This document shows, piece after piece, positions 1-64,000 of a DNA stretch of 64,000 bases. This DNA comes from Escherichia phage UPEC03. The notes beneath the pieces were generated by a model. The model was not told where the DNA came from, did not search any database, and was given only the letters and a program-made list of their open reading frames with translations. Numbering within the stretch: position 1 is the first letter of the stretch; the number at the start of each line of letters is the position of its first letter. The stretch lies in sequence record MW250785; one strand, given 5' to 3'. The translations under genes were made by a program, and so were the position numbers.

Positions 1-683
1 TTGATACGGAAGAGGAAATGTATCTAAAAGAAGCTGAACTCGTAACAGACGAGTATATTTCGCTTCCTCACACATACAACATCAAACCCGGTGGTAAAGG
101 CGGAACGGCCTACGAACAAAGCGAAGAACATCGACGCAAAAACAGTAATGCGCTAAAAGGAAGAGAAATCACTCCATTACATCGCGATCGGATCTCCCGT
201 GCATTGAAAAATCATGTCCGTAGTGAAGAACATCAACGGAAACTGAGTGAAGCATCAAAGATTGCTGTTAGTACACCCGAACATAAAGAAAAGATGTCTG
301 CTCATTTTACAGAACTGTATAAATCTCGTCCTGAATTGAAACAGCAAATATCATCTTCTGTCAAAGCACATTATGCTAATGAAACAGAAGAAGAGAAAAA
401 TCAACGTCGATTGCGTCATACAGGGAAGGTTCGGTCGGAAGAAACCAAACAAAAACTATCCATTGCTCATAAAGGAAAACATACAGGAGAGAAAAATCCT
501 ATGTTCGGCAAACCTGCATCGAATCGCCGTATGGTTTCTGGTGATGGTGTTGTGTATGGTTCCGTCAAAGAAGCTGCGGAAACACTGGGGTTGTCGCAAG
601 GAACAATCGTTGCTCGATGCAAATCACAGAAAAATGTAAATTGGTTCTATGTAGGTGTTGACTTGCCGAATCAAATCGATTAG
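1..683 (+). CDS. Seg-like GIY-YIG homing endonuclease, C-terminal part (ORF open at window start)
   Basis: Reading frame is open from base 3; repeated NUMOD3-like motifs (EEHRRKNSNALKGR, EEHQRKLSEASK, EETKQKLSIAHKGKH) and C-terminal HTH-like GSVKEAAETLGLSQGTIV resemble T4 Seg proteins. Confidence 0.6.
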   Translation, partial: DTEEEMYLKEAELVTDEYISLPHTYNIKPGGKGGTAYEQSEEHRRKNSNALKGREITPLHRDRISRALKNHVRSEEHQRKLSEASKIAVSTPEHKEKMSAHFTELYKSRPELKQQISSSVKAHYANETEEEKNQRRLRHTGKVRSEETKQKLSIAHKGKHTGEKNPMFGKPASNRRMVSGDGVVYGSVKEAAETLGLSQGTIVARCKSQKNVNWFYVGVDLPNQID

Positions 684-732
684 TATTTTCTACATCGAAG
701 CAAATCAATTTGAAATCAAATAAGGTAAAATT

Positions 733-1329
733 ATGTTCAAGAAAATCGTAGCATTCGTGACTGGTAAAGTTGAAACTGCAATCGAACAAAACACTTCCCC
801 AGAAGAAGCCTGGCGCAGTGCTGCACGTATCCTGATCAAAGAGATCGACCGTCTGCAACATACTCGCGTTTCTGCTGTTCAGGAAATCGTGAAGTTGAAA
901 AAGAAAGTCAAAGAACACAAAGACCTTCACACTGGTAAAGAGTCGGAGATCAAAAAACTGCTGGCGGCGGGGCAGGAAGTGTCCAACAGTCATTATGTGC
1001 TGGCGCTGCAACATCGTAACATCTGGCAGGGCTTGCAGACGAAGATCGAAGAACTGGAAGGGATGAACAAAGAGATTGATCTCTCTGTCGTTGAACTGGA
1101 TCGCAAACTGGCTGATGTCAAAATCAACCTGGAGATTATCGAACTGAACAAGCAAACCGAAAGTCTGGGTCTGACTGTACCGGAAGACGTGATCGCCGCT
1201 GTAGGCCACACCTCCGTAAGCGTCGATACCATTGTGACGAAGATTGATGTGTTGCTGGGTGGCAAAAATGCTGCTTCTGTAACCTCCGCTGACGTTAGCG
1301 CTTACATCGACTCCCTGAACGCGAAATAA
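733..1329 (+). CDS. coiled-coil protein, possibly PspA/IM30-like
   Basis: 198 aa ORF with RBS aaggtaaaattATG and a strong downstream terminator; heptad-rich sequence with N-terminal pattern loosely alignable to E. coli PspA. Confidence 0.55.
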   Translation: MFKKIVAFVTGKVETAIEQNTSPEEAWRSAARILIKEIDRLQHTRVSAVQEIVKLKKKVKEHKDLHTGKESEIKKLLAAGQEVSNSHYVLALQHRNIWQGLQTKIEELEGMNKEIDLSVVELDRKLADVKINLEIIELNKQTESLGLTVPEDVIAAVGHTSVSVDTIVTKIDVLLGGKNAASVTSADVSAYIDSLNAK

Positions 1330-1333
1330 GAGG

Positions 1334-1357
1334 AAGGGGCGCAAGCCCCTTTTTTGC
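1334..1357 (+). terminator. rho-independent terminator
   Basis: aaggggcgcaagcccctt hairpin followed by T-run. Confidence 0.7.
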
Positions 1358-1358
1358 T

Positions 1359-2312
1359 ATGTACGATTATACTATTGAATTTGATCGCGGTGAACATTGG
1401 TTGATTTCTCGTGCGAGAAACTTCTATGTTAAACTTCCAAAAAACTTTCATACTTTACCTGACGATGATACAGATCGTTTATTGAGAATTCTCATAGATG
1501 GGAATGTTCCACAGCGCGTTTTTCAGGAAATGGTTGATCATGCGTGTTCTGAATGGGATAAAAAGTATTGCGAAGAACTGACGCATGATAGTATAGTAAA
1601 CAGCAACCTTAAAGACGCTTACGAACGAAGAAGTGTATATGACATTTTTTATGAAAAAGAGAGGAAAAGTGAAATGATGTTCGAAGACGGCAACAGTGCA
1701 TTCAAACCAGCACGTAAAACTTATCCAGACTGGCGCAAACAGTACGCAGAACAGCTATGGCACATTGACATTCCCGAAGCGCTCATGAAAGCGATTAGCC
1801 CTGCGGTTGACTACTATTCAGGCTGGAAAGATGAATATGAGTTAGAAGTCGGTTCGTTTAAGGCGCACGTCATCAAAGCGACCAGAATTCTTGATTTCGT
1901 TGAAGCTGTTGCGTCATGTGATATCGTTGAAGATATTCGTATTCCATCAATCAACGTTTCGCGGTATAGTTCTCCGGGTAACATTCGCGGGGATCGTTAT
2001 GCGAACCTGGCAAGCACTACGGATAAGCTGAACTTCCACAAAATCAATGAAAAAGGGTTTGATGGTTGTGTTCTGATTTCAATGGTGGTCGCCACAACAC
2101 AAGGCGAATACAAGCTGATCATTGATTGTGACAAAGCAAACCGCGCAGTTCCCACAGTCAAACAATGCTTTGGTGAAGATTTCAAAGTGTTGATGAAAGC
2201 CCGCGCAATGGAAAAATTCATCCATTCGTGCAAAAAGAACGTGCTGGAGAAGTATGATCCGGCGCTCACATACACCAAAATTGATAAAGATCTGGTAGGT
2301 GATTTATGCTGA
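1359..2312 (+). CDS. hypothetical protein (317 aa)
   Basis: Long ORF in the coding-dense plus-strand block; no recognised motif. Confidence 0.6.
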   Translation: MYDYTIEFDRGEHWLISRARNFYVKLPKNFHTLPDDDTDRLLRILIDGNVPQRVFQEMVDHACSEWDKKYCEELTHDSIVNSNLKDAYERRSVYDIFYEKERKSEMMFEDGNSAFKPARKTYPDWRKQYAEQLWHIDIPEALMKAISPAVDYYSGWKDEYELEVGSFKAHVIKATRILDFVEAVASCDIVEDIRIPSINVSRYSSPGNIRGDRYANLASTTDKLNFHKINEKGFDGCVLISMVVATTQGEYKLIIDCDKANRAVPTVKQCFGEDFKVLMKARAMEKFIHSCKKNVLEKYDPALTYTKIDKDLVGDLC

Positions 2313-2590
2313 TTAACAAAACGCAGTGCAAAGCGATTAACTTTCTTCTACATGAACTGATTGAAAGCGGTATTCGTTTTGAATTCGTCGATCCGATTAA
2401 CAGTGATGATCGTCATCTTCTCCGCTGGGTATCTGGTAGCAATCCGCTGGATTCAGTATCCCAGGTGGTAGAGTCTGCACTTAAACATATGCCTTGTCGT
2501 GTTCTGTTGGGTAGCGTTAACGCCTCCACATGGAATGGATCTGATGCTTATTATGTCGGATTCAAAAAAGAGTTGACGGACGACGAATGA
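2306..2590 (+). CDS. hypothetical protein (94 aa)
   Basis: ORF overlapping previous stop by a few nt, typical phage coupling. Confidence 0.45.
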   Translation: MLINKTQCKAINFLLHELIESGIRFEFVDPINSDDRHLLRWVSGSNPLDSVSQVVESALKHMPCRVLLGSVNASTWNGSDAYYVGFKKELTDDE

Positions 2591-2635
2591 TGTTATAATA
2601 TGCCCCTGTAGACAACAAACTATAGGGGCTAAATC

Positions 2636-2830
2636 ATGAAAATCAAAAATACTGCTACTGAAAATCTTTGTAACGAAATCGCGGTGACTTACTGGAAAGA
2701 AGGTCACGTAAAAGCAATGAAGGATTTTCAACAGTGGTGTGATACCCAGAAGTTAGCCAACTGGGAATACGCCGTAATCGTGGAACGGATCAAAGAACTG
2801 ATCCTTGAGAAGAAAGGCACTATAAAATGA
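2636..2830 (+). CDS. hypothetical protein (64 aa)
   Basis: Short ORF with RBS-like ggggctaaatcATG. Confidence 0.4.
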   Translation: MKIKNTATENLCNEIAVTYWKEGHVKAMKDFQQWCDTQKLANWEYAVIVERIKELILEKKGTIK

Positions 2831-2888
2831 TTCAACTGAAATTAGACACCCATACGCTGAACAATCTGTTCCCAGAGGCAAAAGGCTG

Positions 2889-3380
2889 ATGAACTTTGAC
2901 CGCATCTACAACATGGATATGGTCAACGGTAAAGGAATCCGTGTAGTGTTGTTTGTCACTGGCTGCAATCATAAATGCGAAGGTTGCTATAACCGTAGTA
3001 CATGGAATCCCCGCAACGGTACACCATACACCGAAGAGACTGAAAACGAGTTGATTAAACTCCTTTCAAATCCCCATGTGGACGGATTGACGCTTACAGG
3101 CGGCGATCCGTTTTACCGCACCAATCATCCAACGCTCTTAAAACTGCTCCAGCGCGTCCGTGCGACGTTCCCTGATAAAGATGTGTGGGTTTGGACGGGT
3201 TACACCCTCGAAGCCTTACAGGGCGATACAGAACGCTCTAAGCTATTACCATTCATTGATGTTCTGATCGATGGACGGTACGAAAAGGATCAACCGACTA
3301 AGAAACCGTTTCGTGGTTCTGATAATCAGCGAATGATTGAGTTCAAAAAGAATTCCATCGAAATTAAAAATATCGCTTGA
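2889..3380 (+). CDS. nrdG: anaerobic ribonucleotide reductase activating protein (radical SAM)
   Basis: 163 aa; VVLFVTGCNHKCEGCYN cysteine motif and near-collinear match to recalled T4 NrdG (MNYDRIY...LTLTGGDP...WTGY...GSDNQR). Confidence 0.85.
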   Translation: MNFDRIYNMDMVNGKGIRVVLFVTGCNHKCEGCYNRSTWNPRNGTPYTEETENELIKLLSNPHVDGLTLTGGDPFYRTNHPTLLKLLQRVRATFPDKDVWVWTGYTLEALQGDTERSKLLPFIDVLIDGRYEKDQPTKKPFRGSDNQRMIEFKKNSIEIKNIA

Positions 3381-3436
3381 CCTGGTTTGTGGTTCTGTTA
3401 AGATATCCACATCGAAACAAACTTGAGGACGAGAAA

Positions 3437-3598
3437 ATGAAAAACGCAATCATCAAAGAAATCTGTGAACTGGTTGATGTGTATGGTTGGAGTTTAGGCG
3501 CTGCTAAAGCAGAAGCCAAATCTCGTCTGGAAGTTGTAATCAAAGCCCGTAGCAAAGATGAATTTGTTACTAAATTGCAAGCCCTCTATGAGAGATAA
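3437..3598 (+). CDS. hypothetical small protein
   Basis: Start moved to internal ATG with RBS gaggacgagaaaATG; 53 aa. Confidence 0.4.
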   Translation: MKNAIIKEICELVDVYGWSLGAAKAEAKSRLEVVIKARSKDEFVTKLQALYER

Positions 3599-3602
3599 TA
3601 TC

Positions 3603-4553
3603 ATGATCCTGAATTTTAAAACCCGTAAAGAAGCCCGTGACTATTGCTGGAAGTGGTCGATTCCGCTGAAAAATATCAACAAACAATCCGCTGGTTCGCA
3701 TCCGTGGACGGTGAGAACAAAAGAAACCCGCTTCGTAAGCGGTAAAGATTATAAACTGATTGATGTCGAAGGTTTCACCGATAACGGCAAAAACGTTGCT
3801 AACCGCATCCAGGCGCAACAGATCAACAAATTCATGAACGGTGTTGTAAGCATCACAAGCCGTGATGGTGATCGCTATACATTCAACGCTCCAGCAGGTG
3901 TTGCTATGAACACCCTTCGTGCATGGGAAGCGAAATACTTCACAGAAGTTATTCCTGGTAAAGCCCCAGCGCCAAAACGCGCTAAAAAGCCAAAACCAGT
4001 AGGCAAACCGTCTGTTGCTCCTGCACCAGCTAAACCGGATCTGGATTCTGAACTGGATGGTGGCGTTAACCTCGCTCCAACAACAGAACCAGTTGCGAAA
4101 CCTGCTGCACCACAGCCAGCGACAGTTGAAGCAATGCCGCATAACTTTGTTGCAAATCGTCCGTATGTTCTGGTAGATGAACTAGGTTTCTTGCGCTCTC
4201 ACACTGCGAACGAACGCATTGTGCAACACATCAAAAACAACAACGGTGTTCTGGTGTTTGACTCGGTTGACGGCGACGGTGACGCGACTATCGAACAAGA
4301 TCGTAGCCTCCAGTTTGTGATGCATCGTGAGCGTGTATTCTTCCGTGAACTCGGTACTGGTAATCCGGCAAACACTCCATCGGTTCAGACCGTTGATATT
4401 ACCAAACAGCAACGCGATAAAGAGATCATCAAAGCTGCACAGGCAGTAGAAGACGCACTGGCAGAACACCAAACGGCGATCGTAGTTGTTACACAGAAAG
4501 CTCGCGCAGTTCGTGAAGCCGCTGCAAAACTTGCACTGCTGGCACGTAAGTAA
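3603..4553 (+). CDS. hypothetical two-domain protein with Pro/Ala/Lys-rich linker
   Basis: Start chosen at MILNFKTRK immediately after the upstream stop; central low-complexity linker KAPAPKRAKKPKPVGKPSVAPAPAKP; followed by terminator. Confidence 0.55.
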   Translation: MILNFKTRKEARDYCWKWSIPLKNINKQSAGSHPWTVRTKETRFVSGKDYKLIDVEGFTDNGKNVANRIQAQQINKFMNGVVSITSRDGDRYTFNAPAGVAMNTLRAWEAKYFTEVIPGKAPAPKRAKKPKPVGKPSVAPAPAKPDLDSELDGGVNLAPTTEPVAKPAAPQPATVEAMPHNFVANRPYVLVDELGFLRSHTANERIVQHIKNNNGVLVFDSVDGDGDATIEQDRSLQFVMHRERVFFRELGTGNPANTPSVQTVDITKQQRDKEIIKAAQAVEDALAEHQTAIVVVTQKARAVREAAAKLALLARK

Positions 4554-4561
4554 TATAATTC

Positions 4562-4590
4562 GGGGGTGCTTACGGCATCCCCTTTTTTAT
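4562..4590 (+). terminator. rho-independent terminator
   Basis: GC hairpin cgggggtgcttacggcatcccc followed by tttttt. Confidence 0.65.
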
Positions 4591-4601
4591 TTGAGGTAAT
4601 C

Positions 4602-5336
4602 ATGGAATTATTCGCTGGAAAAACTTACGGTTTAACCGTATCCCCTGAAATCTTTGCAGAGAAAACCTGGAAAACAGGTATCGCAAACATCATTCGTGAA
4701 AAAGGTTACGTGACGATTGATCGCACCTCGATCGGTGAGTTCGAAGACCGCGCGTTTATCATGGACGGTGGTTACGAATATGAACTCCCTGCATCACTAT
4801 GGAAATGGTTCAAGGAAGTAACGCCGGAAAATGGTGAATTCACCTCAGAAGAACCAGAAGAAGTTAATCTGAGTAAAGGTGTAGAGGCTGAAAACGTTAT
4901 GCATATCGCTACGCCGGAAGAGGTTTCCGCTGGTGTTACCGGATCGGATCTGCGTCTGATGGAGATCCCTAAATTCACGTATCGCCCTGTACAGGAAAAT
5001 CCTCTGCGCGATCTCCGCATCGATCCATCATTCGGGGCTAACCTGGAAACGTTGAGCATCGCACCGATGCCTGTACGTAAATCTGATGCAATGCTTCGTT
5101 TCGCCTTGCAACATGTTTTCAGTGGTGGTAGCATCTATCAAATCAACATGGAATCTGAACTGAAAATGCAGGAAGACCAGATTGCAAACCTGTTCGAACT
5201 GCACACCCAGTTAACCGCTGTTGAGAATATCGAAAAACTGTTAGGCAAAGAGAAAAAGCGTATTTTGCAGGATCTCAAACCATACGGAAAGAAGAATGAA
5301 AGTCGAAATCTACGGAATTCCCGAAAGTCTTCATAA
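4602..5336 (+). CDS. hypothetical protein
   Basis: Start chosen at MELFAGK just after the terminator; 3-prime end overlaps the nrdC-like start. Confidence 0.5.
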   Translation: MELFAGKTYGLTVSPEIFAEKTWKTGIANIIREKGYVTIDRTSIGEFEDRAFIMDGGYEYELPASLWKWFKEVTPENGEFTSEEPEEVNLSKGVEAENVMHIATPEEVSAGVTGSDLRLMEIPKFTYRPVQENPLRDLRIDPSFGANLETLSIAPMPVRKSDAMLRFALQHVFSGGSIYQINMESELKMQEDQIANLFELHTQLTAVENIEKLLGKEKKRILQDLKPYGKKNESRNLRNSRKSS

Positions 5337-5574
5337 CTGTTACGGGTGTATACAAGCACAAAAGCTGTTGACAGAAAAAGGGATAGAATATACATTTTAT
5401 CCCGTTCTGAAAGAAGCGAAAAACGATCTGGGCTTTGAATACGATCGCCCACGTATCGAAGAGTTAGCAAAACGGGTAAGGCAACGTAGTTTAGCGTTTC
5501 AATACCCGCGTATTTTTGTCGATAACAAACTTATCGGCGGTTATCTGCAACTGAAACAACTTATTGGTGATTAA
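5296..5574 (+). CDS. nrdC: thioredoxin/glutaredoxin-like protein (NrdC-like)
   Basis: 92 aa with CYGC active-site motif; pattern KVxxYG...HxCxxC...LLT...IGG matches recalled T4 NrdC. Confidence 0.7.
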   Translation: MKVEIYGIPESLHNCYGCIQAQKLLTEKGIEYTFYPVLKEAKNDLGFEYDRPRIEELAKRVRQRSLAFQYPRIFVDNKLIGGYLQLKQLIGD

Positions 5575-5913
5575 ATGAGTCGTGAAATTTTACTCCCTGC
5601 TGCAAATGCTGTTCATGCTGAAACGATGGAATACATGGAGAAATTCGTTGAACGCGATAACACCGCGATCATCACTCCTACTCACCTGGACGCGCTCGAA
5701 GATCGTCTTCATAAGCAGATTAAAGATCAATTCCCTGAAAAGGTTAGCCGCAACTTCATTCGTCAGGAAATCGTTGCAATGATGCTGAAACATTACGGCG
5801 TTGAAATCTTCGGTGTCGAACCACTGAAACCGAAGAAAGCACGTCAAATGCCTAAACAGATCACCGACGAAGCAATCAAGAAATACCAGAAGAAATACGC
5901 TAAGAATAAATGA
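5575..5913 (+). CDS. hypothetical protein (112 aa)
   Basis: ORF tightly packed between nrdC-like gene and the NTPase gene. Confidence 0.5.
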   Translation: MSREILLPAANAVHAETMEYMEKFVERDNTAIITPTHLDALEDRLHKQIKDQFPEKVSRNFIRQEIVAMMLKHYGVEIFGVEPLKPKKARQMPKQITDEAIKKYQKKYAKNK

Positions 5914-7337
5914 TCTTTCATACGATTGAATGTGTTCCGTCAAGTGGTAAAACAAAGGCGATTCTGAACCATATCAATCAAACGGGCGAAAAAGCAATCA
6001 TCGCTTCGATTTCCATGATGTTATCAAAACAGTCTTATGACTACTACATCAACCAGGTAAAAGGGAAACGAGCGGTGATTGTGGACACGGATCACCGAAC
6101 CAAAAGAACCAATAATGATGCGCTGCGTGAGGTTGTCAAAGATTATGATGTGATCTTTATCACTCATGCAGCACTCAAAAACATTGATGACTTTGATTTG
6201 TATAAGGATTTTTCTCTGTACATTGACGAAGTTCCTGATTTGGTTGCGTTCGAAAGTCTGCGATTTAATAGCAATATCAAGCACATACGCGAGATTTGCT
6301 TGCCGTTTAGTTGCAATGCCGATGATATCGTTGATTTAAAACTTGACGAAGAAAAACGAGAACTGGTTACACGATTAGCCTATGATGGGCTTCGTAAACG
6401 TGATGATATCGCAATGAAGATGTTCCCGCTTTACCGTGCTCTGTTAGGGGCTATTCCGGTGAAGATGCAATGTAGCGATTCGGGATATGTCTGTTACTTC
6501 GTAGAGGATCATGACGTAAGCCAGTGGAAGTTCAAAAATGTAACCATTGCTTCATCCAACATCAAAGATACGATTACAGGGAAGATCCTACAAACGTTTC
6601 ATGATGTGGAGTTCAAAGATTCACCGCTTCAAACGCTGGTTGACTTTAAGCAATATAAAAACACGAAGCGCATTAAAATACATGTGCTCGCAGAGGGGGA
6701 TTATTCGCGTTATACGGGTGATCTCTCTCAATCTGGGACGACAGTATACACCCAGATTAAAAAACGCGTGGAGGCGCTTTTAGGGGGCGAACAGTTCATC
6801 TATTGCACCAACACGTATCGATCGAAGTTTAGCGAGGGGCAGGAAATCCCGTATAACTCGCACGGATTGAACTTCTATTCGAGCTATACTAACGTGGTAG
6901 CATTATTCAGTTACAACCCGTTACCCTGGCTTCGTCAAATGTTGCGAGCGGTTGCGGTGTCCTCTGGACTCGAAGAGGAAGAATTAGTTGATGCTTATGT
7001 TGTCAGTAAATATTACGAACCAGCCTTTCAGTTATGCGCTCGTTCTGATATCCGACACAACAACAGCAAAAGAAAGATTAATTTATTTGTGCCTGATATG
7101 CGGTTAGCGAAATACATGAAGGAAAAATATTTTCCCGATGCCATTATCGAAACCACAGAAGCAGTTCAAACGAAAAGGCAACGCAAATCATTTCAAACCC
7201 TTTTCCAAATGACGGACAAAGAGAAAAACGCTTTTACGCCATACAAGAAAAGAAACAAATTAGATTATGCGAATCCTCTTCATCACGCGATTGTTAAAGA
7301 TTGGCTGAACAATTACCGTGAGAAAAAGGCGACTTGA
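5910..7337 (+). CDS. P-loop NTPase, function unknown
   Basis: 475 aa; Walker A VPSSGKTKA near N-terminus and Walker B-like LYIDEVPD about 95 residues later. Confidence 0.7.
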   Translation: MIFHTIECVPSSGKTKAILNHINQTGEKAIIASISMMLSKQSYDYYINQVKGKRAVIVDTDHRTKRTNNDALREVVKDYDVIFITHAALKNIDDFDLYKDFSLYIDEVPDLVAFESLRFNSNIKHIREICLPFSCNADDIVDLKLDEEKRELVTRLAYDGLRKRDDIAMKMFPLYRALLGAIPVKMQCSDSGYVCYFVEDHDVSQWKFKNVTIASSNIKDTITGKILQTFHDVEFKDSPLQTLVDFKQYKNTKRIKIHVLAEGDYSRYTGDLSQSGTTVYTQIKKRVEALLGGEQFIYCTNTYRSKFSEGQEIPYNSHGLNFYSSYTNVVALFSYNPLPWLRQMLRAVAVSSGLEEEELVDAYVVSKYYEPAFQLCARSDIRHNNSKRKINLFVPDMRLAKYMKEKYFPDAIIETTEAVQTKRQRKSFQTLFQMTDKEKNAFTPYKKRNKLDYANPLHHAIVKDWLNNYREKKAT

Positions 7338-7352
7338 TGGTCGCCTTTTTTG
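7326..7352 (+). terminator. rho-independent terminator
   Basis: ggcgacttgatggtcgcc hairpin followed by tttttt. Confidence 0.65.
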
Positions 7353-7354
7353 TT

Positions 7355-7362
7355 TATAAATA
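7355..7362 (+). promoter_or_regulatory. T4-type late promoter TATAAATA
   Basis: Exact TATAAATA 32 nt upstream of the gp34 start codon. Confidence 0.7.
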
Positions 7363-7393
7363 TCAGTATTGAATAAGATAAAGGAAAACGATA

Positions 7394-10300
7394 ATGGTAG
7401 CTAAATCATTCCGCGCCACAAGTGGCCTTGATGCTGCTGGCGAAAAAGTTATCAACGTTGGTAAAGCATCACGCTCTGTGTTGAGCGACGGCGTGAACGT
7501 TGACTTTTTTAACGAATTTAACACGATCCAACAATACGATTCTACCCGTGGTTATGCTGCGTTTATGGCTATCATGTACGCGCGTCGTATTTGGTACGCT
7601 CGCGCAGATATTCCATCACCAGCGGGTGCTTTCGATGAAACAAAATGGATCTCAACCCGTAACGATCCAAAATGGGTATATAACAACGTAACGAGCAATG
7701 ACGGTCTCCCTGTTGAATCCGGTACGTACTTAATGGCTGACGGTCGTTTCTCTGAATTGACCTATATTCTGCCAGATGCCCCTGTTGAGGGTGATATTAT
7801 CACTATTAAAGATGGTGGCGGTCTTGCAGGGATCAACAACCTGTTAGTGCGTTCAAACACTCGTCAGATCCGTTTACGTGATATTCAGTCAAGCTCTTAT
7901 CGACTGACTCACCCATATATGACCGTTGCGTTTATTTTTAACGGCAACTTATGGCGTGTTGCTGAAATGCGTGATAACCGTGATTCGCAGTTTGTTAATG
8001 CGACTGGTTTAACCGCTTTCCAAATGCAAGCGGGTATGGTAACATTCCGTAACAGTGGAACGGGTAAAATTACGTTGCAGTTGCCTCGCTACGCAAACGA
8101 TGGTGACTCAATCACAACTTACGATCTGGATCGCCTTGCTTCGGTGAACGTTGCGACTCTGCAAGTTTATCCTGGTAGCGGACACACGATCAGTTATGAC
8201 GGTATCAATAACGTACCCTCTGTGACTTCACAGCGTTCCGGTTATGGTATTTTCATGTTCGATCAGGCTAATAACCGTTGGGTTGTTTATGACGGTGATC
8301 AGCGCGTTCGTCTGCGTCGTATCAGTGATGACCTGAACATGTTGCCGAACGATTACGTGTTCATTACTCCTGTTGCTGGTAGTCCTCCAACTGTGCGTAA
8401 CGTTACGCTGACTCTTCCGCAAGATGTTGCCGAAGGTGATCGCGTGTATATCAGTATGTACATGATGGGGAAAACGCAGAACTGCACGATCAAAGTTAAA
8501 GATGGTTCCGGTGAAAAGATCCGCACCAACAAAAACATGATGCAGTTCCCACAGCGTAAGGATTATCCGCCTAATGATTGGTTCAGTGTTGACACTCTGA
8601 CTTTCAATGCCGATACTGACTATCTTCCATACATGGAATTGTCGTATCTGAAAGCTACGAAAGAATGGGTAGTTGCACAGTATCGCCCGATCATTGAACG
8701 TGTCGATCCAACAAACCGTTCTCGTCTGGGTGTGATTGCGCTGGCTACACAGGCAGAAGTAAACAAGAACCATGAAGATACGCCGTCTGATGAACTGGCA
8801 GTAACCCCGCGTACACTGGCGAATAAAACCGCTACTGAAACGCGTCGTGGTATCGCTCGCCTGGCAACAACTGCGGAAGTTAACCAGAACACGACAGCAA
8901 CCTTCCTTGATGACGTGATCGTGACGCCTAAAAAGCTGAACGAACGATCAGCAACAGAAGATCGTCGTGGGGTGCTGGAAATCGCAACTCAGGCAGAAAC
9001 AAACGCTGGTACTGATGACACTACCGCAATCACGCCTAAGAAGCTCGACACACGCCGCGCGACCGAAACCCTAGCAGGTATCGGAAAACTCGTTACAACG
9101 GGCGCTACGACAGCGGAGGGGGCTTTACGTGGGGATGCTGGTACTAACGTCTACAACTTCAATAACGGTGTTGATCTGATCACTCCGAAATCATTGAACG
9201 AGAAGACGGCGACCGAAAAGTCAAAAGGTCTGGTTGTTCTGGCGACTGAAAACGAAGTGGTAACTGGTGCTGCTGCGGGATCTGCTTCAATGCCGATCGT
9301 AGTAACTCCTGAAATGCTGCATCGTAAAACGTCTACTGAAACGCGTATCGGATTGATTGAGATCGCAACCCAGACAGAAACAAACACGGGAACTGACGAT
9401 CTCCGTGCTGTAACGCCTAAGAAGCTGAACGATCGTAAAGCGACTGAATCACTTGATGGTATTATTGCCCTCGCTACCACTGCGGAAGTTGCAGCAGGTA
9501 CGGTAACGAATAAGGCGGTTGTTCCGGTTAAGCTGAAAGAGTTCTTCGACGTTACAAGTCATGTTGCGGTTGCTACCGATGACGGTTTAACTCAGTCCGG
9601 CACTATCTGGACAACGATTAACCTGGGGATTGCGTCTGCTACTGAAACACAGCGCGGTACTTTACGTGTTGCGACTCAGGGTGAAACTGATGCGGGTCTT
9701 CTGGATACCGTGTTCATTACGCCTAAGAAACTGCAAGCGAAGAAAGCGACGGATACCGCCGAAGGTATTATTCGTTGTGCGACTAACGCGGAAGCGGGTG
9801 CGGGTACTGCTACTAACCTGGCAATTACTCCGGCTACCATGCAGTTCTTGAACGGTACTGATCCGGCGTGGGGTGCGACGACAACTCGACGCGGTGCGGT
9901 GTTTATCACTACCCAATCAAACACTTTCATCGGTGATAATCTGGTTGGTTCTACTCAGGCCGTTGACGATTATCTCGAAGATTTCTATGCTGTATCGCCT
10001 CGCGGTCTGAACTTTGCTCTGCAAAACTTCTTACCGAAAATGGCAACGGCACAGAATAGTTTGAGTCTGGGCGGTGTGGTTGCTGCAAGCTGGATGCGTC
10101 GTGATGCAAACCAGACGGTAACTGGAAATAACACGTTTAACGGTACAAGCAACTTCGTTGGTAACGTAACCACTAACGGAACACTGACGGCTAACGCTGC
10201 GGTAACGGTTAACAACACCGTAACCACGAACAATAACATTAACCAGTCTGCGAAAGCAAACACTGTTTATGCAAATACTGTTCTGAGTGGTGAGGCTGCG

Positions 10301-11053
10301 GGAACCAAAAACTTGCTTCGTACCTTCCGTGGTGGTGTGGCGGATACGATCTGGCATGAAACTGTTCAGGCAAGCACGTATCGCCTGGCGACGGGTACAA
10401 CGGATCTGGTTGACGTTCTGACAGTAGGTGATGTCGGTAACGGCACAATGGCGTATTCCGGTACGAACATTCGTCTGAATGGTAAAGCTCTGGCTAACAT
10501 CAACACGGCGGGTGATTTGTTTGTTGCAAGTACAGCAACGCCTACGGTACAATTACGAACCGCTGCAACTAATGGTTGGAACGGTGTAACAATCAGTAAT
10601 GACGGCGGCACAACCACTGCAACCGTGATCAACACCCGAAACTTTACCCAGCATCTTGACAGTACCTATGTCAACGTAGCGGGTGATACTATGACTGGTG
10701 CGCTGTCAGTTAGCGTAAACGGTACGGGTGGACGCTTTACCAGTGTGAGCGGTACGGCACATGTTCAGGCGGGTGATTTCTCTGGGAACGTCCAGAAAAT
10801 GCGCTTAACTGGCATTGACGATAAGGTATTGACTGAGTTCAACATCAATATCACCGATTACAACAAAGCGATGATCAACGGAAACCTGATCTATCATGCA
10901 GGTCGTAAACCGACTCCGGCAGAAATCGGGGCGGTGGCGGTAGCGGGTTCAACCGTCGATACTCTGGTTGTACGTAACTATATCAAAATCGGTAACGTGA
11001 AAATCTTCGCAAACCCAGCAACTAAGACTTGTGAATTTGTGTGGGAGGAATAA
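7394..11053 (+). CDS. 34: long tail fibre proximal subunit
   Basis: 1219 aa; extensive collinear match to recalled T4 gp34, including the repeated ATQAE(T/V)N..TDDT.A.TPKKL motifs. Confidence 0.93.
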   Translation: MVAKSFRATSGLDAAGEKVINVGKASRSVLSDGVNVDFFNEFNTIQQYDSTRGYAAFMAIMYARRIWYARADIPSPAGAFDETKWISTRNDPKWVYNNVTSNDGLPVESGTYLMADGRFSELTYILPDAPVEGDIITIKDGGGLAGINNLLVRSNTRQIRLRDIQSSSYRLTHPYMTVAFIFNGNLWRVAEMRDNRDSQFVNATGLTAFQMQAGMVTFRNSGTGKITLQLPRYANDGDSITTYDLDRLASVNVATLQVYPGSGHTISYDGINNVPSVTSQRSGYGIFMFDQANNRWVVYDGDQRVRLRRISDDLNMLPNDYVFITPVAGSPPTVRNVTLTLPQDVAEGDRVYISMYMMGKTQNCTIKVKDGSGEKIRTNKNMMQFPQRKDYPPNDWFSVDTLTFNADTDYLPYMELSYLKATKEWVVAQYRPIIERVDPTNRSRLGVIALATQAEVNKNHEDTPSDELAVTPRTLANKTATETRRGIARLATTAEVNQNTTATFLDDVIVTPKKLNERSATEDRRGVLEIATQAETNAGTDDTTAITPKKLDTRRATETLAGIGKLVTTGATTAEGALRGDAGTNVYNFNNGVDLITPKSLNEKTATEKSKGLVVLATENEVVTGAAAGSASMPIVVTPEMLHRKTSTETRIGLIEIATQTETNTGTDDLRAVTPKKLNDRKATESLDGIIALATTAEVAAGTVTNKAVVPVKLKEFFDVTSHVAVATDDGLTQSGTIWTTINLGIASATETQRGTLRVATQGETDAGLLDTVFITPKKLQAKKATDTAEGIIRCATNAEAGAGTATNLAITPATMQFLNGTDPAWGATTTRRGAVFITTQSNTFIGDNLVGSTQAVDDYLEDFYAVSPRGLNFALQNFLPKMATAQNSLSLGGVVAASWMRRDANQTVTGNNTFNGTSNFVGNVTTNGTLTANAAVTVNNTVTTNNNINQSAKANTVYANTVLSGEAAGTKNLLRTFRGGVADTIWHETVQASTYRLATGTTDLVDVLTVGDVGNGTMAYSGTNIRLNGKALANINTAGDLFVASTATPTVQLRTAATNGWNGVTISNDGGTTTATVINTRNFTQHLDSTYVNVAGDTMTGALSVSVNGTGGRFTSVSGTAHVQAGDFSGNVQKMRLTGIDDKVLTEFNINITDYNKAMINGNLIYHAGRKPTPAEIGAVAVAGSTVDTLVVRNYIKIGNVKIFANPATKTCEFVWEE

Positions 11054-11058
11054 TTTAA

Positions 11059-12654
11059 ATGGCGAATAACGAATTTATGGCGTTATTCGGCCCTGATAGT
11101 TTCACGGCGAGTGTGTTTTCAGAAGCAAACGCCGTGAAATATCGCCTTGTTGTCCGTGGAACGAATAACGATTCTGCGGTCAACTCGGTTGAGGTATCTA
11201 TCAATGGGGCTGATATTATTAACCGAAACGTACAGCGCGGTCGAGGGATTAACCTTGCTGTAATTGACGGTACGAGTTTGGCTTTGCTGGATTTCAAAAC
11301 TTTTGATATGTATGGTGATCCTACTACGAATGGGACTGCGATTAGTGATTACCTATCTACACTTCCAGCAAACAGAATTGTATGTTTCTATACGTTCGAT
11401 GCTATAAAATCTACCGATGCGTTTTTGAGTTATATGCGCACAATCGGATCAGTTGCATGGCCTGAAACACGATTCTTTAACACGCCGTCATCATCAACAA
11501 ACAACCCGCACCGTTCATCCTATTCAGCAATCTATTCATCCACGATGAAAAAGATCTGTATGGAAAACTTCGTAGGTGGTTCTGGTACTGGACTCAAAGA
11601 CAACACGACGAGTTTTGTTGAGGTTGTATTCGATGAATTCAGTGATATCGGGGTAACTGGTATTCCTGAAAGAATGGTTGATGATGTTCAGGTATATCAG
11701 AACAGTGGCAGTGCTTACGGCTTCCATTTATATGGGATGTGGGATATTGGTTCTACTGTTTTCTTGGGGGACATCTTTAAGTTCACTGGTGATGTTTATT
11801 GCTCGCAAGAACTTCGCAATGCTGGCGGCGAATGTTATCTCTATATGTGGACACAGAACGCCTCTGGTCAATGGATATCCTCTGCGGTACTGCGAACAAC
11901 TGGGTTAGCTCCTGATGAATGGCATTCTCTGTCAGGATATTTCACTATCCCTACGGACGCGCTAAACGTGAAGATGGGATGTATGGTATATCACTACCCG
12001 TCTACCGTGAAAGTGGGGCTTGCTCAGTGTCGCAATGTCCAGATCAGTAAAGTTCCACGAATCGAAACCGATCGCAACGGGGCGGCAATTGGTGTAAATG
12101 GTATCAGGATGCAAACGCTTTCCGAAGTTGATGATGCTGGAACCCAAAACCCGATTGATAAATTGCTTTCTCTGCCTGTTTCGCCTACTGGGGTTATTAG
12201 TGACAAGAAAATCAGTTCGCATAACTTTGCTGAACTTGATTATATTGTTTCTGATCCGGTTGAATACACTTCGACAAATACAGCGGAGTACCAGTTCAAA
12301 GAATGGACTGCTACCCAGCAAGCGGCGGTAACGAAAGCATCACTAAGCAGTTACGGATTAAAAGCTGGTGATACGATCCGTATGCAATGCCAAATGAAAC
12401 GCGATGCAAATGCGATTGCTAACAATAAAGGCGCATATATTGTAATGCAGTTCTGGGACGCGAATAATACGTATATTTCAGGGATCAACATGCGTGATGT
12501 TGGTACGATCCCGAACGTATATTCATTCTACAAAAACGAAGGGGTTATTCCTGCTGGTGCGGTTACGTTTGATTTCGGTTTATATCGTTATCCAAACAAC
12601 ACAAACATCGGTACGATATCCGCTAAAGACGTTAATTTGTCAATCGTGAGATAA
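11059..12654 (+). CDS. 35: long tail fibre hinge connector
   Basis: 531 aa; N-terminus MANNEFMALFGPDSF...SEANAVKYRL and NRIVCFYT segment parallel recalled T4 gp35; position directly after gp34. Confidence 0.8.
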   Translation: MANNEFMALFGPDSFTASVFSEANAVKYRLVVRGTNNDSAVNSVEVSINGADIINRNVQRGRGINLAVIDGTSLALLDFKTFDMYGDPTTNGTAISDYLSTLPANRIVCFYTFDAIKSTDAFLSYMRTIGSVAWPETRFFNTPSSSTNNPHRSSYSAIYSSTMKKICMENFVGGSGTGLKDNTTSFVEVVFDEFSDIGVTGIPERMVDDVQVYQNSGSAYGFHLYGMWDIGSTVFLGDIFKFTGDVYCSQELRNAGGECYLYMWTQNASGQWISSAVLRTTGLAPDEWHSLSGYFTIPTDALNVKMGCMVYHYPSTVKVGLAQCRNVQISKVPRIETDRNGAAIGVNGIRMQTLSEVDDAGTQNPIDKLLSLPVSPTGVISDKKISSHNFAELDYIVSDPVEYTSTNTAEYQFKEWTATQQAAVTKASLSSYGLKAGDTIRMQCQMKRDANAIANNKGAYIVMQFWDANNTYISGINMRDVGTIPNVYSFYKNEGVIPAGAVTFDFGLYRYPNNTNIGTISAKDVNLSIVR

Positions 12655-12674
12655 AGGGGCGAAAGCCCCTTTTT
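12652..12674 (+). terminator. rho-independent terminator
   Basis: aaaggggcgaaagcccc hairpin followed by ttttt. Confidence 0.6.
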
Positions 12675-12682
12675 CATAAATA
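12675..12682 (+). promoter_or_regulatory. late promoter-like CATAAATA
   Basis: One mismatch to TATAAATA, 23 nt upstream of the fibre gene ATG. Confidence 0.45.
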
Positions 12683-12705
12683 CAGTCATTACAGGAGAAA
12701 TTTTT

Positions 12706-15028
12706 ATGGCTGATTTGAAATTAGGTACAACGCTGGGTGGTGCGGGTATCTGGAGTGCTTCTAACCTTCCTCTATTGCCCTCTGGTGGACAATTAACGTA
12801 TAAAGGCTGGAGAGTATACACAGAAAATGATCGTCCAACAGCGGAGGATATAGACGCACTATCGACGATTAACGGCGGTACTGTTGCGGTATAAAGGCTG
12901 GAGAGTATACACAGAAAATGATCGTCCAACAGCGGAGGATATAGACGCACTATCGACGATTAACGGCGGTACTGTTGCGAAGAATACTACATTCAATCAG
13001 AATTTGGTTGTGGGTGCTTCATTAACTGCTAACTTGATTCAATCGAATAGTGTTCTTACCATCCAACGTAGCGCAAACCCTGCGGAAATGATTTTCTATC
13101 GTCCCGATATTACGGCAACCCCGTCATCTGAAGCATGGGTTTTAAACATGTATGCGAAAGATGGTTTGAATCGAGGCATGGGTTCGTTGATTATTTCTGC
13201 TCGTACTGACGGTGGAAATAAAGTATATCTGCGGGCGAATAAAGACGGTTCCCCTAATACAAGTTTAACGCTGGATTCGCAAACCCAACAGGTAACAGTT
13301 GAGCAAGGATCTTTTCGCGTAATCGGTACTACGAATCTTGGTGTGACGAACGCCGCATCAATGGCGGTTAGCGGTGCGGTAACTGCGAATACAGTAACCC
13401 CGACAAACTGGGCTAACCATGATGAACGATATATGACGGGCATTCCTCGCGGTATGTCTGGAACAAGTTTCGGTGCTGCTGTTGTAACTGAAAAGAACGA
13501 TGTTCTGTCGGTAGGCGGTAACATCACCGACGGCCCATATGGTAACACTACGTATTACGGGCAGGTTGTCAACTATCGCCGTACATTGAATAGTGGGGTT
13601 TCATTAGTTCAAACATACTTCGGGAACGAAATGTGGTTTCGTCTTGGATCAGGTTCTCCGGGTGCGTGGTCATGGAACCAGGGCGATGCTAATGGTTGGC
13701 GGCGTGTTTATGATACGGTCAGTCCACCAACTCCGGCAGAAGTGGGGGCAGTAAACAAAGCTGGTGATACAATGACTGGTGGTTTAGCGTTACTTGGGGA
13801 TTTGACCTTTCGAAATTTGGTAAATCGTCATATTCGTTTCGAATACACCAAAAACGACGGTTCTACCGCTGTTGACGCTTACATCTATAAAGATGGTGTA
13901 GATAGCTCTACTCGCCGTGCTGGACTTCGCATTAACTGTGCCACACCGAACAAAGCGAGCGGGAATACTTTAAACTCAGGTGATTTTGTATTCGGGGAGA
14001 ATGGTAACTTCACACTGCCTGGCGGTGGTATGATTATTCAGGACGGCCTTAACTCTGGTGTTTATTGTATTTCTGCATTGAGTACATTATCAACAGGAAC
14101 GAAGAATTACCTTCGTCGTTTCCGTGGTGGTTCTGGTGATGTGATTTTTCATGAAACCGTACAAAGTAATACATGGCGTATAGCGTCGGGTGGTTCTGAT
14201 TCACAAGATGAAATGGTTCTTTCTACTGCTGGTTCTGGTTGGGTTCGATATCGTGGAGAGGTTGTTTCGCAATCAGCTAACGGGTTGCGGATTGCGTATA
14301 ACAATAAAGGATTCTTTATCCGAAATGACTCAAACACCACATATTTCTTGTTGACTAATGATAATGATCCCTATGGCTCGTACAACAGTCTTCGCCCTTT
14401 GTATATCAACAATGATACTGGTTCTGTAACGTTAGGTCATGCTGTTGGAATAGGCGGAAACCTCAGCGTCAACGGTACATTTACCACAGCAAACAGCAGT
14501 TTGAGCAATGGTCAATTAGTATTAAACGGTTCAGGCGATTCGCAAGTTTATTTTTCACGAAGTGGTGCTAACCCTCGCGATATGAGAATTTTCCATTCTG
14601 GTGATGCTTCTCGCGGGAACCGTGTTGAAATTGCTGATTCTACATCATATCTGGTTTATTTTGAGCGTCATCCGTCAAGTGGCATTCAGTTGTCCATGAA
14701 CGGTAACGGTATCTTTAACGATGTGTATATTCGTTCTGATGAAAGACTGAAAAGTAATTTCAGTAAGATTGAAAATGCATTGGATAAAGTTGATTTGCTT
14801 GATGGTATGGTGTACGACAAAGCAAACCATATCGGGGGTGAAGAAACTACCCGCGAGGCTGGTTTAGTCGCACAACAACTGCAAGAAGTATTACCGGAAG
14901 CCGTTAAGAAAGGTGTTGATGGTGAACAGAACGAGATCTTAACTGTTTCGTCTTCTGCTGTTATTGCGTTGCTGGTTAACGCGATTAAAGAACTCCGTGA
15001 GGAAGTCAGGGAACTTAAATCCCGCTAA
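12706..15028 (+). pseudogene. distal long-tail-fibre subunit (gp36/gp37-like) with C-terminal intramolecular chaperone domain, frame-disrupted by a 91-bp tandem duplication
   Basis: N-terminal 62-aa fragment MADLKLGTTLGGAGIW... (12706-12894) ends in a stop; the rest continues in the +1 frame from 12884 (714 aa). Removing one 91-bp repeat copy restores a single ORF of about 744 aa. C-terminus carries the S-D-x-R-L-K autoprocessing motif (IRSDERLKSNF). Confidence 0.8.
12798..12979 (+). repeat. perfect tandem direct repeat, 2 x 91 bp
   Basis: Bases 12798-12888 are identical to 12889-12979 (gtataaaggctggagagtatacacag...ggcggtactgttgcg). Confidence 0.9.
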
Positions 15029-15030
15029 TT

Positions 15031-15050
15031 AAAAGCCCTTCGGGGCTTTT
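15031..15050 (+). terminator. rho-independent terminator
   Basis: aaaagcccttcggggctttt hairpin with T-run. Confidence 0.7.
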
Positions 15051-15056
15051 TCTTTT

Positions 15057-15064
15057 TATAAATA
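15057..15064 (+). promoter_or_regulatory. T4-type late promoter TATAAATA
   Basis: Exact TATAAATA 26 nt upstream of the second fibre gene. Confidence 0.7.
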
Positions 15065-15090
15065 TCATAAAAGCATTTGAGGATCTAATA

Positions 15091-17304
15091 ATGGCAGATT
15101 TAAAAGCGGGTACTACCGTTGGCGGTAATACTATCTGGAGTCAGGCAAATTTACCTGTTCTTCCTTCTGGAAATACTTTAACATACAAAGGCTTTAAGGT
15201 ATATACCGAAAACGACAAACCAACAAAAGCCGAAATCGGGTTAGGCAACGTAACGAACGACGCACAGGTGAAGAAAGCTGGCGATGATATGACCGGATCT
15301 CTGAACATCACAGGGGCGAATAGTCAATTAACTGTTCCTTATCGCCTGTTGATGCAACGTGCGGTTGCTGGAGATCCATACGTCCTGTTTGTTCGTCCAG
15401 ACAACAACCCAATTACTAACGGATATCCTTCTACAACGCTTCGTGTAATGACTATCACTGCCCGTGCTGCGACAACTACTGATCCGGTTTCTGGCGCTCA
15501 ACTGGCAAACATTTTGTCAGATCAGACAGCACAGGGTAACGGGTCATTAACTCTGCAAGCGTTTGCAGCCCCGAACACATCTACGGGCGCAAGCGGTGCG
15601 CGTACAGCGGAAGTCTATTTGAACGGTAACGGACAGTTATCAATGATAGGTTCCGGTTTAACGATCGGGATGCAGACTGTTGTAAACGGTACGATTTTCG
15701 GTACACAAATGGCTATTAAAGGCGATTCGAACCGAAACCTGTTCTTCCAGGATGCTGGCGATAATGAATTGAGTTTGATTTATGCGGATACCGGAAAGAA
15801 CTTATATGTTCGTACTGGTGGCGGCGCATATGCTACTCGTTTCGCTTCTGATGGAACTTTAGTATTAGCAAATCATCTAACCGTTCCTGGTATTGCTACT
15901 TTTAACGGTCAAGCAGTGATGAATAGCCGTTTGTCTGTGTCTACTGATTTTGACTCTCAGGGAGTCAATAGTGCGGTTATTCGTGTTGACACAAGCGGCG
16001 ACGGAAACGCGGTTGGTGATGGTGTAACCCATTTAGGATATAAAGACGGCAACGGAAGATTCAACCATTATTTCCGTGGTACTGGATCGTTATTTGTTAA
16101 CACCAAACTTGGTATGAACATCAACGTACCATCTTATTATAACGATGTACCACAAACCACTCCAGCACAATATTTCTTGTCTACGGGTACGCAAGGCGCG
16201 AAAAATTATTTGCGTCAGTTCCGAGGCGGCAACGCGGATACGATCTGGCATGAAACTGTTCAGGGTGGCTTATATCGTTTAGCGTCTGGTAGCACTGATG
16301 CGCAAGAAGAATTCATGGTTTCTACTGCTGGCTATATCAGATCTCGCGTAGAAGTACAAAGTGCTTCGTGTGGTTCTGGCGGTCAGTTCCGCGCGGTTCA
16401 GGGTAACTTCGGCGTGATGCACCGAAATGATGGTGGTAACTATTACTTCCTGATTACTAACTCTGGCGATCCGTGGGGAACGTGGAACGGATTACGCCCA
16501 TTCACCATTGGTTTGACCACGGGTATTGTATCGATGTCCAGCGGTGTTAATATCTCCGGTGGTTTCAACATCAACGGTGCTGCTGAATTTAACAACGGTC
16601 TGGGTTGTGGTACTGCAAACGGATTGGGCGCAAACGCAATATCTCTGGGTGATACCGATACAGGTTTTGTTCAAGAAGGTGATGGTATTCTCAACGCCTA
16701 CGCGAACAGCCAACGAATTCAACGTTGGACAACAGGGGCTAGTGCAGTTTATAAGCAATTGCAGGTTCAAGGCGTTAACGGGCCAGCATTACTTCTGAAC
16801 AACACCGCAAGCAACCAGTCTGTATACATGCTTTTGCAATATGCAGGTACAAACGCTGGTTATCTGGGCTTTGGTGGTTCTGATAACACCATGACAATGC
16901 ACAACTACCAGTTGAATACAAACTTACAGTTGCGCGTAAGTGACATATATGTAAACCGTGCATTGTATGGTGAAAGCACAGGCAACTTTACTGATGTGTA
17001 TATTCGTTCAGATCGCCGTCTAAAATCGAACCTGGTTGAGATTAAAGATGCTCTGGTTAAAGTAGAACAGCTTACAGGCTATGTATACGATAAACAATCA
17101 AAAGATGCGGACGAAATTGTATACCATCGCGAATCTGGTCTGATTGCACAAGATGTTCAGGAAGTATTACCTGATGCAGTAAAAGAAGATAGTAACTCCG
17201 GTATGCTTACGATTTCACCTGCGGGTGTTAACGCGCTTCTGGTGAATGCAATCAACGAACTGCGCGAACGTCTGGAAGCAATTGAAAACAAATTAGGGGC
17301 TTAA
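15091..17304 (+). CDS. 37: distal long-tail-fibre subunit (gp37-like) with C-terminal intramolecular chaperone domain
   Basis: 737 aa; N-terminus MADLKAGTTVGGNTIW...LTYKGFKVYTENDKP resembles T4 gp36/gp37 N-termini; internal NYLRQFRGG...WHETVQ and FLITNSGDP...GLRP motifs shared with gp34/gp37; C-terminal IRSDRRLKSNL autoprocessing motif. Confidence 0.85.
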   Translation: MADLKAGTTVGGNTIWSQANLPVLPSGNTLTYKGFKVYTENDKPTKAEIGLGNVTNDAQVKKAGDDMTGSLNITGANSQLTVPYRLLMQRAVAGDPYVLFVRPDNNPITNGYPSTTLRVMTITARAATTTDPVSGAQLANILSDQTAQGNGSLTLQAFAAPNTSTGASGARTAEVYLNGNGQLSMIGSGLTIGMQTVVNGTIFGTQMAIKGDSNRNLFFQDAGDNELSLIYADTGKNLYVRTGGGAYATRFASDGTLVLANHLTVPGIATFNGQAVMNSRLSVSTDFDSQGVNSAVIRVDTSGDGNAVGDGVTHLGYKDGNGRFNHYFRGTGSLFVNTKLGMNINVPSYYNDVPQTTPAQYFLSTGTQGAKNYLRQFRGGNADTIWHETVQGGLYRLASGSTDAQEEFMVSTAGYIRSRVEVQSASCGSGGQFRAVQGNFGVMHRNDGGNYYFLITNSGDPWGTWNGLRPFTIGLTTGIVSMSSGVNISGGFNINGAAEFNNGLGCGTANGLGANAISLGDTDTGFVQEGDGILNAYANSQRIQRWTTGASAVYKQLQVQGVNGPALLLNNTASNQSVYMLLQYAGTNAGYLGFGGSDNTMTMHNYQLNTNLQLRVSDIYVNRALYGESTGNFTDVYIRSDRRLKSNLVEIKDALVKVEQLTGYVYDKQSKDADEIVYHRESGLIAQDVQEVLPDAVKEDSNSGMLTISPAGVNALLVNAINELRERLEAIENKLGA

Positions 17305-17329
17305 TGCCCCTCTTTAAGAGGAATATTTT

Positions 17330-18142
17330 ATGGCTGTTGTAGGCGTACCTGGTTGGATCGGGTCTTCTGCTGTAAGCGAAACGGGTCAAAGATGGATGTC
17401 CGCTGCTGCGGGACAACTTCGATTATCTGCTGCGGGTTATATGTCACGATTTGCGGGGATCTCCCGTGAACAATCAATAACAATTTCCGCGAGTAACGCA
17501 TACGCATGGTCAACCCTGGTCAACCAGATTAAATCATTGGGTGTATCCGGTGGTGCATTCAAAATTACTGTTGTCGGGAACATCGTTTCAAACAGTGCTG
17601 GCGCTCCGTGCCTTAACTTCACATCCGATCTTGCTGGTGTCGATTATATCGAACTGATCATTAACTCCGGTGTAGGTGTTATGGGTCGTGGTGGTGCGGG
17701 TGGTGGTGATAACACAGGTGGCCCGTATTCGTCCGGTGAAAATGGTGGTGTCGGTATTACTAACGCGATCGGAAACAAACTGCGAATAACGAACAATGGT
17801 TATATTGCGGGTGGTGGTGGTGGTGGTGGCCTGGTAAACATGCCAACTTCTACATCACGACGTGTACAGGTATCCGGTGGTGGTGGTCGACCTTTCGGTG
17901 CTGCTGGTACAGGTGGTTATGACGGTAACGGTACAGCGGCAACAATTTCCGCTCCTGGTTCCGGTGGTTCTTCGAGTCTATCACAAGCTGGTGCGGGTGG
18001 TAACTTAGGTGCGGCTGGTCAATATCCACCTAAAGCCGATGGTCGTCTGGAAGCTCAAGCGGCGGGTGCTGCGGGTGCTGCGGTTAACGGTAACGCGCCA
18101 ACGTGGAGAACTGTAGGGACAATTTACGGTTCGAGAGTTTAA
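17330..18142 (+). CDS. 38: T2-type tail fibre adhesin with glycine-rich motifs
   Basis: 270 aa; N-terminus MAVVGVPGWIGSSAV.ETGQRWMS.AAGQLRL matches recalled T2-family gp38; poly-Gly runs (GGGGGGG, GGGGRPFGAAGTGG); C-terminus PTW..VG.IYG.RV. Confidence 0.85.
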   Translation: MAVVGVPGWIGSSAVSETGQRWMSAAAGQLRLSAAGYMSRFAGISREQSITISASNAYAWSTLVNQIKSLGVSGGAFKITVVGNIVSNSAGAPCLNFTSDLAGVDYIELIINSGVGVMGRGGAGGGDNTGGPYSSGENGGVGITNAIGNKLRITNNGYIAGGGGGGGLVNMPTSTSRRVQVSGGGGRPFGAAGTGGYDGNGTAATISAPGSGGSSSLSQAGAGGNLGAAGQYPPKADGRLEAQAAGAAGAAVNGNAPTWRTVGTIYGSRV

Positions 18143-18195
18143 GTAAATTCCTAAATATAATCGGGGGTCGGCATCCCCGAACTTGAGGATTAAAC

Positions 18196-18840
18196 ATGGC
18201 GCTATTACAAGATAAATTGGCGGTGCTTGAACGGGTAATATCGTTCATCATGGCGGTCAAAACATGGAAACAGTTATTCATTAAATTGGTTCTTATCGTC
18301 ACTATTTTCATTATGTTCGTAACATGGTACAAGTGGGATGACTTATTTTCAGTCTGGAAAACATCTTCAATCGTTATAGACGTGCCGACGATGGAGATTG
18401 AAAAGGCAAAAAAGTTTGAATCCGCATCCATCGAACAGTTAAACATAGTGCATTTAACTACGGATGCGGATTTTTCGGCAATCTTTGGTTTCAGACCTAA
18501 GAATGTCAATTATTTTGTTGATATAATTGCGTATGAAGGGAAGTTACCGCAACAGATTAACCCGAAAAATCTGGGTGGCTATCCTATAGACAAGACATCG
18601 GAAGAGTATAATAGACATATAAACGGGCTGTACTATATCTCAGATATTGCAAGCCCGTATCTTCCAACAAAAGACCTTGTTCCGGTAGCATATACCTTTA
18701 GTTGTCCTTATTTCAATCTCGAAAACTACTATTCTGGATCGATTCTAATGGAATGGTATATACAGAAGCCCGAAGTCACCGATACGAAGTTGATGATCGT
18801 GTGCAATCAGGCCGCTAGAATTTTAGGCAGGGTTCGATGA
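18196..18840 (+). CDS. t: holin
   Basis: 214 aa; strong collinear match to recalled T4 holin T (FVDIIAYEGKLP, FSCPYFNLEN, ICNQAARILGR). Confidence 0.9.
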   Translation: MALLQDKLAVLERVISFIMAVKTWKQLFIKLVLIVTIFIMFVTWYKWDDLFSVWKTSSIVIDVPTMEIEKAKKFESASIEQLNIVHLTTDADFSAIFGFRPKNVNYFVDIIAYEGKLPQQINPKNLGGYPIDKTSEEYNRHINGLYYISDIASPYLPTKDLVPVAYTFSCPYFNLENYYSGSILMEWYIQKPEVTDTKLMIVCNQAARILGRVR

Positions 18841-19098
18841 TAATTTCAGTTTCAAACCGCTTAAAGCCCGATCGATGAAATCTTTTACTTTCGTCATCGG
18901 GCTTTTGTCGTATATGTCCCATACGCGCATGAGTTCGTAAGGTGTCGGAACATATTCATCGTTCCAGTATCCAACATTACCTATCGTAACGCGTCGGAAA
19001 CCAGCCTCTACGCTGTGATATACAAAGAACCCAGCCTTACCCACAGGGGAGACTTTAAAACCGCGTGTAGCGGCTTTCATGGCTTCGTCGTGTGTCAT
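18823..19098 (-). CDS. DUF2829-like small protein (possible Tad2-like)
   Basis: 91 aa; N-terminal MTHDEAMKAATRGFKV and C-terminal W/aromatic pattern (YELMRVWDIYD) resemble the DUF2829 signature as I recall it. Confidence 0.45.
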   Translation of the reverse strand: MTHDEAMKAATRGFKVSPVGKAGFFVYHSVEAGFRRVTIGNVGYWNDEYVPTPYELMRVWDIYDKSPMTKVKDFIDRALSGLKLKLSSNPA

Positions 19099-19397
19099 GA
19101 TAGAATCACTTCGCCTCTGTATTGATTGTGATAGATGTATGGACGAACACCCAGTGGGTGATTATCTATGACTAAGATCAGGTCAAGTTCGTCGTGGTTA
19201 TCATCTTCTGCAACTATATCCCAGTCGGTCGCTTTCTGTTCTTCAACACTGGCAATGAATACCTGGTTAATCTCAACCTTACGGTGAGAACGGCGAATGA
19301 TCGTATCCCCTTCGCGGAACACGATCATATCTGGGTTAATCGGGCGGTACGCGGTTTTACCCGCGCACACTTCATTAAGCATTTCTTCGTATGTCAT
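19095..19397 (-). CDS. DUF2829-like small protein (possible Tad2-like)
   Basis: 100 aa; N-terminal MTYEEMLNEVCAGKTAYRP and TDWDIVAED match the recalled DUF2829 pattern (MxFxEALxALKxGKKVxRP ... DWEIV). Confidence 0.5.
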   Translation of the reverse strand: MTYEEMLNEVCAGKTAYRPINPDMIVFREGDTIIRRSHRKVEINQVFIASVEEQKATDWDIVAEDDNHDELDLILVIDNHPLGVRPYIYHNQYRGEVILS

Positions 19398-20194
19398 TAT
19401 AATACCTTTACTCGCTGAACGATTGTTTGTTTAACTTCTTTGTATTCGTTGTGAAGTTTAGGTGTCGCTTTGAAGCGAATCACATCACCCTCTTCAACAA
19501 TTTTGTTTCCGTAGTAGATAACCACGTTACCATCTACGTTGATTTTGGTCATGAAACGTTCCACTTCGGTGTAATAAGAAACTTGGGTATATCCGAGAGA
19601 AATCACTTTCTCAACAACCCCGCTCATTTCCATACGCTTACCGATTTCCCCGATGTGCTGTGCTGCTGCGATCTTCGCCTGGCGCTCTGCTTCCCATTCT
19701 GCGCGGATCTCTTCACGTTTAGCGATGTAATCCTTCTCCAGCGCTACGCCCATGCAGTAAGAGCAAATAGCCTGAAATACTGGGCTATCGTTGCCGTTTT
19801 CTTTGCACTGATCAGCCCACCACAGAATCGTATACATCGGCATATCAGCAATCACTTCACCTTTACGCTTACCGATTGGCATGATGCCCTGTTCCAGCAG
19901 TTCCAGGTTTTCGGTATCCTGTACAGACAGTTTGCCGCGACGTTCAAACAGATCGAAATCTGCGAATCCCTGGAACACCATCTGGAAAGTGTCGGTCTGG
20001 TTCAGACGATCCACCATGCGATCGAAGTATTCACGCGCTTTCGCTTCTGCTTTATCTGGGTCGGTAGACAGGTTGCAGATATAGTTATCAGAAGTGAATC
20101 CACCTCCACGACGCTCTACACGCAGGGTGTACATAGCGTTTTTAGCGCCAGAAGAAATGAAGTATGTCGCGGTAACTTTAGTCAGGTTAGTCAT
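19397..20194 (-). CDS. hypothetical protein (265 aa)
   Basis: Start set at MTNLTKV preceded by AAGGAGA RBS; followed by terminator at about 20237-20268. Confidence 0.6.
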   Translation of the reverse strand: MTNLTKVTATYFISSGAKNAMYTLRVERRGGGFTSDNYICNLSTDPDKAEAKAREYFDRMVDRLNQTDTFQMVFQGFADFDLFERRGKLSVQDTENLELLEQGIMPIGKRKGEVIADMPMYTILWWADQCKENGNDSPVFQAICSYCMGVALEKDYIAKREEIRAEWEAERQAKIAAAQHIGEIGKRMEMSGVVEKVISLGYTQVSYYTEVERFMTKINVDGNVVIYYGNKIVEEGDVIRFKATPKLHNEYKEVKQTIVQRVKVL

Positions 20195-20236
20195 GGTGAA
20201 TCTCCTTAGTGGTTTCGTTTCGACAAGGCCAATATA

Positions 20237-20268
20237 GCAAAAGCCCTCAACCGAAGTCAAGGGCTTTT
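20237..20268 (-). terminator. rho-independent terminator
   Basis: aaagccctcaaccgaagtcaagggcttttt hairpin. Confidence 0.55.
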
Positions 20269-20270
20269 TA

Positions 20271-20498
20271 TCATGCGTTCGAATCTTTCATAACTTTATG
20301 AAGATGGATATCAAAAATTTTCCAGTATGCTTTTCCGCGAGGATAAATTTTTGCTTTATCAATGTCTTCGTTGCTTCCCCATGTATTGTTTGGGTTACGA
20401 CAACGATTTTTTGCATAATCCATGTGCCAGAATAAGCGCTGCACCGATGAATCTGTGCCTAATGGATCTTCTTTGCTGAACAGAATTTGTGAACTCAT
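20271..20498 (-). CDS. hypothetical protein (75 aa)
   Basis: ORF in minus-strand early block. Confidence 0.45.
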   Translation of the reverse strand: MSSQILFSKEDPLGTDSSVQRLFWHMDYAKNRCRNPNNTWGSNEDIDKAKIYPRGKAYWKIFDIHLHKVMKDSNA

Positions 20499-20824
20499 AA
20501 GAAGAAACCTGTTCGAACTACTAAATCGATCTGTTTTTCCGGTATCAGTGGCGCTTTATCGTCAACGTTGCACTGATAATACATCCCGACATACTCATGA
20601 GGAACGTTGGATTCGCTCGCCCATTTCAGGTTGTCATCTGTACGCGGCCCTAACATGAGGTTAACGATATTGACAGCGTGATCCTGTTCTGGGGTATTGT
20701 TGCATCCGTTCACATAATGTCCGTGAGCGGTTTTGAGGATTTCAATGATATCTTCGTCGGCTTCAACGAGATACAGCCCCGTGTTTTCTGGGATTTCCTC
20801 AAGAATAATCAAAGCGGTTTTCAT
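20495..20824 (-). CDS. hypothetical protein (109 aa)
   Basis: Start set at MKTALIIL with RBS aaaggtaag. Confidence 0.45.
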   Translation of the reverse strand: MKTALIILEEIPENTGLYLVEADEDIIEILKTAHGHYVNGCNNTPEQDHAVNIVNLMLGPRTDDNLKWASESNVPHEYVGMYYQCNVDDKAPLIPEKQIDLVVRTGFFL

Positions 20825-20929
20825 CACACTTACCTTTATGTTTCTGCTTACGTTTTGCTTCTTTAAGTGCTCGCTTGCGATCGCGGTGAGTAGAAGCGCG
20901 GTTGAAATCATGTTTCGCTACCAGGTTGT

Positions 20930-21160
20930 TCATCGAGGATATAATGGCACATGATGTTGAATACTGACTTCGCCATACAGTTTTACGATAGTTAAGCTAT
21001 CAGATCCTTTAACAATTCTGTATTTTTCTGGAACAACGCGGTCGATTTCTTTTTTGACAAAGTTAAGCAATCCGAAGTCATCTATATCTTTTGGTGCTTT
21101 GGAAATAGAAGACAACGATACTCGTTGACGTGAATCATAGTACGAAGAAATTACAAACAT
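20930..21160 (-). CDS. hypothetical protein (76 aa)
   Basis: ORF in minus-strand early block. Confidence 0.4.
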   Translation of the reverse strand: MFVISSYYDSRQRVSLSSISKAPKDIDDFGLLNFVKKEIDRVVPEKYRIVKGSDSLTIVKLYGEVSIQHHVPLYPR

Positions 21161-21204
21161 ATATTATTTTCCTTATTGGGGCTTTTCAGCCCCATTTTAG
21201 ATAA

Positions 21205-21459
21205 TTAATCCAGCAGTTTGCGGATTTTATCCGCGATACGTCCGGCGCGTGTTGCGCTTGCGGTATGATCGCTTTCTTTGGTAGCCAGTTCAGCCAGCTT
21301 ACGCTGATGTTCTTCTTCCGCTGCTTTGCGGTCTGCTGCTACCTGTGCGACCTGTTCGTTATCGTGAGCAATACGCGCTTCGAGTTCGGTCAGGGTTTTG
21401 TCAAAAGTTGCTACGATTTCGTCTACAGAACGGATTTTGGAAAACAGTTTCATATTCAT
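21205..21459 (-). CDS. hypothetical coiled-coil protein (84 aa)
   Basis: Charged heptad-like sequence. Confidence 0.45.
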   Translation of the reverse strand: MNMKLFSKIRSVDEIVATFDKTLTELEARIAHDNEQVAQVAADRKAAEEEHQRKLAELATKESDHTASATRAGRIADKIRKLLD

Positions 21460-21467
21460 TATCTCAA

Positions 21468-21905
21468 TTAGTATGGTTGGAATTCAAAGTCAAACAGATC
21501 ATTTAGTGCGCGGTTGTATTCAGTATAGTTCTCACCATCCCCGAACCGCATCTGAATCGCGCTTTCCGCTATTGTACCAGTAAGATTCGAGAAACCAAAG
21601 AGGTTTTTAATCTTATCGTGTGCAACGAAGTACAGAGAAGCACTATCCAGCAAGGCCACCATCGCTGATGGTTCATGTTCGCGGCGTTTGATGCGTAACA
21701 GAGTACGGTTTGCGCCAGTCTTACGGCGTTGATTTGGGGCTACGTAGAATCGAAATACTACTTTACCCGTTTTATCATCAACTACCAGGTAGAAGCCGTG
21801 TTCTTTCAGGTCAACCCCTTCGAACTTGGTGAAGTCACCGCGCTTCATGTCACCTATCTTAACAGCGTATTTGTGGATGTCAAGCCTTGTCAGAATTCTT
21901 TTCAT
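21468..21905 (-). CDS. ndd: nucleoid disruption protein
   Basis: 145 aa; GFYLVVDDKTGKVVFRFYVAPNQRRK...DLFDFEFQPY parallels recalled T4 Ndd (GFYFLVSEFDG...RFYVGNQRSK...FKFVLQAY). Confidence 0.75.
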   Translation of the reverse strand: MKRILTRLDIHKYAVKIGDMKRGDFTKFEGVDLKEHGFYLVVDDKTGKVVFRFYVAPNQRRKTGANRTLLRIKRREHEPSAMVALLDSASLYFVAHDKIKNLFGFSNLTGTIAESAIQMRFGDGENYTEYNRALNDLFDFEFQPY

Positions 21906-22293
21906 TTTTCTTTACCAGTTTATTTCCGAATTTTGTGTTTACACCAGTTTTCATATTCATAGTCAGTGCCAGTAAGAAGATAGGGCATGACAAAATCAAG
22001 ATCGTTGATCCGAACAGCAAACGAACTAAGCGAATCAATAACGTCCCGATCCATTTCATCGGTATCTCTACCCACTTCTGAACCGTTGCGAGTACCAGCA
22101 TAACATAACCCAGATTAAATGCAAGGGCTGTTGCGATAATACCGTAAGGTTTTTTGAAGTATGTCTGTTCGCCGTCTTCTGTACGTCCAGCGGTAACGTT
22201 GCCTCCGTTCCAGAGTTCTTTGGCGGTTTTAATGGCTGTTTCTGCCCCGCTCAAGTTCTGCCAGTAGTCAGGAATGCTCTGTAGGAATTTCAT
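21880..22293 (-). CDS. hypothetical membrane protein (137 aa)
   Basis: Two long hydrophobic segments. Confidence 0.5.
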   Translation of the reverse strand: MKFLQSIPDYWQNLSGAETAIKTAKELWNGGNVTAGRTEDGEQTYFKKPYGIIATALAFNLGYVMLVLATVQKWVEIPMKWIGTLLIRLVRLLFGSTILILSCPIFLLALTMNMKTGVNTKFGNKLVKKNEKNSDKA

Positions 22294-22338
22294 AATCGAA
22301 TCCTCCGCGCCTGAATCGCTCCAGGCGCTGTTTTGGGG

Positions 22339-23247
22339 TTAGTAGTGACTGAATCCCACAGTTACATCACGCATCACCTGATAACGGCATACACGCATCT
22401 TAGCGTTGTCGTAATCTGTCGGGATTGCTACAACATCGCGAGGATTAACCTTGACCTGAATAACTTTCCCGCGTCCTCCGCCATAGTGAGGCAGATACGA
22501 TTTTGCGGCAACATGCAAACCGCATGAACAGGTTCGGTTTTTATTCTCGTCTACCTGGTTACGTGGCATTTCAACCACAACACCAGGGGAGTTATCGAAC
22601 TTACCGGAAGCCAGATCGCGGAAGTCTTCGCGAACACGTTTCCATGCGTAGAAATCTCCGTCATCTGCCAGTTCGATATCGTTATGCACCATGAACCCAT
22701 AAAGCTGATACACAGCATCGCGTGAAGGGTTTTCCATCAACTTCTCAAAGAAGTTAACCAGGTGCTCGTAAGGGCGATCGTTGTACATTTCGCGAACGAT
22801 ACGTTGCGTGATACCGCTGTCAAACACAATATCTTTGTACAGGACTTTATGCCCGATGATTTTAATGTTGCCTTTGCTGTAAATCTTCAACGCTTGCGTT
22901 GTGTCCAACAGGGTAGCAACTCCCTCAATGTCACCCTTAACCATTAAAGCATGTGCTTTTTCGAAGTTAGGGTGTGACGAATCCGCTGTGATGATCTTGC
23001 CGTCCAGTACCAGAGTAATGAACGATTCAGAACCAATCATTTTAGATTTGACATCTGTTTGTGGAAGTGGTTTCGTCGCTTCCACATTATACTTAGCGTG
23101 TTGCTCGGTAATAACGCGCCCGATGGTTCGGACGCTTACACCAAATTGTTTAGCCAGTGCGGTTTTGTTTGCGCTGGTCAGAAAGCCCTCATAAACTGCT
23201 TTCTTTTGTACATCATCAAGGATCTTAACGTTTCTCATTATTTCCAC
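22339..23247 (-). CDS. rIIB: rIIB protein
   Basis: 302 aa; C-terminal region (FYAWKRVR, TCSCGLHVAAKSY, VKVNPRDVVAIPTDYDNAKMRVCRYQV) matches recalled T4 rIIB. Confidence 0.85.
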   Translation of the reverse strand: MEIMRNVKILDDVQKKAVYEGFLTSANKTALAKQFGVSVRTIGRVITEQHAKYNVEATKPLPQTDVKSKMIGSESFITLVLDGKIITADSSHPNFEKAHALMVKGDIEGVATLLDTTQALKIYSKGNIKIIGHKVLYKDIVFDSGITQRIVREMYNDRPYEHLVNFFEKLMENPSRDAVYQLYGFMVHNDIELADDGDFYAWKRVREDFRDLASGKFDNSPGVVVEMPRNQVDENKNRTCSCGLHVAAKSYLPHYGGGRGKVIQVKVNPRDVVAIPTDYDNAKMRVCRYQVMRDVTVGFSHY

Positions 23248-25487
23248 CGTATAAGGTTGACCAAATCCATCACAATTTTATCATCATTAAACATACTGCG
23301 GAATGTAGAATAAGATGAATGCAACAACATGTAATGAATTGATGGGTTGCGTTCTGCAAATAAATCGTAAGCAGTATCAACGCGTTCTTTCATATCTTTC
23401 CGCATTTTGTAATACTTCGTTGACATTTCACGAAGTAACGGGTTGCGCACCACAGTTTTTGATTTGTTTTTGCCCTCGATAACATCATAGGTAAACTTAC
23501 CATCAAGATAATCGAGCAACAGATATAATTCTGGATTATATCGGTTTTTAACCATGCGATCAAGGGTTACGCCCATAGAATCGCGCAGGGTTCGGATCTC
23601 GCTTCCGTGGTTTGATGAAATCCATGCAGGGAACCAGTTAGGTTTTATCTTCTTCGCTGCGTCCGCAAAACGTTTTACCAGATAATCATCAAGGCATTTC
23701 ATGTTGCTATCTGGAATGCGACTCCACAGAGAGTTTCGCAGAACCATCACTTCGTTCAGCCCTGTAACCGTTAACATGGTCATCATACTGCTGGCGATGC
23801 TACCCAACGAATAGTTCTGTGCTTCTCCGTCCAGTCGGCTATATTCATCAACCCCATAAAGGCGCATAGCGTACATTTCATCCAGTTTCACAAACTGTGC
23901 TTTAGTCAGGTACAGATCGTTTTTCTGTAAGTTGCCCTGATCATCCAGGAAGTAATGATATGCTGTAGGCGTTTTTGGACGCGGTTCTGAATCACCAGAA
24001 GATGATTCACGCGTTGCTTTCCAGCGCTTGCGATCTTCGGTATACGTTTCGAATTCTTTGGTCATTTCACTGGTTTTCAGTGTAACGATCTCAGATTCAT
24101 CGAAATACCCAGTTCTGATCAAGTCCTGAACAGGTTCACTATTAATCTCTTTGGTTACGAAACTGATACGATCCGAACCATTCAACATGCAGTAACCGAT
24201 CAGATATGGGCGGAGTGAACGCGCTTCATTATCGTTTTCAACAATGAACAGTTTCTTCTGTCGCCACGGTTGAATCATGCGCATAACGTCCTGGCGTTTG
24301 GTAGTTTCCGCTTTGTATGTCTCGTGACGGCGACCAGAACCCATACGTTCAAATACGCAATCTTTCCCGTCATATGGGTTAGCCCAGAAACCACAGATAT
24401 ATTTTCCGGTTGCAGTTTCACTACTTTTAAGATGCGTCAGAATTTCAGCCAACGATTCTTTACCCACACGGAAACGATTATCACGGGTTACGAACCCCTG
24501 CAACAAACCAGGCAGATTATTAAACCATACGAGTTTATCGCGGGTTGTCTTCTGCTTTTTATACTGTTCCATCAACTCTTCATCAAAGCGTTTGTTGATT
24601 TTGTCCAGTCGATCCGTAATCACTTTCTTCGTGACTTTATCAAGGCTCAACTCTTCACGCGACGGCATGAAGTCCAGCGATCCCAGAGGGAAATCCAGAA
24701 TATATGCGTAATTGCTGTTACGGTAGCAGTAGAACAGCGAGTTTTCGAACATATCCAGATCGATTGGATAACAAATGTTACCCATACGCGCGTATACGCC
24801 GGAATAGTTTTTAGACTGATAACGGATGATCCCGCGATCGTCTGCTTCTTTTGGTTGCCAGTTAACATCAACCTGAACACCGATAAAGCGCGGACGGATA
24901 CCCGTAAACGGTTCGTAAACACGCGCCGCTTCTCTTTCCCATTCTTCGATATCTTCGACTTTAACCGGAACGGTGATTTGAACGCCGTTAGGTTCGTCTG
25001 TTTCGGTTTCGTAGATTTGGTCAACGAAAGGTTCACCATTATCCATATAAGCCGTGTACGCACGTTTAACGCCGTCCTGGATGGATTCGATAGTGAATGT
25101 TTCGGTGTAGCAGAACGGGGATTTACTACCCAGTCCCAGCGCCCCGATCAGTTCGTCGGTGTCGGTTTTGGTGGATTCGAAATAGGTTGCAAACACCTCT
25201 TTAACCATCCAGTCACTTAACCCTGTGCCGTAATCACGGACGATGAAACGCGGATCGAGAACAGTTGGTAACTGAACATCGAACGGGTTCATGTTACCCG
25301 CTACCATATGACCATCAATGGCGTTACTGGAGATTTCGCGAATGATTGCGCGGATCTTGTATTTGTAAATGGTTGATGACATGATTTTGTATGTTTTCGC
25401 ACTGGTAGCCATTTTAAACTTCGTGCGTTCGCCTTTATCGAAGCCCGTAGTGTGAATGGTTTGTGGTGCTAACTGACGCAATTTCAT
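23238..25487 (-). CDS. rIIA: rIIA protein
   Basis: 749 aa; TGFDKGERTKFKMATSAKTYKI, KIRAIIREIS, LGLGSKSPFCYTETFTI, AYTAYMD match recalled T4 rIIA. Confidence 0.9.
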   Translation of the reverse strand: MKLRQLAPQTIHTTGFDKGERTKFKMATSAKTYKIMSSTIYKYKIRAIIREISSNAIDGHMVAGNMNPFDVQLPTVLDPRFIVRDYGTGLSDWMVKEVFATYFESTKTDTDELIGALGLGSKSPFCYTETFTIESIQDGVKRAYTAYMDNGEPFVDQIYETETDEPNGVQITVPVKVEDIEEWEREAARVYEPFTGIRPRFIGVQVDVNWQPKEADDRGIIRYQSKNYSGVYARMGNICYPIDLDMFENSLFYCYRNSNYAYILDFPLGSLDFMPSREELSLDKVTKKVITDRLDKINKRFDEELMEQYKKQKTTRDKLVWFNNLPGLLQGFVTRDNRFRVGKESLAEILTHLKSSETATGKYICGFWANPYDGKDCVFERMGSGRRHETYKAETTKRQDVMRMIQPWRQKKLFIVENDNEARSLRPYLIGYCMLNGSDRISFVTKEINSEPVQDLIRTGYFDESEIVTLKTSEMTKEFETYTEDRKRWKATRESSSGDSEPRPKTPTAYHYFLDDQGNLQKNDLYLTKAQFVKLDEMYAMRLYGVDEYSRLDGEAQNYSLGSIASSMMTMLTVTGLNEVMVLRNSLWSRIPDSNMKCLDDYLVKRFADAAKKIKPNWFPAWISSNHGSEIRTLRDSMGVTLDRMVKNRYNPELYLLLDYLDGKFTYDVIEGKNKSKTVVRNPLLREMSTKYYKMRKDMKERVDTAYDLFAERNPSIHYMLLHSSYSTFRSMFNDDKIVMDLVNLIRWK

Positions 25488-25497
25488 TGTTTATATC

Positions 25498-25734
25498 TCA
25501 CTTGGTGTTGAAGATGATGTTATCACATGAATATTTCATAGGCTTTTGATCAAGCCCATACTCAACAGGTGTACACATCCGGTCAAGGTATTCGTAAACC
25601 TGTTGCTTCTGACGTTCGCGGTCTTTCATATCCATGATACCGACCACGATAGCAGTTACAAAACATATTGCAATAGTACACAGCACAGCTATTGTAATAT
25701 ATTTTCCCGTTTTTGGTGCATCATATGGTTTCAT
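25498..25734 (-). CDS. small membrane protein (78 aa)
   Basis: Single transmembrane segment ITIAVLCTIAICFVTAIVVGI. Confidence 0.45.
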   Translation of the reverse strand: MKPYDAPKTGKYITIAVLCTIAICFVTAIVVGIMDMKDRERQKQQVYEYLDRMCTPVEYGLDQKPMKYSCDNIIFNTK

Positions 25735-26267
25735 TGAATCGCCTCTGCATATTGTTCTGGTGTCAATTTACGCGCTACTAAGCGCCCTTTGGTTGCTCGT
25801 TTGTTTCTTGAAATGTAGATGTTTGCAATGTTGCGTTTACCTTCCTGGATCTCATTGTACATCTTTTCGGTCATATTGCACTGATAAACTTCACCGTTCG
25901 GAGTTTTCAGGAAAAACGCGTATATGTCTTTTTCGCTTTCCTGAATTACTGATTTCTCACGGATACGGCTTTTGCATGGTGTAGGCTGTGCGCCCAACTC
26001 GATAGCTTTACGCTGCCATACGATCCCGTGTCCAGCCCCTTCGGTCAGAGCATGTGCAATTTCGTGCATGAGAGTATCTAAAACGTTCTCGTAGATATCT
26101 TCCTTAACGTGAGAACGGCTCAATTCAATTGACTTGCGACTGTAATTGCATTGTCCCAGAGTACGCTTGAAACGTCCGTTGATTTTGAAAGACCAATGAG
26201 ATAAGCCATGCTTCGCCATGATGCTTTTGGCCCAGATGGTTATTTCCATATCGCTACGAGTTTTGAA
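25731..26267 (-). CDS. putative zinc metallopeptidase (HExxH, SprT-like)
   Basis: Start set at MFKTRSD with GGAGG RBS; LMHEIAHAL motif. Confidence 0.5.
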   Translation of the reverse strand, partial: FKTRSDMEITIWAKSIMAKHGLSHWSFKINGRFKRTLGQCNYSRKSIELSRSHVKEDIYENVLDTLMHEIAHALTEGAGHGIVWQRKAIELGAQPTPCKSRIREKSVIQESEKDIYAFFLKTPNGEVYQCNMTEKMYNEIQEGKRNIANIYISRNKRATKGRLVARKLTPEQYAEAIQ

Positions 26268-26308
26268 CATTTTATATCCTCCCCAATCAGTGAGGACACT
26301 ATAACAAA

Positions 26309-26341
26309 AAAGCCTCCCGCAATGCAAGAGGCTTTTTGTAA
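26309..26341 (-). terminator. rho-independent terminator
   Basis: agcctcccgcaatgcaagaggct hairpin followed by a T-run on the minus strand, just after the gp52 stop. Confidence 0.6.
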
Positions 26342-26342
26342 A

Positions 26343-27632
26343 TTATTTCAATTTCTTCGAAAGTTCTTTCAAATCATTGAGATATTCAGTTTTCGGGGTC
26401 GTTTCTTCCCAGTATTTCAGTTGCTTACGCAGTTCGTTCGCTTCGTCTTCCAGCTTTTGACGTTCATCCGTGGTTAGATGATAGATGTTCATTGCAACCA
26501 GAATTTCGGCGTGGTTCTCGCAACCCGTCCACGTAGAGACAAGTTTAACCGCTTCGCTGCGACTAAGCCCCTTCAATGCGTCAGGCTGTGCGATCATCTG
26601 GTCGATGAAGTCAACCTTCGCCAGCGCTTTATCTAACGCTTCCTTAGTCTCCTGGATGCGTTTATCAATACGCTGTTGGTAAACACCAATACGGATATCA
26701 ACGAAGTCTTTCAGCAACGTTTCAGGACGCTCGTATGAATGCAGTTTCCCGTTAAAGATAACGTTGATGTTCGGGTTTGAGTTCTCAATCAATCCGAAAT
26801 CTTTCAGGATCTTCTCACGGGTAAGCCCGTTTGCGTACTCACGTTTAAGGGTGATTTCGTAGCGGAAATCTTCTTTCGATAGATCCTTATAGCTTACGAT
26901 ATACCCTTTTTCTTCCAGCTTATCCAGAATAGAGATATATTTCACGCGATCATACTTGACCGGAATCTCTGTGATCACCAGTTTGGTTTTACCCTGGAGT
27001 TCGTACTTGCCGTACATCGTACCGTTTTCGATGTCGCCTTTGAAATGCGGGTATTTCAGATCCAGCGTGAAATCTTTCCCGTTCAGGTAACTAACACATC
27101 CATTCAGAACCGAAACCGGATCGTGTGGTGGAATGTTGGTAGCGTATGCTTTCGCAATCCCGCTGAACCCGTTCACCAATACCATCGGAATGATTGGCAG
27201 GTAATAGGCTGGCGGTACGTGTTCAGGATCTTCATGCGGAATTGTTAAATCCTCGTCCATGTAGATAGCCTTGAACAGCGGAGACAGTTTACATTTAATG
27301 TAACGCGGTGCGCCCGGCTTCTTAACCAAACGGGAACCAAAGAACCCATCACGATCGAAAAGCGGGATGTTATTGCACCAATGCGCCGCCATAAGAGACA
27401 ATGCCTCTTCAACGGATGTTTCCCCGTGGTGATAACCATACATAGCAACACCGCCAGCGATAGAGGCTACTTTCTGGAAGCCTGTACCGCCTTTCGCTGC
27501 GGAATGCACGAAGAAACGGTGAACGGGTTTGAACCCGTCTACCAGGTGCGGGATCGCACGAGAATAAATTGTGTAGAGGGCAAACGTAAGCCCTTCTACC
27601 TGCACAACATCTTTAATACTTCTTTCCATCAT
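26343..27632 (-). CDS. 52: DNA topoisomerase II medium subunit (GyrA-like)
   Basis: 429 aa; DGFKPVHRF, SIAGGVAMYGYHHGE, PPAYYLPIIPMVLVNGFSGIA match recalled T4 gp52. Confidence 0.9.
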   Translation of the reverse strand: MMERSIKDVVQVEGLTFALYTIYSRAIPHLVDGFKPVHRFFVHSAAKGGTGFQKVASIAGGVAMYGYHHGETSVEEALSLMAAHWCNNIPLFDRDGFFGSRLVKKPGAPRYIKCKLSPLFKAIYMDEDLTIPHEDPEHVPPAYYLPIIPMVLVNGFSGIAKAYATNIPPHDPVSVLNGCVSYLNGKDFTLDLKYPHFKGDIENGTMYGKYELQGKTKLVITEIPVKYDRVKYISILDKLEEKGYIVSYKDLSKEDFRYEITLKREYANGLTREKILKDFGLIENSNPNINVIFNGKLHSYERPETLLKDFVDIRIGVYQQRIDKRIQETKEALDKALAKVDFIDQMIAQPDALKGLSRSEAVKLVSTWTGCENHAEILVAMNIYHLTTDERQKLEDEANELRKQLKYWEETTPKTEYLNDLKELSKKLK

Positions 27633-29530
27633 TTCACCGAAAATTTATGTTTTCCGTTCACCCAGTCTTTACGCGGATCGGATTCATCACCGAAACACAG
27701 TTCCAGAACGTCTTTGTGTTCGTCACCCAGTACGATTGTATCGTATTTTAACTGGTCGCCCAACACCCGATCGTAATCTTCTTTACGTAAAGAACCCAGC
27801 CCTTTGATATATCGTACCTCTTTCGCCTTATCGCGGAACGGTGCGAAATCTTCAAGGGAGTAGAACCATTTTTCATCTTTACCGACTTTCGCAATGATAA
27901 TCGGTGTGCGGATATAACGGATCTTTTTCTTCTCGAACAACTCAGGCCAGCGGCTAAAGAACGCAATCAGTAGGGTGAGAATATCGCCCCCGTCAACGTC
28001 CGCATCGACCATGATCCCGATGTTGTCGTAAGTCATTTCGGAAGAGTCGCCTGGATGGAGATTCAGGATCGCCATGAGTTCAGACAATTCTTTGTTTTTG
28101 AGCACTTCTAAGTTACTCATTCCCCAGGTGTTCAACGGTTTGCCACGTAGCGGAAATGCGCCTTGTGTCTCTTCGTTTCTGCACTCGATAAACTGCCCCA
28201 CAGCGGAATCACCCTCGGTCAGAAACAAAGTGGTTTCTACCCCGTCAGTGTCGATCCCTGATGCCGGAACATGTTTTGCAACCTTCGCCTTTTTCGCTTT
28301 CTTCTTCGCTTTGGTAATGGCTGCGGCTTCTGCTGCCTGTTTGCGAATCAGAGCGGACTCAATGATCGGAGTGATTATTTCAGAAGTATCCATAATCTGT
28401 TTCGCGATCTTTTTGTAGTTCAGTCCGGCGTGGTTGTTGAACTCCCCAGCGGTGTTAGTCAGTTTTTCTTTCGTCTGACTATCAAAAGCTGGTGCATTGA
28501 AGTTATGCAAAAACACAACCAAAGTCAAGCATTCTTTTACACGGGCTTTCGGGATCTCGATAGCGTGTGTTTTCTTGATCATCGGTTCGAGTTCGGAATA
28601 GATACCGTCGATCATGGTGTCAACATGAACACCGCCGTTTTTCGTATCCAGACCGTTAACGAAGGATTTCTGTTTGAAACCGTCTTCTGTGCTCGCCAAG
28701 ATGAAACTGATTTTGTTGTTTGTCTGGGTAATCGTTTTATCGCCGTACATCGCGCCATACATCGCGAATTTGTTCGGGAGGATATCGCCGTTATATGTGA
28801 ATTTAACGGCAGGGAAAGCCACTGCAAGCGCCATAAGGCGATCTTTGATGACTTCCTTTGTCTCTTCGTCGATACCGTCCACACCGAAGATAGAGAAGTC
28901 AGGGGTAAACTTAACGGTTGTCCCTTGCTCCTTCGTCGGGCTGGTGCGGTAATCCATGTTCTGCGCCCCGTCCGTACAGTTGATCGTGACTTTGCGTTTA
29001 CCGTTGGATGTTTCGCCGATAAAGATCGCGCTGTAACAGTTTGTCAGGAAAGAACCTACACCGTTCATCCCCATTGTTACGCGGTTTTCGTCATCGAAGT
29101 TAGAACCGGATTTAGCCATTGTCCAGGCTGCAACAGGTTTAGGAACAATCTTCCCTTCCGGCGTTCTCACGTCATCTTGTGGAATACCGCGCCCGTTGTC
29201 CGAAATCGTTACCAGATTGTGATCAATCTTCACTTCGATTTTGTTCGCATATTTGAAATCAGTTCGGATCGCTTCGTCGATGGAGTTATCCAGGATTTCG
29301 TTGATGATTTTCACCAACCCTTCCACGTATTCCACTTTGCGGAATTGCCCCATGATAAAACGTTCATGGGCTTCTTTGTTCACTGAACCCACGTACATAT
29401 TCGGACGTTTGCGAATGTGATCGCGATCGCTCAAGCAGAATGATTCATCCACCTTAGCGCCCTTTGCTGGGGCTTCTGGTGCTTTCTGCGGCTCGTTATC
29501 GTCCATTAAGAAATCTAAACTCATATTCAC
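27629..29530 (-). CDS. 39: DNA topoisomerase II large subunit, single ORF covering the T4 gp39 plus gp60 regions
   Basis: 633 aa; GyrB-like ATPase motifs (ILDNSIDEA, GRGIPQD) in the N-terminal half; size exceeds T4 gp39 alone. Confidence 0.85.
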   Translation of the reverse strand: MNMSLDFLMDDNEPQKAPEAPAKGAKVDESFCLSDRDHIRKRPNMYVGSVNKEAHERFIMGQFRKVEYVEGLVKIINEILDNSIDEAIRTDFKYANKIEVKIDHNLVTISDNGRGIPQDDVRTPEGKIVPKPVAAWTMAKSGSNFDDENRVTMGMNGVGSFLTNCYSAIFIGETSNGKRKVTINCTDGAQNMDYRTSPTKEQGTTVKFTPDFSIFGVDGIDEETKEVIKDRLMALAVAFPAVKFTYNGDILPNKFAMYGAMYGDKTITQTNNKISFILASTEDGFKQKSFVNGLDTKNGGVHVDTMIDGIYSELEPMIKKTHAIEIPKARVKECLTLVVFLHNFNAPAFDSQTKEKLTNTAGEFNNHAGLNYKKIAKQIMDTSEIITPIIESALIRKQAAEAAAITKAKKKAKKAKVAKHVPASGIDTDGVETTLFLTEGDSAVGQFIECRNEETQGAFPLRGKPLNTWGMSNLEVLKNKELSELMAILNLHPGDSSEMTYDNIGIMVDADVDGGDILTLLIAFFSRWPELFEKKKIRYIRTPIIIAKVGKDEKWFYSLEDFAPFRDKAKEVRYIKGLGSLRKEDYDRVLGDQLKYDTIVLGDEHKDVLELCFGDESDPRKDWVNGKHKFSVK

Positions 29531-29574
29531 CTCGTTATTAGTTCTCAGGCATTATATAGGGTTCTATGAAAAAG

Positions 29575-29595
29575 AAAACCCCTTTCGGGGTTTTA
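29575..29595 (-). terminator. rho-independent terminator (hairpin with T-runs on both sides)
   Basis: aaaaccccttt cggggtttt. Confidence 0.6.
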
Positions 29596-29757
29596 CTTGT
29601 TGTACGGGAATCCGTCTTTCACCATCTGCGGCTTATCAACCGTTCGTTTCGCCTCGCCCCCGCAATCACAATCTTTCGGTTCGTCGCGGCTTGCGATGCT
29701 GGACATTTTCGGAAATTCTTTTTCGCACTTGGTGCATTTATAGGTATATGTTGGCAT
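29593..29757 (-). CDS. zinc-ribbon protein (54 aa)
   Basis: Start set at MPTYTYKCTKCEKEF; CxxC...CxC arrangement. Confidence 0.45.
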   Translation of the reverse strand: MPTYTYKCTKCEKEFPKMSSIASRDEPKDCDCGGEAKRTVDKPQMVKDGFPYNK

Positions 29758-30188
29758 TAATAAATCTCTGACAATGGAATAAAACGGATCGGGGTTGCGG
29801 CTTTGCTGAAAACACATTGCTTGTTCCCTGCAAACATGAGATCAGTTTCGTACACCATACAAATATATCCCTGATTCTCCAAAATTTGCCGCTCCCAGCT
29901 ATCGAACCATTTAGACAACTTCTGCAATGAAGAGAAGCCGAAAATATAGCTACGATAATTTTTACCATGTTTTTTGAGGTTACGCATTAAACGAAGGTCT
30001 TCGCATGGTGCGGGGTGACGAGTCTCGGAGATACCGAAGTTTAAACCGAACTCGATTCCATGAATATCGAGATACTCATAGAGATCGTCTTCATCACCGA
30101 CACAACCCGTGTACGGGCCTAATTGCTTACACCATCCATCATATTTGGATAATATAGACGCTTTCAATTCAACGCGATAAACCAACAT
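29757..30188 (-). CDS. hypothetical protein (143 aa)
   Basis: ORF in minus-strand early block. Confidence 0.5.
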   Translation of the reverse strand: MLVYRVELKASILSKYDGWCKQLGPYTGCVGDEDDLYEYLDIHGIEFGLNFGISETRHPAPCEDLRLMRNLKKHGKNYRSYIFGFSSLQKLSKWFDSWERQILENQGYICMVYETDLMFAGNKQCVFSKAATPIRFIPLSEIY

Positions 30189-30208
30189 GATCCGATCCTC
30201 GTAATTGA

Positions 30209-30808
30209 TTAACTACAAGTAGAGTACCACTTATCTAATTTCTTATCAAGCAGTTTATTGATCACTTGCGCGATTTCTGTTGTTCCGTGGGTTGTACCCA
30301 GTTTCAGATAAATCACATCCAACGCACACACGATCGCATCAACGCTTTCTTCGACGATATCACCGCCGCGTTGAGGCTGAACGAGACATTCGGAGATCTC
30401 CCCAACCTCTGCGGACAGGTGGTGAACCACGTCGCTAACGGTTCGTTTTTTGACGCTATGAGCGGTCTTGAAAAACTTATCCAGAACTACAGCGGAATTT
30501 TCGCGCGGTACTTCCTCACCTTTATTGACGTGGATCGTAATTTCAGTTTCTGGTTCTGGTGCAACCCATACCGGATTGAAAAGCCCTTTCATATCGTTGA
30601 ACTTGATAGGAACGGGAATACCTTCAAGATAAAGAATCCCTGTTTCTTCATACACCATACTGATCCGGCGTGGTGAATTGAAGTCCATCGGGTTCTTACG
30701 CAACGCATCATACATACGACGAATCGGGTCGGCTTCGGATGCCATTTGACACACAGCCATTAACATAGATTTCGGGGCGTACATATCACCAATTTTATAC
30801 TTGCTCAT
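30209..30808 (-). CDS. hypothetical protein (199 aa); C-terminal region weakly resembles all-alpha NTP pyrophosphatase motif
   Basis: AEVGEISE...EESVDAIVCALDVIYL pattern; assignment tentative. Confidence 0.45.
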   Translation of the reverse strand: MSKYKIGDMYAPKSMLMAVCQMASEADPIRRMYDALRKNPMDFNSPRRISMVYEETGILYLEGIPVPIKFNDMKGLFNPVWVAPEPETEITIHVNKGEEVPRENSAVVLDKFFKTAHSVKKRTVSDVVHHLSAEVGEISECLVQPQRGGDIVEESVDAIVCALDVIYLKLGTTHGTTEIAQVINKLLDKKLDKWYSTCS

Positions 30809-31094
30809 TTACAATACCTTTATGATAACCAACAATAAAACAGTTCACTTCTGGACGTTCGCCGGGAAAATGCACACATTGCATGACGCGTTCAGCCATG
30901 AGTTCTTCGCCCAAATAAACAGAGGTTGTTTCTTCGTTGTAATGGCAATCATACGAAGTTTTAACACTCATACCAGGCAATCCGGCAATATGCATAAACT
31001 TTGAGTTCGTGCATGGTTTTCCCTCGATGCTTTTTCCGTTTACATCAAACGTCATATGCATTTCGGTTTTGCTGTTCTTTGGGCGTCTGCTCAT
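30795..31094 (-). CDS. hypothetical protein (99 aa)
   Basis: ORF in minus-strand early block. Confidence 0.45.
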   Translation of the reverse strand: MSRRPKNSKTEMHMTFDVNGKSIEGKPCTNSKFMHIAGLPGMSVKTSYDCHYNEETTSVYLGEELMAERVMQCVHFPGERPEVNCFIVGYHKGIVNEQV

Positions 31095-31681
31095 TTATTC
31101 ACAACCTCATTATATGTTTTCAGGTTCCATTCATGCACTTCCGGCACTTTGGAGTAATGATCCAGGAATACTAACTGGACTTGCATAACACTAGCACGAT
31201 CCATATTGAAAAGGAAGCGTTGCGGGGAAGTAATACACAGAAAATCTTCGGTACTTCCTCTGCTTGCGCTAAACTCTTTTGTTTCTCCGCCGTCAAATTT
31301 AGCATATACAGGCGTAGAAAAATACGGGGCGAATAGTTCGCGTTTGGAATCGTCCGTAATCGCACTGAAACACACGTCTACGAGCTTTCCGGTTCCTTCC
31401 CGTCTGATGGTGAGCATTGTCCCTTTCGTGCGCCCTAAGACGTTTACAGAGCGCGTAGTGACATCACCAAAAGCGTTTGTGTAACTCACAGTCTCCACAA
31501 AGCCCATATCACGACGCTGTTGTAGCATTGCTTCGTGTTGTGCTTCTGCATCCTGTTCTACTACTCGTTGTGCGGCTTCATACGCCGCTTTGTTCGGATC
31601 TCTTGATTGCCATGCGAAGAATAAAACCCCTGCGGCTATCAGTCCGAAGATTGACCAACTTGCGGTCGCTGATAGTTTCAT
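31091..31681 (-). CDS. predicted secreted or membrane-anchored protein (196 aa)
   Basis: N-terminal hydrophobic segment ASWSIFGLIAAGVLFFAW resembling a signal peptide or anchor. Confidence 0.5.
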   Translation of the reverse strand: MKLSATASWSIFGLIAAGVLFFAWQSRDPNKAAYEAAQRVVEQDAEAQHEAMLQQRRDMGFVETVSYTNAFGDVTTRSVNVLGRTKGTMLTIRREGTGKLVDVCFSAITDDSKRELFAPYFSTPVYAKFDGGETKEFSASRGSTEDFLCITSPQRFLFNMDRASVMQVQLVFLDHYSKVPEVHEWNLKTYNEVVNK

Positions 31682-31696
31682 TTTAATATTCCAAAG

Positions 31697-31710
31697 GGGC
31701 CGAAGCCCCG
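31697..31710 (-). terminator. hairpin, probable terminator
   Basis: ggggccgaagcccc. Confidence 0.45.
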
Positions 31711-31713
31711 ATT

Positions 31714-32046
31714 TTAGCGAAGATAGCGAACGTACCCGCTACGGTCGATCGCGTTCTCTGGGTTGTTGAAGATATTACCGCGAATACCCTTAGCAGGTGC
31801 TTTCCATCCTGCGGCTTTCAGGATATTGCCGTCATTGTCGATGAAGCCAGCAACTGAACGCTGATTGAACATTTCACCAGTTTCTTTGTTGCGGGTATCC
31901 TGCACGATACGGTGATACTTACGGCCTTTTTCCAGAACGAACACAGTTTCGGTGTAATCGCTGAACCACATGCCAGTGTTACGGCCTTTATGCATCGCGT
32001 CCAGTAAAGGCTGTGCTGCGGCTTTCAGTTCGTCAAAAGTATACAT
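31714..32046 (-). CDS. hypothetical protein (110 aa)
   Basis: ORF in minus-strand early block. Confidence 0.5.
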   Translation of the reverse strand: MYTFDELKAAAQPLLDAMHKGRNTGMWFSDYTETVFVLEKGRKYHRIVQDTRNKETGEMFNQRSVAGFIDNDGNILKAAGWKAPAKGIRGNIFNNPENAIDRSGYVRYLR

Positions 32047-32132
32047 GGTAAAATCTCCTAAGTGTGTTTCGTTTCTATGGGATAACTATATCAAAGCTAT
32101 CCCATGAAGTCTTTAGCAAAAAGTGCTATTTG

Positions 32133-32336
32133 TTAAACCCGTTTCCCTTGATACCATTTCGGGAAAACAACCCGCTCGATAAAAGTTCTTCCCAGGTTGA
32201 AACTATCACCGAACAGGAGAACACCGAACAGCGGATCGCGTTTGATGTCATTTTTCCCAACAGTTTTCATTTTCCCTTCATGGATCACGGTGTCGCCCAC
32301 CGTGATATCCTTGATGCTTACTTTTACATGATGCAT
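32133..32336 (-). CDS. hypothetical protein (67 aa)
   Basis: Short ORF, minus strand. Confidence 0.35.
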   Translation of the reverse strand: MHHVKVSIKDITVGDTVIHEGKMKTVGKNDIKRDPLFGVLLFGDSFNLGRTFIERVVFPKWYQGKRV

Positions 32337-32485
32337 ACGATCACCTCTGCGAGTTTAGCAGGTTTTGCTTCTGGTCTAACTTTCAACGCATCATTCAGAT
32401 TCTTTTCAACCATAACTACTGCGTCGTTTTCGTTGAAACCGTTCTTAACCAGGACTTTAACTACTTTGGCTTCTAAGTTTTTCAT
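32324..32485 (-). CDS. hypothetical small protein (53 aa)
   Basis: Start set at MKNLEAKVV with AAGGA RBS. Confidence 0.35.
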   Translation of the reverse strand: MKNLEAKVVKVLVKNGFNENDAVVMVEKNLNDALKVRPEAKPAKLAEVIVCIM

Positions 32486-32559
32486 GATGCGTTCCTTTTG
32501 TCTGTTTCGTTTCGATGTGTGTAATATACTGCATATCGAAATTTGGGTCAATACCCAAA

Positions 32560-33045
32560 TCAAAGAAAATCGTATTTTTCTTTTAATTTTTCGTAATACG
32601 TATCCCATGCGGTTTCGTCGTTGATGATCTCAGTACCGAACCGATAAGCACGTTTGCGCAGTTCGAAACGTTCACGAATGCGCTCAACATTGATTTTCAC
32701 TGATTCCGGCGTTGGTTGCCAATCTGCGCACAAATGACGATGAAACAGGGAGTTTGACAGCGGACTAAGATCGAAATCTTCGTATGCACCGTCCATGTAT
32801 TCTTTACCATTACGCGCGAGGTATTCAGCACGTAATGCAGCATGACGATCGCGAAGGTATCCCAGCTTATTGTAAAAGAAGGTTACGTGTCCGGTTCCCA
32901 GCGTATACACAGCAGGGATTTTTGACAGGTTGATTTTTGCCTTACCGGATAAAACGGCGTTGGGAATGCGAGGGAGTTCGCGCAGTTCTGCAATCAGGTG
33001 TTCGTTCAGCAGAAGAGAAGGATCGATTGTGTTAATACGTGTCAT
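32560..33045 (-). CDS. denV: endonuclease V (pyrimidine dimer DNA glycosylase)
   Basis: Start set at MTRINTID with GGAGG RBS; LIAELRELPRI, GTGHVTFFYNKLGYLRDRH parallel recalled T4 DenV. Confidence 0.8.
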   Translation of the reverse strand: MTRINTIDPSLLLNEHLIAELRELPRIPNAVLSGKAKINLSKIPAVYTLGTGHVTFFYNKLGYLRDRHAALRAEYLARNGKEYMDGAYEDFDLSPLSNSLFHRHLCADWQPTPESVKINVERIRERFELRKRAYRFGTEIINDETAWDTYYEKLKEKYDFL

Positions 33046-33074
33046 AGTTGCCTCCGTTTGGTATGTGCGCAATA

Positions 33075-33103
33075 TACAAAAAAGCCCCTTGCAATGCAAG
33101 AGG
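33075..33103 (-). terminator. rho-independent terminator
   Basis: gccccttgcaatgcaagaggc hairpin followed by tttttt on the minus strand. Confidence 0.6.
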
Positions 33104-33112
33104 CCATTAAAA

Positions 33113-33421
33113 TTATTTTGCCAGTGGTATAAGCATCTTTCGCATACCGCCGTTTTGTGTCGCATCATACACGCGTTTAGCTTCAATAAGGGAAAGTTCG
33201 ATATGGCATGATTTTCCTTTAACATCTATATCGAAAGTTACTATACCACTTGCTACGCTTACATGAGTAAAGATAAACTCACCCGCGAAATGTTTTTGAA
33301 ACGCTTTTTCGTGATCCAGGAACCATTCAAACGCTTCCCCGTGCTGGTACAGTCTGACGATAATCATTGAAACTATGACGAAAATCAGAACTGCTGCGAC
33401 GATCGTAAGCTCTTTCATCAC
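33113..33421 (-). CDS. hypothetical membrane protein (102 aa)
   Basis: N-terminal hydrophobic segment. Confidence 0.4.
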   Translation of the reverse strand: MMKELTIVAAVLIFVIVSMIIVRLYQHGEAFEWFLDHEKAFQKHFAGEFIFTHVSVASGIVTFDIDVKGKSCHIELSLIEAKRVYDATQNGGMRKMLIPLAK

Positions 33422-33627
33422 TTGCCCCTGTTCACAGATTGACGGTGTAACGCACGGTTAATGCGTGGCGCTTGATATGGTTTCATTTTGTACGGTGTCG
33501 GATCAGAGTATTCGATCCGGTTAGGTAATGAATACATTTCAACATTTGGCTGAATCCAGCGGATTGAGTCGATTAACCCTTGAGTTAACGCACGACCGAA
33601 ACCTACACCAACTAAACATAAACGCAT
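33418..33627 (-). CDS. hypothetical protein (69 aa)
   Basis: Short ORF, minus strand. Confidence 0.35.
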   Translation of the reverse strand: MRLCLVGVGFGRALTQGLIDSIRWIQPNVEMYSLPNRIEYSDPTPYKMKPYQAPRINRALHRQSVNRGK

Positions 33628-33636
33628 AATATCCCC

Positions 33637-33780
33637 TTACTGTGCCAGAATGTGAAGCCATTCACCCAACCACACGATCGCCTGATAAGACAACCACACC
33701 GCGCCGGACACACAAGCAATCACACCAATGATCGCGAATCCAATTAAAATGTTCAAACCTTCTTTCAAATCACCAAACAT
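33637..33780 (-). CDS. small hydrophobic membrane protein (47 aa), below the ORF-track cutoff
   Basis: ATG preceded by GAGGA RBS; translation MFGDLKEGLNILIGFAIIGVIACVSGAVWLSYQAIVWLGEWLHILAQ. Confidence 0.45.
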   Translation of the reverse strand: MFGDLKEGLNILIGFAIIGVIACVSGAVWLSYQAIVWLGEWLHILAQ

Positions 33781-33814
33781 GTTTTATCCTCTTTTGTTTC
33801 AGTCCCTACAAAAT

Positions 33815-33847
33815 AACAAAGCCCCTGCACGAATGCAAGGGCTTTTT
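33815..33847 (-). terminator. rho-independent terminator
   Basis: agcccctgcacgaatgcaagggct hairpin. Confidence 0.55.
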
Positions 33848-33848
33848 A

Positions 33849-34130
33849 TCATAATTCGACTAACTGAGGCAATTTCAGAACCATCCCCGGAAGGATATAG
33901 CTTGCATTGCTAACGGTTTTACGGTTCAACTTAGCGATGGACTGCCAGCGCTCACCACGACCGTATAATTTTTCAGCGATTGAATACATGCTATCGCCAG
34001 GCTGAACAACATATTCATCGTATTCGACTTTAACGAACGCGGGGTTCATGAGAATGTCAAACATCTGCGCTTTTGCTTCGTTCAGTGTTTTTGCATGTAC
34101 AGTTTTACCTACAAATGATAATTTAATCAT
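33849..34130 (-). CDS. LysM domain protein
   Basis: 93 aa; YVVQPGDSMYSIAEKLYG...WQSIAKLN...PGMVLKLP fits the LysM motif. Confidence 0.6.
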   Translation of the reverse strand: MIKLSFVGKTVHAKTLNEAKAQMFDILMNPAFVKVEYDEYVVQPGDSMYSIAEKLYGRGERWQSIAKLNRKTVSNASYILPGMVLKLPQLVEL

Positions 34131-34798
34131 CTTTTCCTCGGCAGACTCAATGGATCGGTTTCTTCTTCACTTGGGGGTTCTTCCAGCCCCAGCGCATATC
34201 TCAATGAATAGACTATCATCAAAACATCTTTCGCGCAATCGTGAATTGAATTATGCATCACAAAACCATCAAGCAACCCTTTCCGAAGAGGACAGGTCGA
34301 AGCATCACGCGTTAACAGGCGGTTTTCGATACATGTACGCACATCGCGACTATTCCAGAACACGGTCGGCATATCTTCGAAGATGTCGATCTTGCCAACC
34401 ATCTTACGCACGATATCAACCAGGATACCGCGATCGAATTCAGGGCCACGAACATAATCGAGTGATTGCCAACGGCTCACACCGTCCGCTTTCAGGTCTT
34501 CAAAGAATTGTCTGTGTCCTGCATACAGTTCCAGATCTTCCGGCGACGGTTTCAGGATTTGACGGGCTTCTTCGCTTTGTTGTTTCCACCAGGCGATTGT
34601 TCCCTGATCAGCAATACGATCAGGCTGATTGCGTAAATCAAATTTGTACTTGCGCCCCCGTGCAACCAGTTCCGCGAACGTTGGCGGGTTATGTGGATCA
34701 TCAACAAATGGAACGTATGAGAGTTCAATCACCTTCCCGTTCGGGGAAGGGCCAACCGTTTCATAATCCCATACGTAATCTACAGGTAAATGACTCAT
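34127..34798 (-). CDS. dexA: exonuclease A
   Basis: 223 aa; near-identical C-terminal block TCPLRKGLLDGFVMHNSIHDCAKDVLM...DPLSLPRKR versus recalled T4 DexA. Confidence 0.85.
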   Translation of the reverse strand: MSHLPVDYVWDYETVGPSPNGKVIELSYVPFVDDPHNPPTFAELVARGRKYKFDLRNQPDRIADQGTIAWWKQQSEEARQILKPSPEDLELYAGHRQFFEDLKADGVSRWQSLDYVRGPEFDRGILVDIVRKMVGKIDIFEDMPTVFWNSRDVRTCIENRLLTRDASTCPLRKGLLDGFVMHNSIHDCAKDVLMIVYSLRYALGLEEPPSEEETDPLSLPRKR

Positions 34799-35106
34799 GA
34801 AGTTCTCCGCTTATACTCTTCCATGAAGTACGCCAGCGTAAGCGCAACTTCTGGGTTGATATCAAAAGTTTCAAACTCTTTGCTTTGCAAAGTCATCATA
34901 CCGAACTGACGCAGACCGGAATGATAAATTGCCTTTTCCAGACGGTTCGCGTTTTCAACAGCTTCTGTGAATTCGTCCAACACATCACGATCGATGAAAT
35001 GCGGAAGTTCTTGAACAGGGGTTTTGAAAATTAGATCTGCAATCGCTTCCGCGTGGAGGCGTGGGATCTGGATAGATATGTCTTTTTTCATGATATTAAT
35101 GTCCAT
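34795..35106 (-). CDS. hypothetical protein (103 aa)
   Basis: ORF coupled to dexA. Confidence 0.45.
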   Translation of the reverse strand: MDINIMKKDISIQIPRLHAEAIADLIFKTPVQELPHFIDRDVLDEFTEAVENANRLEKAIYHSGLRQFGMMTLQSKEFETFDINPEVALTLAYFMEEYKRRTS

Positions 35107-35402
35107 ATGTCTTTATCTTCACGAATGTTTCGTGCCATTCGAAGGATCAGCACGATAACGCCATATTCATCATAAGTCAGTTCGACTTCTTTTGCAATAG
35201 GACTCCATGAATAACTTGGACCGTTCGGAGAATACAGAATATCGTTAGATTTTTCAATGAAGCGCAAACGGTGAATAACTTCTTGCGGATCTGCTGCGCT
35301 ATACATCCCGAACACATTGACCGCATGTGGATCTTTTTCTCGAATTTTATCGAGTGCTTCAAGAATTCGGGGAATGTCTTTTACAAGGATAGTCAATTTC
35401 AT
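35088..35402 (-). CDS. hypothetical protein (104 aa)
   Basis: ORF, minus strand. Confidence 0.45.
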   Translation of the reverse strand: MKLTILVKDIPRILEALDKIREKDPHAVNVFGMYSAADPQEVIHRLRFIEKSNDILYSPNGPSYSWSPIAKEVELTYDEYGVIVLILRMARNIREDKDIWTLIS

Positions 35403-35413
35403 AATAACCTCAA

Positions 35414-35430
35414 AAGGGGCAAAGCCCCTT
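35414..35430 (-). terminator. hairpin, probable terminator
   Basis: aaggggcaaagcccctt. Confidence 0.5.
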
Positions 35431-36760
35431 ATACATAATCAACGGTGTAACGTGCGCGGGTTACGCCCACATAGATTAACTGCTTACACAGATCGTAATC
35501 TGCGAACGCATACGCATCGCGCGTGTACATATACGCATGGTCATACGTGCTCCCCTGTGATTTGTGATACGTGCAAACCGGAAGAGGCTTAACATCCTGG
35601 AACTTGTTTTTAATCGCCCAGAACGAATGCCACGGGGCTTTATAGCCTGTTTGCTGCTTGATGCGCTTATAAGTGCTCGCAACGTAGGCCAGATAGTTAC
35701 CCAGACGGTCTTTCATCACCGGATCAACAACAACCTGAATCTGTGCTTCGGTTTCCTCTTCGAGCGATACCGTTTTCAGAAGATAGAATTCAAGTTCGAT
35801 CTTCTCGTCGCACTTCTCCGCCTTGATAACTTCCCGACGCGGGATGATCTCTAAGACTCGGATTTTTTCGTTGTTGTTATAAACAATCTCGGTGAAGATC
35901 TGCCCGTTCAACCGCATTTCCTGAACTAACGGTTCCTGCATCACGATCACTTCATCGAGAATGAACGGTTCTGTTGTTTTGTACAGGTGTTTACGGATCG
36001 TTGCGTTCAGCTTGTCTACGTTGTCGTTAGTATACGCGAACATGCGGTTCTCGATCAAGTCATCCGGCGTTTTAACACGGCGGAAATACTGACGGAGGAA
36101 GTCAACAGCGTTAGCATGTTGGAACACACCCAGATCACCGACAGACATCGGTTTCAGCATCTTACCATCACGTACAGCCCGTGAAACCTGAATAATCGGG
36201 TTCCCTTCTGCCTGACGCATGATTTTATCCATACGGATAACATCAAAGATTTCTTCATCAAAGAACGGGGAGAGTTCAACACGTCCATCGGCGTTTACCG
36301 GACGGATCTGATCTTTATCACCCAGTCCCAGAATAACAGCGTTGCTTGGAATACTGCGCCGGATGATTCGGAACAGATCCATATCAACCATCGAGACTTC
36401 TTCAACAACGAACACGCGACAGGTAGACAGATCAGGCGCTTTCTTGCCTTTCTGCTGTTCGAACACACGCAGTTCTTCGTTAGTCACAGGGCTAATCTTC
36501 AATGCAGAATGAATCGTTGTTGCGTCCATTCCCGTAGCCGCTGCTAACACGTTTTTAGCCTGGTGTGTTGGGGCAGTTAACCAAATACCGCTAATCCCCA
36601 ACCCTTTCAGAGTGTTAAAGACAAACTTAACCAGTGTTGTTTTACCAACACCAGGGCCACCCGTAATAGTTGTATGAATGGCGTTCTGGATGTTGTGGAT
36701 CACGCGATCATGCGCGGACTTCTGATCGTCGCTCAGATCATCAAATGTTAACTCGCTCAT
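35429..36760 (-). CDS. dda: Dda DNA helicase (SF1)
   Basis: 443 aa; Walker A GGPGVGKTT; collinear with recalled T4 Dda to the C-terminus (LIYVGVTRARYTVDYV). Confidence 0.9.
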   Translation of the reverse strand: MSELTFDDLSDDQKSAHDRVIHNIQNAIHTTITGGPGVGKTTLVKFVFNTLKGLGISGIWLTAPTHQAKNVLAAATGMDATTIHSALKISPVTNEELRVFEQQKGKKAPDLSTCRVFVVEEVSMVDMDLFRIIRRSIPSNAVILGLGDKDQIRPVNADGRVELSPFFDEEIFDVIRMDKIMRQAEGNPIIQVSRAVRDGKMLKPMSVGDLGVFQHANAVDFLRQYFRRVKTPDDLIENRMFAYTNDNVDKLNATIRKHLYKTTEPFILDEVIVMQEPLVQEMRLNGQIFTEIVYNNNEKIRVLEIIPRREVIKAEKCDEKIELEFYLLKTVSLEEETEAQIQVVVDPVMKDRLGNYLAYVASTYKRIKQQTGYKAPWHSFWAIKNKFQDVKPLPVCTYHKSQGSTYDHAYMYTRDAYAFADYDLCKQLIYVGVTRARYTVDYV

Positions 36761-37044
36761 AATTTGAGTAATACCCCTTGAATTTTCGAATTCTCAATAA
36801 ACCAACGCATCTCTTTTTTCTGTTCTTCGGTTGCTGGTAGTTGCTCGGTTTTGCGGAAGAAACTGAAACGCGGTTCGTCCGGTACGTAGTTGAGTTTGCT
36901 TTCGTAGCACTTGCGGATAAAGTCTAACTTATCCTTTGCTTCTGCTGGAGTTGCAAACAGTTCCGGCGTTTTCCCGTTTTCAACGTATGGAATAGTAAAG
37001 CCGTCTTTGTCTTTCGTAACAATGATATAGTATTTGTCAATCAT
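36757..37044 (-). CDS. hypothetical protein (95 aa)
   Basis: ORF coupled to dda. Confidence 0.45.
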   Translation of the reverse strand: MIDKYYIIVTKDKDGFTIPYVENGKTPELFATPAEAKDKLDFIRKCYESKLNYVPDEPRFSFFRKTEQLPATEEQKKEMRWFIENSKIQGVLLKL

Positions 37045-37223
37045 TTTCGCCCCTCATAGATGACGTAGAAAAAACCTATAACCCATAGCAATGATAATAC
37101 TATCAAAGCGGCTTTTCTGTCAACACCGTTAACGTGGAAAACGCACCATCCGAAGAGATACGTTATCACCGCGCAAACGATATAAGACAAAGCAAATACG
37201 GCATGTAGCGCGGTGAGTTCCAT
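37041..37223 (-). CDS. small membrane protein (60 aa)
   Basis: Two hydrophobic segments. Confidence 0.4.
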   Translation of the reverse strand: MELTALHAVFALSYIVCAVITYLFGWCVFHVNGVDRKAALIVLSLLWVIGFFYVIYEGRK

Positions 37224-37756
37224 TAGTAGTTGTTAGCCCAACGACGCAGGTTTTCCGCCTGTTTCAGAGCATACAGCTTGTAGATGGTTTCCGCATCAAG
37301 TCCCAGCGCGAGGAACTTACACATGAAGAAGTGCCACTGGTCAATCAGTTCAAACAGGATTTCCAGTTTGTCTTCTTCTTTCATTTCTGCGAATACCTGG
37401 CTACGCAGTTCCTGGTGATTTGCTTTCCACGGTTTCCAGACACCGGAAGCCGCTTTTGCACCGCGTGACATACCGCCCAGAGCGGTGTAAAGTTCGCGGG
37501 TTTCGTCTGCGATTGCATCATCTTGCAGTTTCAGCCAGTCCAGGATCTCACCGCACGTTTTCAGGTTATCAGGGCGCGGAACCCATGAAAGGGTATCAGA
37601 CAGGCTTTGTTGTGCGTGGTTCTGGAGATCCAGCATTGATTGCAGAGGATCGCCGTTACGTGCCAGAACCTTTTGATATTCGGTATCAACAAATTCCAGA
37701 TCAGCAGGGTTAACCAGGTGCGCACAGCTATTAAAAACAGGAGTTTTATCAGTCAT
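37223..37756 (-). CDS. 56: dCTP pyrophosphatase (dCTPase/dUTPase)
   Basis: 177 aa; LGGMSRGAKAASGVWKPWKA and FELIDQWHF parallel recalled T4 gp56. Confidence 0.8.
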   Translation of the reverse strand: MTDKTPVFNSCAHLVNPADLEFVDTEYQKVLARNGDPLQSMLDLQNHAQQSLSDTLSWVPRPDNLKTCGEILDWLKLQDDAIADETRELYTALGGMSRGAKAASGVWKPWKANHQELRSQVFAEMKEEDKLEILFELIDQWHFFMCKFLALGLDAETIYKLYALKQAENLRRWANNY

Positions 37757-38250
37757 TTATTTGTCTCTTCATTATGAAAATTGCCGAAAATCTCTTTTGC
37801 GGCATCATTGTAAGCGGCTTGTGCTTCTTCAACAGTTGCAAAAGAACCCAAATGTTTTCGTTTGCCCTTATATTGAATACTTGCAGAAAATCGGTTTCCG
37901 CGAGGGTATACACCAATGGAACCGCTTGTGTTGTTTTTACGTTTGTTAATGTGATTTGCATTGTTTTCCGCTGTACTTGCTGGACGCAAGTTATCAGGAA
38001 AGTCACCAACATCAACGCCTTTGATATGGTCAATCATATCAGGGAGATACCCAAAACGCGAGTAAAATATAACACGATGACGCATATATTTCACACCTTT
38101 TGTTTCGATGCGGGTATATCCCTTTTTGGTTTTTGTCCCAGCTTCCATACCATTTTTAAGCCAGTAAACCTTTCCGGTATTGTAATCTATTCTAACCTTA
38201 GTCAGAAGATCCTTTATACCATCTATTTCTTTTTCGGACTTCGATCCCAT
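37753..38250 (-). CDS. HNH homing endonuclease with AP2-type DNA-binding domain
   Basis: 165 aa; HNH_3-like GKVYWLKN...RHRVIFY...GYLP...IDHIKG...NL followed by AP2-like GVYPRGNRFSASIQYKGKRKHLGSFATVEEAQAAY; 3-prime end of gene 61 overlaps its start. Confidence 0.75.
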   Translation of the reverse strand: MGSKSEKEIDGIKDLLTKVRIDYNTGKVYWLKNGMEAGTKTKKGYTRIETKGVKYMRHRVIFYSRFGYLPDMIDHIKGVDVGDFPDNLRPASTAENNANHINKRKNNTSGSIGVYPRGNRFSASIQYKGKRKHLGSFATVEEAQAAYNDAAKEIFGNFHNEETNK

Positions 38251-39251
38251 TGGTTGAATCTCAACTTTGCAGTTAAACCGGACACTGTATTTTCTTTCAG
38301 ATACTTAGCAATGTCTGCTTTGGTAGCACCATCACTTTTAATCATTTCGTTGATATCTTTTGACGGCCAGGGGCATTTATCCCATAAAACGACCTTTTCT
38401 CCAGCATCAATCAATTTTTTTAACCTTGCGGTAGTATCTGGATGATGTCGTTCATTGTCAAGAACCCAGACACGCATATTTTTATACGGAACATCGGACA
38501 GCGCCATTTGTCCGCCCGTAATCGCACCAGCATTATCTACAAACAGGCTATCCAGCGGCCCTTCAAGCAGGTAGACAGGTTTCAACGGATCGATGGTATC
38601 TTGACCATACACTTTCGTTGAGTGTTCACATGCTTTGATTGTCATGTATTTTGCGTTGGCATTGTCACGCAAGGCGCGTCCCTGGAATGACTCGATTTTA
38701 CCCTTTTCATCAAAGATAGGGATCACCAAACGCGGTTCATCCTTCGGTAAAGGGTATGCGTCCGCATTCACAGAGTTAACCAGGTGTTGCCATTGACGCG
38801 TAAACCAGAGGCGATCATATTTGTCTTTAGGTATGTGACGACCTGCAACATACTTAACGATAGGGTGATTTTCTGGCAACGTGTCCAGACGTTCGCAGAA
38901 CTGCAATTCAGGAATATATTTCTTTTCTTCCTTCGGCGGTTCTTCGTGCGTCTGTTTTAAATCTTTACGATCCTTGAAAGATTCCATCAAATACGCGGTA
39001 TAATCATCCGGGTAATAGTCTTTCAGAAACACAGAAAACGGCTTGCTGTAGTTGCAGTTAAAACAACCACACATCATGTGTGTGCCTCGTTTTGACGGGA
39101 ATATCCAGAAACGTTTTTTGTGCTTATCCTTCATGGAGTCGCCACAAATCGGACAACGGGAATGGATACTGAATTCTCCACCCCGTCGAACGATTTCGCT
39201 TTGTGGTAATGATCCCATGATACGAGTTGCGAACTCTATATCAAGATACAT
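38223..39251 (-). CDS. 61: DNA primase
   Basis: 342 aa (same length as T4 gp61); zinc motif CPICGDS...CFNCNY and blocks EPRLVIPI, FQGRAL, VWVLDNE.HPDT match T4 gp61. Confidence 0.9.
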   Translation of the reverse strand: MYLDIEFATRIMGSLPQSEIVRRGGEFSIHSRCPICGDSMKDKHKKRFWIFPSKRGTHMMCGCFNCNYSKPFSVFLKDYYPDDYTAYLMESFKDRKDLKQTHEEPPKEEKKYIPELQFCERLDTLPENHPIVKYVAGRHIPKDKYDRLWFTRQWQHLVNSVNADAYPLPKDEPRLVIPIFDEKGKIESFQGRALRDNANAKYMTIKACEHSTKVYGQDTIDPLKPVYLLEGPLDSLFVDNAGAITGGQMALSDVPYKNMRVWVLDNERHHPDTTARLKKLIDAGEKVVLWDKCPWPSKDINEMIKSDGATKADIAKYLKENTVSGLTAKLRFNQWDRSPKKK

Positions 39252-39259
39252 GTTTACCT

Positions 39260-39481
39260 CTATCGGCTAACTTCTTTCTCTGTGCCGTCTAAAGTGATTT
39301 TCCATTCATAGAATATCTTATAAAACGGATAAGGTCTAGGAATATCAACACCCGATGAAGTTTTTCTTTCGTTCGTGTACACGATCGCTGTGTCGCTCAT
39401 GTACTTGATACGGATAGGAAACCAGGTGTAATTGTTCGCAGTAACCCAGATCCGATAATTCAATGGCGGTAATGGTTTCAT
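39260..39481 (-). CDS. hypothetical protein (73 aa)
   Basis: ORF, minus strand. Confidence 0.45.
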   Translation of the reverse strand: MKPLPPLNYRIWVTANNYTWFPIRIKYMSDTAIVYTNERKTSSGVDIPRPYPFYKIFYEWKITLDGTEKEVSR

Positions 39482-39969
39482 TCTTCACTCTTCATGATTT
39501 TACGTTTGCGTTTATGCGGACGTGTAGAACCCAGAACCTTCGGCCCTTTGTTCGTGATCGCGCCTGTAGTCACACCCGAAGCAATATTATCCACACTTCC
39601 GCCTGAATCACCTGCAACCATTTCTTCGTTGAGTCTTTCGCGAAGTTCTGGGAGGTTCATCATGATTTCTTCGTGATCTTGCTCGGTCAGGTTCCAGCGG
39701 CTCCGTAACGAGTCATAAGCACTTGTAAGGTTCATGAACCCAGACATATAAGGAACCGCGTTTAAACGGCGCTTGATGTGTCTCACAGAGCGATGGAATG
39801 GGGAATATGCTTCCAGTTCTTCCTTCGTTTTCGGGTTTTTCAATACTTCCCCTTGACCGTCGATGATACCCAGCTTGTAAGCCGTCCATTCAGTCCAGGG
39901 CTTTTTCAGTAGGCGAATCATTCGCACACTGTAGGTTAAATCCATGTTTTTGATTAATTGATCGCTCAT
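39478..39969 (-). CDS. hypothetical protein (163 aa) with basic C-terminal tail
   Basis: C-terminal RPHKRKRKIMKSEE. Confidence 0.5.
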   Translation of the reverse strand: MSDQLIKNMDLTYSVRMIRLLKKPWTEWTAYKLGIIDGQGEVLKNPKTKEELEAYSPFHRSVRHIKRRLNAVPYMSGFMNLTSAYDSLRSRWNLTEQDHEEIMMNLPELRERLNEEMVAGDSGGSVDNIASGVTTGAITNKGPKVLGSTRPHKRKRKIMKSEE

Positions 39970-39974
39970 AGTCT

Positions 39975-40760
39975 TTACTCTATTGTGAAAGTGAAAAGGT
40001 TTTGCGCGGGTTCTGGCTCCGGTTCGGGGAATTCCATACAGACAACTTCACACATCGGTTTCACGCCTTTCCATTCTTCCAGATAATATCCGGTATCAAT
40101 GCCGCAACCTGGTTGCATTTCAAGGCCAGTTTCATCAAGAAACTTTTTGCATTTCGATGTTGTCGTTGATTCGTCCTGTTGGAAATAACGCCGTCCAGAG
40201 TAACGAAAATTCGCGGACATCTGCGGGAGAATGAACGTACCCGCACGGGCAATCTGTGAAGCACGTTCAATCACTTTATATTCAAATTCCGCGCCCGTAT
40301 ACTTACCCTTAAAATTGGATGTCTTTATCTTGCCGAAAGGTGGATTGCTGATCGCCATATCAAACAGAGTATCAAACTCCGTCGTTAACGCGTCTGCGTT
40401 AATCCAGGTCGCTTCCGGTACGATACGCTTACCCAACTTATAGTATGTATGGTTTAACTCAACACAGACGATTTCACGCGGTTTGGCGTACATCATCATA
40501 TGAAGCATCGCGAAGGATAGTCCACCGATACCCGCGCACAGGTCAACAACGCTTCCACTGGTACAAGCATCAATCGTGAAATCGCGAGCAAGTCCGATCG
40601 GGGTAAAGAATGCACCCAGTTCAGAGTTATTCGTAAATGCACCTTCATGGAAGTTTTCGATAATGAATAATTTTTCGTCGTAGGTTAGCGCCTTGTCAGA
40701 CTCCACCAGATCCATTATCTTGTTGTGTTGTTTGGTTTCCGCTTTCGTTAACTTCGCCAT
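39975..40760 (-). CDS. DNA amino-methyltransferase, gamma class (probably N6-adenine)
   Basis: 261 aa; motif X FFTP, motif I VVDLCAGIGG, motif IV ISNPPFG in the gamma-class order. Confidence 0.75.
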   Translation of the reverse strand: MAKLTKAETKQHNKIMDLVESDKALTYDEKLFIIENFHEGAFTNNSELGAFFTPIGLARDFTIDACTSGSVVDLCAGIGGLSFAMLHMMMYAKPREIVCVELNHTYYKLGKRIVPEATWINADALTTEFDTLFDMAISNPPFGKIKTSNFKGKYTGAEFEYKVIERASQIARAGTFILPQMSANFRYSGRRYFQQDESTTTSKCKKFLDETGLEMQPGCGIDTGYYLEEWKGVKPMCEVVCMEFPEPEPEPAQNLFTFTIE

Positions 40761-41091
40761 TGGCTTTTTCCGGTAATAAGAACAGAGGGGTAGATTCTAC
40801 CACATCAAAGCCCCAGTCATCAACAATATTGCTTTCCCAGTCGCGGGTTTCCCACGGGCTGCAAATCCACTTATACACCCCAGCAGGATCTTCAACCTGT
40901 TCAGGCATACCCAGCATTTCCGCATTGATACCTTCGTCCAAATAACCAGGATGAATATTAGGCCAACGCATGATATCAACATAGCCTTTGTCATCAACCG
41001 ATACGATCCATTCTGAACGATACGGGCTTTCGAACTCCGGTTCTTCGTCTGGGTATGCTGCAACTAAAATATCGTGTAATAAATCACTCAT
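40696..41091 (-). CDS. hypothetical acidic protein (131 aa)
   Basis: ORF, minus strand; 3-prime end overlaps the methyltransferase start. Confidence 0.45.
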   Translation of the reverse strand: MSDLLHDILVAAYPDEEPEFESPYRSEWIVSVDDKGYVDIMRWPNIHPGYLDEGINAEMLGMPEQVEDPAGVYKWICSPWETRDWESNIVDDWGFDVVESTPLFLLPEKANGEVNESGNQTTQQDNGSGGV

Positions 41092-41354
41092 TTCACTAAC
41101 CCCTCTTTAACGCCCTCTTTCATGGCTTTCAGAACACCGATAAAAGCGTCTTTGCCACCGATAGCGCCGATGATAAGCATCAGGACACCAACACAACCCG
41201 CTAAACCGATTCTGAACAGGTTCCAGGCAAACGGGATAGCCAGAAGCACTAACCACGGGAACGGAAAGCCCATAAGTGCGTTTAGAACCAGTAAGATAAA
41301 AGCGATTGCAAGTTTCATGATGTCCTCCTTTGTTTGTTTAGAATAAGGTATCAC
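41088..41354 (-). CDS. membrane protein (88 aa)
   Basis: Two to three hydrophobic helices. Confidence 0.45.
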   Translation of the reverse strand: MIPYSKQTKEDIMKLAIAFILLVLNALMGFPFPWLVLLAIPFAWNLFRIGLAGCVGVLMLIIGAIGGKDAFIGVLKAMKEGVKEGLVK

Positions 41355-41387
41355 CTTTCGAGAAGGATTGCAATACCTACAGATACA

Positions 41388-41412
41388 AAAAAGCCCCTTT
41401 CGGGGCTTAATT
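41388..41412 (-). terminator. rho-independent terminator
   Basis: aagccccgaaaggggctt hairpin followed by tttttt on the minus strand. Confidence 0.65.
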
Positions 41413-41413
41413 T

Positions 41414-41668
41414 TTATGCTTTGTTGATTAGATACCGAAGAACGTTTTTGGCCTGAACTTCGTTACAGCAGAGTTTGAATTCTGGGTCGATTGGGAGGAA
41501 GCCCCAGAGGAAATCAACGCTACCTTCAACATCTGCTTTCCCGCTTTTCAGCATTTCAACCAGCAAACCTCTGTTTACTACGCTGTTCACTACCGCATCG
41601 AAATAACCCGCGCTGAAATCCAGTTCTGGGTTCATCACTTCGTCGTATGGGTTGTTCAGTAAGTTCAT
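41414..41668 (-). CDS. hypothetical protein (84 aa)
   Basis: ORF, minus strand. Confidence 0.45.
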   Translation of the reverse strand: MNLLNNPYDEVMNPELDFSAGYFDAVVNSVVNRGLLVEMLKSGKADVEGSVDFLWGFLPIDPEFKLCCNEVQAKNVLRYLINKA

Positions 41669-41747
41669 TTGGTATCTCCTAATCAGTTTTGTTGTCTACG
41701 GGAGTCATATTATCACAATCAGAACTCCCGTCAACCCCTAATCAGGA

Positions 41748-41957
41748 TTATTTTGCGTTTTTTGCAATCCAGAGAGAAAGTTTAGGGAACACGTTTGCCA
41801 TTGCTACCACAAACAGAACCCAGAAAGCCAGCTTAATCACACCGATCACGATCAGAGGGGAGAACACAATCCACCAGGAAGCATTTGCCATAACCCCGAT
41901 TGCTGCCAGTTTCAGAGACAGGAGGATCAGGAACACAATAACGAGAATCTTTTTCAT
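41748..41957 (-). CDS. small membrane protein (69 aa)
   Basis: Two hydrophobic helices. Confidence 0.4.
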   Translation of the reverse strand: MKKILVIVFLILLSLKLAAIGVMANASWWIVFSPLIVIGVIKLAFWVLFVVAMANVFPKLSLWIAKNAK

Positions 41958-41975
41958 TTCACTATACCTTTGATT

Positions 41976-41989
41976 GGGGCCGAAGCCCC
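41976..41989 (-). terminator. hairpin, probable terminator
   Basis: ggggccgaagcccc. Confidence 0.45.
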
Positions 41990-41990
41990 G

Positions 41991-43430
41991 TTAAAATTGA
42001 ATGTCTGTACTATTTGCTACTTCGGCTAACTTACTGCTTCGGTTAGTCTCAGCTTGTTTTACCATAGCACCTTGTGCTTCTTCAAGCGTTTTCGGCATCT
42101 GACGACCTTTATAATCAGATTGGAACCCGATATCGCTGTTGTCGGTATCCATCCAGCGTTGATTACCCTTGCGCACTTCGAGTTTGAAGTGGTTAAAGTG
42201 GTTCTTATCGCCGTAACGGGATTTGATCTGCTTGAACAACTGCAATCCCTGATCAGCTAACTCGTCGGTCTCGATCACAGCTAACATAAAGTCAGCGGTA
42301 GCTGGAAGACCAGCAGATTCGGCAACGTCGCCCATGCTGATATCAGAAGCATCCCACGCGGCGCGGGTAGTCTGCGCACCAGTCCACATTACGGTATTTG
42401 TTTCAACAGCCAAACCGCGAAGTTCTTCGGCAATCGCTTTAACCAGGATGTATGTGTTTTCCGCCCCGCGTACACGGGTAGAAGCACAGATCCCCAGGTA
42501 GTCAACAATAATCACATCAGGTACGAAACTCTTCTTCAATTTAAGCTCTTTAATCAGCGCTTTGAAGTGGTTCGCGTTCGCCCCTGCTGTTGGGTATTGC
42601 TTAACGATTAAACGCCCGACCTTCGACTGTTTGAGGCGTTCCATACGGTTCTTATAGTCCGCATAGGTGATGTTCCCGTTGTCGATATCGTCCATCGCAA
42701 CATCAAGCAGGTTAGCGTCAATACGTTTAGAACAAACGTGTTCAGCCATTTCCATACTGATATACAGGACGTTTTTACCTGATTGCAGGTAATCAGCAGC
42801 GAGAGAACAAAGCCCCAGAGATTTACCAACGTTAACACCAGCCATTAAGATGTTCAATGTTCCACGTTCTGCGCCGCCTTTGGTAATGGCGTTCAGGATC
42901 GGGATATTGAAAGCAATCTTCATCGCTTTGGACTGGTAAAGCATCCAGCGTTTTTCGTAGTCTTCGAAGTAATCATGACCGACCGAACTATCGAAGCTAA
43001 TCGCTAACGCTTCCGCCATGATGTCAGGGATTGCCCCAACGTCAGGGATTTTGTTGTTGCGTTCGCCAGCAGGTTTTTCAGCATTCGCCTGGATCTCAAT
43101 TGCACGGGACAGAGCGCGATACATTGCCTTGTCGCGACAATAGGTTTCCGTTTCTTTCATCAACCATTCCAGATCTTCCGGCGCATTTTTCATGCTGCGG
43201 ATCATCTTTTTGGTATCTTCGTAGACTACATCACTCAGGCTCTTTTTGTCCAGAGCTACTTCTAAAGCAGTTTGTGAAGGAATGCTGTTGAATTCCTGTA
43301 CGTGCTTATCCATCAAATCAAAGAGAATCTGCGCGTTCCCTTCGAAATATTCACGGCGTAAATGGGGCCACGCCTGAACAAAATACGTACCATTAAAAAC
43401 CAGATTTGAAAATATTGTTTCGACGATCAT
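41991..43430 (-). CDS. 41: replicative DNA helicase (DnaB-like)
   Basis: 479 aa (T4 gp41 is 475); Walker A in MAGVNVGKSLGL and overall DnaB-family layout. Confidence 0.9.
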   Translation of the reverse strand: MIVETIFSNLVFNGTYFVQAWPHLRREYFEGNAQILFDLMDKHVQEFNSIPSQTALEVALDKKSLSDVVYEDTKKMIRSMKNAPEDLEWLMKETETYCRDKAMYRALSRAIEIQANAEKPAGERNNKIPDVGAIPDIMAEALAISFDSSVGHDYFEDYEKRWMLYQSKAMKIAFNIPILNAITKGGAERGTLNILMAGVNVGKSLGLCSLAADYLQSGKNVLYISMEMAEHVCSKRIDANLLDVAMDDIDNGNITYADYKNRMERLKQSKVGRLIVKQYPTAGANANHFKALIKELKLKKSFVPDVIIVDYLGICASTRVRGAENTYILVKAIAEELRGLAVETNTVMWTGAQTTRAAWDASDISMGDVAESAGLPATADFMLAVIETDELADQGLQLFKQIKSRYGDKNHFNHFKLEVRKGNQRWMDTDNSDIGFQSDYKGRQMPKTLEEAQGAMVKQAETNRSSKLAEVANSTDIQF

Positions 43431-43439
43431 TGTTACCTC

Positions 43440-43745
43440 TTAAACCAGATTAGCGAACATCTGAAAGAAATTATACAGCTTTACTTTCAACGCCGCCCAT
43501 AAGGTCTTTTCAGGCTTTGGGAGATTAGGCTTGATCTGCGCGTAGATTGCATCGTGAACCAGCGGAATCAGTTTTTCTTTGTCTTCTTCCGGCGTACTGA
43601 ATTCGACTTTCAGGCCGTTATCCCAATACACCTTATGGATGTACACTAAGTGTGCAACATCGTTTTCATCGTTGATCAACAGTTCTTGAATAACGTCCTG
43701 CATTGCTTCATCAAGAATGTTTTTTGTTTTTTGTTCAATGTCCAT
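43440..43745 (-). CDS. hypothetical protein at the position of T4 gene 40
   Basis: 101 aa ORF between gp41 and uvsX; assigned by position only. Confidence 0.4.
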   Translation of the reverse strand: MDIEQKTKNILDEAMQDVIQELLINDENDVAHLVYIHKVYWDNGLKVEFSTPEEDKEKLIPLVHDAIYAQIKPNLPKPEKTLWAALKVKLYNFFQMFANLV

Positions 43746-43761
43746 GATTCACCTATTAAAA

Positions 43762-43776
43762 GGGGGCAAAGCCCCC
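43762..43776 (-). terminator. hairpin, probable terminator
   Basis: gggggcaaagccccc. Confidence 0.45.
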
Positions 43777-43785
43777 AGTTGTTTA

Positions 43786-44934
43786 TTACTCTTCTGACAT
43801 ATCCACATCATCAGGGATATCGTCATCGAGATCAAATTTATTTGACGGTTCTACTTCATCGTCAGAATAAAGATCTTCGAGTGCTGCCCCGTCAGTGATC
43901 TCTTTGTCAGGAATACGGTACTTATCCTGAATAGCATCAAGGAATGGTTGGTGAGTGAACAGAGGTTTCCAGAACTCAATAGAGTTGGTTTCCGATTCAC
44001 GCCATTTCTTTTCTTCCAGTTCAAGTTCGCCCGTTTCCGTGTTCAGGAACGCACGACCGCGCCAGCCTTTCGTTGGAGTCTGAACGAAGTTCATTTCCAT
44101 AGCCAGATCCAGAAGACCAGAGAACATACTGATACCGCCCTCATAGGTAACATGAAGCGGGAATTTGGATTTCTCTTTCACGAAACGAGATTTCTCGATG
44201 TTCATGATGAAGTCATAACCGACAACTTCCGTACCTTCTTTCACCTGCTGTTTGCCCAGGATGATCGCGGTATCTGCGGAATACATCAGACCAGTACCAC
44301 CAGAAATGACTTTCTTGCTGTACATTTCTTGTGTGTCGTATGTGTGACAGATACACACCATTGGAATATCCAGATCCGCCAGGTAAGGCGTAACCATACG
44401 GAACATACCTTTAAGTGCTTTAGCGCGGGTCATGTCCTGTTTGTCGTTGTCAGACAGGGCATCAGCCAGTTCTTTTTTACTCGCGGTGTTGCCTACAGAG
44501 TCCACGAAAATGATCACTTTGTCGCCACGTTCCAGCGCGTTAAGCTGGCTCACAACGTCATTTCGAAGTTGCTCAACTGTCGTGATACGAGTATACACCA
44601 CACGATCGGGGTCAACGCCCATTGATTTCAGGTAAGACTTAGTTACGCCTTTCTCTGAATCGTAGAACAGACACACAGCATCCTCATTCGCTTTGAGGTA
44701 CGCCGCAACCGTCACCAGCCCCAGATTCGATTTAAAGTGTTTTGACGGACCAGCAAACAGAGTTAAGCCGGAAGTCAGACCACCATCGAAAGCGCCGGAC
44801 AGCGCCAGGTTCAGGATCGGTACACGGGTTCGAGTTTTGGTGATGTTATTGAAAACATCGCTTTCAGACAGAATTGACGCAGATTGACTATTCGAGTTTT
44901 TGATCAGTTTTTTCAGGAGTGCTTTATTAGACAT
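43786..44934 (-). CDS. uvsX: UvsX recombinase (RecA-like)
   Basis: 382 aa; GPSKHFKSN, DAVCLFYDSE, VDSVGNTASKKE, HTYDTQEMYSK match recalled T4 UvsX. Confidence 0.92.
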   Translation of the reverse strand: MSNKALLKKLIKNSNSQSASILSESDVFNNITKTRTRVPILNLALSGAFDGGLTSGLTLFAGPSKHFKSNLGLVTVAAYLKANEDAVCLFYDSEKGVTKSYLKSMGVDPDRVVYTRITTVEQLRNDVVSQLNALERGDKVIIFVDSVGNTASKKELADALSDNDKQDMTRAKALKGMFRMVTPYLADLDIPMVCICHTYDTQEMYSKKVISGGTGLMYSADTAIILGKQQVKEGTEVVGYDFIMNIEKSRFVKEKSKFPLHVTYEGGISMFSGLLDLAMEMNFVQTPTKGWRGRAFLNTETGELELEEKKWRESETNSIEFWKPLFTHQPFLDAIQDKYRIPDKEITDGAALEDLYSDDEVEPSNKFDLDDDIPDDVDMSEE

Positions 44935-45013
44935 TTATTTTTCCGGTTTATATACACGCATAATATTTTCCTCACAAATTTATATAAATGGGGCATTTCT
45001 GCCCCGTCAGGTC

Positions 45014-47719
45014 TTACCAGTCATCACCAAACAGAGTGTTCAGGGATGTGCGTTTTTCGTAATCAATTTTACATGCTTCCGTGATGTTTTGCAACGGACT
45101 AATCACATGTTTTTCAAATAATCCGCCGTAGTCTACCCACTTCAAAATATCTTCTTCGATCTCAGTTGGTAAACGCGTACCGGATTGCCATGCGATGCAA
45201 TCAGCTTGCCACGGGTTTTTATCTCGCAACGGCAGAACCATCACCTTTTCACCTTCCATGATCGGGGTGATTCCTTGAATACCCTTCGTATGGCGGTTAA
45301 AGAACAGAACGCCTTTGATGTGGTTTGGTGTCCCTTTGATTGGGAAGCCAGCACCATCATTATATTTTGAGATATTATTAGCAGATGATACACCAGCTAT
45401 TTCTCGGTAGTCAAGTGCCTTATACTCTTCTTCAAATACTTTGAAGTGTTCGTGTAAGGATTCTTCACCTTCTTGCAGGATGCGACGGATCGCTTCTTTC
45501 AAGAACTTTTTAACCGCTGTCGGTGTACTGCTTCGCTGGGTTTCCATTCCCATGATCTTTAATTTAGGCTTCTCGTAACGGGTTCCTTCGGAGTCCCATA
45601 CGTTAGCCGCATATCGTTTCTTCGCCGTCCAGAAACTACCCAAACCTTTCGATCCCAGAGGTGGCCCAGAAATGATTTCGCGATCCATAAACATCAGGTG
45701 TTCGACGTTGTTCATGTACTCGCAAAGTTCACGGTAGCCCTTATCAATGATAGGTTCCATGCGTTCTTTACTGAACTTATCCAGGAAGTCAACCCAATGG
45801 TTGTTATCCCTGAACTTACTTTCACCGCCGACTTTCGCGATCACGTTGTCCATGCAAACATAAATGGAGTCGGTGTCACAGTAACGCACGTATGCGTAAT
45901 CCGTGGTGTTGCACAGTTCGTTAAGGTATTCGTTAACCTTACGCTCAATCCACTGAATAGCCAACTGCCCGAACATGGTGATCGCGCTGGCGTTTCGAAT
46001 ATCGAAGTAACGGAAATGTTCGTTACCCAACGCACCATAAAGGGAGTTGATACTGATTTTACGGTTAAGCTGTGCGGTGTTCGCCTGTGCGATTTTCTTC
46101 TCACACACTTTCTTCACGGCTTTAAGCATTTGCTTAGACAGCGTTTTCAGTACAGCTTTTGATTCATCACCGAAATCTTCGTAGAACTCGAAATCAGGGT
46201 TGATCATTTGGTTGTGCGCGTCTGTCAGGTGTTCGAGTTCGTGCTTAATCAGTTCGAGATTTCGCTCACCCGCCATCATTCGTTTTTTCCACGCCTTACG
46301 CTGATCAAATACTTTCTTGATCTCGACCGGAATCACGCCTTTAACATCGCGTCGGAACATCCACCCGTTAGGAGAGCAGCTAAATTCGTCGCTAGGACGC
46401 GGCGCAGTCTTATTGATGTATTCATGCATCGGACGCACTGCAAAGCTGTTAGCGATTGTCTCAGGGCTTATATTCACCTGTCGGATGATAGATGGATACA
46501 GACTGGTTAAGTCGAACGATACAATGTAACGGTATGGAGCGACAACCGGATCTTTAACGTATGCACCATCATACGGCGTTTTAGTATGGCGTTTGTTTTC
46601 TGGGATTACTTTCTTCTCTTCACGTAGAGAGTTGTAAATGATTGCGTCCCACGTTTTAAGCGGCGACATAACCCCAGGGAAGTTGATTTTCGCGTAGTAC
46701 GCTACAGACAGAACCAGTTCGATAAAGTTTCGTTTACCGTCGATATCCAACACGCGGATAACGTCAACGATGTTGTACGTGATGTATTTCTGGTGATCCG
46801 CTTGACGAAGTTCAGACAGCGAACCTTCATAATCAACTTTGCTTTTACCTGTTTCGAACTCAGCGATCGCACCCAGAGAGTAAGACGGTTGCGGGGTGAA
46901 ACTGAATTTCTTATAGAGATCCATTCCATCCATTTGAGCAACGCCGTAAATCTCATAGCCCAGTTGTTCGTTCCCGTAATGGTCGGTTGTTGTCTTCGCA
47001 GTCACTTTCCCGAACGGGCTGAAATGACGAACAACGTTTTGCCCGAAGATGTTCAGGTAACGGGTGATGATATACGCAATATCGAACTTGTTTGAGTTCC
47101 AGCCCGTAACAATAACAGGCGTCCGCTCTTTCCAGTCTTTGATATAAGCCGACAACAGCGACTTTTCGGTCTGGAATGAACGGTAAACAATTTTCTTCAA
47201 GTCTTCTTCGCTGATCTCGTTTTCGGTATCAACTTTCGACGCTACCCATTCATCTAACCCGCCCTCGACCAGATCGTACACAAAGAATTTATCTTCAACG
47301 CTGTCATAGTGTGTGATTGCGTCGATAGCATATTTTGCTTCGCGGGGATCAGGGAATTCAGGCGCGGTAACTTCGATATCAAGTGAAGCAATGCGGATCT
47401 TGTCGCGGTCGTATTCGATTTCCTTTCTGTAGGCATCGGATATATACGCCAGCCTGAAATCATCCATGCCTAGCGCTTCCATGCCTACATCTTTCATTCG
47501 CTGCATCCAGTTTTTTGCTTCTTTGATGCTTTCGAAGTTCTTTTTGATGCAGGTCTTGCCGTAAATGTCGCGATATGGCGAGTCTACACCCGCCATAGCG
47601 TGTTGAAACATTGTAGGCGCATATTTTGTTTTGCGAACCTGTTCGCGTCCCTCAGAGTCAATGAAGCGCTCGTAGATGTGATCGCCCATTTGCTCAACGG
47701 ATAGATAAAATTCATTCAT
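45014..47719 (-). CDS. 43: DNA polymerase (family B)
   Basis: 901 aa (T4 gp43 is 898); exonuclease and polymerase motifs including SLYPSII and YCDTDS. Confidence 0.95.
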   Translation of the reverse strand: MNEFYLSVEQMGDHIYERFIDSEGREQVRKTKYAPTMFQHAMAGVDSPYRDIYGKTCIKKNFESIKEAKNWMQRMKDVGMEALGMDDFRLAYISDAYRKEIEYDRDKIRIASLDIEVTAPEFPDPREAKYAIDAITHYDSVEDKFFVYDLVEGGLDEWVASKVDTENEISEEDLKKIVYRSFQTEKSLLSAYIKDWKERTPVIVTGWNSNKFDIAYIITRYLNIFGQNVVRHFSPFGKVTAKTTTDHYGNEQLGYEIYGVAQMDGMDLYKKFSFTPQPSYSLGAIAEFETGKSKVDYEGSLSELRQADHQKYITYNIVDVIRVLDIDGKRNFIELVLSVAYYAKINFPGVMSPLKTWDAIIYNSLREEKKVIPENKRHTKTPYDGAYVKDPVVAPYRYIVSFDLTSLYPSIIRQVNISPETIANSFAVRPMHEYINKTAPRPSDEFSCSPNGWMFRRDVKGVIPVEIKKVFDQRKAWKKRMMAGERNLELIKHELEHLTDAHNQMINPDFEFYEDFGDESKAVLKTLSKQMLKAVKKVCEKKIAQANTAQLNRKISINSLYGALGNEHFRYFDIRNASAITMFGQLAIQWIERKVNEYLNELCNTTDYAYVRYCDTDSIYVCMDNVIAKVGGESKFRDNNHWVDFLDKFSKERMEPIIDKGYRELCEYMNNVEHLMFMDREIISGPPLGSKGLGSFWTAKKRYAANVWDSEGTRYEKPKLKIMGMETQRSSTPTAVKKFLKEAIRRILQEGEESLHEHFKVFEEEYKALDYREIAGVSSANNISKYNDGAGFPIKGTPNHIKGVLFFNRHTKGIQGITPIMEGEKVMVLPLRDKNPWQADCIAWQSGTRLPTEIEEDILKWVDYGGLFEKHVISPLQNITEACKIDYEKRTSLNTLFGDDW

Positions 47720-48029
47720 TACGGTTTTCTTTCTCCGTGTTTAATCGTGACAGGAATGATACCCCAGCCAGCTTGGTCAGATCAAGCGAGCGTTGCGCTA
47801 ATTTGTGATAGCGTTGGGTGTCAGGCCGATTTAGTTGTTCAACTAGCACGGTATATTCTTCCATGATGCGAGTATAGAACTTAGGGAAGTGATCCCGCGC
47901 GTATGCGTAGGTGCGCAGATCAGAGAGATTGCAAGTAAGAGACAGTTTGATGTCTTCGCTATGCAGACGGTTGATCAAGTGATCGCCGGATTCAATAGCT
48001 TTGATGATTTCTTCAATACGAATTTTCAT
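47712..48029 (-). CDS. hypothetical protein (105 aa)
   Basis: ORF between regA and gene 43. Confidence 0.45.
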   Translation of the reverse strand: MKIRIEEIIKAIESGDHLINRLHSEDIKLSLTCNLSDLRTYAYARDHFPKFYTRIMEEYTVLVEQLNRPDTQRYHKLAQRSLDLTKLAGVSFLSRLNTEKENRNE

Positions 48030-48061
48030 AATTTAGTCCTCACAAGTGGTGTACAACCAAT

Positions 48062-48092
48062 ATAACAAAGCCCCTGCATTTCTGCAAGGGCT
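48062..48092 (-). terminator. rho-independent terminator
   Basis: agcccctgcatttctgcaagggct hairpin followed by ttttg. Confidence 0.55.
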
Positions 48093-48097
48093 TTTGA

Positions 48098-48466
48098 TTA
48101 ATGACCGATCCGGTACTTGTATTTCAAAGTCCATTCAGCTTTTTGTGCGTGAGTCAGTACGCGGAAGTTGTTCTCTTCGGAGAATTTCAGATCCGGCGTA
48201 AGGATGGAAACCATACCCCACTCTTCCAGAAGTCGCGCAATGTTATTGCGGCGCAGTTCGTCATCTTCGGTCATGTCAACCTGGCGACCGTCCAGCTTCA
48301 ACAGTTCTTTGAAGTGTACGATAAAATAACGCCCTTGTTTCTGTAGGATGTGGCAAGACTGCCACAACATTTTCTTTTTGTTATTTGCGATCCCGATGCG
48401 GGTCAGCGTTTCGCGAATTTTCAGGAAACTGTCATCGCTGGACAGTTTAATTTCGAGCATGTTCAT
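48098..48466 (-). CDS. regA: translational repressor RegA
   Basis: 122 aa; ETLTRIGIANNKKKMLWQSCHILQKQGRYFIVHFKEL closely matches recalled T4 RegA. Confidence 0.88.
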   Translation of the reverse strand: MNMLEIKLSSDDSFLKIRETLTRIGIANNKKKMLWQSCHILQKQGRYFIVHFKELLKLDGRQVDMTEDDELRRNNIARLLEEWGMVSILTPDLKFSEENNFRVLTHAQKAEWTLKYKYRIGH

Positions 48467-48469
48467 ACA

Positions 48470-49057
48470 TCACCATTTCTTTATTAGTTGTTCAACCTTT
48501 TTCTGGTCGGTTTTATTTTTCACAACATCAGCCAACACAGATAAAGCAACTTTCATATTTTTCCGCTTCCACTCGTCCAGTTTTTCAAGCTGTTTGAGTT
48601 CTTCGTAATATTCCATTGCTATACATGTATTTACACCGTATCGTTTTTGGAGAACATGAAGGATAACTTTCATTTCGTTATCTTCGGTGAGTTTAGCCCA
48701 CGCCCCGAACCGCTTACCTTTGCGCACCGTATGCAGGTAATAATCAAAGTGCGCCTGGTCTGGTAAACCGGAACCGATCATATTCATCGTGTATGCAGGA
48801 ATCAGCGTTTCGATATGCTGGCTCATTGCATTGTCGATGAAAAACTTATCGTATGAATCAAGGGCAGAGATCCGTAATGGTGTCTTCCCGTTGTTCAGTT
48901 CTTCGAGCACCATAAACAAGGTGTTTTCCTTGTCTTTGGTGTACTCTTTCACAAGTTCTTCGATCTTGTCCCAGTCTTTAGAACGCCAGGCCGCTTCATG
49001 TTCGTTCAGTTCTTCTTCATCGAGAAAAGCAGCCAGTGACATTTTTAAGCCTCCCAC
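48470..49057 (-). CDS. 62: clamp loader small subunit
   Basis: 195 aa; position between regA and gene 44 as in T4. Confidence 0.75.
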   Translation of the reverse strand: MGGLKMSLAAFLDEEELNEHEAAWRSKDWDKIEELVKEYTKDKENTLFMVLEELNNGKTPLRISALDSYDKFFIDNAMSQHIETLIPAYTMNMIGSGLPDQAHFDYYLHTVRKGKRFGAWAKLTEDNEMKVILHVLQKRYGVNTCIAMEYYEELKQLEKLDEWKRKNMKVALSVLADVVKNKTDQKKVEQLIKKW

Positions 49058-50043
49058 GCGAGGGTAAGCATTAAGCCCATGAACAGGTATTGCAGGTGAA
49101 TCTCTTTGTTCACTGCCAGCCCGTACTGTGCGTTGTTTTCGCCTACTGCCTGAATGAGTGCAACCTTAGATTCGTTGGTGACGATCGGGTATACCGCATC
49201 CAGAAGTTTAGCCAGGAAAGTTTCATACTCAGGCGCGTACTTGATTGCTTCGGCTCGCAGTGCTTTGAAGTTCTTCGCTTTAAGCCCCTCAATTACTGGT
49301 GTGATATCCGAACCAACAATCTCAGACAGAATACCAGCATCAATTTTGCCGCGCTTAGAATAGAACCCAAGAGCTTTAACGATGGATCGCGCGTCTGGGT
49401 AGTGCTTCTTAACGAATCCGGCGATCACCTGCTGGTCATATTCGATTTTCTCGATTTCGAGGATACCGAAACAGCGTTTGATCATTTGCTTCATCAGTTC
49501 AACGCGTTCTTCCTTCGACGGGGAACCGAACTTGACTACCGGACAGCGGGAGATCAGCGCAGGGTGAATCCCGTTGATGTTGTTCGCGGTGATCATAACA
49601 GTAACGTTCTTGCTGTACGCTTCGATAAAGCTACGCATGTGCTTCTGTGCTTCTGCCATGCCTGGGCGATCGAATTCGTCAATCAGAATGATTTTACCGC
49701 CTTTCTTCTGCGTCATAGAGGACGCGTAACGATCCAGTTCGTTACGGATGAAGTTCACACCACAATCGGAACCGTTGACAAACATCACTTCCGCATCAAC
49801 TTCGTTAGCCAGAACCAGCGCCAGCGTTGTTTTACCCGTACCTGGGGAATCAGAAACCAGAGTCATGTTGTCGATTCGTCCAGACTTGATGAAGCCGCGC
49901 ATCGTCGCTTTATCAGCAGCAGGGAGAATGCATTCATCGATCGTCGTCGGGCGATAGCGCTGATCCCATGCGAATTCTTCGGGAGACTGGGAGATTTTGC
50001 CGTATTTGGTTTCGATTAACTGTACGTTTTCACTAAGTTCCAT
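49045..50043 (-). CDS. 44: clamp loader large subunit (AAA+)
   Basis: 332 aa; Walker A SPGTGKTT, Walker B IILIDEFD. Confidence 0.9.
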   Translation of the reverse strand: MELSENVQLIETKYGKISQSPEEFAWDQRYRPTTIDECILPAADKATMRGFIKSGRIDNMTLVSDSPGTGKTTLALVLANEVDAEVMFVNGSDCGVNFIRNELDRYASSMTQKKGGKIILIDEFDRPGMAEAQKHMRSFIEAYSKNVTVMITANNINGIHPALISRCPVVKFGSPSKEERVELMKQMIKRCFGILEIEKIEYDQQVIAGFVKKHYPDARSIVKALGFYSKRGKIDAGILSEIVGSDITPVIEGLKAKNFKALRAEAIKYAPEYETFLAKLLDAVYPIVTNESKVALIQAVGENNAQYGLAVNKEIHLQYLFMGLMLTLAWEA

Positions 50044-50068
50044 AATATTACCTTCAATTGATTATCAA

Positions 50069-50088
50069 AAAGGGGCTTAACGCCCCTT
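50069..50088 (-). promoter_or_regulatory. hairpin in the 45-44 intergenic region
   Basis: aaaggggcttaacgcccctt; possible attenuator or processing/regulatory site. Confidence 0.4.
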
Positions 50089-50107
50089 GTGTACTACTTT
50101 GTTTATC

Positions 50108-50779
50108 TTACTTGAACTGGCTGGTTGCTTCAAGTACCACTACATACGCAACGCCGTTTTCGGACGAGAATTTCGCAGCGCCGCGAGAAGAGATTTCAAC
50201 TTTGTAATCGCTGTTGATGAACTGCATGTTGTCAATCTTCATATCGAAGTTGAACATGTTATCACCTTCGTAATCGCCCACTTCCACAGAGAAGGTTGAC
50301 TGGCTTTCTTTACTTTTCGCGGTGATTACCAGCTTGCCGTTGATTGGCTCAACAGACAGGTCGGTCAGTTTCATCATGCGTGACGCTTTGATCAGTTTTT
50401 CGAAATCGTTCGCGCTAATCTGGAAAATCAGATCCGCAACTGGCATTTCCAGACGCTTCTTAGGCTGTACGATTGTGGTTGGATCGCTTGAACGCTCAAC
50501 GATTTTCATTTTCTCACCACGAATGACGATTTCGCCAGTGGACAGATCGTGAGTTACTTCGGCATCAGTGCCTACAACGTTCAGCATGTTCAGGAATGAG
50601 TTCAGATCGTAGATACCTACATCTTCGTCAATTACGTCAGAAATCGTTGCTTCTGCGTAAACTACGCTGTTGATGGATTTCGTCATAATGAACGAACCCT
50701 TTTTCAGCATTACAGACGGGTTGATCTGGGAGAAGTTTTTCAGGATGTCGATCGTTTGTTTAGAGAATTTCATATTCAA
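50108..50779 (-). CDS. 45: sliding clamp
   Basis: 223 aa (T4 gp45 is 228); position upstream of genes 44 and 62. Confidence 0.85.
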   Translation of the reverse strand: MNMKFSKQTIDILKNFSQINPSVMLKKGSFIMTKSINSVVYAEATISDVIDEDVGIYDLNSFLNMLNVVGTDAEVTHDLSTGEIVIRGEKMKIVERSSDPTTIVQPKKRLEMPVADLIFQISANDFEKLIKASRMMKLTDLSVEPINGKLVITAKSKESQSTFSVEVGDYEGDNMFNFDMKIDNMQFINSDYKVEISSRGAAKFSSENGVAYVVVLEATSQFK

Positions 50780-50793
50780 CCTATAGTTTTCAA

Positions 50794-51078
50794 TTAGGCA
50801 AAAGTGCCGTTAATCAGGGATTCTACAACGCGATCCGCCGCATTGTCAAGGAATTCTTTGCTTTTGGATTCTGTGATTTTCGTACCCGCTTCGCGAGCGT
50901 CGTGAATCAATCCGGTATGTACTGCGCTTACTGCTTCGTCGATCCGTTTGTAATGCTCAAAGCGTTCAGCTTGAGGCATCGCACGGAAAATCTCTTTGAT
51001 GTTTTCCGGCACTTTACCTACCCAGGATTTGCGAACGTTGTTCAGATGCGCTACATATACGTTTTGTTCTAAATTCAT
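50794..51078 (-). CDS. hypothetical protein (94 aa)
   Basis: ORF between gene 32 and gene 45. Confidence 0.45.
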   Translation of the reverse strand: MNLEQNVYVAHLNNVRKSWVGKVPENIKEIFRAMPQAERFEHYKRIDEAVSAVHTGLIHDAREAGTKITESKSKEFLDNAADRVVESLINGTFA

Positions 51079-51091
51079 ATCTACCTCAAAC

Positions 51092-51107
51092 TTTCAAATT
51101 GGGGGCT
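51092..51107 (-). terminator. hairpin after gene 32
   Basis: gggggctttcgccccc. Confidence 0.5.
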
Positions 51108-51123
51108 TTCGCCCCCGTAAGCA

Positions 51124-52104
51124 TTACAGATCCAGCAGTTTATCCAGGTCGTCATCACCGGAACCACCTTCCAGATCAAACGGAGGGGTATTATCATCTT
51201 CCGGTACGCTTCCGCCTACGTTCAGTTGACTTACGCCACCAGATTCTTTAGCACCTTTGGACTGGTTGCCATTATCGAAGTTTTTCAGTTCGTTGTCAAA
51301 TGAGTTCAGTTCTGAATCCAGATCCGCACCAGCGCTTGCGCCAGCACCCATTGCAGCACCACCGAATACTTTGGTGAACTTCGCGGTCAATTCCGCAGTC
51401 GGTTTGAACTGGTCTGGTGCAGTGATTGGACGCAGATCGCTCATACCTTCGAAGATTTCTTTCTGACGCGCTTCGTCTTCGATGCCTTTGATTGGGACAG
51501 GAACACCAAATTTGCTGTCGTCGTAGTTAGGCCAGTCGCCTACTTTCTTCGCGGTCAGGGTGAAGTTAGCGCCACCAAACGGACAGGTTACAGCAACACC
51601 TGGTTCATCCAGATCTGGGTTCCCCGCGATAGCCGCAGTGATTTTATCCATGATCTTTTTACCGAAGCGGAACTTAAACACCTTACCTTCGTTTTCTGGG
51701 TGCATTGGATCTTTAACCACCAGAATGTTCGCCCAGAACGATTGTTTACGTCCGATCATACCCAGTGTTTTTTCGGCTTCGCTGCCTTTCACTTTCGCTT
51801 TTTCGAACAGATCGTTTTCAGAGATATACTGACACACAGGGCAAGCATCGTAATCGCCGTGGGTAGACGGGCAGTTTTCGATGAACCACTGGTTATTCTT
51901 TTTGAATGAATGGTTGACGATACGCACGAACGCCAGTTCATCATCAGATCGGTTAGGCAGGAAGCGGATCACCGCAGAACCGTTTTTCTGTGCATCGACA
52001 CCGAGTTTCCACTCTTTTTCATCTTTCTGGAAGCCGGATGAACCTTTCAGAGCGGCGACTTGTTCTTGCAGTTTGGTTGGATCTTGACGTTTAAAGAATG
52101 ACAT
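51124..52104 (-). CDS. 32: single-stranded DNA-binding protein
   Basis: 326 aa; KEWKLGVDAQKNGSAVIRFLP, FWANILVVKDPMHPENEGKVFKFRFGKKI match recalled T4 gp32; acidic C-terminal tail. Confidence 0.92.
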   Translation of the reverse strand: MSFFKRQDPTKLQEQVAALKGSSGFQKDEKEWKLGVDAQKNGSAVIRFLPNRSDDELAFVRIVNHSFKKNNQWFIENCPSTHGDYDACPVCQYISENDLFEKAKVKGSEAEKTLGMIGRKQSFWANILVVKDPMHPENEGKVFKFRFGKKIMDKITAAIAGNPDLDEPGVAVTCPFGGANFTLTAKKVGDWPNYDDSKFGVPVPIKGIEDEARQKEIFEGMSDLRPITAPDQFKPTAELTAKFTKVFGGAAMGAGASAGADLDSELNSFDNELKNFDNGNQSKGAKESGGVSQLNVGGSVPEDDNTPPFDLEGGSGDDDLDKLLDL

Positions 52105-52107
52105 ATG

Positions 52108-52773
52108 TTATTTCTCGTTTAAGTTAATTAAAGTTTGTTTCATTAAGTTTCGGTATTTTACGATTTCTTCGTTACTGATTTCAACTAATTTTCTGTATGC
52201 GTTTAGTTTTTTACTAAATTCATTCCAGACGAAATCCGTTGCGATTTCATCGTGTTTATTTATGATGTCTAAAAACGAGTCGAGGATCAAGAATGATTCA
52301 TAAGAAATCACCCCAGACTGTACGAGTTTGCTGATATACGAGGTTGATGATTTGACGCTATACTGAAACACCGTTGAGAGGGGAATACCTTTCATGCGGG
52401 AAAATTCATACAGGTTTTTTACATCGTCCACGAAAATATTATCAATTCGCCTCAACTTGCCTATGTATTGACGATAAAACACGATCGTATCTTCGTCTAC
52501 ATCCCCGACCCAGAAGTCGGGGTTAGCTACCATGTTGGAGAGAAGTATAAGATATATTTCTTTAAATGTAAACCTTTCGGCTAACTTTTTGAAAAAATAC
52601 TTATCTCTTCTCTTTTCGAACGCTTTTTCAGTGATCTTTATTTCCCATTTGTACTTGATCGCGTCATACTTCCCAGCAAAGTGATTTTTCATCACCAGAT
52701 ACAGTTTGTATACCGCGATCGGTTTCAAACGGGAATTAGCGTCTGAACTGTCAAACGGGGTTTTAAATTTCAC
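52108..52773 (-). CDS. 59: helicase loader
   Basis: 221 aa; VYKLYLVMKNHFAGKYDAIKYKW, KRRDKYFF, LILDSFLDIINKHDE parallel recalled T4 gp59. Confidence 0.88.
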   Translation of the reverse strand: MKFKTPFDSSDANSRLKPIAVYKLYLVMKNHFAGKYDAIKYKWEIKITEKAFEKRRDKYFFKKLAERFTFKEIYLILLSNMVANPDFWVGDVDEDTIVFYRQYIGKLRRIDNIFVDDVKNLYEFSRMKGIPLSTVFQYSVKSSTSYISKLVQSGVISYESFLILDSFLDIINKHDEIATDFVWNEFSKKLNAYRKLVEISNEEIVKYRNLMKQTLINLNEK

Positions 52774-53021
52774 ATGAAATCATCCAGTGTTTGCGTCGTC
52801 GCGTGGTCTTTAGCCACAGAAGGACGCAGCAGATTGTTTTTAATGGCTTCGTCGCTAATCTTGTCGATGATCGCTTTCGGTACGGTTTTGGACAGCATAG
52901 CATAATCAATGCTGTTTTCGTCCATCCATTGTAACGTAGCTTCCATGTAGGTTGCCCCCTCAGAGGCAACCAGATTTTCGATATACAAGCCGACTTCGGT
53001 TTTGTTTCCGATTTCGCTCAT
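52770..53021 (-). CDS. 33: late transcription co-activator
   Basis: 83 aa; YMEATLQWMDENSI...EAIKNNLLRPSV parallels recalled T4 gp33. Confidence 0.75.
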   Translation of the reverse strand: MSEIGNKTEVGLYIENLVASEGATYMEATLQWMDENSIDYAMLSKTVPKAIIDKISDEAIKNNLLRPSVAKDHATTQTLDDFM

Positions 53022-53022
53022 A

Positions 53023-53286
53023 TTACGCCTTATCGATCACATCGTACAGTTCGATAAGTTCGTTGTTCTGTTCTTCGAACGCGGTACGTGCCTGTTCGTG
53101 ATACAGTTTGAACAGCTTGCCGAAGGTTTTACCGTCGATACCATAATCCGTTTTCGCTTTGGATTTGATGTCTTTGAAAGAACCCTGGAAATGTTCGATC
53201 TGAGTTTTAACGTTCGACGCTTCTTTGATCAGTTCTTTAACCGCTTTAGCGATGTCTGGGTTTTCTTGCAGTAATTCTACACTCAT
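53023..53286 (-). CDS. dsbA: DsbA-like double-stranded DNA-binding protein
   Basis: 87 aa; LIKEAS, GIDGKTFGKLFKLYH, ELYD parallel recalled T4 DsbA. Confidence 0.65.
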   Translation of the reverse strand: MSVELLQENPDIAKAVKELIKEASNVKTQIEHFQGSFKDIKSKAKTDYGIDGKTFGKLFKLYHEQARTAFEEQNNELIELYDVIDKA

Positions 53287-53295
53287 TTTGTTACC

Positions 53296-54231
53296 TCAAA
53301 AGTCACTTAGTTTTTCATACATACGGGTAAGTTTGCATTCCATGAAGTATTTCTCCATTTTTGCTTTGTTCCCGATTTTTGGAGCATTGTACGCTTCTTC
53401 GATTGCCGTTGCAACATCTTTCGGAATAAAATCAAAGTCGCGAAGTTCTTCGTTTTCTCTGTAGCGGATCGCCCACTCTTCGGGCATACCCACGGTCGGA
53501 TCGTCCGCTTCCAGCCAGGCTTCGAGTTCAGCAGCCCTGATTTGTGGGGCGCGTTCTCCTTCAACCTTCGTAACAATATAGTCATTTCGCATTTTAATGC
53601 AAGCGATACTATCTTTTTTATCGCCCTTGATGATCTTCATGCGCAAATCGTTACGAGGTGAACCATATTTCGGTGTAACCCATTTCTTTTGGGTTGGCGA
53701 CCACTGACGCACACCCTGATATTTTTGAAGGGCTGCAAAGTCACCATCAGCAGAAACGATCAGGACACGTTTACCTTAGGATACCGCTTTACGCGTCACC
53801 ACACCGATCACGTCATCGGCTTCTGCGAAGTCAACACGGATACCTTTGTACGGTAAATTAGCACGGATTTCATCGTATGTCGGGTGAAGGAAACCATTCA
53901 GGCGATCCCAGTCCCAATCCGATGCTTCTTGTTCCATTTTTCGTTTCTTTTTGTAGTACCAGGCTTTACTTCTGCGCCAATACTTGTTATCATCAAAGGC
54001 TAGAACAATTTCAGGGTACTCACCTTTGAATTTAACCACATTGTGACGAATGGTGTCAAGCACTATGTGACGAACAATTTGTTGGTTGATGTCATTCTGG
54101 TCTTTCGGCTTGAAGTTGTTCATCAACGTTGCTACCGAAAGGTTTGAAATATCTATACACATCACATCAACAGGATCATCGTCATTGCTCATTAAGCTGT
54201 TCAGGTTGAACATACTTGCAAATGAAGACAT
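53296..54231 (-). pseudogene. rnh: RNase H (5-prime-3-prime exonuclease) interrupted by an in-frame TAA
   Basis: N-part (53779-54231) and C-part (53296-53712) lie in the same frame and together align collinearly with T4 RNase H; TAA at 53776-53778 sits where T4 has E in FSLEGHK; start set at MSSFASMF with RBS. Confidence 0.8.
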
Positions 54232-54263
54232 TTCAATACCTCGTTGTTGTTGAATGAAACTGA

Positions 54264-54291
54264 TTATAGTGATCACTTTTTCAAAGTCAAT
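54264..54291 (-). promoter_or_regulatory. sigma70-type early promoter driving rnh
   Basis: On the minus strand: TTGACT, 16-nt spacer, TATAAT, about 30 nt upstream of the rnh RBS. Confidence 0.6.
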
Positions 54292-54308
54292 AGATCATTT
54301 CAAAAATC

Positions 54309-54450
54309 TGAGCGAAGCGAAGGACACGAACGTAGTGAGTGTCTATGTACTGAATGTACGTTTTAATATTTTTATATTTTATATATAGAGAAAACAGTAC
54401 ATTTCCGTATACTTTTTAACCAGTTTTAACTATCCGTTTCGCTTCGCTCA
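54309..54450. repeat. 13-bp perfect inverted repeat (tgagcgaagcgaa / ttcgcttcgctca) flanking a 116-bp AT-rich core
   Basis: Left arm 54309-54321, right arm 54438-54450; additional palindromes gtactgaatgtac and gaagcgcttc nearby. Confidence 0.8.
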
Positions 54451-54500
54451 CGGAAGCGCTTCGCGCTGATTTTATTAAATAATATAGATTGGAAGTAGGT

Positions 54501-54529
54501 TTGAAACACCTGATTCAATCGGCTATAAT
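54501..54529 (+). promoter_or_regulatory. sigma70-type early promoter driving gene 55
   Basis: TTGAAA, 17-nt spacer, TATAAT, 25 nt upstream of the gene 55 ATG. Confidence 0.6.
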
Positions 54530-54554
54530 GAATGTATTCAATTTGGAGAATATA

Positions 54555-55070
54555 ATGACTACAAAGATTTATGCAGATAATGATAAGCTGTATCCAGTTA
54601 TGTGTAAGTGGAAACAGCAAATCCGTGAAACTGGTGATCGTAAGATGCCGGATGAACTCGGTATTGCGATTATGAACATTGCTCACGGTTTGGCACGTCG
54701 ATACAACTTCAACCGTTATTCCGAAGACTGGAAAATGGATATGATCGATGATGGAATTTCGGCAACGATTTCCGGCCTTCATAACTTTGACGAAACCAAA
54801 TATACAAACGTCTACGGTTACATCAACAAGGCTTGCTGGCAAGCGTTTGTAACTCGTATTCTCTACGAGAAGAAAGAGAACGCGAAGAAATACAAATACT
54901 TCCTGGAACATGTCTATGACAGCGATGATACTGATATGACCACGATAGCCGATGAAACTTTCATTCAGGATATCCATGACAAACTTAATCAGTATGAAGA
55001 GTCCGCGAAAAAACCCAAAGATAAAATCGAGGTTGTGGACGAATCGCCAACATTGGAAATGTTTCTATGA
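54555..55070 (+). CDS. 55: late-transcription sigma factor
   Basis: Start set at MTTKIY with GGAGAA RBS; GIAIMNIAHGLARRYNF, GLHNFDETKYTN, ADETFIQDIHDKL..YEES match recalled T4 gp55. Confidence 0.9.
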   Translation: MTTKIYADNDKLYPVMCKWKQQIRETGDRKMPDELGIAIMNIAHGLARRYNFNRYSEDWKMDMIDDGISATISGLHNFDETKYTNVYGYINKACWQAFVTRILYEKKENAKKYKYFLEHVYDSDDTDMTTIADETFIQDIHDKLNQYEESAKKPKDKIEVVDESPTLEMFL

Positions 55071-55294
55071 AAATTAAAATTGACCTGAACAAAATTTTAG
55101 CAGATGCTAACGACGAAATTGATCTGCTTCCTTACCTTGTGAAATTAGAGTTGCAGAGCTTAGGGATTCCGATTATCATCGACCCTACAGATGTACGAGA
55201 TCCAGACTTCCAGATAACAGAAGGTCGTCTGGACTATGTAATAAACGCCGAAACAATGATCATGGAGATCACTTACTATGAACGTGCAGCATGA
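55067..55294 (+). CDS. hypothetical protein (75 aa)
   Basis: ORF coupled to gene 55. Confidence 0.45.
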   Translation: MKIKIDLNKILADANDEIDLLPYLVKLELQSLGIPIIIDPTDVRDPDFQITEGRLDYVINAETMIMEITYYERAA

Positions 55295-55622
55295 AGTAAT
55301 CGACGAAGTACACCAAAAATCAGCGCTGGATCTTCGTGAAGAAGAACTGGACTCCATCAAGGGTACACGCATTGAACAGGAAGCCCTACGCAAAGCGCAA
55401 AAGTTCATGCGGAAGAACAAAGCGGAATGGAAGCGACTGCATAAACACGCAGAGAACGCACTCTTCGAAGGTAACAAAGAGCAGTACGTATACGCGATCA
55501 AAAAGATGCGTGATATGCTCAAGCAACCATACAACGATGAACTGATTGAAACGATGTGGATCACTTCGAACCAACAGTTGAAAGACCTGTTCATCATGGC
55601 TTCTGAAAAATACGGCAAATAA
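55278..55622 (+). CDS. hypothetical protein (114 aa)
   Basis: ORF followed by terminator. Confidence 0.5.
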   Translation: MNVQHEVIDEVHQKSALDLREEELDSIKGTRIEQEALRKAQKFMRKNKAEWKRLHKHAENALFEGNKEQYVYAIKKMRDMLKQPYNDELIETMWITSNQQLKDLFIMASEKYGK

Positions 55623-55638
55623 ACCCCTTCGGGGGTTT
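55621..55638 (+). terminator. rho-independent terminator
   Basis: aaccccttcgggggtttt. Confidence 0.65.
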
Positions 55639-55648
55639 TGAGGTTTAT

Positions 55649-56668
55649 ATGAACTATGTTTTAATTGGGGATACCCATGCCGGACTTCGCCAGGATAACC
55701 CATGGAACGAAGAAAACCTGTATGCGGTATTCAAACAGATCGTAGAGTATTGCAAAGAACACGGGATCACGCGCGGCTTCCATGCTGGCGACTTCTTCGA
55801 CGTTCGAAAAGCAACCACACAAACGACAATGAATTTTGTTCGTGAAAAGCTGGTTCCTCTTCTGATTGAGGCGGGGATCACTCTGGATGTTCTTGTCGGC
55901 AACCACGATTGCCAATTTAAGGACAAAATACACCCCAACGCGCCACGCGAGATACTAAGTCAATACGAATGCTTTAATGTCATCGACGAACCGACCACGG
56001 TTGATTTAGGTGGCGGAAATTCGATTGACCTGATCCCGTGGATTTGTCAGGAAAACAGCCAGCGTATTTTTGACTACATCAAACAATCGAAAGCTAACTT
56101 TTGTTTGGGACACTTCGAACTGTCTGGTTACTATTTCTACAAGAACAGCAAAGCCGATCATGGGCTGGAACCTGATTTCTTGAAGAAGTACGATCGTGTT
56201 TACTCTGGACACTATCACCACGCTAACGAAGGTGACAACGTGTTTTACATCGGTACGCCTCTGACTATGAGCGCGAACGACGAAGACGAAACACGCGGTT
56301 TCTATGTGTTTACGGGCAAGCCTGAATTGACTTTCATCGCTAACCCTGTGTGCCACCATCGCCGGATCATGTATCCAGCACAGAAAGATGTTGATCTTGA
56401 ACAGTTCCGCAACTGCGCGGTGCGTCTGATTGTTAGTGAAATTGATCAGGGGCTTGCAAAGTTCCAAACCAAAATCGAAGAAATTGCCTATGAAATCAAC
56501 ATCATAGACAAAGTTAAAACAGATTCAGATGTCGATACCGACTTTGAAATCAAAACCGTTCGTGGGCTTATCACTGAGTATGTCGCCAACATGCAGATCA
56601 CCGACGATGAAAAAGAGGAAGTGAATAAGCTGATCAGCGAACTATACGCGGAGGTGTCAAGTGCATAG
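55649..56668 (+). CDS. 47: recombination endonuclease subunit (Mre11/SbcD-like)
   Basis: 339 aa (same as T4 gp47); phosphoesterase motifs GDTHAG, GDFFD, GNHD, GHYH. Confidence 0.9.
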   Translation: MNYVLIGDTHAGLRQDNPWNEENLYAVFKQIVEYCKEHGITRGFHAGDFFDVRKATTQTTMNFVREKLVPLLIEAGITLDVLVGNHDCQFKDKIHPNAPREILSQYECFNVIDEPTTVDLGGGNSIDLIPWICQENSQRIFDYIKQSKANFCLGHFELSGYYFYKNSKADHGLEPDFLKKYDRVYSGHYHHANEGDNVFYIGTPLTMSANDEDETRGFYVFTGKPELTFIANPVCHHRRIMYPAQKDVDLEQFRNCAVRLIVSEIDQGLAKFQTKIEEIAYEINIIDKVKTDSDVDTDFEIKTVRGLITEYVANMQITDDEKEEVNKLISELYAEVSSA

Positions 56669-56942
56669 CCGTTATGATGAATATTTCGGGGCGAACCCCC
56701 GATATTCTCACCTGTTGCGTATGTTGGGAATGAAACACATCATTTCCACATCCAACGAAGCAGGGGAAACCAGCGCAGTTTGTTTGACCATCATGAAGGG
56801 TGCATGGCATTCATCACGAACATGGTCAATATTCATGCTTGATACACTGGACGACGATACTCTATCATATAGTATTGATTCATCAGTTGTTCAAATGATC
56901 ACTGAATTATGTGAACGGATTTTAAATGAAACTAAAAACTAA
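56661..56942 (+). CDS. hypothetical protein (93 aa)
   Basis: ORF between gene 47 and the HNH gene. Confidence 0.4.
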   Translation: MHSRYDEYFGANPRYSHLLRMLGMKHIISTSNEAGETSAVCLTIMKGAWHSSRTWSIFMLDTLDDDTLSYSIDSSVVQMITELCERILNETKN

Positions 56943-57456
56943 ATCACATGGAGGTGGAAACCGAACAATTGATGATGAAATTTCTTCAATAAATGAACTA
57001 CTTCCTATGTTGGATGTTGATGTTGTATTAGGAAAGATATACTGGAAAAACTCACCTCGTAAGAGCGTCCCTGCTGGAACTGAAGCAGGGAGTAAGACAA
57101 AACATGGTTACGTTGCTATCGGGTATAAAAAGACGTATTATAGACGACATCGAATAATATTTTACGTCGCTAATGGTTATCTTCCTCTCGTAGTAGATCA
57201 CAAACACGGTGTTGAATCTGGTGATGGAATAGATAACCTGCAAGACATCACGCAACAACAAAACTCCGTTAAAATGAGAATGAGTAGAAGGAATTCTTCT
57301 GGGTTTAGAGGGGTTTCCTTTCACCAAAAATCAGGAAAATGGCAATCATGTATTGTGTATAATAGAAAAACAATATATCTTGGTTTGTATGAAACACCAG
57401 AACTTGCACATAGTGCATATACAGACAAGCGAAAAGAATTATTTGGTGAAATATGA
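56926..57456 (+). CDS. HNH homing endonuclease with AP2-type DNA-binding domain
   Basis: 176 aa; GKIYWKN...RHRIIFY...GYLP..VDHKHG...NL then AP2-like GFRGVSFHQKSGKWQSCIVYNRKTIYLGLYETPELAHSAY; paralog of 37753-38250. Confidence 0.75.
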   Translation: MKLKTKSHGGGNRTIDDEISSINELLPMLDVDVVLGKIYWKNSPRKSVPAGTEAGSKTKHGYVAIGYKKTYYRRHRIIFYVANGYLPLVVDHKHGVESGDGIDNLQDITQQQNSVKMRMSRRNSSGFRGVSFHQKSGKWQSCIVYNRKTIYLGLYETPELAHSAYTDKRKELFGEI

Positions 57457-59144
57457 AATTAAATTTCCGTAAAATTAAGTATCAAAATATTCTGTCGGTC
57501 GGGAACACCCCGATCGAACTGGAATTTGATACGGCAAAGAAAACCCTGATCACGGGGAAAAACGGTGGCGGTAAATCGACACTGATCGAGGCGTTAACCT
57601 ATGCCCTGTTCGGTAAATCATTCCGCGATCTAAAAGTCGGGCAGTTGGTGAACAGCGTCAACAAAAAGAAATGCCTGGTTGAACTGGAAATCGAATACGG
57701 GAAAGACTCGTACAAAGTGGTGCGCGGACAAAAGCCGAAGGTGTTCGAGATCTGGAAGAACGGTGAGAAGTTGCCGGAAGACTCCGCAGCAGGTGATTAT
57801 CAGGCACAGCTTGAATCTATGCTGAACATCAACCTTGTGGGCTTCAAACAGGTTATCGTTCTGGGTACAGCGGGTTACACCCCATTCATGGAACTGAAAA
57901 CCCCAGAACGCCGGAAACTGGTTGAAGATTTGCTGTCTCTGTCCGTCATCAGTGAAATGGATAAGCTGAACAAGTCATACATTCGCGGTGTTAATCAGCA
58001 GTTGGATACGCTCTCAATGCAGGGTAATCACATCCAGCAGCAGATCGCAACACATCAGCGCTTCATTGACGAACAGCGAGCGAAAGCGAACCAGAACAAC
58101 GCCCGATACAAAGAGATCTATGATAGCCACGTAGAAACCGCAAAGAACATCAAAGCACAGCTTATGCAGTTGCAAGCGGAGATTGCGGAATCGGTGATCA
58201 CTGGAGAAGACCGGACGGAAGATATCAACAAACTCCGTGACGGTTATTCGCGGCTCTCAATGACTGTAGAACAGTTTAAAAAGCTGGAGGTGATGTATCA
58301 GAAAGGCGGTGAGTGTCCGGCCTGTAAGCAAGCGATTAAACCCACTCCTGAGCGTATGGCGGAGATCGCAGAGAACATCAAAGCGGGCACACAACGTTTA
58401 ACCCTGATCAAAACCAAACAGGACGAGTTACAAGGGATCATGAATGACTTGCTGCAACAGCAACGCGCACTCAATGCCCTGAAAACCAAATATGAAGCCC
58501 TGAAAGGTACTCTGCAAAACGAAGTTGCCAATGCTAAACGAGCACAGGCGATCATGGAACAGGCAAGCGCGGAAGTAGTCATTGATGAAGAACCCGTGAA
58601 GCAGTTGCAACAGCAGGAAGCAGAACTGAACGAAAAACGACAAGGCTACGTCAAGGAAAAATACATTCGTGGTATTGTTACTGATATGTTGAAAGATTCC
58701 GGCGTTAAGGCCAGCATTGTTAAGCGCTATATTCCGTACTTCAACAAACAGATAGCATATTATCTGGATCTGTTGGGTGCGGATTACCAGTTCACTTTAG
58801 ATGACGAGTTCAACGAATCGATCAAATCACTGGGGCGCGATGATTTCAGTTATGCGTCATTCAGTCAAGGCGAACGTGCTCGCATCAACTTGTCTATTCT
58901 GTTCACATGGCGTGACGTGACAAGTAAAGTATCAGGCGTGGATCTGTCTCTGCTGATTATGGACGAAGTTTTCGATAACGCTCTTGATAAAGAAGGTGCG
59001 TTTGCTGTAGGGGCTGTTCTGAATGGTATTGATGGTAATATCATGGTGATTAGCCACAACGATTTAGACCCTGGTGATTTCGATCGTCATATCGTCATGG
59101 CTAAATTGGGGCGCTTCTCGAAGATGGAAATCAAGAAGTCTTAA
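57453..59144 (+). CDS. 46: recombination endonuclease subunit (Rad50/SbcC-like ATPase)
   Basis: 563 aa (T4 gp46 is 560); Walker A GKNGGGKST, central coiled coil with CPAC zinc hook, C-terminal LLIMDEVFD. Confidence 0.9.
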   Translation: MKLNFRKIKYQNILSVGNTPIELEFDTAKKTLITGKNGGGKSTLIEALTYALFGKSFRDLKVGQLVNSVNKKKCLVELEIEYGKDSYKVVRGQKPKVFEIWKNGEKLPEDSAAGDYQAQLESMLNINLVGFKQVIVLGTAGYTPFMELKTPERRKLVEDLLSLSVISEMDKLNKSYIRGVNQQLDTLSMQGNHIQQQIATHQRFIDEQRAKANQNNARYKEIYDSHVETAKNIKAQLMQLQAEIAESVITGEDRTEDINKLRDGYSRLSMTVEQFKKLEVMYQKGGECPACKQAIKPTPERMAEIAENIKAGTQRLTLIKTKQDELQGIMNDLLQQQRALNALKTKYEALKGTLQNEVANAKRAQAIMEQASAEVVIDEEPVKQLQQQEAELNEKRQGYVKEKYIRGIVTDMLKDSGVKASIVKRYIPYFNKQIAYYLDLLGADYQFTLDDEFNESIKSLGRDDFSYASFSQGERARINLSILFTWRDVTSKVSGVDLSLLIMDEVFDNALDKEGAFAVGAVLNGIDGNIMVISHNDLDPGDFDRHIVMAKLGRFSKMEIKKS

Positions 59145-59841
59145 ACTTGCAGTTGTCAAAATGCCATCGTTTCATATTGGTGGCATCACCAACTTTAGCG
59201 CAATGGGGGCAAGTTAATTGCTCCCTTTTCTTTTGTATTTTTCTGTCTGGGTTCTGGGTACAATATGGAATATGGCTGTTCAAGTAATGCACTGTCGATT
59301 CTGTACCACAATGAGGACAAGAACCGCGATCTGATACTACGTTGCTGTTTTTATGTGCTCGCATGACTCCTGCAAATGCATTCACTTTCCCTTCATTGCC
59401 TGGCTTGTGCTTGCAGTTGTCGAAGTGCCAGCGGTTCATATTACCTACTAAGCCGGACGTATTGCAATGAGGACACGTAACCCTGTTCTGTTGAAGTTTG
59501 GCCTGTCTCATGCGTAAGCGTGTCTCTTCGCTGAACTCTTTTTGTTTCTGGGCTTCAAGTGCTTTTTCTTTTAACCATCCATAGCGGCGGTTTGCTGTAC
59601 GCGCAGACGATCGAGAAGTGCCGACTGTAAGCATGTTAGCAGCATAAATTAGTTTATGGTTGCCTGGATACATCTTAACCAATAGCAGATGTGCTATGAA
59701 ATGTTGACGTGCTGACAGTTCAACCAGATTTTCGGGATCGTCCGATCCTCCCATACATTTTGGAACGATGTGATGTTTCTCTTTGTACTTTGCATCCGTT
59801 CCGGTAGTCATGAGTTGTTCGTAAATCTTATGATAATTCAT
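59131..59841 (-). CDS. HNH homing endonuclease with triple zinc-finger repeats
   Basis: 236 aa; HHIVPKCMGGSDDPENLVELSARQHFIAH HNH core and three CPHC...WHFDNCK repeats; convergent with and overlapping the gene 46 stop. Confidence 0.75.
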   Translation of the reverse strand: MNYHKIYEQLMTTGTDAKYKEKHHIVPKCMGGSDDPENLVELSARQHFIAHLLLVKMYPGNHKLIYAANMLTVGTSRSSARTANRRYGWLKEKALEAQKQKEFSEETRLRMRQAKLQQNRVTCPHCNTSGLVGNMNRWHFDNCKHKPGNEGKVNAFAGVMRAHKNSNVVSDRGSCPHCGTESTVHYLNSHIPYCTQNPDRKIQKKREQLTCPHCAKVGDATNMKRWHFDNCKFKTS

Positions 59842-59889
59842 GATGATGAACCCTGTTTGATAGTCCGTTAGATACCCCTATTTAGGAAC

Positions 59890-60087
59890 ATGATTATGTT
59901 AGAACGTGAATTTGATTTAAAGACCTCTCCCGAAGTGGAGAGGTTTTATCTCCATAATGAACTATTGGAAGAAAAACATGTAGTTACAATGGCAGATGTT
60001 GAGGAAGCATTCAAAGATAACCCCATTGAATTGACACGCATCAAGAATAATAAATCTTCGGTGTGGTTCCTCGAAAAAATCTATTGA
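59890..60087 (+). CDS. hypothetical protein (65 aa)
   Basis: Short ORF, plus strand. Confidence 0.4.
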   Translation: MIMLEREFDLKTSPEVERFYLHNELLEEKHVVTMADVEEAFKDNPIELTRIKNNKSSVWFLEKIY

Positions 60088-60158
60088 CAGCAAAACATAA
60101 ATACCTTAAAGTTGCCCGTGTACTGAGTTACATGGGCTTTTATTTTGAGGAACGGAAA

Positions 60159-61859
60159 ATGATTAACGAACAAATGTCACACAGCGAAGCATTGAAGATT
60201 TTGGGCGCTACTGGCGACGAATCTAAAGCTGAACTGTCAAAGCTCTTTAAACGTGCTTCTCTGCGCAATCACCCCGACCGTGGTGGTAGCACTGAACTCA
60301 TGCAGAAAATCAACCAGGCGTATGACGTTGTAACCAAAACAAACAGCGCTGGTAAAACTTACAGTGATGTTCGCGCAGAACACGCAGCAAACAAAAAAGC
60401 ATGGGAAGAAAAATTTGCAGCGTATTTCGTGGTTGCGAAAAACTATTTCAGCACGAAATTCAACGCGCAAGAGTTCGCGGAATACTTCACGAAATTCACC
60501 GGACAACCAACAACCTATACTCAGTCAATCAGCGAAGTTCGCGGTCATACTGTTCACGCGACATATCGTTTCACCTCTGGTGATGCGTTCTTTGACTTCT
60601 CTTTCTCTTGTCAACCGCCGAACGGTCAAGGTTTAGCAGCGCCGGACGCGTCCGCACTGGGTAGCGTATCGGTTAATACTCTGGTTCTGGTTGGTACGAA
60701 GAAACACAAAATGGCAAGCCGTGATTACCAATGGGGCAAGAACCCAGACAAAATCACGCCGGAAAGCCTGTTCCCTGCTAAGAAACTGGAATCCATCTTT
60801 AGCCCGACTAAGAAGGATCTCAAGTTCAAACGCGCAGACTACATGACATCCTTTGCCCGTATCTTGGGTGCGAAGGTTAGCGGTAACGATGTTATTGTTG
60901 ATGTTGGACACTATAAAGTTCACTTCTACCGTCACGTATTCATGCGTAAAGGCGCGTATGTGTTCCAGTATGTTGTTGACCCAACTGTGAACAAATTCAA
61001 ACCTGCTGAACGTCTGAAAGGTACTATGCTGGAAGATGAAGACGGTGCATGTCTGGATATGATCATCGACACTTTCAAAGAAATGCAGAAAGTGAAACCA
61101 GACGCAAGCGGCATCGCAGCGGTAATCGACCGGATGAACGCAGAGTTTGCAGCGGGGCATCGTTCAGCATCTTTTGTTAAACGTACCGCACAGCAAGCAG
61201 CAGCACCAGCGCCGGAAGAGAAACCAAAACGCACCGTTAACCGCATCAATAAAGATGACTATTTCAACGCACTGAAACAAGCAGGGGCAACATTCCGCAG
61301 TAACTACGGTGAGTTTGATAACGGCGCGGGTTTGACTTTCCACTTCAAACGCGAGATCAGCAACCGCAAAGGTTTCTGGAGTTTCAGCAGCTTTGATTTC
61401 ATGCACTCCGGTCAGAAACATGTGGAATGGTTGAAAGATATCGACATTGATGAGGATAGCAAAGGCGCAAGTATCGGTTTGCTGGTTGATACCCTGAAAC
61501 AACTTCGTGGTGTTGCTGACTGGTACACAGCCCGTAAGATCCTTGAAGGTATGCGTGATAACTTCAAGGCTGGTAAATTCTCCGCACCTCATGTGAAGAA
61601 AGAAGCCGAACAGAAACGCACTGAAACGCAAGCTAAGGACGAGTTAGGCGCACAGCCTACGAAACCACAGGCAGCGAATAAAGAATCCCCAGCGGTTGAT
61701 AAGGCGCATCAGGCACAGATGGATCGTGAGAAGTCACAGATGAATGCAACCATTCGTTCTATGCTCTCTGCCCTGGTTAAAGCCGGACGCAAAGACACGC
61801 CGGAAGAAATTAAAAAAGCAGTCGATGAAGCAATCGCTCTTTGGCGCTTGAAACACTAA
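60159..61859 (+). CDS. J-domain (DnaJ-like) protein with large C-terminal domain of unknown function
   Basis: Start set at MINEQ with GAGGAA RBS; J-domain signature SEALKILGATGDESKAELSKLFKRASLRNHPDRGG with HPD tripeptide; about 566 aa. Confidence 0.7.
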   Translation: MINEQMSHSEALKILGATGDESKAELSKLFKRASLRNHPDRGGSTELMQKINQAYDVVTKTNSAGKTYSDVRAEHAANKKAWEEKFAAYFVVAKNYFSTKFNAQEFAEYFTKFTGQPTTYTQSISEVRGHTVHATYRFTSGDAFFDFSFSCQPPNGQGLAAPDASALGSVSVNTLVLVGTKKHKMASRDYQWGKNPDKITPESLFPAKKLESIFSPTKKDLKFKRADYMTSFARILGAKVSGNDVIVDVGHYKVHFYRHVFMRKGAYVFQYVVDPTVNKFKPAERLKGTMLEDEDGACLDMIIDTFKEMQKVKPDASGIAAVIDRMNAEFAAGHRSASFVKRTAQQAAAPAPEEKPKRTVNRINKDDYFNALKQAGATFRSNYGEFDNGAGLTFHFKREISNRKGFWSFSSFDFMHSGQKHVEWLKDIDIDEDSKGASIGLLVDTLKQLRGVADWYTARKILEGMRDNFKAGKFSAPHVKKEAEQKRTETQAKDELGAQPTKPQAANKESPAVDKAHQAQMDREKSQMNATIRSMLSALVKAGRKDTPEEIKKAVDEAIALWRLKH

Positions 61860-61875
61860 CTGGTTATGCTATAAT

Positions 61876-61906
61876 GGGAACTGTTGAAAAGCAGTTCCCT
61901 TTTTTA
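61876..61906 (+). terminator. rho-independent terminator
   Basis: gggaactgttgaaaagcagttccc hairpin followed by ttttttat. Confidence 0.7.
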
Positions 61907-61916
61907 TGAGGTGAGT

Positions 61917-62144
61917 ATGATTATTCAGGTATCGGTTCAGGGTAACACTCTGACAGTAACCAATTCCATTATGACCGCTATGGCTGCATGTCGTGATTAT
62001 GTGATGTCAAACCCTCCGGTAACGGAAATTCTGGAAATTGATGTATGGGAAGACGGTGTGATCGAAGAATCCTTTGGGTTCACTCCGTTAGAAGAAGATT
62101 TACGCAAAATGGAACAATGGTTATGGCAAACTGTACCCCAATGA
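61917..62144 (+). CDS. hypothetical protein (75 aa)
   Basis: Start set at MIIQV with RBS gaggtgagtATG. Confidence 0.45.
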   Translation: MIIQVSVQGNTLTVTNSIMTAMAACRDYVMSNPPVTEILEIDVWEDGVIEESFGFTPLEEDLRKMEQWLWQTVPQ

Positions 62145-62398
62145 AACTACCAAAACACACAACCCTGTTAACCCGCGAAAAACTCCATTCTGTTGAATGG
62201 AGTCCGTTAGATGTGATGGTTTTCGATCTGGAATCCAAAATCATTAACGAGCATGTTAACGGATTGAGTATCTTTTCTGTTGAATTTGGAAAGATTCGCG
62301 GGTATAATGAATCCTGTAAAGACAAATTGCGTGTCATGGTTGAAGCTATGGGCTACATCGTGACTATTGAAGACAACAAAATGTGGATCGCGCTATGA
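62141..62398 (+). CDS. hypothetical protein (85 aa)
   Basis: ATGA start/stop overlap with previous ORF; start at MKLPKHT. Confidence 0.45.
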   Translation: MKLPKHTTLLTREKLHSVEWSPLDVMVFDLESKIINEHVNGLSIFSVEFGKIRGYNESCKDKLRVMVEAMGYIVTIEDNKMWIAL

Positions 62399-62976
62399 GC
62401 AAAGTAAAAGCAGTTTTCGCCGTTGGTCATGATATGTACGAAGTGGACTATGCTTTCGGTTATGAACAGGGTTTGCCGTGGGGCCACTGCAAAGAGGATT
62501 TGCAGAACTTCAAAGCAGAAACCGCAAATAGCGTCCTGATCATGGGTGCGAACACTTTTACTTCTCTGCCTGGTAAATTGCCAGGGCGAGTTCATTGCGT
62601 TCTGTCTGCGTCCGGTCAACGTCTGGTAACGAAGAACGGGAATACCGCTGATTACATCATCCACGGCGGCGGGTTGTCTGCTGCAATCGACGTGATGAAA
62701 GCAACGCATCCAGATAGTGATGTGTGTATCATTGGCGGTAAGGGGTTGCTTCTGGAAGCAATCAATAATAAACTGGTTGATGAAGTGGTTGTGACCCACA
62801 TTTACGGACATCATGCATATAATGCACCCGCGTTTAAACGTGATGTTTCGTTCACTGTTCCTGAATTCTGCGAAGCGGTTCTGAAATATGAACTGACCGA
62901 TTTCAAAATTCAACAGATCGAATCAAACGAACGCGTCAGAAAAATTATCGTCGATCGACATACGAAAAAGGCATAA
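62395..62976 (+). CDS. frd: dihydrofolate reductase
   Basis: 193 aa; start at MSKVKAVFAV by ATGA overlap; GLPW and IMGANTF motifs typical of DHFR. Confidence 0.85.
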   Translation: MSKVKAVFAVGHDMYEVDYAFGYEQGLPWGHCKEDLQNFKAETANSVLIMGANTFTSLPGKLPGRVHCVLSASGQRLVTKNGNTADYIIHGGGLSAAIDVMKATHPDSDVCIIGGKGLLLEAINNKLVDEVVVTHIYGHHAYNAPAFKRDVSFTVPEFCEAVLKYELTDFKIQQIESNERVRKIIVDRHTKKA

Positions 62977-62977
62977 A

Positions 62978-63832
62978 ATGAAACAATATCTTGATATCGT
63001 CAACACCGTTCTAACACACGGTACTGAATCAACCGATCGTACTGGTGTTGGTACACTGCGCATCTTCGGGATGCAAGCACGTTGGAACCTCGCAGAAGGT
63101 TTCCCAGCTACTACCAGCAAACAGCTATTCTTCAAACCGTGTAAGCATGAATTACAATGGTTCCTCGAAGGTTCTACCAACGTGGAAACACTGCGTAAAA
63201 TGACGTGGGGTGAAGATAGCGATAAGCGGACGATCTGGGACGATAACTACGAAAATCAGGCTAAAGCGCTGGGTTATACGCATGGTTATCTGGGGCCGAT
63301 CTACGGGCATCAATGGCGCTCGTTTGGTGAGGAAGGTTCTTTTTATGGTGTTGACCAGATTGCAAAAATCATCGAACAACTGAAAACCACACCAGACGAT
63401 CGCGGGATCATCGTTTCCGCATGGAACCCTGTTGATCTGGATGATATGGCTCTGCGTCCGTGTCACTGTTTCTTCCAGTTCGTCGTAATCAACGGTAAAC
63501 TGTCTCTACAGTGGTATCAGCGTTCAGTTGATGTCTTCTTAGGGTTGCCGTTCAATATCGCCTCCTACGCTCTCCTGACGCATATTATCGCTGATATTTG
63601 CGGGTATGAAGTGGGCGATCTGGTTTGGACTGGCGGTGATGTCCATATCTACAAAAACGCAGTAGAACAAGCGAAAGAGTTGTTGAAGCCGGAACGCGCA
63701 CCGCTTCCACTTCCGACCCTCGTAATGCCGAAGGTAAATAGCTTACTTGATTTGGATCAAGAATTCTTTGACTCCATCCATTTGAAAGACTATAATCACC
63801 ACGGCTCGCTAAAAGCAGCTATGGCAGTATAA
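62978..63832 (+). CDS. td: thymidylate synthase, uninterrupted
   Basis: 284 aa single ORF; TGVGT, PCH active-site cysteine region (MALRPCHCFFQF), C-terminal MAV. Confidence 0.9.
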   Translation: MKQYLDIVNTVLTHGTESTDRTGVGTLRIFGMQARWNLAEGFPATTSKQLFFKPCKHELQWFLEGSTNVETLRKMTWGEDSDKRTIWDDNYENQAKALGYTHGYLGPIYGHQWRSFGEEGSFYGVDQIAKIIEQLKTTPDDRGIIVSAWNPVDLDDMALRPCHCFFQFVVINGKLSLQWYQRSVDVFLGLPFNIASYALLTHIIADICGYEVGDLVWTGGDVHIYKNAVEQAKELLKPERAPLPLPTLVMPKVNSLLDLDQEFFDSIHLKDYNHHGSLKAAMAV

Positions 63833-63834
63833 AC

Positions 63835-63857
63835 AAAGGGGGCGAAAGCCCCTTTCT
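63835..63857 (+). terminator. rho-independent terminator
   Basis: aaagggggcgaaagcccctttc. Confidence 0.65.
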
Positions 63858-63872
63858 TAACAAGGTAAGATA

Positions 63873-64000
63873 ATGAGTGATATTAAAACAGTAGTGAAGT
63901 CTTCTGGCGTAAGTCAAACGTTCGAAAAAGAAAAACTGTTCAAAGTCCTTAATTGGGCGAGTATTGGAAGAAATATTGATGTTAACGCATTCCTTGAAAG
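63873..64000 (+). CDS. nrdA: ribonucleotide reductase alpha subunit, N-terminal fragment (runs off window end)
   Basis: MSDIKTVVKSSGVSQTFEKEKLFKVLNWAS resembles the recalled T4 NrdA N-terminus (VIKSSGVSQSF...KVLSWA). Confidence 0.75.
   Translation, partial: MSDIKTVVKSSGVSQTFEKEKLFKVLNWASIGRNIDVNAFLE

Follow-up and report, generated by a model that had tools for sequence, protein, structure and literature searches.

An nrdG gene without nrdD at the start of a 64-kb stretch of Escherichia phage UPEC03 DNA: very probably an edge effect in an ordinary nrdD-nrdG locus

The stretch of DNA analysed here (Escherichia phage UPEC03, sequence record MW250785; 64,000 nucleotides, referred to below as the window) carries near its start a gene for the activating enzyme of class III (anaerobic) ribonucleotide reductase, nrdG, with no gene for the reductase, nrdD, beside it. 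We asked whether the phage has lost nrdD, whether the gene has been moved away from nrdG, or whether it simply lies outside the window. The features of the window on which the answer depends are the following.

1..702, no strand: right-hand part of the mobile seg cassette, with the junction to the conserved backbone at 702/703
1..683, + strand: Seg-like (SegH-like) free-standing GIY-YIG homing endonuclease, 3' part, residues 58-283 and stop (GAP161_243)
733..1329, + strand: e.6-like protein, 198 aa (phrog_1203, 7e-75; annotated as e.6-like in GAP161)
1359..2312, + strand: 317-aa ORF, RB43 ORF268w-like, not NrdD-like (phrog_10543, 2.3e-157)
2306..2590, + strand: 94-aa ORF (phrog_7412, 2.5e-47)
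2636..2830, + strand: 64-aa ORF (phrog_5072, 7.9e-30)
2827..2889, + strand: 20-codon remnant of a 176-aa ORF (GAP161_248, phrog_3806), with a 468-bp in-frame deletion
2889..3380, + strand: nrdG, class III (anaerobic) ribonucleotide reductase activating enzyme, radical-SAM, 163 aa (TIGR02491, PF13353)
5296..5574, + strand: NrdH-like glutaredoxin (PF00462 Glutaredoxin, 1.7e-6; 44% identical to T4 NrdH, E = 4e-17)
5575..5913, + strand: gp55.2-like protein, DUF7570 (32% identical to T4 gp55.2, E = 3e-9)

nrdG, its neighbours and the relatives of the phage

Analysis of the deduced protein confirmed the nrdG assignment of the first-pass annotation. NrdG scored 198.4 bits against NCBIfam TIGR02491, whose curated equivalog cut-off is 126.1, and residues 3-152 aligned to positions 2-153 of the 154-position model. 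Pfam matches were to Fer4_12 (PF13353, 1e-50) and Radical_SAM (PF04055, 7.7e-10), and the CX3CX2C motif of the radical-SAM [4Fe-4S] cluster is present as CNHKCEGC at residues 26-33 (C26, C30 and C33). The protein is 97.5% identical to NrdG of Cronobacter phage GAP161 and 58% identical to that of T4; exactly identical copies were found on only two database contigs, which measure 3.6 and 4.9 kb and one of which lacks seg. As judged from its sequence, the window nrdG encodes an intact radical-SAM activase of the ordinary kind. As a member of this family, NrdG would generate the glycyl radical on NrdD, and we infer enzymatic activity for NrdG and for Seg alike.

The first-pass annotation was also correct in stating that no nrdD adjoins nrdG inside the window. 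A tblastn search with the 703-aa GAP161 NrdD over all 64 kb and both strands gave a best E value of 1.5. ARAGORN found no tRNA genes over positions 1-64000.

The first 8 kb of the window are 96-97% identical at the DNA level to Enterobacter phage PF-CE2 (MW629017), Cronobacter phage GAP161 (NC_019398), Klebsiella phages phi1_146015 and HMGUkp1, and many other phages of Klebsiella, Enterobacter and Cronobacter. Altogether, positions 1-8000 match 174 records of T4-like phages of Klebsiella, Enterobacter, Cronobacter and Citrobacter. By these matches the window phage is a T4-like member of the RB16/RB43/GAP161 group (Straboviridae; "Pseudotevenvirus" in the taxonomy of the record). Gene order and content from seg to gp34 in GAP161 and PF-CE2 are the same as in the window. 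The annotated order in GAP161 is nrdC - 49 - nrdD - seg - e.6-like - three small ORFs - 176-aa ORF - nrdG, and the order 3' of nrdG continues to nrdH - 55.2 - 475-aa ORF - gene 34.

Downstream of nrdG the window retains the T4 order nrdG ... nrdH, and synteny with T4 extends beyond nrdH to the gp55.2-like gene, whose products in the relatives match PF24454 (DUF7570). The segment immediately 3' of nrdG, window 3380-3600, is a variable spot. Alignments to four related loci (L005 and L009-L011) break between 3410 and 3589, and at the place of a small ORF at 3377-3598 (73 aa) the relatives carry a 53-aa ORF, a 73-aa ORF or none.

The seg cassette and the position of nrdD

The Seg-like endonuclease fragment that the first-pass annotation had placed at the window start was verified. 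Translation of window 3-680 is 100% identical to residues 58-283 of GAP161_243, and this part matches NUMOD3 (40.5 bits, cut-off 20.4) and I-TevI_DNA-bd (41.9 bits, cut-off 27) in Pfam. The gene appears as a fragment because the window edge cuts through it, and it is not truncated in the genome; the window opens at about codon 58 of 283, and the first 57 codons, with most of the GIY-YIG domain, fall upstream of the window. GAP161 Seg, which is 100% identical over the 226 residues common to both, was used for the N-terminal domain; at full length it matches SegE_GIY-YIG over residues 5-71 with 24.5 bits, just below the cut-off of 25.

In 22 records of Klebsiella, Cronobacter and Enterobacter phages, window 1-702 is matched at 99.7% identity or more. 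The seg gene is polymorphic and has sharp junctions; of the related records, about 174 in number, these 22 carry it. When phages that lack seg are aligned to the window, homology sets in only at 701-703. Alignment of seg+ with seg- genomes revealed that homology stops 16 bp before the nrdD stop codon and resumes 30 bp before the ATG of the e.6-like gene (window 703), the seg+ genomes carrying a 940-bp cassette between nrdD and the e.6-like gene. Comparison of the GAP161 locus (L001) with locus L006 showed that the cassette (L001 14755-15700) is about 100% identical while nrdD is only 67-92% identical per 100 bp. Conservation of seg above that of its flanks bears the mark of a recent lateral spread through homing. 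Since the left junction falls inside the last 16 bp of nrdD, the cassette would normally travel beside nrdD.

A 17-bp hairpin (-23.6 kcal/mol, z = -7.7) lies at L001 14788-14833, about 170-215 bp upstream of the point that matches window base 1, and buries the seg Shine-Dalgarno sequence and the first bases of the start codon. Translational down-regulation has been described for T4 endonuclease genes, and the GAP161 hairpin resembles such cases; it may bring about translational repression of the endonuclease. At the far end of the window, a 236-aa ORF (59131-59841, - strand) matches the first 123 residues of T4 MobC with 36% identity (E = 3e-17) and shows a weak HNH match together with several zinc-ribbon matches. 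The ORF probably encodes a second homing endonuclease of the free-standing type within the window.

In the annotation of GAP161, nrdD occupies 12667-14778 and seg 14832-15683, and window base 1 falls on base 15001 of this locus; the nrdD stop codon thus lies 223 bp upstream of the point matching the first base of the window. Matches to NRDD (598 bits), Gly_radical and ATP-cone mark the GAP161 NrdD as a complete reductase of class III. The 601 bp that precede the window-start point in GAP161 consist of the 3' end of nrdD, a 53-bp spacer and the 5' end of seg. This junction fragment was recovered as one contiguous piece with 100% coverage in all 22 seg+ records, and it is annotated as NrdD plus endonuclease wherever annotation exists. 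The 3' end of nrdD matches 174 records, the same count as for window 1-8000. A second sample was provided by the e.6-like protein, which is encoded in identical form on at least 23 contigs: a gene of 703-709 aa with NRDD and Gly_radical matches was found upstream in each of the ten contigs that were retrieved.

The evidence for the NrdD partner therefore comes from relatives (22/22 seg+ records and 10/10 retrieved contigs), because identity to database phages over the first 8 kb reaches about 97% at most and the window itself contains no nrdD. Look-ups with the exact sequences of the 317-aa protein and of gp34 matched no record. The nrdD-nrdG region is visibly mosaic among these relatives. We infer that the DNA upstream of the window in this phage is like theirs. 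The window would begin inside seg, the first gene of the nrdD-nrdG spacer, inserted immediately 3' of nrdD, and nrdD would for that reason fall just outside. On this reading the stop codon of nrdD should stand 223 bp before the first base of the window and about 3.1 kb before nrdG begins. It is thus very probable that nrdD stands just beyond seg and that the missing partner is a window-edge artefact of an ordinary locus. The first-pass annotation had considered that nrdD might be absent, for which the relatives offer no support, and had itself set against its proposal an arrangement with nrdD directly upstream of the window and only the endonuclease gene in between; exactly this arrangement is seen in every seg+ relative.

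Two other readings of the locus were weighed. According to the first, nrdD is present but farther off, separated from seg by an extra insertion such as a second endonuclease gene or an intron. The neighbourhood is indeed an insertion hot spot, with alternative cassettes downstream of nrdD. Some loci carry an additional 108-aa ORF between gene 49 and nrdD (L005 6612-6938, L009 6262-6588 and L017 1178-1504), and in a metagenomic relative, L010, a 359-aa SegE_GIY-YIG product is encoded beside nrdD at the usual place of gene 49 (5509-6588). There are also records with two endonucleases in the region, and nrdD of T4 contains an intron. However, nothing separates nrdD from seg in the 22 seg+ records, in all of which the junction fragment is contiguous, and an insertion in the window phage is very improbable.

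On the second reading, nrdD is gone from the phage and an intact nrdG is left as an orphan, whose product would then have to act on NrdD of the host. The lack of nrdD in the 64-kb window agrees with this, and a survey of phage ribonucleotide reductases did report incomplete class III sets, but in the opposite sense, with nrdD and without nrdG (PMC3653736). Against it stand the nrdD gene directly upstream in all 22 genomes with identical seg and present in all ten retrieved contigs, the left junction of seg within the last 16 bp of nrdD, which normally keeps the cassette beside that gene, and the 174 matching records, among which no relative lacking nrdD was seen. Loss of nrdD is accordingly regarded as extremely improbable. 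A copy of nrdD elsewhere in the window, for example following a rearrangement, is ruled out by the tblastn result given above.

The region between nrdD and nrdG

With nrdD very probably placed just beyond seg, the distance between the nrdD stop and the nrdG start in the window phage is predicted to be about 3.1 kb (223 + 2888 bp). The same architecture, with 3104 bp from nrdD to nrdG, was found in L005, and in the group as a whole the spacer is variable, measures 3-4 kb and holds small ORFs. A spacer of this predicted length is normal for the clade. Adjacency of nrdD and nrdG would not be needed, since the two genes share a strand and belong to a single early/middle gene block.

The first-pass annotation had suggested that nrdD might have been displaced upstream by endonuclease-associated insertions. 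The outcome holds, in that nrdD lies beyond seg in the relatives, while the cause was identified only in part: the seg cassette accounts for about 0.94 kb of the predicted 3.1 kb, and the remainder is made up of four small ORFs without an endonuclease signature. The endonuclease-derived part of the separation is only about a third. These four ORFs (198, 317, 94 and 64 aa) are common to seg+ and seg- genomes, and the 176-aa ORF between the 64-aa ORF and nrdG is present in some relatives and absent from others. At the position of seg, the seg-less genomes carry a 1287-bp block of three ORFs of 160, 80 and 166 aa (phrog_8646, phrog_6990 and phrog_10107), seen at L003 8773-9991 and also in L004 and L007-L011, and the spacer is therefore no shorter in these genomes. 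The seg cassette and the three-ORF block look mutually exclusive.

Neither the 1359-2312 nor the 2306-2590 ORF has a Pfam or NCBIfam match. Both belong to phage families of their own (phrog_10543 and phrog_7412), in agreement with the earlier statement that the ORFs of 1359-2590 are not NrdD-like. As these families are conserved, the possibility that the two ORFs are a degraded or split NrdD was ruled out.

Alignment with GAP161, in which the Seg residues present in the window are 100% and NrdG 97.5% identical, revealed one difference directly upstream of nrdG. There GAP161 carries the 176-aa ORF GAP161_248, whereas the window has only a 20-codon in-frame remnant, in which tblastn finds just residues 1-18 and 170-176. 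The endpoints of the 468-bp deletion lie in an 11-12 bp direct repeat of the full-length gene, TGTTCCCAGA(A/G)G. The deletion keeps the overlapping stop and start signals on both sides: at its start the remnant shares ATGA with the preceding stop codon, and at its end it shares TGATG with the nrdG start. The deletion variant was also found in L003, L005 and L009-L011, while the full 176-aa ORF is kept in L001, L002, L004 and L006-L008.

A scan for promoters and terminators over window 1-7400 gave counts at chance level, and no claim on transcription units is therefore made. Among the sites found, a sigma-70-like site (TTGACG, 17 nt, TAATAT) occupies 2573-2601, just upstream of the 64-aa ORF, such sites being no more numerous than expected by chance; it is followed by a hairpin at 2602-2629 (GCCCCTGTAG...CTATAGGGGC; -18 kcal/mol, z = -6.2). 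Within the first 7.4 kb, a late promoter motif of the T4 type occurs just once, before gene 34.

More distant members of the clade, Slopekvirus 05F and Buttiauxella phage GuL6, carry seven to eight small ORFs between nrdD and nrdG. These are partly different from those of the window, and the spacer is therefore a plastic region and not a dedicated operon. It is likewise unlikely that the spacer ORFs are dedicated accessory genes of the ribonucleotide reductase, the set differing among Slopekvirus 05F, GuL6 and the RB16/RB43/GAP161 group.

The nrdD-nrdG arrangement described here is already annotated in GAP161, RB16 and RB43-type phages. With nrdD very probably in its usual place, a false lead is removed, in that nrdG would not be orphaned, and the locus is of little special importance. 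It illustrates two known phenomena, namely that a SegH-like cassette can be near-identical in diverged phages of Klebsiella, Cronobacter and Enterobacter, and that the spacer between nrdD and nrdG is plastic.

Comparison with T4 and T6

In T4 the locus reads nrdD - mobC - nrdG - 55.8 - nrdH, and the order and strand of 49, nrdD, nrdG, nrdH and 55.2 are as in the present group, which keeps the T4 order nrdC - 49 - nrdD - ... - nrdG - ... - nrdH - 55.2. The first-pass annotation had taken nrdD of T4 to lie immediately upstream of nrdG. This is approximately right, except that the HNH endonuclease gene mobC stands between the two; the insertion site of mobC is given as nrdG/nrdD in the review by Edgell, Gibb and Belfort (PMC2988022). 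T4 and the relatives of the window phage therefore have in common a free-standing homing endonuclease gene immediately downstream of nrdD, of the HNH type in T4 and of the GIY-YIG type in the window. They differ in that no more ORFs follow between mobC and nrdG in T4 and in that T4 nrdD carries the I-TevII intron. Alignment of T4 NrdD (605 aa) with the 703-aa protein of GAP161 begins only at residue 85 of the latter, so that T4 NrdD is without the stretch in which Pfam places the ATP-cone.

The order nrdD - segH - nrdG in T6, RB3 and U5 is attributed to Sandegren, Nord and Sjoberg (2005), as cited in PMC2988022. The T6 record (AP018814, L016) has scrambled product names: the NrdD ORF goes under 'RNA ligase 1 and tail fiber attachment catalyst', and 'tail sheath monomer' is the name given to part of nrdG. 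Genes were consequently assigned by tblastn and not by label, the NrdD ORF being 69% identical to GAP161 NrdD. On this basis a GIY-YIG endonuclease gene at 4001-4819 lies between nrdD (2170-3993) and nrdG (4819-5286). Its product is 47-48% identical to the window/GAP161 Seg over 96% of the length and shares its NUMOD3 and I-TevI DNA-binding make-up and probably its GIY-YIG domain; at this level of identity the T6 and window Seg proteins are homologues. The T6 endonuclease gene, directly 3' of nrdD, ends where nrdG starts, whereas in the window group another four or five ORFs, amounting to about 2.2 kb, precede nrdG. Close to nrdD, the seg cassette of the window phage would stand where T4 has mobC and T6 has SegH.

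Follow-up and report, generated by a model that had tools for sequence, protein, structure and literature searches.

Does Escherichia phage UPEC03 carry a broken gene for the first of its two distal tail fibres, or does the break belong to the deposited sequence alone? The question is raised by a 64,000-nt stretch of the GenBank record MW250785 (hereinafter the window, in whose coordinates all positions are given), in which bases 12798–12888 and 12889–12979 are identical at 91 of 91 positions by direct string comparison. TRF describes the same array with a period of 91, 2.0 copies, 100% matches and a score of 364, in agreement with the perfect 91-bp duplication reported in the initial annotation of this DNA, and a repeat search found no second perfect tandem duplication within the 64 kb. 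A perfect repeat of 91 nt cannot have originated by chance. The array comprises exactly 2.0 copies: copy 1 is preceded by C where the unit ends in G, and copy 2 is followed by A where the unit begins with G. Since no base is common to either array boundary, this comparison of boundary bases yields a junction microhomology of 0 nt on both sides. In the record copy 1 begins at ...TTAAC/GTATAA... (the slash marks the boundary) and copy 2 ends at ...GTTGCG/AAGAAT..., while the two copies meet at ...GGTACTGTTGCG/GTATAAAGGCTG... (with ...ACGGCGGTACTGTTGCG/GTATAAAGGCTGGAGAG... as the alternative extent of the junction k-mer span); the boundaries of the unit in single copy are CAATTAAC/GTATAAAGG and ACTGTTGCG/AAGAATAC.

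Upstream of the open reading frame from ATG 12706 lie a terminator hairpin, CATAAATA (position 12676) and a ribosome-binding site (AGGAG). The frame terminates at the TAA at 12892–12894 after 62 codons, while the remainder of the gene resumes in the +1 frame, just as had been noticed from the letters. Neither of the starts available to this remainder is attractive: TTG 12884 has a weak GGCGG alone upstream as a ribosome-binding site, and a start at ATG 13088 leaves the product without 97 N-terminal residues, including the region that is conserved in both paralogous fibres and across the genus. No slippery +1 site was found in the overlap of the two frames (12852–12892). A hop in the style of T4 gene 60, from GTA 12889, just before the TAA, to GTA 12905, is conceivable in formal terms, though unsupported, and would be moot if the second copy is artefactual. 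An exact protein look-up with the 62-aa product returned no match.

The deposited MW250785 does carry the duplication, and the only gene annotated in it at the fibre 1 position is a truncated one, QUL76917.1 (13088–15028; 646 aa), which begins at an internal ATG with MIFYRPD and falls in the same 90% cluster as the full-length protein discussed below; it is an exact suffix (P0121) of the reading frame 12884–15028, shorter by 68 codons. Six other reading frames of the window have exact translations among the deposited proteins (QUL76918.1, QUL76919.1, QUL76914.1, QUL76904.1, QUL76967.1 and QUL76995.1). The order of these accessions is contiguous across the junction (gp34, QUL76914; fibre 1, QUL76917; fibre 2, QUL76918; with terL at QUL76859), which places the junction in the interior of MW250785 and rules out that the array is a direct repeat from the termini of the record, brought together by a wrapped window. 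The genome of the related Enterobacter phage EC-F1 begins at terS, and in such a layout the window would start about 32.4 kb in; this is suggestive of how the record was laid out but is not evidence.

Deletion of one copy gives a gene of 2232 nt, encoding 743 aa plus a stop with no further stop codon, close to the continuous fibre of about 744 aa that the initial annotation had predicted. Its first 218 residues form a gp36-like N-terminus (phrog_1425, E 3e-22), followed by a Gp34_trimer domain at residues 466–537 (PF21446, 66.4 bits against a cut-off of 27; window about 14192–14407) and a Peptidase_S74 domain at residues 647–704 (PF13884, 52.3 bits against a cut-off of 22; window about 14735–14908), and the motif YIRSDERLKSN is present. 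From these family assignments, the N-terminus is predicted to dock on the fibre knee and the protein to bind a receptor, and self-removal of the Peptidase_S74 domain by cleavage is expected once the protein has trimerised; most T-even-like gp37 proteins have such a self-cleaving chaperone domain and subsequently bind gp38 (PMC9569957). The restored protein matches its counterpart in Enterobacter phage vB_EkoM5VN (BCM29312.1) at 735 of 744 positions, counting 743 residues and the stop, and its gene has a pN/pS of 0.10 against each of two relatives. Judged by its substitutions, the restored gene shows strong purifying selection and no sign of decay apart from the duplication. Copy 1 of the unit encodes residues 31–61 of this protein, within the conserved gp36-like N-terminal region, and it is here that the single-copy relatives align.

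The surroundings of the gene (Table 1) are those expected of a fibre of the gp36-37 type, which lies between gp35 on one side and fibre 2 with gp38 on the other. The window represents a mosaic Pseudotevenvirus of the RB43-like Straboviridae, with its fibre region nearest to vB_EkoM5VN (98.2%) and its replication region nearest to EC-F1 (99.6%). The gp36-like N-terminus, Gp34_trimer and Peptidase_S74 domains are all found by Pfam and PHROGs in both fibre paralogs, and the corresponding pair in RB43 (AY266307) is annotated as gp36-37.1 and gp36-37.2, which bears out the earlier identification of this gene as the first of two distal tail-fibre genes. Fibre 2 is served by a separate late promoter, TATAAATA, at 15057, and gp38 is recognised by the Pfam families GP38 (E 9e-49) and Gp38_N. 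The underlying gene is an ordinary, intact member of the gp36-37 distal-fibre family that is present throughout Pseudotevenvirus.

Table 1. Features of the fibre locus of UPEC03 in window coordinates.
Feature	Position	Strand	Product	Evidence or remark
gp34	7394–11053		1219 aa	QUL76914.1, exact
30-nt exact repeat, copy 1	10341–10370	+		gp34 C-terminus; left end of Logan contig _40
gp35-like proximal connector	11059–12654	+	531 aa	phrog_1154, E 3e-177; upstream neighbour of fibre 1
62-aa reading frame made by the duplication	12706–12894	+	62 aa	Native residues 1–61 plus Val, then TAA
Fibre 1, restored; gp36-37.1-type distal long-tail-fibre protein	12706–15028	+	743 aa	Pfam, PHROGs
Copy 1 of the 91-nt unit	12798–12888	+		TRF, repeat search, string identity
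+1-frame reading frame, remainder of the fibre gene	12884–15028	+	714 aa	From TTG 12884
Copy 2 of the 91-nt unit (extra copy)	12889–12979	+		No counterpart in Logan SRR16019039 or in any relative
Fibre 2, second distal paralog; gp36-37.2 / gp37 type	15091–17304	+	737 aa, intact	QUL76918.1
30-nt exact repeat, copy 2	16235–16264	+		Within fibre 2; right end of contig _40 and start of _41
gp38 adhesin, GP38 family	17330–18142	+	270 aa, intact	QUL76919.1

Comparison with relatives, which the initial annotation had proposed as a check, found no second copy: all 62 related GenBank records (62/62) have the unit once and are colinear with a one-copy query. In EkoM5VN and in Kp_GWPR59 the ortholog runs uninterrupted over 2232 nt and aligns with the unit in one copy, and the first fibre gene is likewise intact, at 721–745 aa, in five further loci from NCBI, ENA and Logan (L007–L010 and L012). 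The 24-mer spanning the junction, GTACTGTTGCGGTATAAAGGCTGG, has no match in IMG/VR, the JGI metagenomes or the GTDB genomes; a search for IMG/VR loci with the restored protein gave no confirmed relative, and we found no literature on such a duplication in Pseudotevenvirus. In the alignment to these relatives both copies bear the same lineage-specific G, which makes the event, whether real or artificial, particular to the record MW250785.

An assembly that is independent of the deposited one carries most weight in deciding between the two. The restored fibre 1 is 100% identical over its 743 aa to P0001, a protein whose sole source is the Logan assembly of run SRR16019039, where it is encoded on a contig of 5832 bp (SRR16019039_40; locus L005). 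This contig equals window positions 10341–16263 minus 91 nt, with 0 mismatches. Together with its neighbours _43 and _41 it matches window positions 1–49251 at 100.000%, with 0 mismatches and 0 gaps barring the second copy; hence, over about 49 kb the sole difference between the record and the Logan assembly is that the 91-nt unit is present once and not twice. The exact fibre 1, gp35 and gp38 proteins are found in SRR16019039 and in no other sample of the index, the exact gp35-like protein being on contig SRR16019039_40 only. On the strength of this sequence identity, of the confinement of these proteins to one indexed sample and of the period to which the accession number belongs, we take SRR16019039 to be, in all likelihood, UPEC03's own run under the experiment SRX12305929. 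We found no mention of the run accession in the literature. The coverage of SRR16019039 is roughly 250x.

It has to be asked whether such an assembly could display a duplication in the first place. Logan starts from unitigs at k=31, in which no k-mers but singletons are discarded, and simplifies them conservatively, in the manner of SPAdes, with Minia3 (PMC12424806). As no 31-mer occurs twice in a Logan contig file, a duplication of 91 nt could never appear there as two copies; a real one would nevertheless be visible through the branch nodes that it introduces where the unit starts and where it stops. We accordingly built k=31 de Bruijn graphs for the one-copy and the two-copy sequences. The only branch nodes of the one-copy graph, at 10340/10341 and 16234/16235 (record coordinates), belong to a 30-nt exact repeat that gp34 and fibre 2 have in common, and from them the two termini of contig _40 (10341 and 16263) are predicted to the base. 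In the two-copy graph there are additional branch nodes at 12798, 12859, 12889 and 12950, at which the contig would split. The 30-nt repeat thus serves as an internal control for how Logan handles repeats. The assembly also interrupts fibre 2 by a contig end, and an exact look-up of fibre 2 had no match in an index that does not include the window's own NCBI record. Contig _40 is unbroken across the left flank, the unit and the right flank, as seen at the level of contigs rather than reads. Being broken at the 30-nt repeat and unbroken at the unit, it indicates that the junction 31-mers were either absent or pruned as being of low coverage.

Taking these results together, we favor the interpretation that the second 91-nt copy belongs to MW250785 and not to the phage genome in the stock, having arisen as an artefact of assembly or finishing, and we would give this a probability of roughly 0.7. 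Reads with a single copy had been named beforehand as the observation by which an artefact would be recognised, and the Logan assembly of SRR16019039, identical over 49 kb, in effect supplies it. Of the three readings offered in the initial annotation only the assembly artefact is supported; a fixed inactivating mutation is contradicted by the single-copy assembly, and nothing speaks for a reversible on/off switch.

The published procedure offers a plausible route to such an artefact. The genome of 178,307 bp (SRX12305929, BioProject PRJNA765519) was sequenced from a phage plaque-purified in three rounds, using a Nextera XT library and 149,362 MiSeq read pairs of 2x151; reads passed through Trim Galore and were assembled with SPAdes 3.11.1 at default settings, after which PHANOTATE served to call genes and PhageTerm to find the termini (PMC8928767). 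A linear SPAdes contig from a circularly permuted, T4-like genome would retain an overlap at its two ends, and if it were later re-opened elsewhere, through PhageTerm's re-organisation or manually, its end would be joined to its start. By this step the end overlap would come to lie inside the sequence as a perfect tandem repeat, at any position whatever and with no microhomology. The repeat seen here is perfectly identical, is the only one of its kind in the window, and lacks its second copy in an independent assembly of what are probably the same reads. Its length is the feature that fits less well. The largest k that SPAdes uses by default for 151-nt reads is 77, so that the simplest version of a k-mer overlap predicts a 77-nt repeat, against the 91 nt observed; an overlap longer than this, of k plus a short graph edge, is possible. 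A mis-assembly by way of the paralogous fibre N-termini was also considered and rejected, there being no repeat of at least 30 nt common to 12706–12900 and 15091–15290.

The alternative that survives best is that the duplication is real in a minority of the stock, SPAdes having written a low-coverage loop into the consensus that Logan pruned. In a T4-like phage two perfect 91-nt copies would be ready partners for recombination, and genomes with one and with two copies would consequently coexist; the rII region of T4 provides the classical example of tandem duplications that segregate through homologous recombination. The Logan contig shows the junction edge to be absent or much weaker than its neighbors, 91 nt is not the length of any default SPAdes k, and with fibre 2 and gp38 intact the loss of one distal paralog may be tolerated. 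Against this, the stock had been plaque-purified three times, the junction lacks microhomology and occurs in no relative and no other dataset, and the frequency of the two-copy form would have had to survive pruning by SPAdes yet fail that by Minia3, a range that we infer to be narrow. We therefore regard this explanation as a secondary one, of clearly lower probability than an artefact though the strongest of its competitors.

A fixed, recent inactivating mutation is less probable again. The phage would lack full-length fibre 1 and infect through fibre 2 and gp38, with a truncated product that might be made from TTG 12884 or ATG 13088. Such an event would have to be very recent, which the otherwise undecayed state of the gene would fit, and the deposited record and its annotation both bear the duplication. 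However, were the duplication fixed, its junction would be present at full coverage and the corresponding 31-mers would split the Logan contig, with which the unsplit contig is incompatible; this lesion could survive only if SRR16019039 is not the library behind MW250785. The short homology that is usual, though not obligatory, at such end points amounts here to 0 nt, and the two candidate starts suffer from the shortcomings described above (the weak GGCGG before TTG 12884 and the loss of 97 N-terminal residues from ATG 13088).

It is highly doubtful that a real two-copy sub-population, by duplication and rapid recombinational loss, makes fibre 1 a reversible state that changes the host range within a lysate. 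Least probable of all, to a degree that we would discount it, is a programmed, reversible on/off switch for one of two receptor-binding fibres by duplication and deletion between direct repeats: although deletion of one perfect 91-nt copy restores the gene exactly and the locus does encode two paralogous fibres, there is no flanking direct repeat or microhomology to make the forward duplication frequent, we noted no recombinase or retroelement in the fibre locus (about 7.4–18.2 kb), the junction occurs in 0/62 related GenBank records and is missing from IMG/VR, the JGI metagenomes and the GTDB genomes, the only dataset for the phage assembles to a single copy, and a high reverse rate coupled to a rare forward rate makes for an unstable mutation and not a switch.

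The main value of this result lies in data quality, the 91-nt duplication being most likely not a real feature of the phage. MW250785 is apparently longer than the genome by 91 bp, and its annotation gives fibre 1 as a truncated 646-aa product under a misleading name (QUL76917.1); UPEC03 almost certainly encodes an intact 743-aa fibre 1, and both entries need correction. Host-range prediction, catalogues of receptor-binding proteins and the design of phage therapy that draw on MW250785 would wrongly score fibre 1 as defective. More generally, the Logan k-mer assembly of deposited reads provides a cheap test of suspicious tandem duplications that does not call for re-mapping, because a real tandem duplication is bound to leave contig breaks on either side of its unit.

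Among known phenomena, the array most resembles the artefacts of overlapping contig ends that stem from SPAdes k-mer overlap. As in these, the copies are identical, the position is arbitrary and intragenic, microhomology is lacking, and the repeat is missing from the relatives and from an independent assembly of apparently the same reads. The UPEC03 pipeline likewise combined SPAdes with PhageTerm, the latter of which writes a re-organised sequence (PMC8928767). It differs from them in length, its 91 nt departing from the default final k of SPAdes, 77; the original contig ends would have to have lain at this position.

Genuine duplications in T4-like phages offer a more distant parallel. Spontaneous tandem duplications are known in the rII region of T4, where they are unstable through homologous recombination, and Tetart et al. 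are said to have found in 1996 that in-frame duplications in T4 gene 37 extend the host range. The likeness consists in a short tandem repeat inside a gene of a T4-like phage, here too a tail-fibre gene. Yet the gene 37 duplications are in frame, affect the C-terminal adhesin region and were selected on new hosts, whereas that of UPEC03 is out of frame, falls in the conserved N-terminal region and is unsupported by the SRR16019039 assembly. Alternate receptor-binding specificities are produced in other phages by inversion of the G-segment of Mu (Gin) and the C-segment of P1 (Cin) and by the diversity-generating retroelement of Bordetella phage BPP-1. These systems depend on dedicated machinery (an invertase and the inverted repeats on which it acts, or a reverse transcriptase and its template repeats) and are conserved among relatives; at the UPEC03 fibre locus (about 7.4–18.2 kb) no such machinery was seen, and the duplication is confined to a single record.

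The closest comparison for the locus itself is with the paralogous fibres of RB43 (AY266307) and with the gp37, which has a self-cleaving C-terminal chaperone, and the gp38 adhesin of RB49 and S16. The same order of gp34, gp35, fibre 1, fibre 2 and gp38 is found in UPEC03, whose gp38 is an adhesin of the 270-aa GP38 type where its nearest relatives in the fibre region have a gp38 of 172 aa. Once the extra copy is removed, nothing unusual is left that would set the UPEC03 locus apart from this RB43/RB49/S16 type.

Ahead of both the first and the second distal fibre genes (fibre 1 and fibre 2), a terminator-like hairpin is followed by a T4-type late-promoter box, and a further such box precedes gp34 (see table). 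Given this arrangement, each distal fibre gene looks like a separate late transcription unit, as judged from its upstream sequence. The GenBank product of the shortened fibre 1 (QUL76917.1) is named 'hinge connector of long tail fiber proximal connector', at odds with its own domains, Gp34_trimer and a Peptidase_S74 fibre chaperone.

Features of the fibre region and window start
Feature	Window position	Location or match
I-TevI-like homing endonuclease gene (283 aa), 3' part	1-683	L011 3923-4774
Late-promoter box TATAAATA	7355-7362	before gp34
Exact 30-nt repeat	10341-10370	gp34 C-terminus
gp35-like connector (531 aa)	11059-12654	PF15711, E 9e-11, aa 62-132
Late-promoter box CATAAATA	12676-12683	before fibre 1
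QUL76917.1	13088-15028	shortened fibre 1
Further member of the repeat's 99-nt family	14102-14200	
Late-promoter box TATAAATA	15057-15064	before fibre 2
Exact 30-nt repeat	16235-16264	fibre 2
GP38-family adhesin (270 aa)	17330-18142	directly after fibre 2; PF05268, E 9e-49, and Gp38_N

The gp34 C-terminus and fibre 2 have an exact 30-nt repeat in common, which belongs to a 99-nt family. The repeat lies within a conserved FRGG..D.IWHETVQ segment of the Gp34_trimer domain, and fibre 1 contains this segment as well. This repeat or segment is a likely point of recombination between the fibre genes; breaks of the k=31 assemblies also fall at both copies of the repeat. Between gp34 and fibre 1, the gp35-like connector matches the Pfam ILEI/FAM3-like domain, which is surprising in a fibre hinge protein.

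At the start of the window, the homing endonuclease gene of UPEC03 is missing from four related loci (L007-L010), and many BLAST alignments consequently begin at position 703. One of these loci, L008 (JBHSCL010000010.1; 178,077 bp), is, together with members of the protein clusters, among the complete Pseudotevenvirus genomes or proteins filed under bacterial names, namely Flagellimonas marina, Brucella melitensis, and Enterobacter asburiae. The first two are implausible as hosts of a Pseudotevenvirus, and such entries suggest that the assemblies are contaminated or include a carried phage.

Downstream of fibre 2, the 270-aa adhesin (QUL76919.1) bears the GenBank name 'distal long tail fiber assembly catalyst'. 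Whereas UPEC03 has this protein, EkoM5VN and Kp_GWPR59, the phages nearest to it in the fibre region, encode a 172-aa gp38 at the matching position, which indicates that the adhesin module has been exchanged between close relatives.

Follow-up and report, generated by a model that had tools for sequence, protein, structure and literature searches.

How two consecutive long fibre genes, both beginning like gene 36, are used by one phage is the question raised by the distal tail-fibre locus of Escherichia phage UPEC03 (sequence record MW250785). The locus was analysed within a stretch of 64,000 nucleotides, referred to below as the window, and the two genes were designated A and B. In the original prediction the module was called atypical, which holds relative to T4 and T2 only; for RB43-like phages the layout is standard (AY266307; Trojet et al. 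2011). The RB43 genes have been labelled "gp 36-37.1 / gp 36-37.2 / gp 38" in GenBank since 2003 (AY266307), and the arrangement of two fibres plus gp38 is the norm for Pseudotevenvirus. The double-fibre layout of RB43 was discussed by Trojet et al. 2011 (PMC3157838), who called its function unclear. Phages of the RB43 type are being gathered for therapeutic use against Enterobacter, Klebsiella, Cronobacter and Citrobacter, and it is this module that determines their host range.

Gene content of the distal fibre module

The following features were recognized:

7394..11053, +, g34, proximal half-fibre, 1219 aa (ORF; ATAAATA motif at 7356-7362)
11059..12654, +, g35, knee/hinge protein, long form, 531 aa (phrog_1154 'proximal connector', E 3e-177)
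12654..12682, +, GC-rich hairpin and T-run after g35, then late-promoter-like CATAAATA at 12675-12682 (read from the sequence)
12706..15028, +, A, first of the two paralogous fibre genes
13787..14716, +, hypervariable distal cassette of A, residues 331-640 (310 residues; orthologue identities)
14192..14407, +, Gp34_trimer of A, inside the cassette, residues 466-537 (Pfam)
14735..15025, +, intramolecular chaperone (Peptidase_S74) domain of A, dyad Ser647 and Lys652 (Pfam, alignment, model)
15031..15064, +, terminator-like hairpin after A (15031-15050), then TATAAATA at 15057-15064 (sequence, motif list)
15091..17304, +, B, second paralogous fibre gene, 737 aa, gp36-type head at residues 1-48 (ORF)
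16315..16509, +, Gp34_trimer of B, residues 409-473 (Pfam)
16786..16989, +, marginal gp37_trimer match in B, residues 566-633 (Pfam)
17008..17301, +, S74 chaperone domain of B, residues 640-737, dyad Ser640 and Lys645 (Pfam)
17330..18142, +, gp38 adhesin, glycine-rich T2/S16 type, 270 aa (Pfam GP38, PF05268, E 9e-49; Gp38_N, PF21721, E 9e-18)
18196..18840, +, holin t, downstream boundary of the module (Pfam Phage_holin_T, E 3e-55)

The synteny g34 / long g35 / A / B / g38 / t is common to the window and RB43, where A and B are named 36-37.1 and 36-37.2, and together with the orthology of each gene it places the locus in the RB43-type duplicated distal-fibre module. The window is 85-98 % identical at the nucleotide level to many Pseudotevenvirus members. 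Its gp34 is 91 % identical to gp34 of RB43 and 45 % to that of T4. T4 gp35 aligns to residues 4-356 of the window gp35, whose C-terminal beta-sandwich is internally duplicated.

The gp36-type signature predicted at the N-termini of both fibres was confirmed. The head motif MADLK.G.T.GG..IW....P..P.G....YK...Y is present in A (MADLKLGTTLGGAGIWSASNLPLLPSGGQLTYKGWRVYTENDRPT) and B (MADLKAGTTVGGNTIWSQANLPVLPSGNTLTYKGFKVYTENDKPT), and T4 gp36 was matched by BLASTP to residues 1-72 of A (47 % identity, E 3e-18) and residues 1-48 of B (52 % identity, E 5e-14). The gp36 family profile phrog_1425 covered residues 1-218 of A (E 3e-22) and only residues 1-49 of B (E 6e-16). The proteins comprise 743 aa (A, after restoration of its frame) and 737 aa (B), in comparison to about 220 aa for gp36, and the gp36 body domain (Pfam Phage_T4_gp36, PF03903) gave no match in A or B even at E up to 10, with T4 gp36 itself scoring 178 bits. 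The bodies of the two fibres are unrelated from about residue 105 to residues 360-430, which makes A/B heterotrimers implausible. The gp37_trimer match in B was marginal (PF20744, 22.4 bits versus a cut-off of 21.7). Capping of A by gp38, besides B, was considered and rejected: A gave no gp37_trimer match and its region preceding the cleavage site resembles S16 gp37 (6F45) only weakly. A search of NCBIfam with four proteins gave no matches.

An own late promoter had been proposed for each fibre gene, and ATAAATA-type motifs were indeed located upstream of both, CATAAATA 23 nt before the ATG of A and TATAAATA 26 nt before the ATG of B. There are only five ATAAATA motifs in the 64 kb window, three of which lie 27-38 nt upstream of the g34, A and B starts. 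The gp38 gene starts 25 nt past the B stop codon and, since no late-promoter motif is present in this gap, it is probably co-transcribed with B. The expected glycine-rich gp38 of the T2/T6/S16 type was recognized by its Gp38_N domain, by the GP38 body with glycine runs in the translation and by its position between a g37-type gene and t; it also matched phrog_2056 (E 1e-72) and is 93 % identical to gp38 of EcL22g.

Both fibres end with VYIRSD(E/R)RLKSN followed by a Peptidase_S74 domain, in agreement with the autoprocessing motif and chaperone-type C-terminus originally predicted. PF13884, with a curated cut-off of 22 bits, matched residues 647-704 of A (52.3 bits) and residues 640-698 of B (53.7 bits), so the profile search proposed as a check, in which a missing domain would have spoken against the prediction, detected it in both proteins. 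In 53 aligned related fibres, the S-D-x-x-x-K motif keeps its Ser, Asp and Lys without exception. Modelling of residues 540-743 of A predicted, for the chaperone part (pLDDT 88-96), beta-hairpins followed by a long terminal helix (residues 719-742), and Foldseek matched the model to the MyRF ICA domain 7dc3 (target TM-score 0.6) and the endosialidase chaperone 3gw6 with a probability of 1.0.

The 91-nt duplication in gene A

An exact tandem duplication of 91 nt, missed by the original prediction, interrupts the first fibre gene:

12706..12894, +, 5' fragment of A, 62-aa ORF, gp36-type head then premature stop (ORF list)
12798..12888, no strand, copy 1 of the duplication (single copy in relatives and in the Logan assembly of the same phage)
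12889..12979, no strand, copy 2 of the duplication (743-aa frame restored by removing either copy)
12884..15028, +, main part of A, frame-shifted ORF of 714 aa, corresponding to residues 31-743 after restoration of the frame (ORF list)

The two copies (12798-12888 and 12889-12979) are 100 % identical, and their junction at 12888/12889 reads ...ACTGTTGCG directly followed by GTATAAAGG... The resulting frame shift leads to a stop at 12892-12894. Of the two paralogous genes of about 744 and 737 aa that had been described, the gp36-type heads and the 737 aa of B were upheld, but A is not a continuous gene in the window: it is split into ORFs of 62 and 714 aa and encodes 743 aa only after removal of one copy. 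The restored protein is 100 % identical to the homologue P0001, and gene A shares 98 % nucleotide identity with the gene of EkoM5VN.

The Logan contigs of SRR16019039 agree with the window at 100 % identity except that the 91-nt unit occurs once and A is intact, with 743 aa. This k=31 assembly is continuous through the 91-nt unit and broken at the only other exact repeat of at least 31 nt in the region. Gene B is divided between two Logan contigs at this 31-nt repeat, which explains why an exact look-up of B gave no match. The independent assembly of the same phage has a single copy and is not interrupted at the unit, so the duplication most likely arose when the source genome was assembled; because of it, an intact structural gene looks like a pseudogene in the record.

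If the duplication were real in the sequenced stock, the phage would be a natural fibre-A knockout infecting via B and gp38 alone, and reversion of the repeat could act as an on/off switch. The duplication is present in the window as given, relatives with a single fibre are viable, and tandem duplications are readily formed and resolved in T4-type phages. This explanation is nevertheless unlikely, as the independent assembly shows one copy with no graph break and yet breaks at the nearby 31-nt repeat. Moreover, none of the relatives among the 71 records matching gene A is known to carry the duplication (the two full-length matches span 2232 nt), three directly aligned relatives have no second copy, and an exact search of viral contigs for the duplication junction returned nothing. 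The repeat has edges without microhomology and a k-mer-like length, both as commonly seen when a contig is circularised with its overlap left untrimmed.

The frameshift in g36 of the RefSeq RB43 record (a 1-nt deletion at about codon 22) was considered as a sign that A is dispensable and discarded as record-specific, the gene being intact in RB43-GVA and AY266307.

Arrangement of the two fibres

The fibre gene set of the window is regarded with moderate confidence as the distal long-tail-fibre module usual for RB43-like (Pseudotevenvirus) phages, in which A and B would constitute two independent, complete distal half-fibres. Each of them appears to be a complete unit because it has its own head, body, S74 domain and late-promoter motif, and terminator-like hairpins follow both g35 and A. 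The original prediction had left a choice between a duplicated gp36/gp37 pair and two alternative distal fibres docking on gp35. The former did not hold, since a small gp36 is absent and B has no gp37-type N-terminus; the latter is favoured by the comparison of related sequences, which points to parallel half-fibres both docking on gp35. Domain content, motifs, synteny, the pattern of variability and the existence of single-fibre relatives were observed directly; docking of both heads on gp35, cleavage, the presence of both proteins in virions and receptor binding by the tip of A are inferred.

The relatives were gathered through protein homologues and their encoding contigs; a related-locus search with the A protein alone confirmed no relative. 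Loci L013 and L014 contain g34, g35 (521 aa), one A-like fibre of 855 aa and the holin gene directly after it, with neither B nor gp38. In L008-L010 and in the cultured Klebsiella phage Fraggle_ER53 there is a single fibre, composed of the A head and the B body, plus gp38; L008 and Fraggle_ER53 differ in the type of B body and gp38. One gp36-headed fibre directly follows g35 in Yersinia phage JC221, Pectobacterium phage POP12 and Aeromonas phage 50AhydR13PP. As such single-fibre relatives exist, each fibre type seems to be sufficient on the same chassis. The deletion hybrids all keep the A head; they prove the A body to be dispensable, not the binding of gp35 by B's own head.

The heads of single-fibre relatives were compared with those of B and A, giving identities of 78 % versus 74 % for L013, 70 % versus 63 % for JC221 and 63 % versus 59 % for POP12. 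A single-fibre relative has to attach its one head to gp35; the B head is as close to such heads as that of A or closer, and so looks like a gp35-docking head. The gp37-type N-terminus (MA[TD][LI]KQIQFKRS; MATLKQIQFKRS...) was found only in relatives with a small gp36, e.g. Kosakonia phage 305 and P0065-P0076, and is absent from B, which starts with the gp36-type head.

The median pairwise identity among 60 orthologues of A is 71 % in the N-terminal module, 38 % in the distal cassette and 81 % in the chaperone domain. The edges of the cassette are sharp and mosaic. The equivalent cassette of L013 shares 93 % nucleotide identity with tail-fibre genes from Escherichia phages of 115 kb, and the cassette of the window is 51 % identical to a phage P1 fibre region. 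Because of the mosaic edges, the low median identity and the matches to foreign fibres, the tip of A seems to behave like an exchangeable cassette that presumably binds a receptor. The idea that this tip mimics the gp34 C-terminus was rejected: the similarity is limited to the shared Gp34_trimer shaft domain, and nothing in A corresponds to the final 165-196 residues of gp34.

Under the favoured reading A and B would each be transcribed late from their own promoters, and the C-terminal S74 chaperone domain of each would assist its folding into a trimer and then release itself by cleavage in front of Ser647 in A and Ser640 in B. Both fibres would dock on the knee protein gp35 via their gp36-type heads. 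A would expose its own exchangeable receptor-binding tip (the cassette, about residues 331-646), while gp38, made from the same transcript as B, would cap the matured B tip as its adhesin, in the manner of T2 and S16. The virion would carry two kinds of distal half-fibre with two receptor specificities. The T4 fibre contains one gp35 monomer and one gp36 trimer; if this stoichiometry holds here, each knee holds A or B, not both. Should A and B act in parallel, host-range engineering and resistance studies must cover the cassette of A besides gp38. Database names for A, such as "small distal tail fiber subunit", are misleading.

Further observations count against parallel half-fibres. The mature proteins (646 aa for A and 639 aa for B, 1285 aa together) come close to T4 gp36 plus gp37 (1247 aa), and phrog_1425 reaches much further into A than into B. 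Both would also fit a fibre of T4-like length in the order gp35-A-B-gp38, with A as an enlarged gp36 on gp35 and the B head bound to the A tip after release of the chaperone; the gene order, g36 then g37, followed by the database names, agrees with it as well. We consider this chain doubtful, since B has no gp37-type N-terminus, unlike relatives with a small gp36, and since there are relatives with an A-like fibre alone or a B body alone, including a cultured isolate. B heads in verified two-fibre genomes are 89-100 % identical, whereas the last 60 residues of mature A share 28-45 % between cassette types (in EkoM5VN and leB the B heads are 100 % and the A tips 35 % identical), and one head could hardly bind all of these tips. 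We know of no case of a fibre shaft docking on a chaperone-released tip, the small gp38 adhesin being the sole partner known to us.

It is still less probable that virions contain one fibre at a time (or at all), the other serving as a recombination reservoir or being host-specific. This was among the options raised by Trojet et al. 2011 (PMC3157838), according to whom the size of the virion fibre suggests a single gp37 trimer and possibly only one version is expressed. In line with it, deletions between the two heads are apparently recurrent, given the difference between L008 and Fraggle_ER53, the A body can be lost, and both heads act as recombination linkers. On the other hand, intact ORFs, late-promoter motifs, ribosome-binding sites and invariant catalytic residues are retained in both genes in dozens of genomes, the conserved N-terminal module of A and the swapping of its cassette are as in an active receptor-binding protein, and L019, from an unrelated T4-like lineage, retains the two-fibre design.

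A branched fibre, with A and B on each knee at once and two receptors engaged from one fibre, appears similarly improbable; the lectin-like parts of the long gp35 (one ILEI-like domain and two CBM-like beta-sandwiches) may then add a third, glycan, contact, and such branching would be without precedent among the long tail fibres described for T4-type phages. The suggestion that the duplicated gp35 domain provides two docking sites was dismissed on the basis of co-occurrence: a long gp35 accompanies a single fibre in JC221, POP12, L013, L008 and Fraggle_ER53, and a short one (379 aa) accompanies two fibres in L019, so the number of gp35 domains does not track that of fibres.

Literature searches found no virion proteomics, microscopy or genetics for A or B in any member of the genus. 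The natural one-fibre relatives make the question posed in 2011, which fibre is used, directly testable.

Comparison with known fibre systems

RB43 has the same gene order, with g34 (1219 aa), a long g35, two gp36-headed fibres of about 740-810 aa, gp38 and t. The identity amounts to 56-58 % between A and 36-37.1 and to 54-56 % between B and 36-37.2. The distal cassette of A is of another type in RB43, and its gp38 belongs to a 174-aa type that has only the N-terminal 45 residues in common with the 270-aa glycine-rich gp38 of the window. The 91-nt duplication in gene A is a feature of the window.

B resembles the T2/T6/S16 fibres in its S74 domain and in the gp38 gene that comes next and encodes both Gp38_N and GP38 (S16 structure 6F45), with a marginal gp37_trimer match directly before S74, and S16 gp37 contains the SDRRIK motif, the same as in the window fibres. 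In T2 and T6 the gp37 C-terminus is cleaved and the tip is capped by gp38 (PMC3157838). A self-chaperoned fibre with a separate tip adhesin, as described in the original prediction, is not a new combination but the ordinary T2/T6/S16 design. B differs from the T2 and S16 proteins in its short length (737 aa) and in the gp36-type head that replaces the gp37-type N-terminus, and the small gp36 gene is absent.

In T4, the first 48-72 residues of gp36 (221 aa) match the heads of A and B, and the gp36 body is absent from both. The Gp34_trimer shaft domain of A and B occurs also in T4 gp34 and weakly in T4 gp37 (1026 aa). T4 gp37 lacks an S74 domain, depends on two chaperones, gp38 and gp57A, and has a tip of its own.

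K1F endosialidase (3GW6), the T5 L-shaped fibre and MyRF ICA (7DC3) share with the window fibres the Pfam family, the Ser-Lys dyad and the predicted C-terminal fold. Self-contained chaperone-ended fibres have an exchangeable tip right before the chaperone domain, as does A. Unlike such fibres elsewhere, the unit found in the window would be mounted on a T4-type knee via a gp36 head, with two units side by side.

Gene order and the state of gene A

Nucleotide searches gave 85-98 % identity between the window and ~178-kb phages of Enterobacter, Klebsiella, Cronobacter and Citrobacter, and the region was assigned to the RB43 group of T4-type phages (Pseudotevenvirus). The genes relevant to the fibres are as follows:

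7394-11053, g34, 1219 aa
11059-12654, g35, 531 aa
12706-15028, fibre A
15091-17304, fibre B, 737 aa
17330-18142, gp38 adhesin, 270 aa
18196-18840, holin t

RB43 has the identical order g34/g35/A/B/gp38/t, and its genes were entered in GenBank AY266307 (2003) as "gp 36-37.1", "gp 36-37.2" and "gp 38", with the remarks that the amino-terminus of the first resembles gp36 of T2 and that the second is similarly organised. The module can no longer be called atypical, as it was in the original prediction, since this layout has been annotated for RB43 since 2003; the two-fibre layout was already known and is ordinary within the genus. In the RB43 RefSeq entry NC_007023 (L007 11231-11320) gene 36 is frameshifted by a 1-nt deletion at about codon 22 and annotated as starting at a downstream TTG; the gene is intact in RB43-GVA (HE858210) and AY266307.

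Two paralogous fibre genes of about 744 and 737 aa had been predicted; the paralogy was borne out, but gene A is not intact in the window. An exact tandem duplication of 91 nt (12798-12888 and 12889-12979), overlooked in the original prediction, shifts the frame of the gene, leading to a stop at 12892-12894 and leaving ORFs of 62 and 714 aa, while deletion of one copy restores a 743-aa protein. The naming of A as a "small distal subunit" is corrected. All three directly aligned relatives are devoid of the duplication, and the gene comprises 2232 nt in the two closest relatives. The same phage was found in run SRR16019039; in the independent Logan assembly, two contigs match window 10341-16263 and 16235-24142 at 100 % identity apart from the duplication, of which the first contig has a single unit, leaving gene A intact. 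Only one further exact repeat of at least 31 nt lies within 7000-19000, a 31-mer common to g34 and B; the contigs end precisely there, yet one of them crosses the 91-nt unit unbroken. Since a real tandem duplication in these reads would give junction k-mers and a contig break, the duplication is probably an artefact of the source assembly, e.g. a contig overlap left untrimmed on circularisation, and the gene A record is flagged for this probable error. It is possible that the duplication is real and represents a fibre A knockout in another stock.

The g34/B repeat (10340-10370 and 16234-16264) falls where the ...DTIWHETVQ... stretch of the Gp34_trimer domain is encoded and is likely a recombination linker.

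Domains of the two fibres and the knee protein

T4 gp36 aligned with residues 1-72 of A (47 % identity) and 1-48 of B (52 %), in agreement with the predicted gp36-type N-termini of both fibres. The two heads are 72 % identical over 46 residues; homology between A and B is limited to the head, the Gp34_trimer shaft domain and the chaperone domain, and the regions between are unrelated. Both C-termini contain VYIRSD(E/R)RLKSN, and the Peptidase_S74 domain behind it scored ~30 bits over the Pfam threshold in each protein in the profile search, confirming the proposed intramolecular chaperone domains. In the S-D-x-x-x-K motif, Ser, Asp and Lys did not vary across the 53 related fibres aligned. The structure model of the last 204 residues of A, confident in its chaperone part, resembles the MyRF ICA domain and the endosialidase intramolecular chaperone and terminates in a long helix, as expected from the predicted helical segment.

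Residues 331-640 of A form a sharply bounded hypervariable cassette, with a median identity of 38 % in comparison to 71 % in the N-terminal module and 81 % in the chaperone domain. These cassettes appear to be drawn from a general pool of receptor-binding modules. In a single-fibre relative (L013 10024-11529) the A-like fibre shows 93 % nucleotide identity, across its distal cassette and chaperone domain, to tail-fibre genes from Escherichia phages of 115 kb (vB_Eco_mar003J3, vB_EcoS-26175), suggesting that unrelated groups of phages have recently exchanged this segment. The cassette in the window is 51 % identical to a fibre region of phage P1.

gp35 is ~160 residues longer than its T4 counterpart (531 vs 372 aa). 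Its model comprises an ILEI/FAM3-like domain and two beta-sandwiches of identical strand order with a 200-residue offset, for which the best Foldseek match was a tandem CBM22 pair of carbohydrate-binding modules (CBM22-CBM22); gp35 may be a lectin-like knee. A link between the beta-sandwich duplication and the presence of two fibres was rejected, since a long gp35 is uncorrelated with fibre number among relatives.

Arrangement of the two fibres

That A and B are alternative distal fibres arranged in parallel, each docking on gp35, is the reading we moderately favour, on the evidence of one-fibre relatives, the B head, the variability of the A cassette and the wider receptor-binding pool to which such cassettes belong; these four lines of evidence place it before a serial chain gp35-A-B-gp38. 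Such a chain agrees with the summed lengths of mature A and B, close to those of T4 gp36 and gp37, yet it is unlikely, as there are relatives with a single fibre on this g34/g35 chassis and B is devoid of the MATLKQIQFKRS-type N-terminus seen in gp37 wherever a small gp36 occurs. B heads share 89-100 % identity among verified two-fibre genomes, whereas mature A tips of different cassette types share 28-45 %, so a single B head could hardly bind all of them.

One lineage, with 77-87 % identity to the window, has as its sole fibre an A-like protein (855 aa) encoded directly before the holin, and lacks B and gp38. Several metagenomic contigs and the cultured Klebsiella phage Fraggle_ER53 encode gp38 and one fibre with an A head (~41 residues) on a B-type body, the product of recombination between the A and B heads. 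A lone gp36-headed fibre after g35 also occurs in JC221, in POP12 and in an Aeromonas phage. The heads of single-fibre phages must dock on gp35, and the B head is at least as similar to them as the A head. Because the deletion hybrids retain the A head, they show that the A body is dispensable, but not binding of the B head to gp35. Attachment of both fibres to one knee, giving a branched fibre, is improbable, and so, to the same degree, is one of the two copies being unused.

The fusions in Fraggle_ER53 (L020 2802-5569) and in another relative (L008 8001-10937) have their crossover in the same VYTEND codons; since the two genomes differ in B body and gp38 type (172 aa vs 270 aa), recurrent deletion between the heads is suggested. 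In an unrelated T4-like lineage (L019 10416-15299; 167 kb, short 379-aa gp35), two fibres in tandem (673 and 681 aa) likewise combine a gp36 head with an S74 tail and are followed by a Gp38_N-domain protein; the two-fibre design has therefore arisen or been retained more than once.

No proteomic or imaging data for the genus Pseudotevenvirus were found in the literature; how the two fibres are used can be tested directly with the natural one-fibre variants.

Transcription and comparison with T-even fibres

Just five ATAAATA motifs occur in the 64-kb window, three of them 27-38 nt upstream of the g34, A and B starts, consistent with the late promoter predicted for each fibre. The other two are at 52257-52263 (-) and 60097-60103 (+), and the motif is under-represented (11.7 expected). 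Terminator-like hairpins follow g35 and A. Since gp38 has no ATAAATA motif upstream of it, it is probably transcribed together with B. The anticipated T2-type gp38 was recovered: the protein is glycine-rich and matches both Pfam gp38 families.

On the whole, the original observation was confirmed in part and its interpretation partly supported. The combination of self-chaperoned fibres with a separate tip adhesin is not novel. It is the common T-even design, since gp37 of T2 and T6 loses its C-terminus by cleavage before gp38 caps it (Trojet et al. 2011, PMC3157838), and S16 gp37 has the same SDRRIK motif immediately after its gp38-docking domain.

Follow-up and report, generated by a model that had tools for sequence, protein, structure and literature searches.

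A tandem acidic/basic gene pair in one branch of T4-like phages is a plausible anti-defense pair lacking the known ligand-binding loop of Tad2

Introduction

Among described systems, the closest to the gene pair considered here is Tad2 (Tad2-like/DUF2829, Pfam PF11195), for which structures have been solved from SPO1 (gp34.65, 8SME), ModTad2 (9EIB), HgmTad2/AcrIIA7 (8KBI), and SptTad2 (8WJD). The Tad2 fold is an N-terminal helix against an antiparallel sheet of five strands, and the proteins form homotetramers whose ligand pockets lie between protomers. The motif R-x-G-W-N-G-K occupies the beta1-beta2 loop in every one of them; this loop, contributed by two protomers, makes up half of the gcADPR pocket, and an alpha2 insertion between beta2 and beta3 forms the dimer interface in SPO1 Tad2. 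Contacts to gcADPR are made by W25/N26 in SPO1 Tad2 and by W21/N22 in HgmTad2, where W21A/N22A binds markedly more weakly (PMC10680739). The ligands of the scaffold extend to 3'cADPR, 2'cADPR, His-ADPR, cyclic dinucleotides, cCMP/cUMP, and N7-cADPR, and two different interfaces are used (PMC10680739; bioRxiv 10.1101/2025.08.24.671296). The known sponges are short, abundant, early-made oligomers with positively charged interface pockets, and all are homo-oligomers (bioRxiv 10.1101/2025.07.12.664507). T4 TadIV-1 (vs.3), encoded at a different T4 locus from the one discussed below, is a helical dimer (PMC13243611).

An earlier note had read two small adjacent genes beside the holin gene t of a T4-like phage as DUF2829-like and possibly as Tad2-like sponges. 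We describe here the locus, its distribution, and its relationship to Tad2, and regard the pair, p2 and p1, as a credible and testable anti-defense lead which rests on remote homology and from which key functional residues are missing.

Results

The window (the whole 64,000-nucleotide stretch of Escherichia phage UPEC03, MW250785, that was analyzed) comes from a T4-like Pseudotevenvirus (Straboviridae), and its segment 18000-21000 is 99.1% identical to Enterobacter phage EC-F2. Two adjacent minus-strand ORFs of 91 and 100 aa (p1 and p2) lie exactly where the earlier note had placed them (Table 1), followed on that strand by a 265-aa gene, several small unknown genes (a DUF7230 gene among them), and then ndd, a further ORF, and rIIB. 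The statement that the pair lies just downstream of the holin gene is correct as to adjacency but not as to orientation, since p1 is convergent with t and the 3′ ends of the two genes overlap by 18 nt. The remark that asiA, arn, and motA are unrecognizable here is borne out by Pfam, no AsiA, Arn, or MotA model matching any of the ORFs tested between 18823 and 22293.

Both ORFs are real genes: each belongs to a PHROG family (7751 for p1 and 7434 for p2, E about 1e-55); tblastn finds orthologs of each in about 180 phage records, which divide among host genera identically for p1 and p2 (Klebsiella 116, Enterobacter 20, Cronobacter 14, Citrobacter 11, Escherichia 8); and dN/dS against diverged relatives is about 0.1-0.2. 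Every annotated record inspected calls p1 and p2 hypothetical, and the collection of papers searched contained none on these genes or on DUF2829 proteins in T4-like phages.

Table 1. Coordinates of the p2-p1 module and its surroundings within the window
Feature	Position	Strand	Basis or remarks
p1	18823-19098	-	ORF, 91 aa, basic, pI 9.3; phrog_7751 match
p2	19095-19397	-	ORF, 100 aa, acidic, pI 4.7; phrog_7434 match
p2 core domain (residues 1-62)	19212-19397	-	Alignments
p2 tail (residues 63-100)	19098-19211	-	Alignment; acidic stretch, then hydrophobic/aromatic segment
ATGA overlap, p2 stop/p1 start	19095-19098	-	Sequence
Convergent 3′-3′ overlap of p1 and holin t, 18 nt	18823-18840	both	p1 ends ...SSNPA-stop, t ends ...LGRVR-stop
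265-aa gene (phrog_3628, function unknown)	19397-20194	-	First gene of the transcription unit in the Pseudotevenvirus lineage
Hairpin with embedded sigma-70-type promoter (putative)	20231-20264	-	Sequence motifs
Holin t	18196-18840	+	PF11031, 187.7 bits; convergent late gene outside the p2-p1 module
gp38 adhesin	17330-18142	+	Gene preceding holin t

The p2 stop codon and the p1 start codon share the tetranucleotide ATGA (19098-19095), a 4-nt overlap indicating translational coupling, and the stop codon of the 265-aa gene in turn overlaps the p2 start codon as TAATG. A p1-like gene directly follows a p2-like gene in all eight lineages inspected (Pseudotevenvirus, Slopekvirus KP15, Phynn, POP12, and the metagenomic T4-like lineages L014, L017, L018, and L020). 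The 4-nt overlap recurs in KP15, Phynn, L014, L018, and L020 and measures 13 nt in POP12, and the two genes abut in L017. Wherever the contig extends to t, the p1-like gene is convergent with it; the 18-nt overlap with t is shared by Phynn, POP12, L014, L018, and L020, and KP15 has none. The p2-p1 unit occurs in one T4-like branch comprising Pseudotevenvirus, Slopekvirus, Phynn, POP12, and metagenomic relatives, and no T4-type Tequatrovirus record appeared among the tblastn matches listed for p1 and p2.

Upstream of the 265-aa gene, directly after the stop codon of the preceding gene, lies a hairpin (20264-20239) with a 9-bp stem, a TTCG loop, and a T-run. Its stem encloses a candidate -35 box, TTGACT (20260-20255), with TG-n-TATATT 18 nt later (20239-20231), followed by an AAGGAG Shine-Dalgarno sequence and the ATG of the 265-aa gene at 20194; the TTG at 20260, listed as a start codon, belongs to the -35 box. 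In POP12 a related hairpin, likewise enclosing TTGAC, precedes the module, and in Phynn a copy was captured in part. The 265-aa gene is part of the unit in KP15, Phynn, and POP12 but is absent upstream of p2 in L014, L018, and L020, where a related TTGAC hairpin directly precedes the p2-like gene, and it is thus the p2-p1 pair that stays constant in the unit. The vicinity of the module contains no late-promoter core of the T4 type. We infer that p2 and p1 are expressed early; because the promoter count across the whole region is not above chance, this assignment is based on position and on the conservation of this one promoter site.

The DUF2829 assignment had been founded on two motifs, and both are present: M-T-x-[DE]-E-[AM]-x6-G spans residues 1-13 in p1 and p2 alike, and W-D-I-[VY] occurs at near-identical positions, as W-D-I-Y at p1 residues 60-63 and W-D-I-V at p2 residues 59-62. 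A Pfam search, proposed as a check, gave no significant match: the gathering cut-off of PF11195 is 25 bits, p2 reaches 15.7 bits (E 0.023), and nothing in Pfam matches p1. This sub-threshold p2 hit is the top Pfam hit and spans the entire profile (positions 1-73). PF11195 likewise ranks first in Pfam, again below threshold, for 15 of 19 and 12 of 18 p2 relatives, for the most distant p2 relative (P0161, 17.8 bits), and for the p1 homologs of Phynn (21.7 bits, E 3e-4) and POP12. Searches of p1 and p2 against NCBIfam and PADLOC returned nothing meaningful. Nor did an HMM of the SPO1-like Tad2 alignment, run against all 425 ORFs in the window, place p1 or p2 above noise; detection of either requires profile-profile sensitivity.

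For such comparisons, Tad2 was represented by 74 relatives of SPO1 Tad2 (gp34.65, which itself scores 85.8 bits against PF11195). The p1 family was diversified with orthologs from KP15, Phynn, POP12, and metagenomic T4-like contigs, and the p2 family by an exhaustive profile search of 1.84 billion representatives, the most distant relative being about 30% identical. That search yielded 11 clusters, all p2-type except P0157, and no bridge to canonical Tad2; P0157 was rejected as spurious, being a giant surface protein of 3482 aa in which weak matches to about 20 near-identical repeats had been summed.

By hhalign, the p2 family matches the Tad2 family with a probability of 86-91% (E 1e-6 to 5e-6) over 61-70 columns corresponding to Tad2 residues 2-89, that is, the whole domain, and its C-terminal half alone matches the Tad2 C-terminal half with a probability of 94% (E 1e-7). 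The p1 family matches with a probability of 92-95% (E 4e-8 to 7e-7), although the alignment is reliable only over the N-terminal 35-59 residues of p1, corresponding to Tad2 residues 5 to about 65. No hhalign signal against Tad2 comes from the C-terminal half of p1, W-D-I-Y included, and this tetrapeptide therefore has no demonstrable match to D-W-x-I-V of Tad2. Controls were as follows: i) when the columns of the Tad2 profile were shuffled 100 times, the scores were 11 +/- 2.5 and rose no higher than 27.6 and 20.1, the unshuffled comparisons having given 34.7 and 42.4; ii) reversed profiles gave nothing; and iii) 8 neighboring gene families, built automatically from the same loci, reached probabilities of 0.1-7.4% against Tad2, compared with 95.1% for p1 and 88.8% for p2 by the identical procedure. 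In corroboration, solved Tad2 chains were among the few PDB matches of the diversified profiles (8sme for p2; 8v3e and 9eib for p1).

The direct similarity of p1 to p2 is at best marginal (BLASTP E=1.3; hhalign E=0.008-0.04, score 17-19, against shuffles of 10.5 +/- 2.4 with a maximum of 22.6), so the case for a common family rests on the separate link of each to Tad2. We think it quite likely that p2 truly is a Tad2-like domain, in a minimal and very divergent form, and p1 is probably a Tad2 derivative of which only the N-terminal half is still recognizable. The fold-family call of the earlier note thus survives as remote homology for both ORFs at the profile-profile level, and fails at the Pfam threshold and at the C-terminal motif of p1.

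AlphaFold2 monomer models of p1 and p2 were poor, and fold searches with them found nothing. In both models a helix is predicted at residues 3-11, with strands after it; in p1 the helix and strands take up residues 1 to about 59, and the C-terminal third is a predicted basic helix. A match of p1 to the designed helical-repeat protein 8g8i was rejected because it adds up stretches of which none is significant by itself; all that it suggests is a helical character of p1 residues 50-81. Weak matches of p2 to MjaI/type II restriction enzymes were far below threshold and inconsistent across family members.

The likeness to Tad2 might, alternatively, reflect chance or convergence in a common helix-plus-hairpin motif, p1 and p2 being lineage-specific early proteins of an unrelated fold. 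All HMM-to-sequence scores are sub-threshold, the fold searches are negative, and in its C-terminal half p1 looks like helical repeats, not like Tad2, as this reading would have it. A shallow p2 alignment also gave another weak match, to the OB region of YhaM/Cbf1 (E 0.0033), but with a more diverse alignment that match was lost and Tad2 chains, including SPO1 Tad2, appeared instead. Moreover, two independent families converge on the same target at probabilities of 89-95% when none of the 8 control families exceeds 7.4% and none of the 100 shuffles reaches the observed scores, and we consider chance likeness improbable. A variant of this reading takes the strikingly conserved 18-nt overlap with t as a sign that p1 might be linked to lysis timing; p1 and p2 are, however, convergent with t and form a separate unit with an early-type promoter, so the adjacency is uninformative on lysis.

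The residues kept and lost relative to Tad2 bear directly on function. Eleven positions are invariant in the 74 Tad2 sequences (R22, W25, N26, G27, K28, S76, Q77, D79, L81, D84, and W85), and the R-x-G-W-N-G-K loop that contains five of them is missing from both the p1 and the p2 families. At the loop position p2 has R-P-I-N-P-D, and p1 has V-G-K-A-G with W-N deleted in the hhalign alignment; p2 is also without the alpha2 insertion. The Tad2 C-terminal motif, W-x-x-S-x-x-D-x-L-A-x-D-W-x-I-V (W73, S76, D79, W85), has a counterpart in p2, F47-I-A-S50-V-E-E53-Q-K-A-T-D58-W59-D-I-V, of which F47, E53, D58, and W59 are invariant in the p2 family; F47 stands for W73, S50 for S76, and E53 for D79 in the other half of the Tad2 pocket. 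The beta3-beta4 stretch of p2 is unusually basic (R35, R36, H38, R39, and K40) compared with K-T-A-D-N-K in Tad2. In p1 a motif picked out by eye, Y49-V-P-x-P-Y-[ED]-x-M-x-x-W60-x-I-Y, is a statistically unsupported match to the Tad2 C-terminal motif.

These residues weigh on the specific proposal that p1 and p2 are canonical Tad2 sponges which sequester 1''-3' gcADPR and so block type I Thoeris. The family-level resemblance to Tad2 is in accord with that proposal, as are the p2 counterparts of W73, S76, and D79 and the retained D-W-x-I-V strand; but W25/N26 and the entire W-N-G-K loop, which in two protomers builds half of the gcADPR pocket, are absent from p1 and p2. The proposal is not supported as originally worded, and canonical sequestration of gcADPR by this pair strikes us as very improbable.

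Charge is a family trait of both proteins, the p1 family being basic in 12 of 12 sequences (pI 8.6-9.9) and the p2 family acidic in 19 of 19 (pI 4.2-5.9). Selection is uneven along p2: omega is 0.04-0.07 in the core, indicating very strong purifying selection, and dN is about ten-fold higher in the tail (0.46-0.58, compared with 0.04-0.08 in the core). The tail carries a charge of -5.9.

An acidic, rapidly evolving tail is what might be seen at an arms-race interface or in a DNA mimic, and invites the reading that a Tad2-like scaffold has been repurposed so that p1 and/or p2 bind a host protein rather than a small molecule, as positional and functional analogs of AsiA and Arn, the small early proteins with which T4 takes over its host. 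The target could then be a defense effector or sensor, RNA polymerase, a nuclease, or a nucleoid protein, and the tail of p2 would be either the target-contact surface or a nucleic-acid mimic. Loss of the canonical small-molecule pocket residues W-N-G-K fits such a role, as do the early-promoter context and the t-proximal position of both genes, in what we take from the T4 map to be the asiA/arn slots. Protein binding is also how the anti-Thoeris proteins Tad3-Tad8 work (PMC13243611). Against this, no sequence similarity was found to AsiA, Arn, or any solved protein-binding inhibitor; the characterized Tad2-fold proteins in the literature examined are all sponges; and the strongest constraint on p2 falls on the core, not the tail. 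We regard a protein-binding role as possible but rather doubtful.

Discussion

Our preferred model, to which we would give somewhat less than an even chance, is that p2-p1 constitutes a remodeled Tad2-scaffold sponge for an immune signal of the host, small and derived from a nucleotide. The conserved sigma-70-type promoter within the hairpin would drive a small early unit with p2 and p1 as its constant core. The p2 protein would be a minimal but full Tad2 domain, consisting of the N-terminal helix and beta-sheet without the insertion, to which a fast-evolving acidic tail is attached; p1 would have kept the N-terminal helix and first strands of Tad2 and then continued into a basic helical C-terminus. 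As in every tested case of the Tad2 scaffold, the signal would be bound and sequestered by an oligomeric protein, here made early and in abundance. Given the loss of W-N-G-K, the basic beta3-beta4 stretch of p2, and the substitutions at F47, S50, and E53, a remodeled pocket is to be expected, in which the basic stretch of the p2 core might take the place of the W-N-G-K loop and F47/S50/E53 those of W73/S76/D79; the ligand would then probably not be gcADPR bound in the canonical way. The p1 protein may be a partner subunit, the acidic and basic proteins acting together, a role suggested solely by coupling, strict co-occurrence, and opposite charge. Oligomerization, ligand binding, and an anti-defense function are in each case what we infer for p1 and p2 under the sponge model.

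A bolder form of the model is that p1 and p2 make up an obligate acidic/basic hetero-oligomer whose asymmetric, strongly basic pockets would bind an immune signal beyond the range of canonical Tad2. It is compatible with the strict co-occurrence of the two genes, the conservation of their translational coupling, and the opposite charges seen throughout the 31 members of the two families, and we offer it as a long shot. If true, the pair would be the first phage sponge built as a heteromer, and also the first of the Tad2 type to lack a W-N-G-K loop.

We wish to emphasize that the pair merits attention under either outcome. Among sequenced T4-like phages, about 180 that infect Klebsiella, Enterobacter, Cronobacter, Citrobacter, or Escherichia carry it, and many of these phages are phage-therapy candidates. 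Should it prove to be an anti-defense module, then the Tad2 scaffold reaches into the Straboviridae; it can do without the ligand loop that is its hallmark, perhaps as a heteromer encoded by two genes; and the pair becomes a concrete host-range determinant against signaling-based defenses. Should it turn out to be no sponge, what remains is a strongly conserved early pair in the AsiA/Arn slot of T4 and a good candidate for a role in host takeover.

Comparison with known systems

Tad1, Acb2, Acb4, Sequestin, Lockin, and T4 TadIV-1/vs.3 are likewise small early phage proteins, and nucleotide sequestration, their activity, is also what is proposed for p2-p1; they have no sequence relationship to p1 or p2.

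T4 AsiA and Arn, whose genes adjoin t on the T4 map, resemble the pair in slot (convergent with t, on the early strand) and in size. Arn is a small acidic protein, like p2, and AsiA is all-helical; Pfam and PDB sequence searches detected no sequence similarity of p1 or p2 to either.

The resemblance to Tad2 is closer. Shared features are i) a length of about 90-100 aa; ii) a phage-encoded, putatively early-gene context; iii) similarity detectable by profile-profile comparison; iv) in both p1 and p2, the N-terminal helix-strand start M-x-F-x-E-A-l-x-x-l-K-x-G-x-k-V; and v) in p2, the beta3-beta4 region and the C-terminal [FW]-x-A-S-x-x-[ED]-x-x-A-x-D-W-x-I-V. The differences are that p1 and p2 fall below the Pfam threshold and are without the R-x-G-W-N-G-K ligand loop; that p2 lacks the alpha2 insertion which provides the dimer interface and has gained a variable acidic tail; that a basic helical C-terminus replaces the C-terminal half of Tad2 in p1; and that Tad2 proteins are encoded by single genes and form homotetramers, whereas p1 and p2 are an obligatorily adjacent acidic/basic pair. 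Because the Pfam threshold and the W-N-G-K loop both failed, even though profile-profile similarity passed, we do not file p1 and p2 as members of the Tad2 family; as far as their sequences allow us to judge, they are best described as loop-less, insertion-less, tailed, tandem acidic/basic relatives of Tad2.

A conserved hairpin and promoter precede the p2-p1 unit

The p2-p1 module, a small and putatively early unit encoding two remotely Tad2-like proteins, is preceded by a terminator-like hairpin that is conserved in distant T4-like lineages; the stem is retained and the loop varies among TTCG, TTAG, GAAA, and GAGA. Specifically, a sigma-70 -35 box (TTGACT) lies within the stem of the window copy, and an extended -10 follows shortly after. 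This arrangement bears on the first gene of the unit, listed as a 287-residue ORF: because the TTG at 20260 belongs to the -35 box, the true start is almost certainly ATG 20194 (265 residues), which has a Shine-Dalgarno sequence, AAGGAG. The only match of the phrog_3628 protein was a weak one to QSregVF_b, scoring 20.2 bits where the cut-off is 22. Some lineages have this gene in the unit and others lack it there.

Features of the p2-p1 region and its relatives
Feature	Location	Strand	Remarks
Terminator-like hairpin	window 18161-18180	-	past 5′ end of t
p1-holin t 3′-3′ overlap	window 18823-18840		convergent, 18 nt; p1 ...SSNPA*, holin ...LGRVR*
p2 tail (residues 63-100)	window 19098-19211	-	acidic, then hydrophobic/aromatic
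Listed 287-residue ORF	window 19397-20260	-	from TTG 20260; phrog_3628
Composite hairpin and promoter	window 20231-20264	-	GCCCTTGAC-TTCG-GTTGAGGGC-TTTT; terminator-like
Hairpin copies in relatives	L013:1601; L014:3943; L018:10; L020 about 265; L012 about 1350
T4-type late-promoter cores	window 7355-7362, 15057-15064	+	exact TATAAATA; tail-fibre region
RB43ORF284c (p1 orthologue)	L010 (phage RB43) 3001-3272		67 residues, truncated

A fast-evolving p2 tail and a truncated p1 orthologue

The p2 tail evolves roughly ten-fold faster than the core (dN 0.46-0.58 versus 0.04-0.08), with indels among close relatives. An exhaustive search with the p2 profile also matched P0157 (E = 5e-13), a surface protein of 3482 residues with about 20 near-identical 47-residue repeats; we rejected it as a p2 relative, the score being a sum of weak repeat matches, a case in which whole-sequence E-values are inflated by repeat proteins. 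The short RB43 orthologue of p1 is a pseudogene, unless its truncation stems from an error in sequencing.

Overlap with, and predicted transcription through, holin t

Exact late-promoter cores occur only twice in 64 kb, not above chance. Downstream of p1 there is a single minus-strand terminator-like hairpin, and since it lies beyond the 5′ end of t, transcripts made early from the module would, judging from sequence, cross the entire holin gene antisense. Among the relatives compared, the p1-t overlap is absent in KP15 and likewise 18 nt long in Phynn, POP12, and three metagenomic T4-like lineages (L014, L018, and L020); the p1 C-terminus, KLKLSSNPA, is invariant, perhaps because it is dual coding with t.
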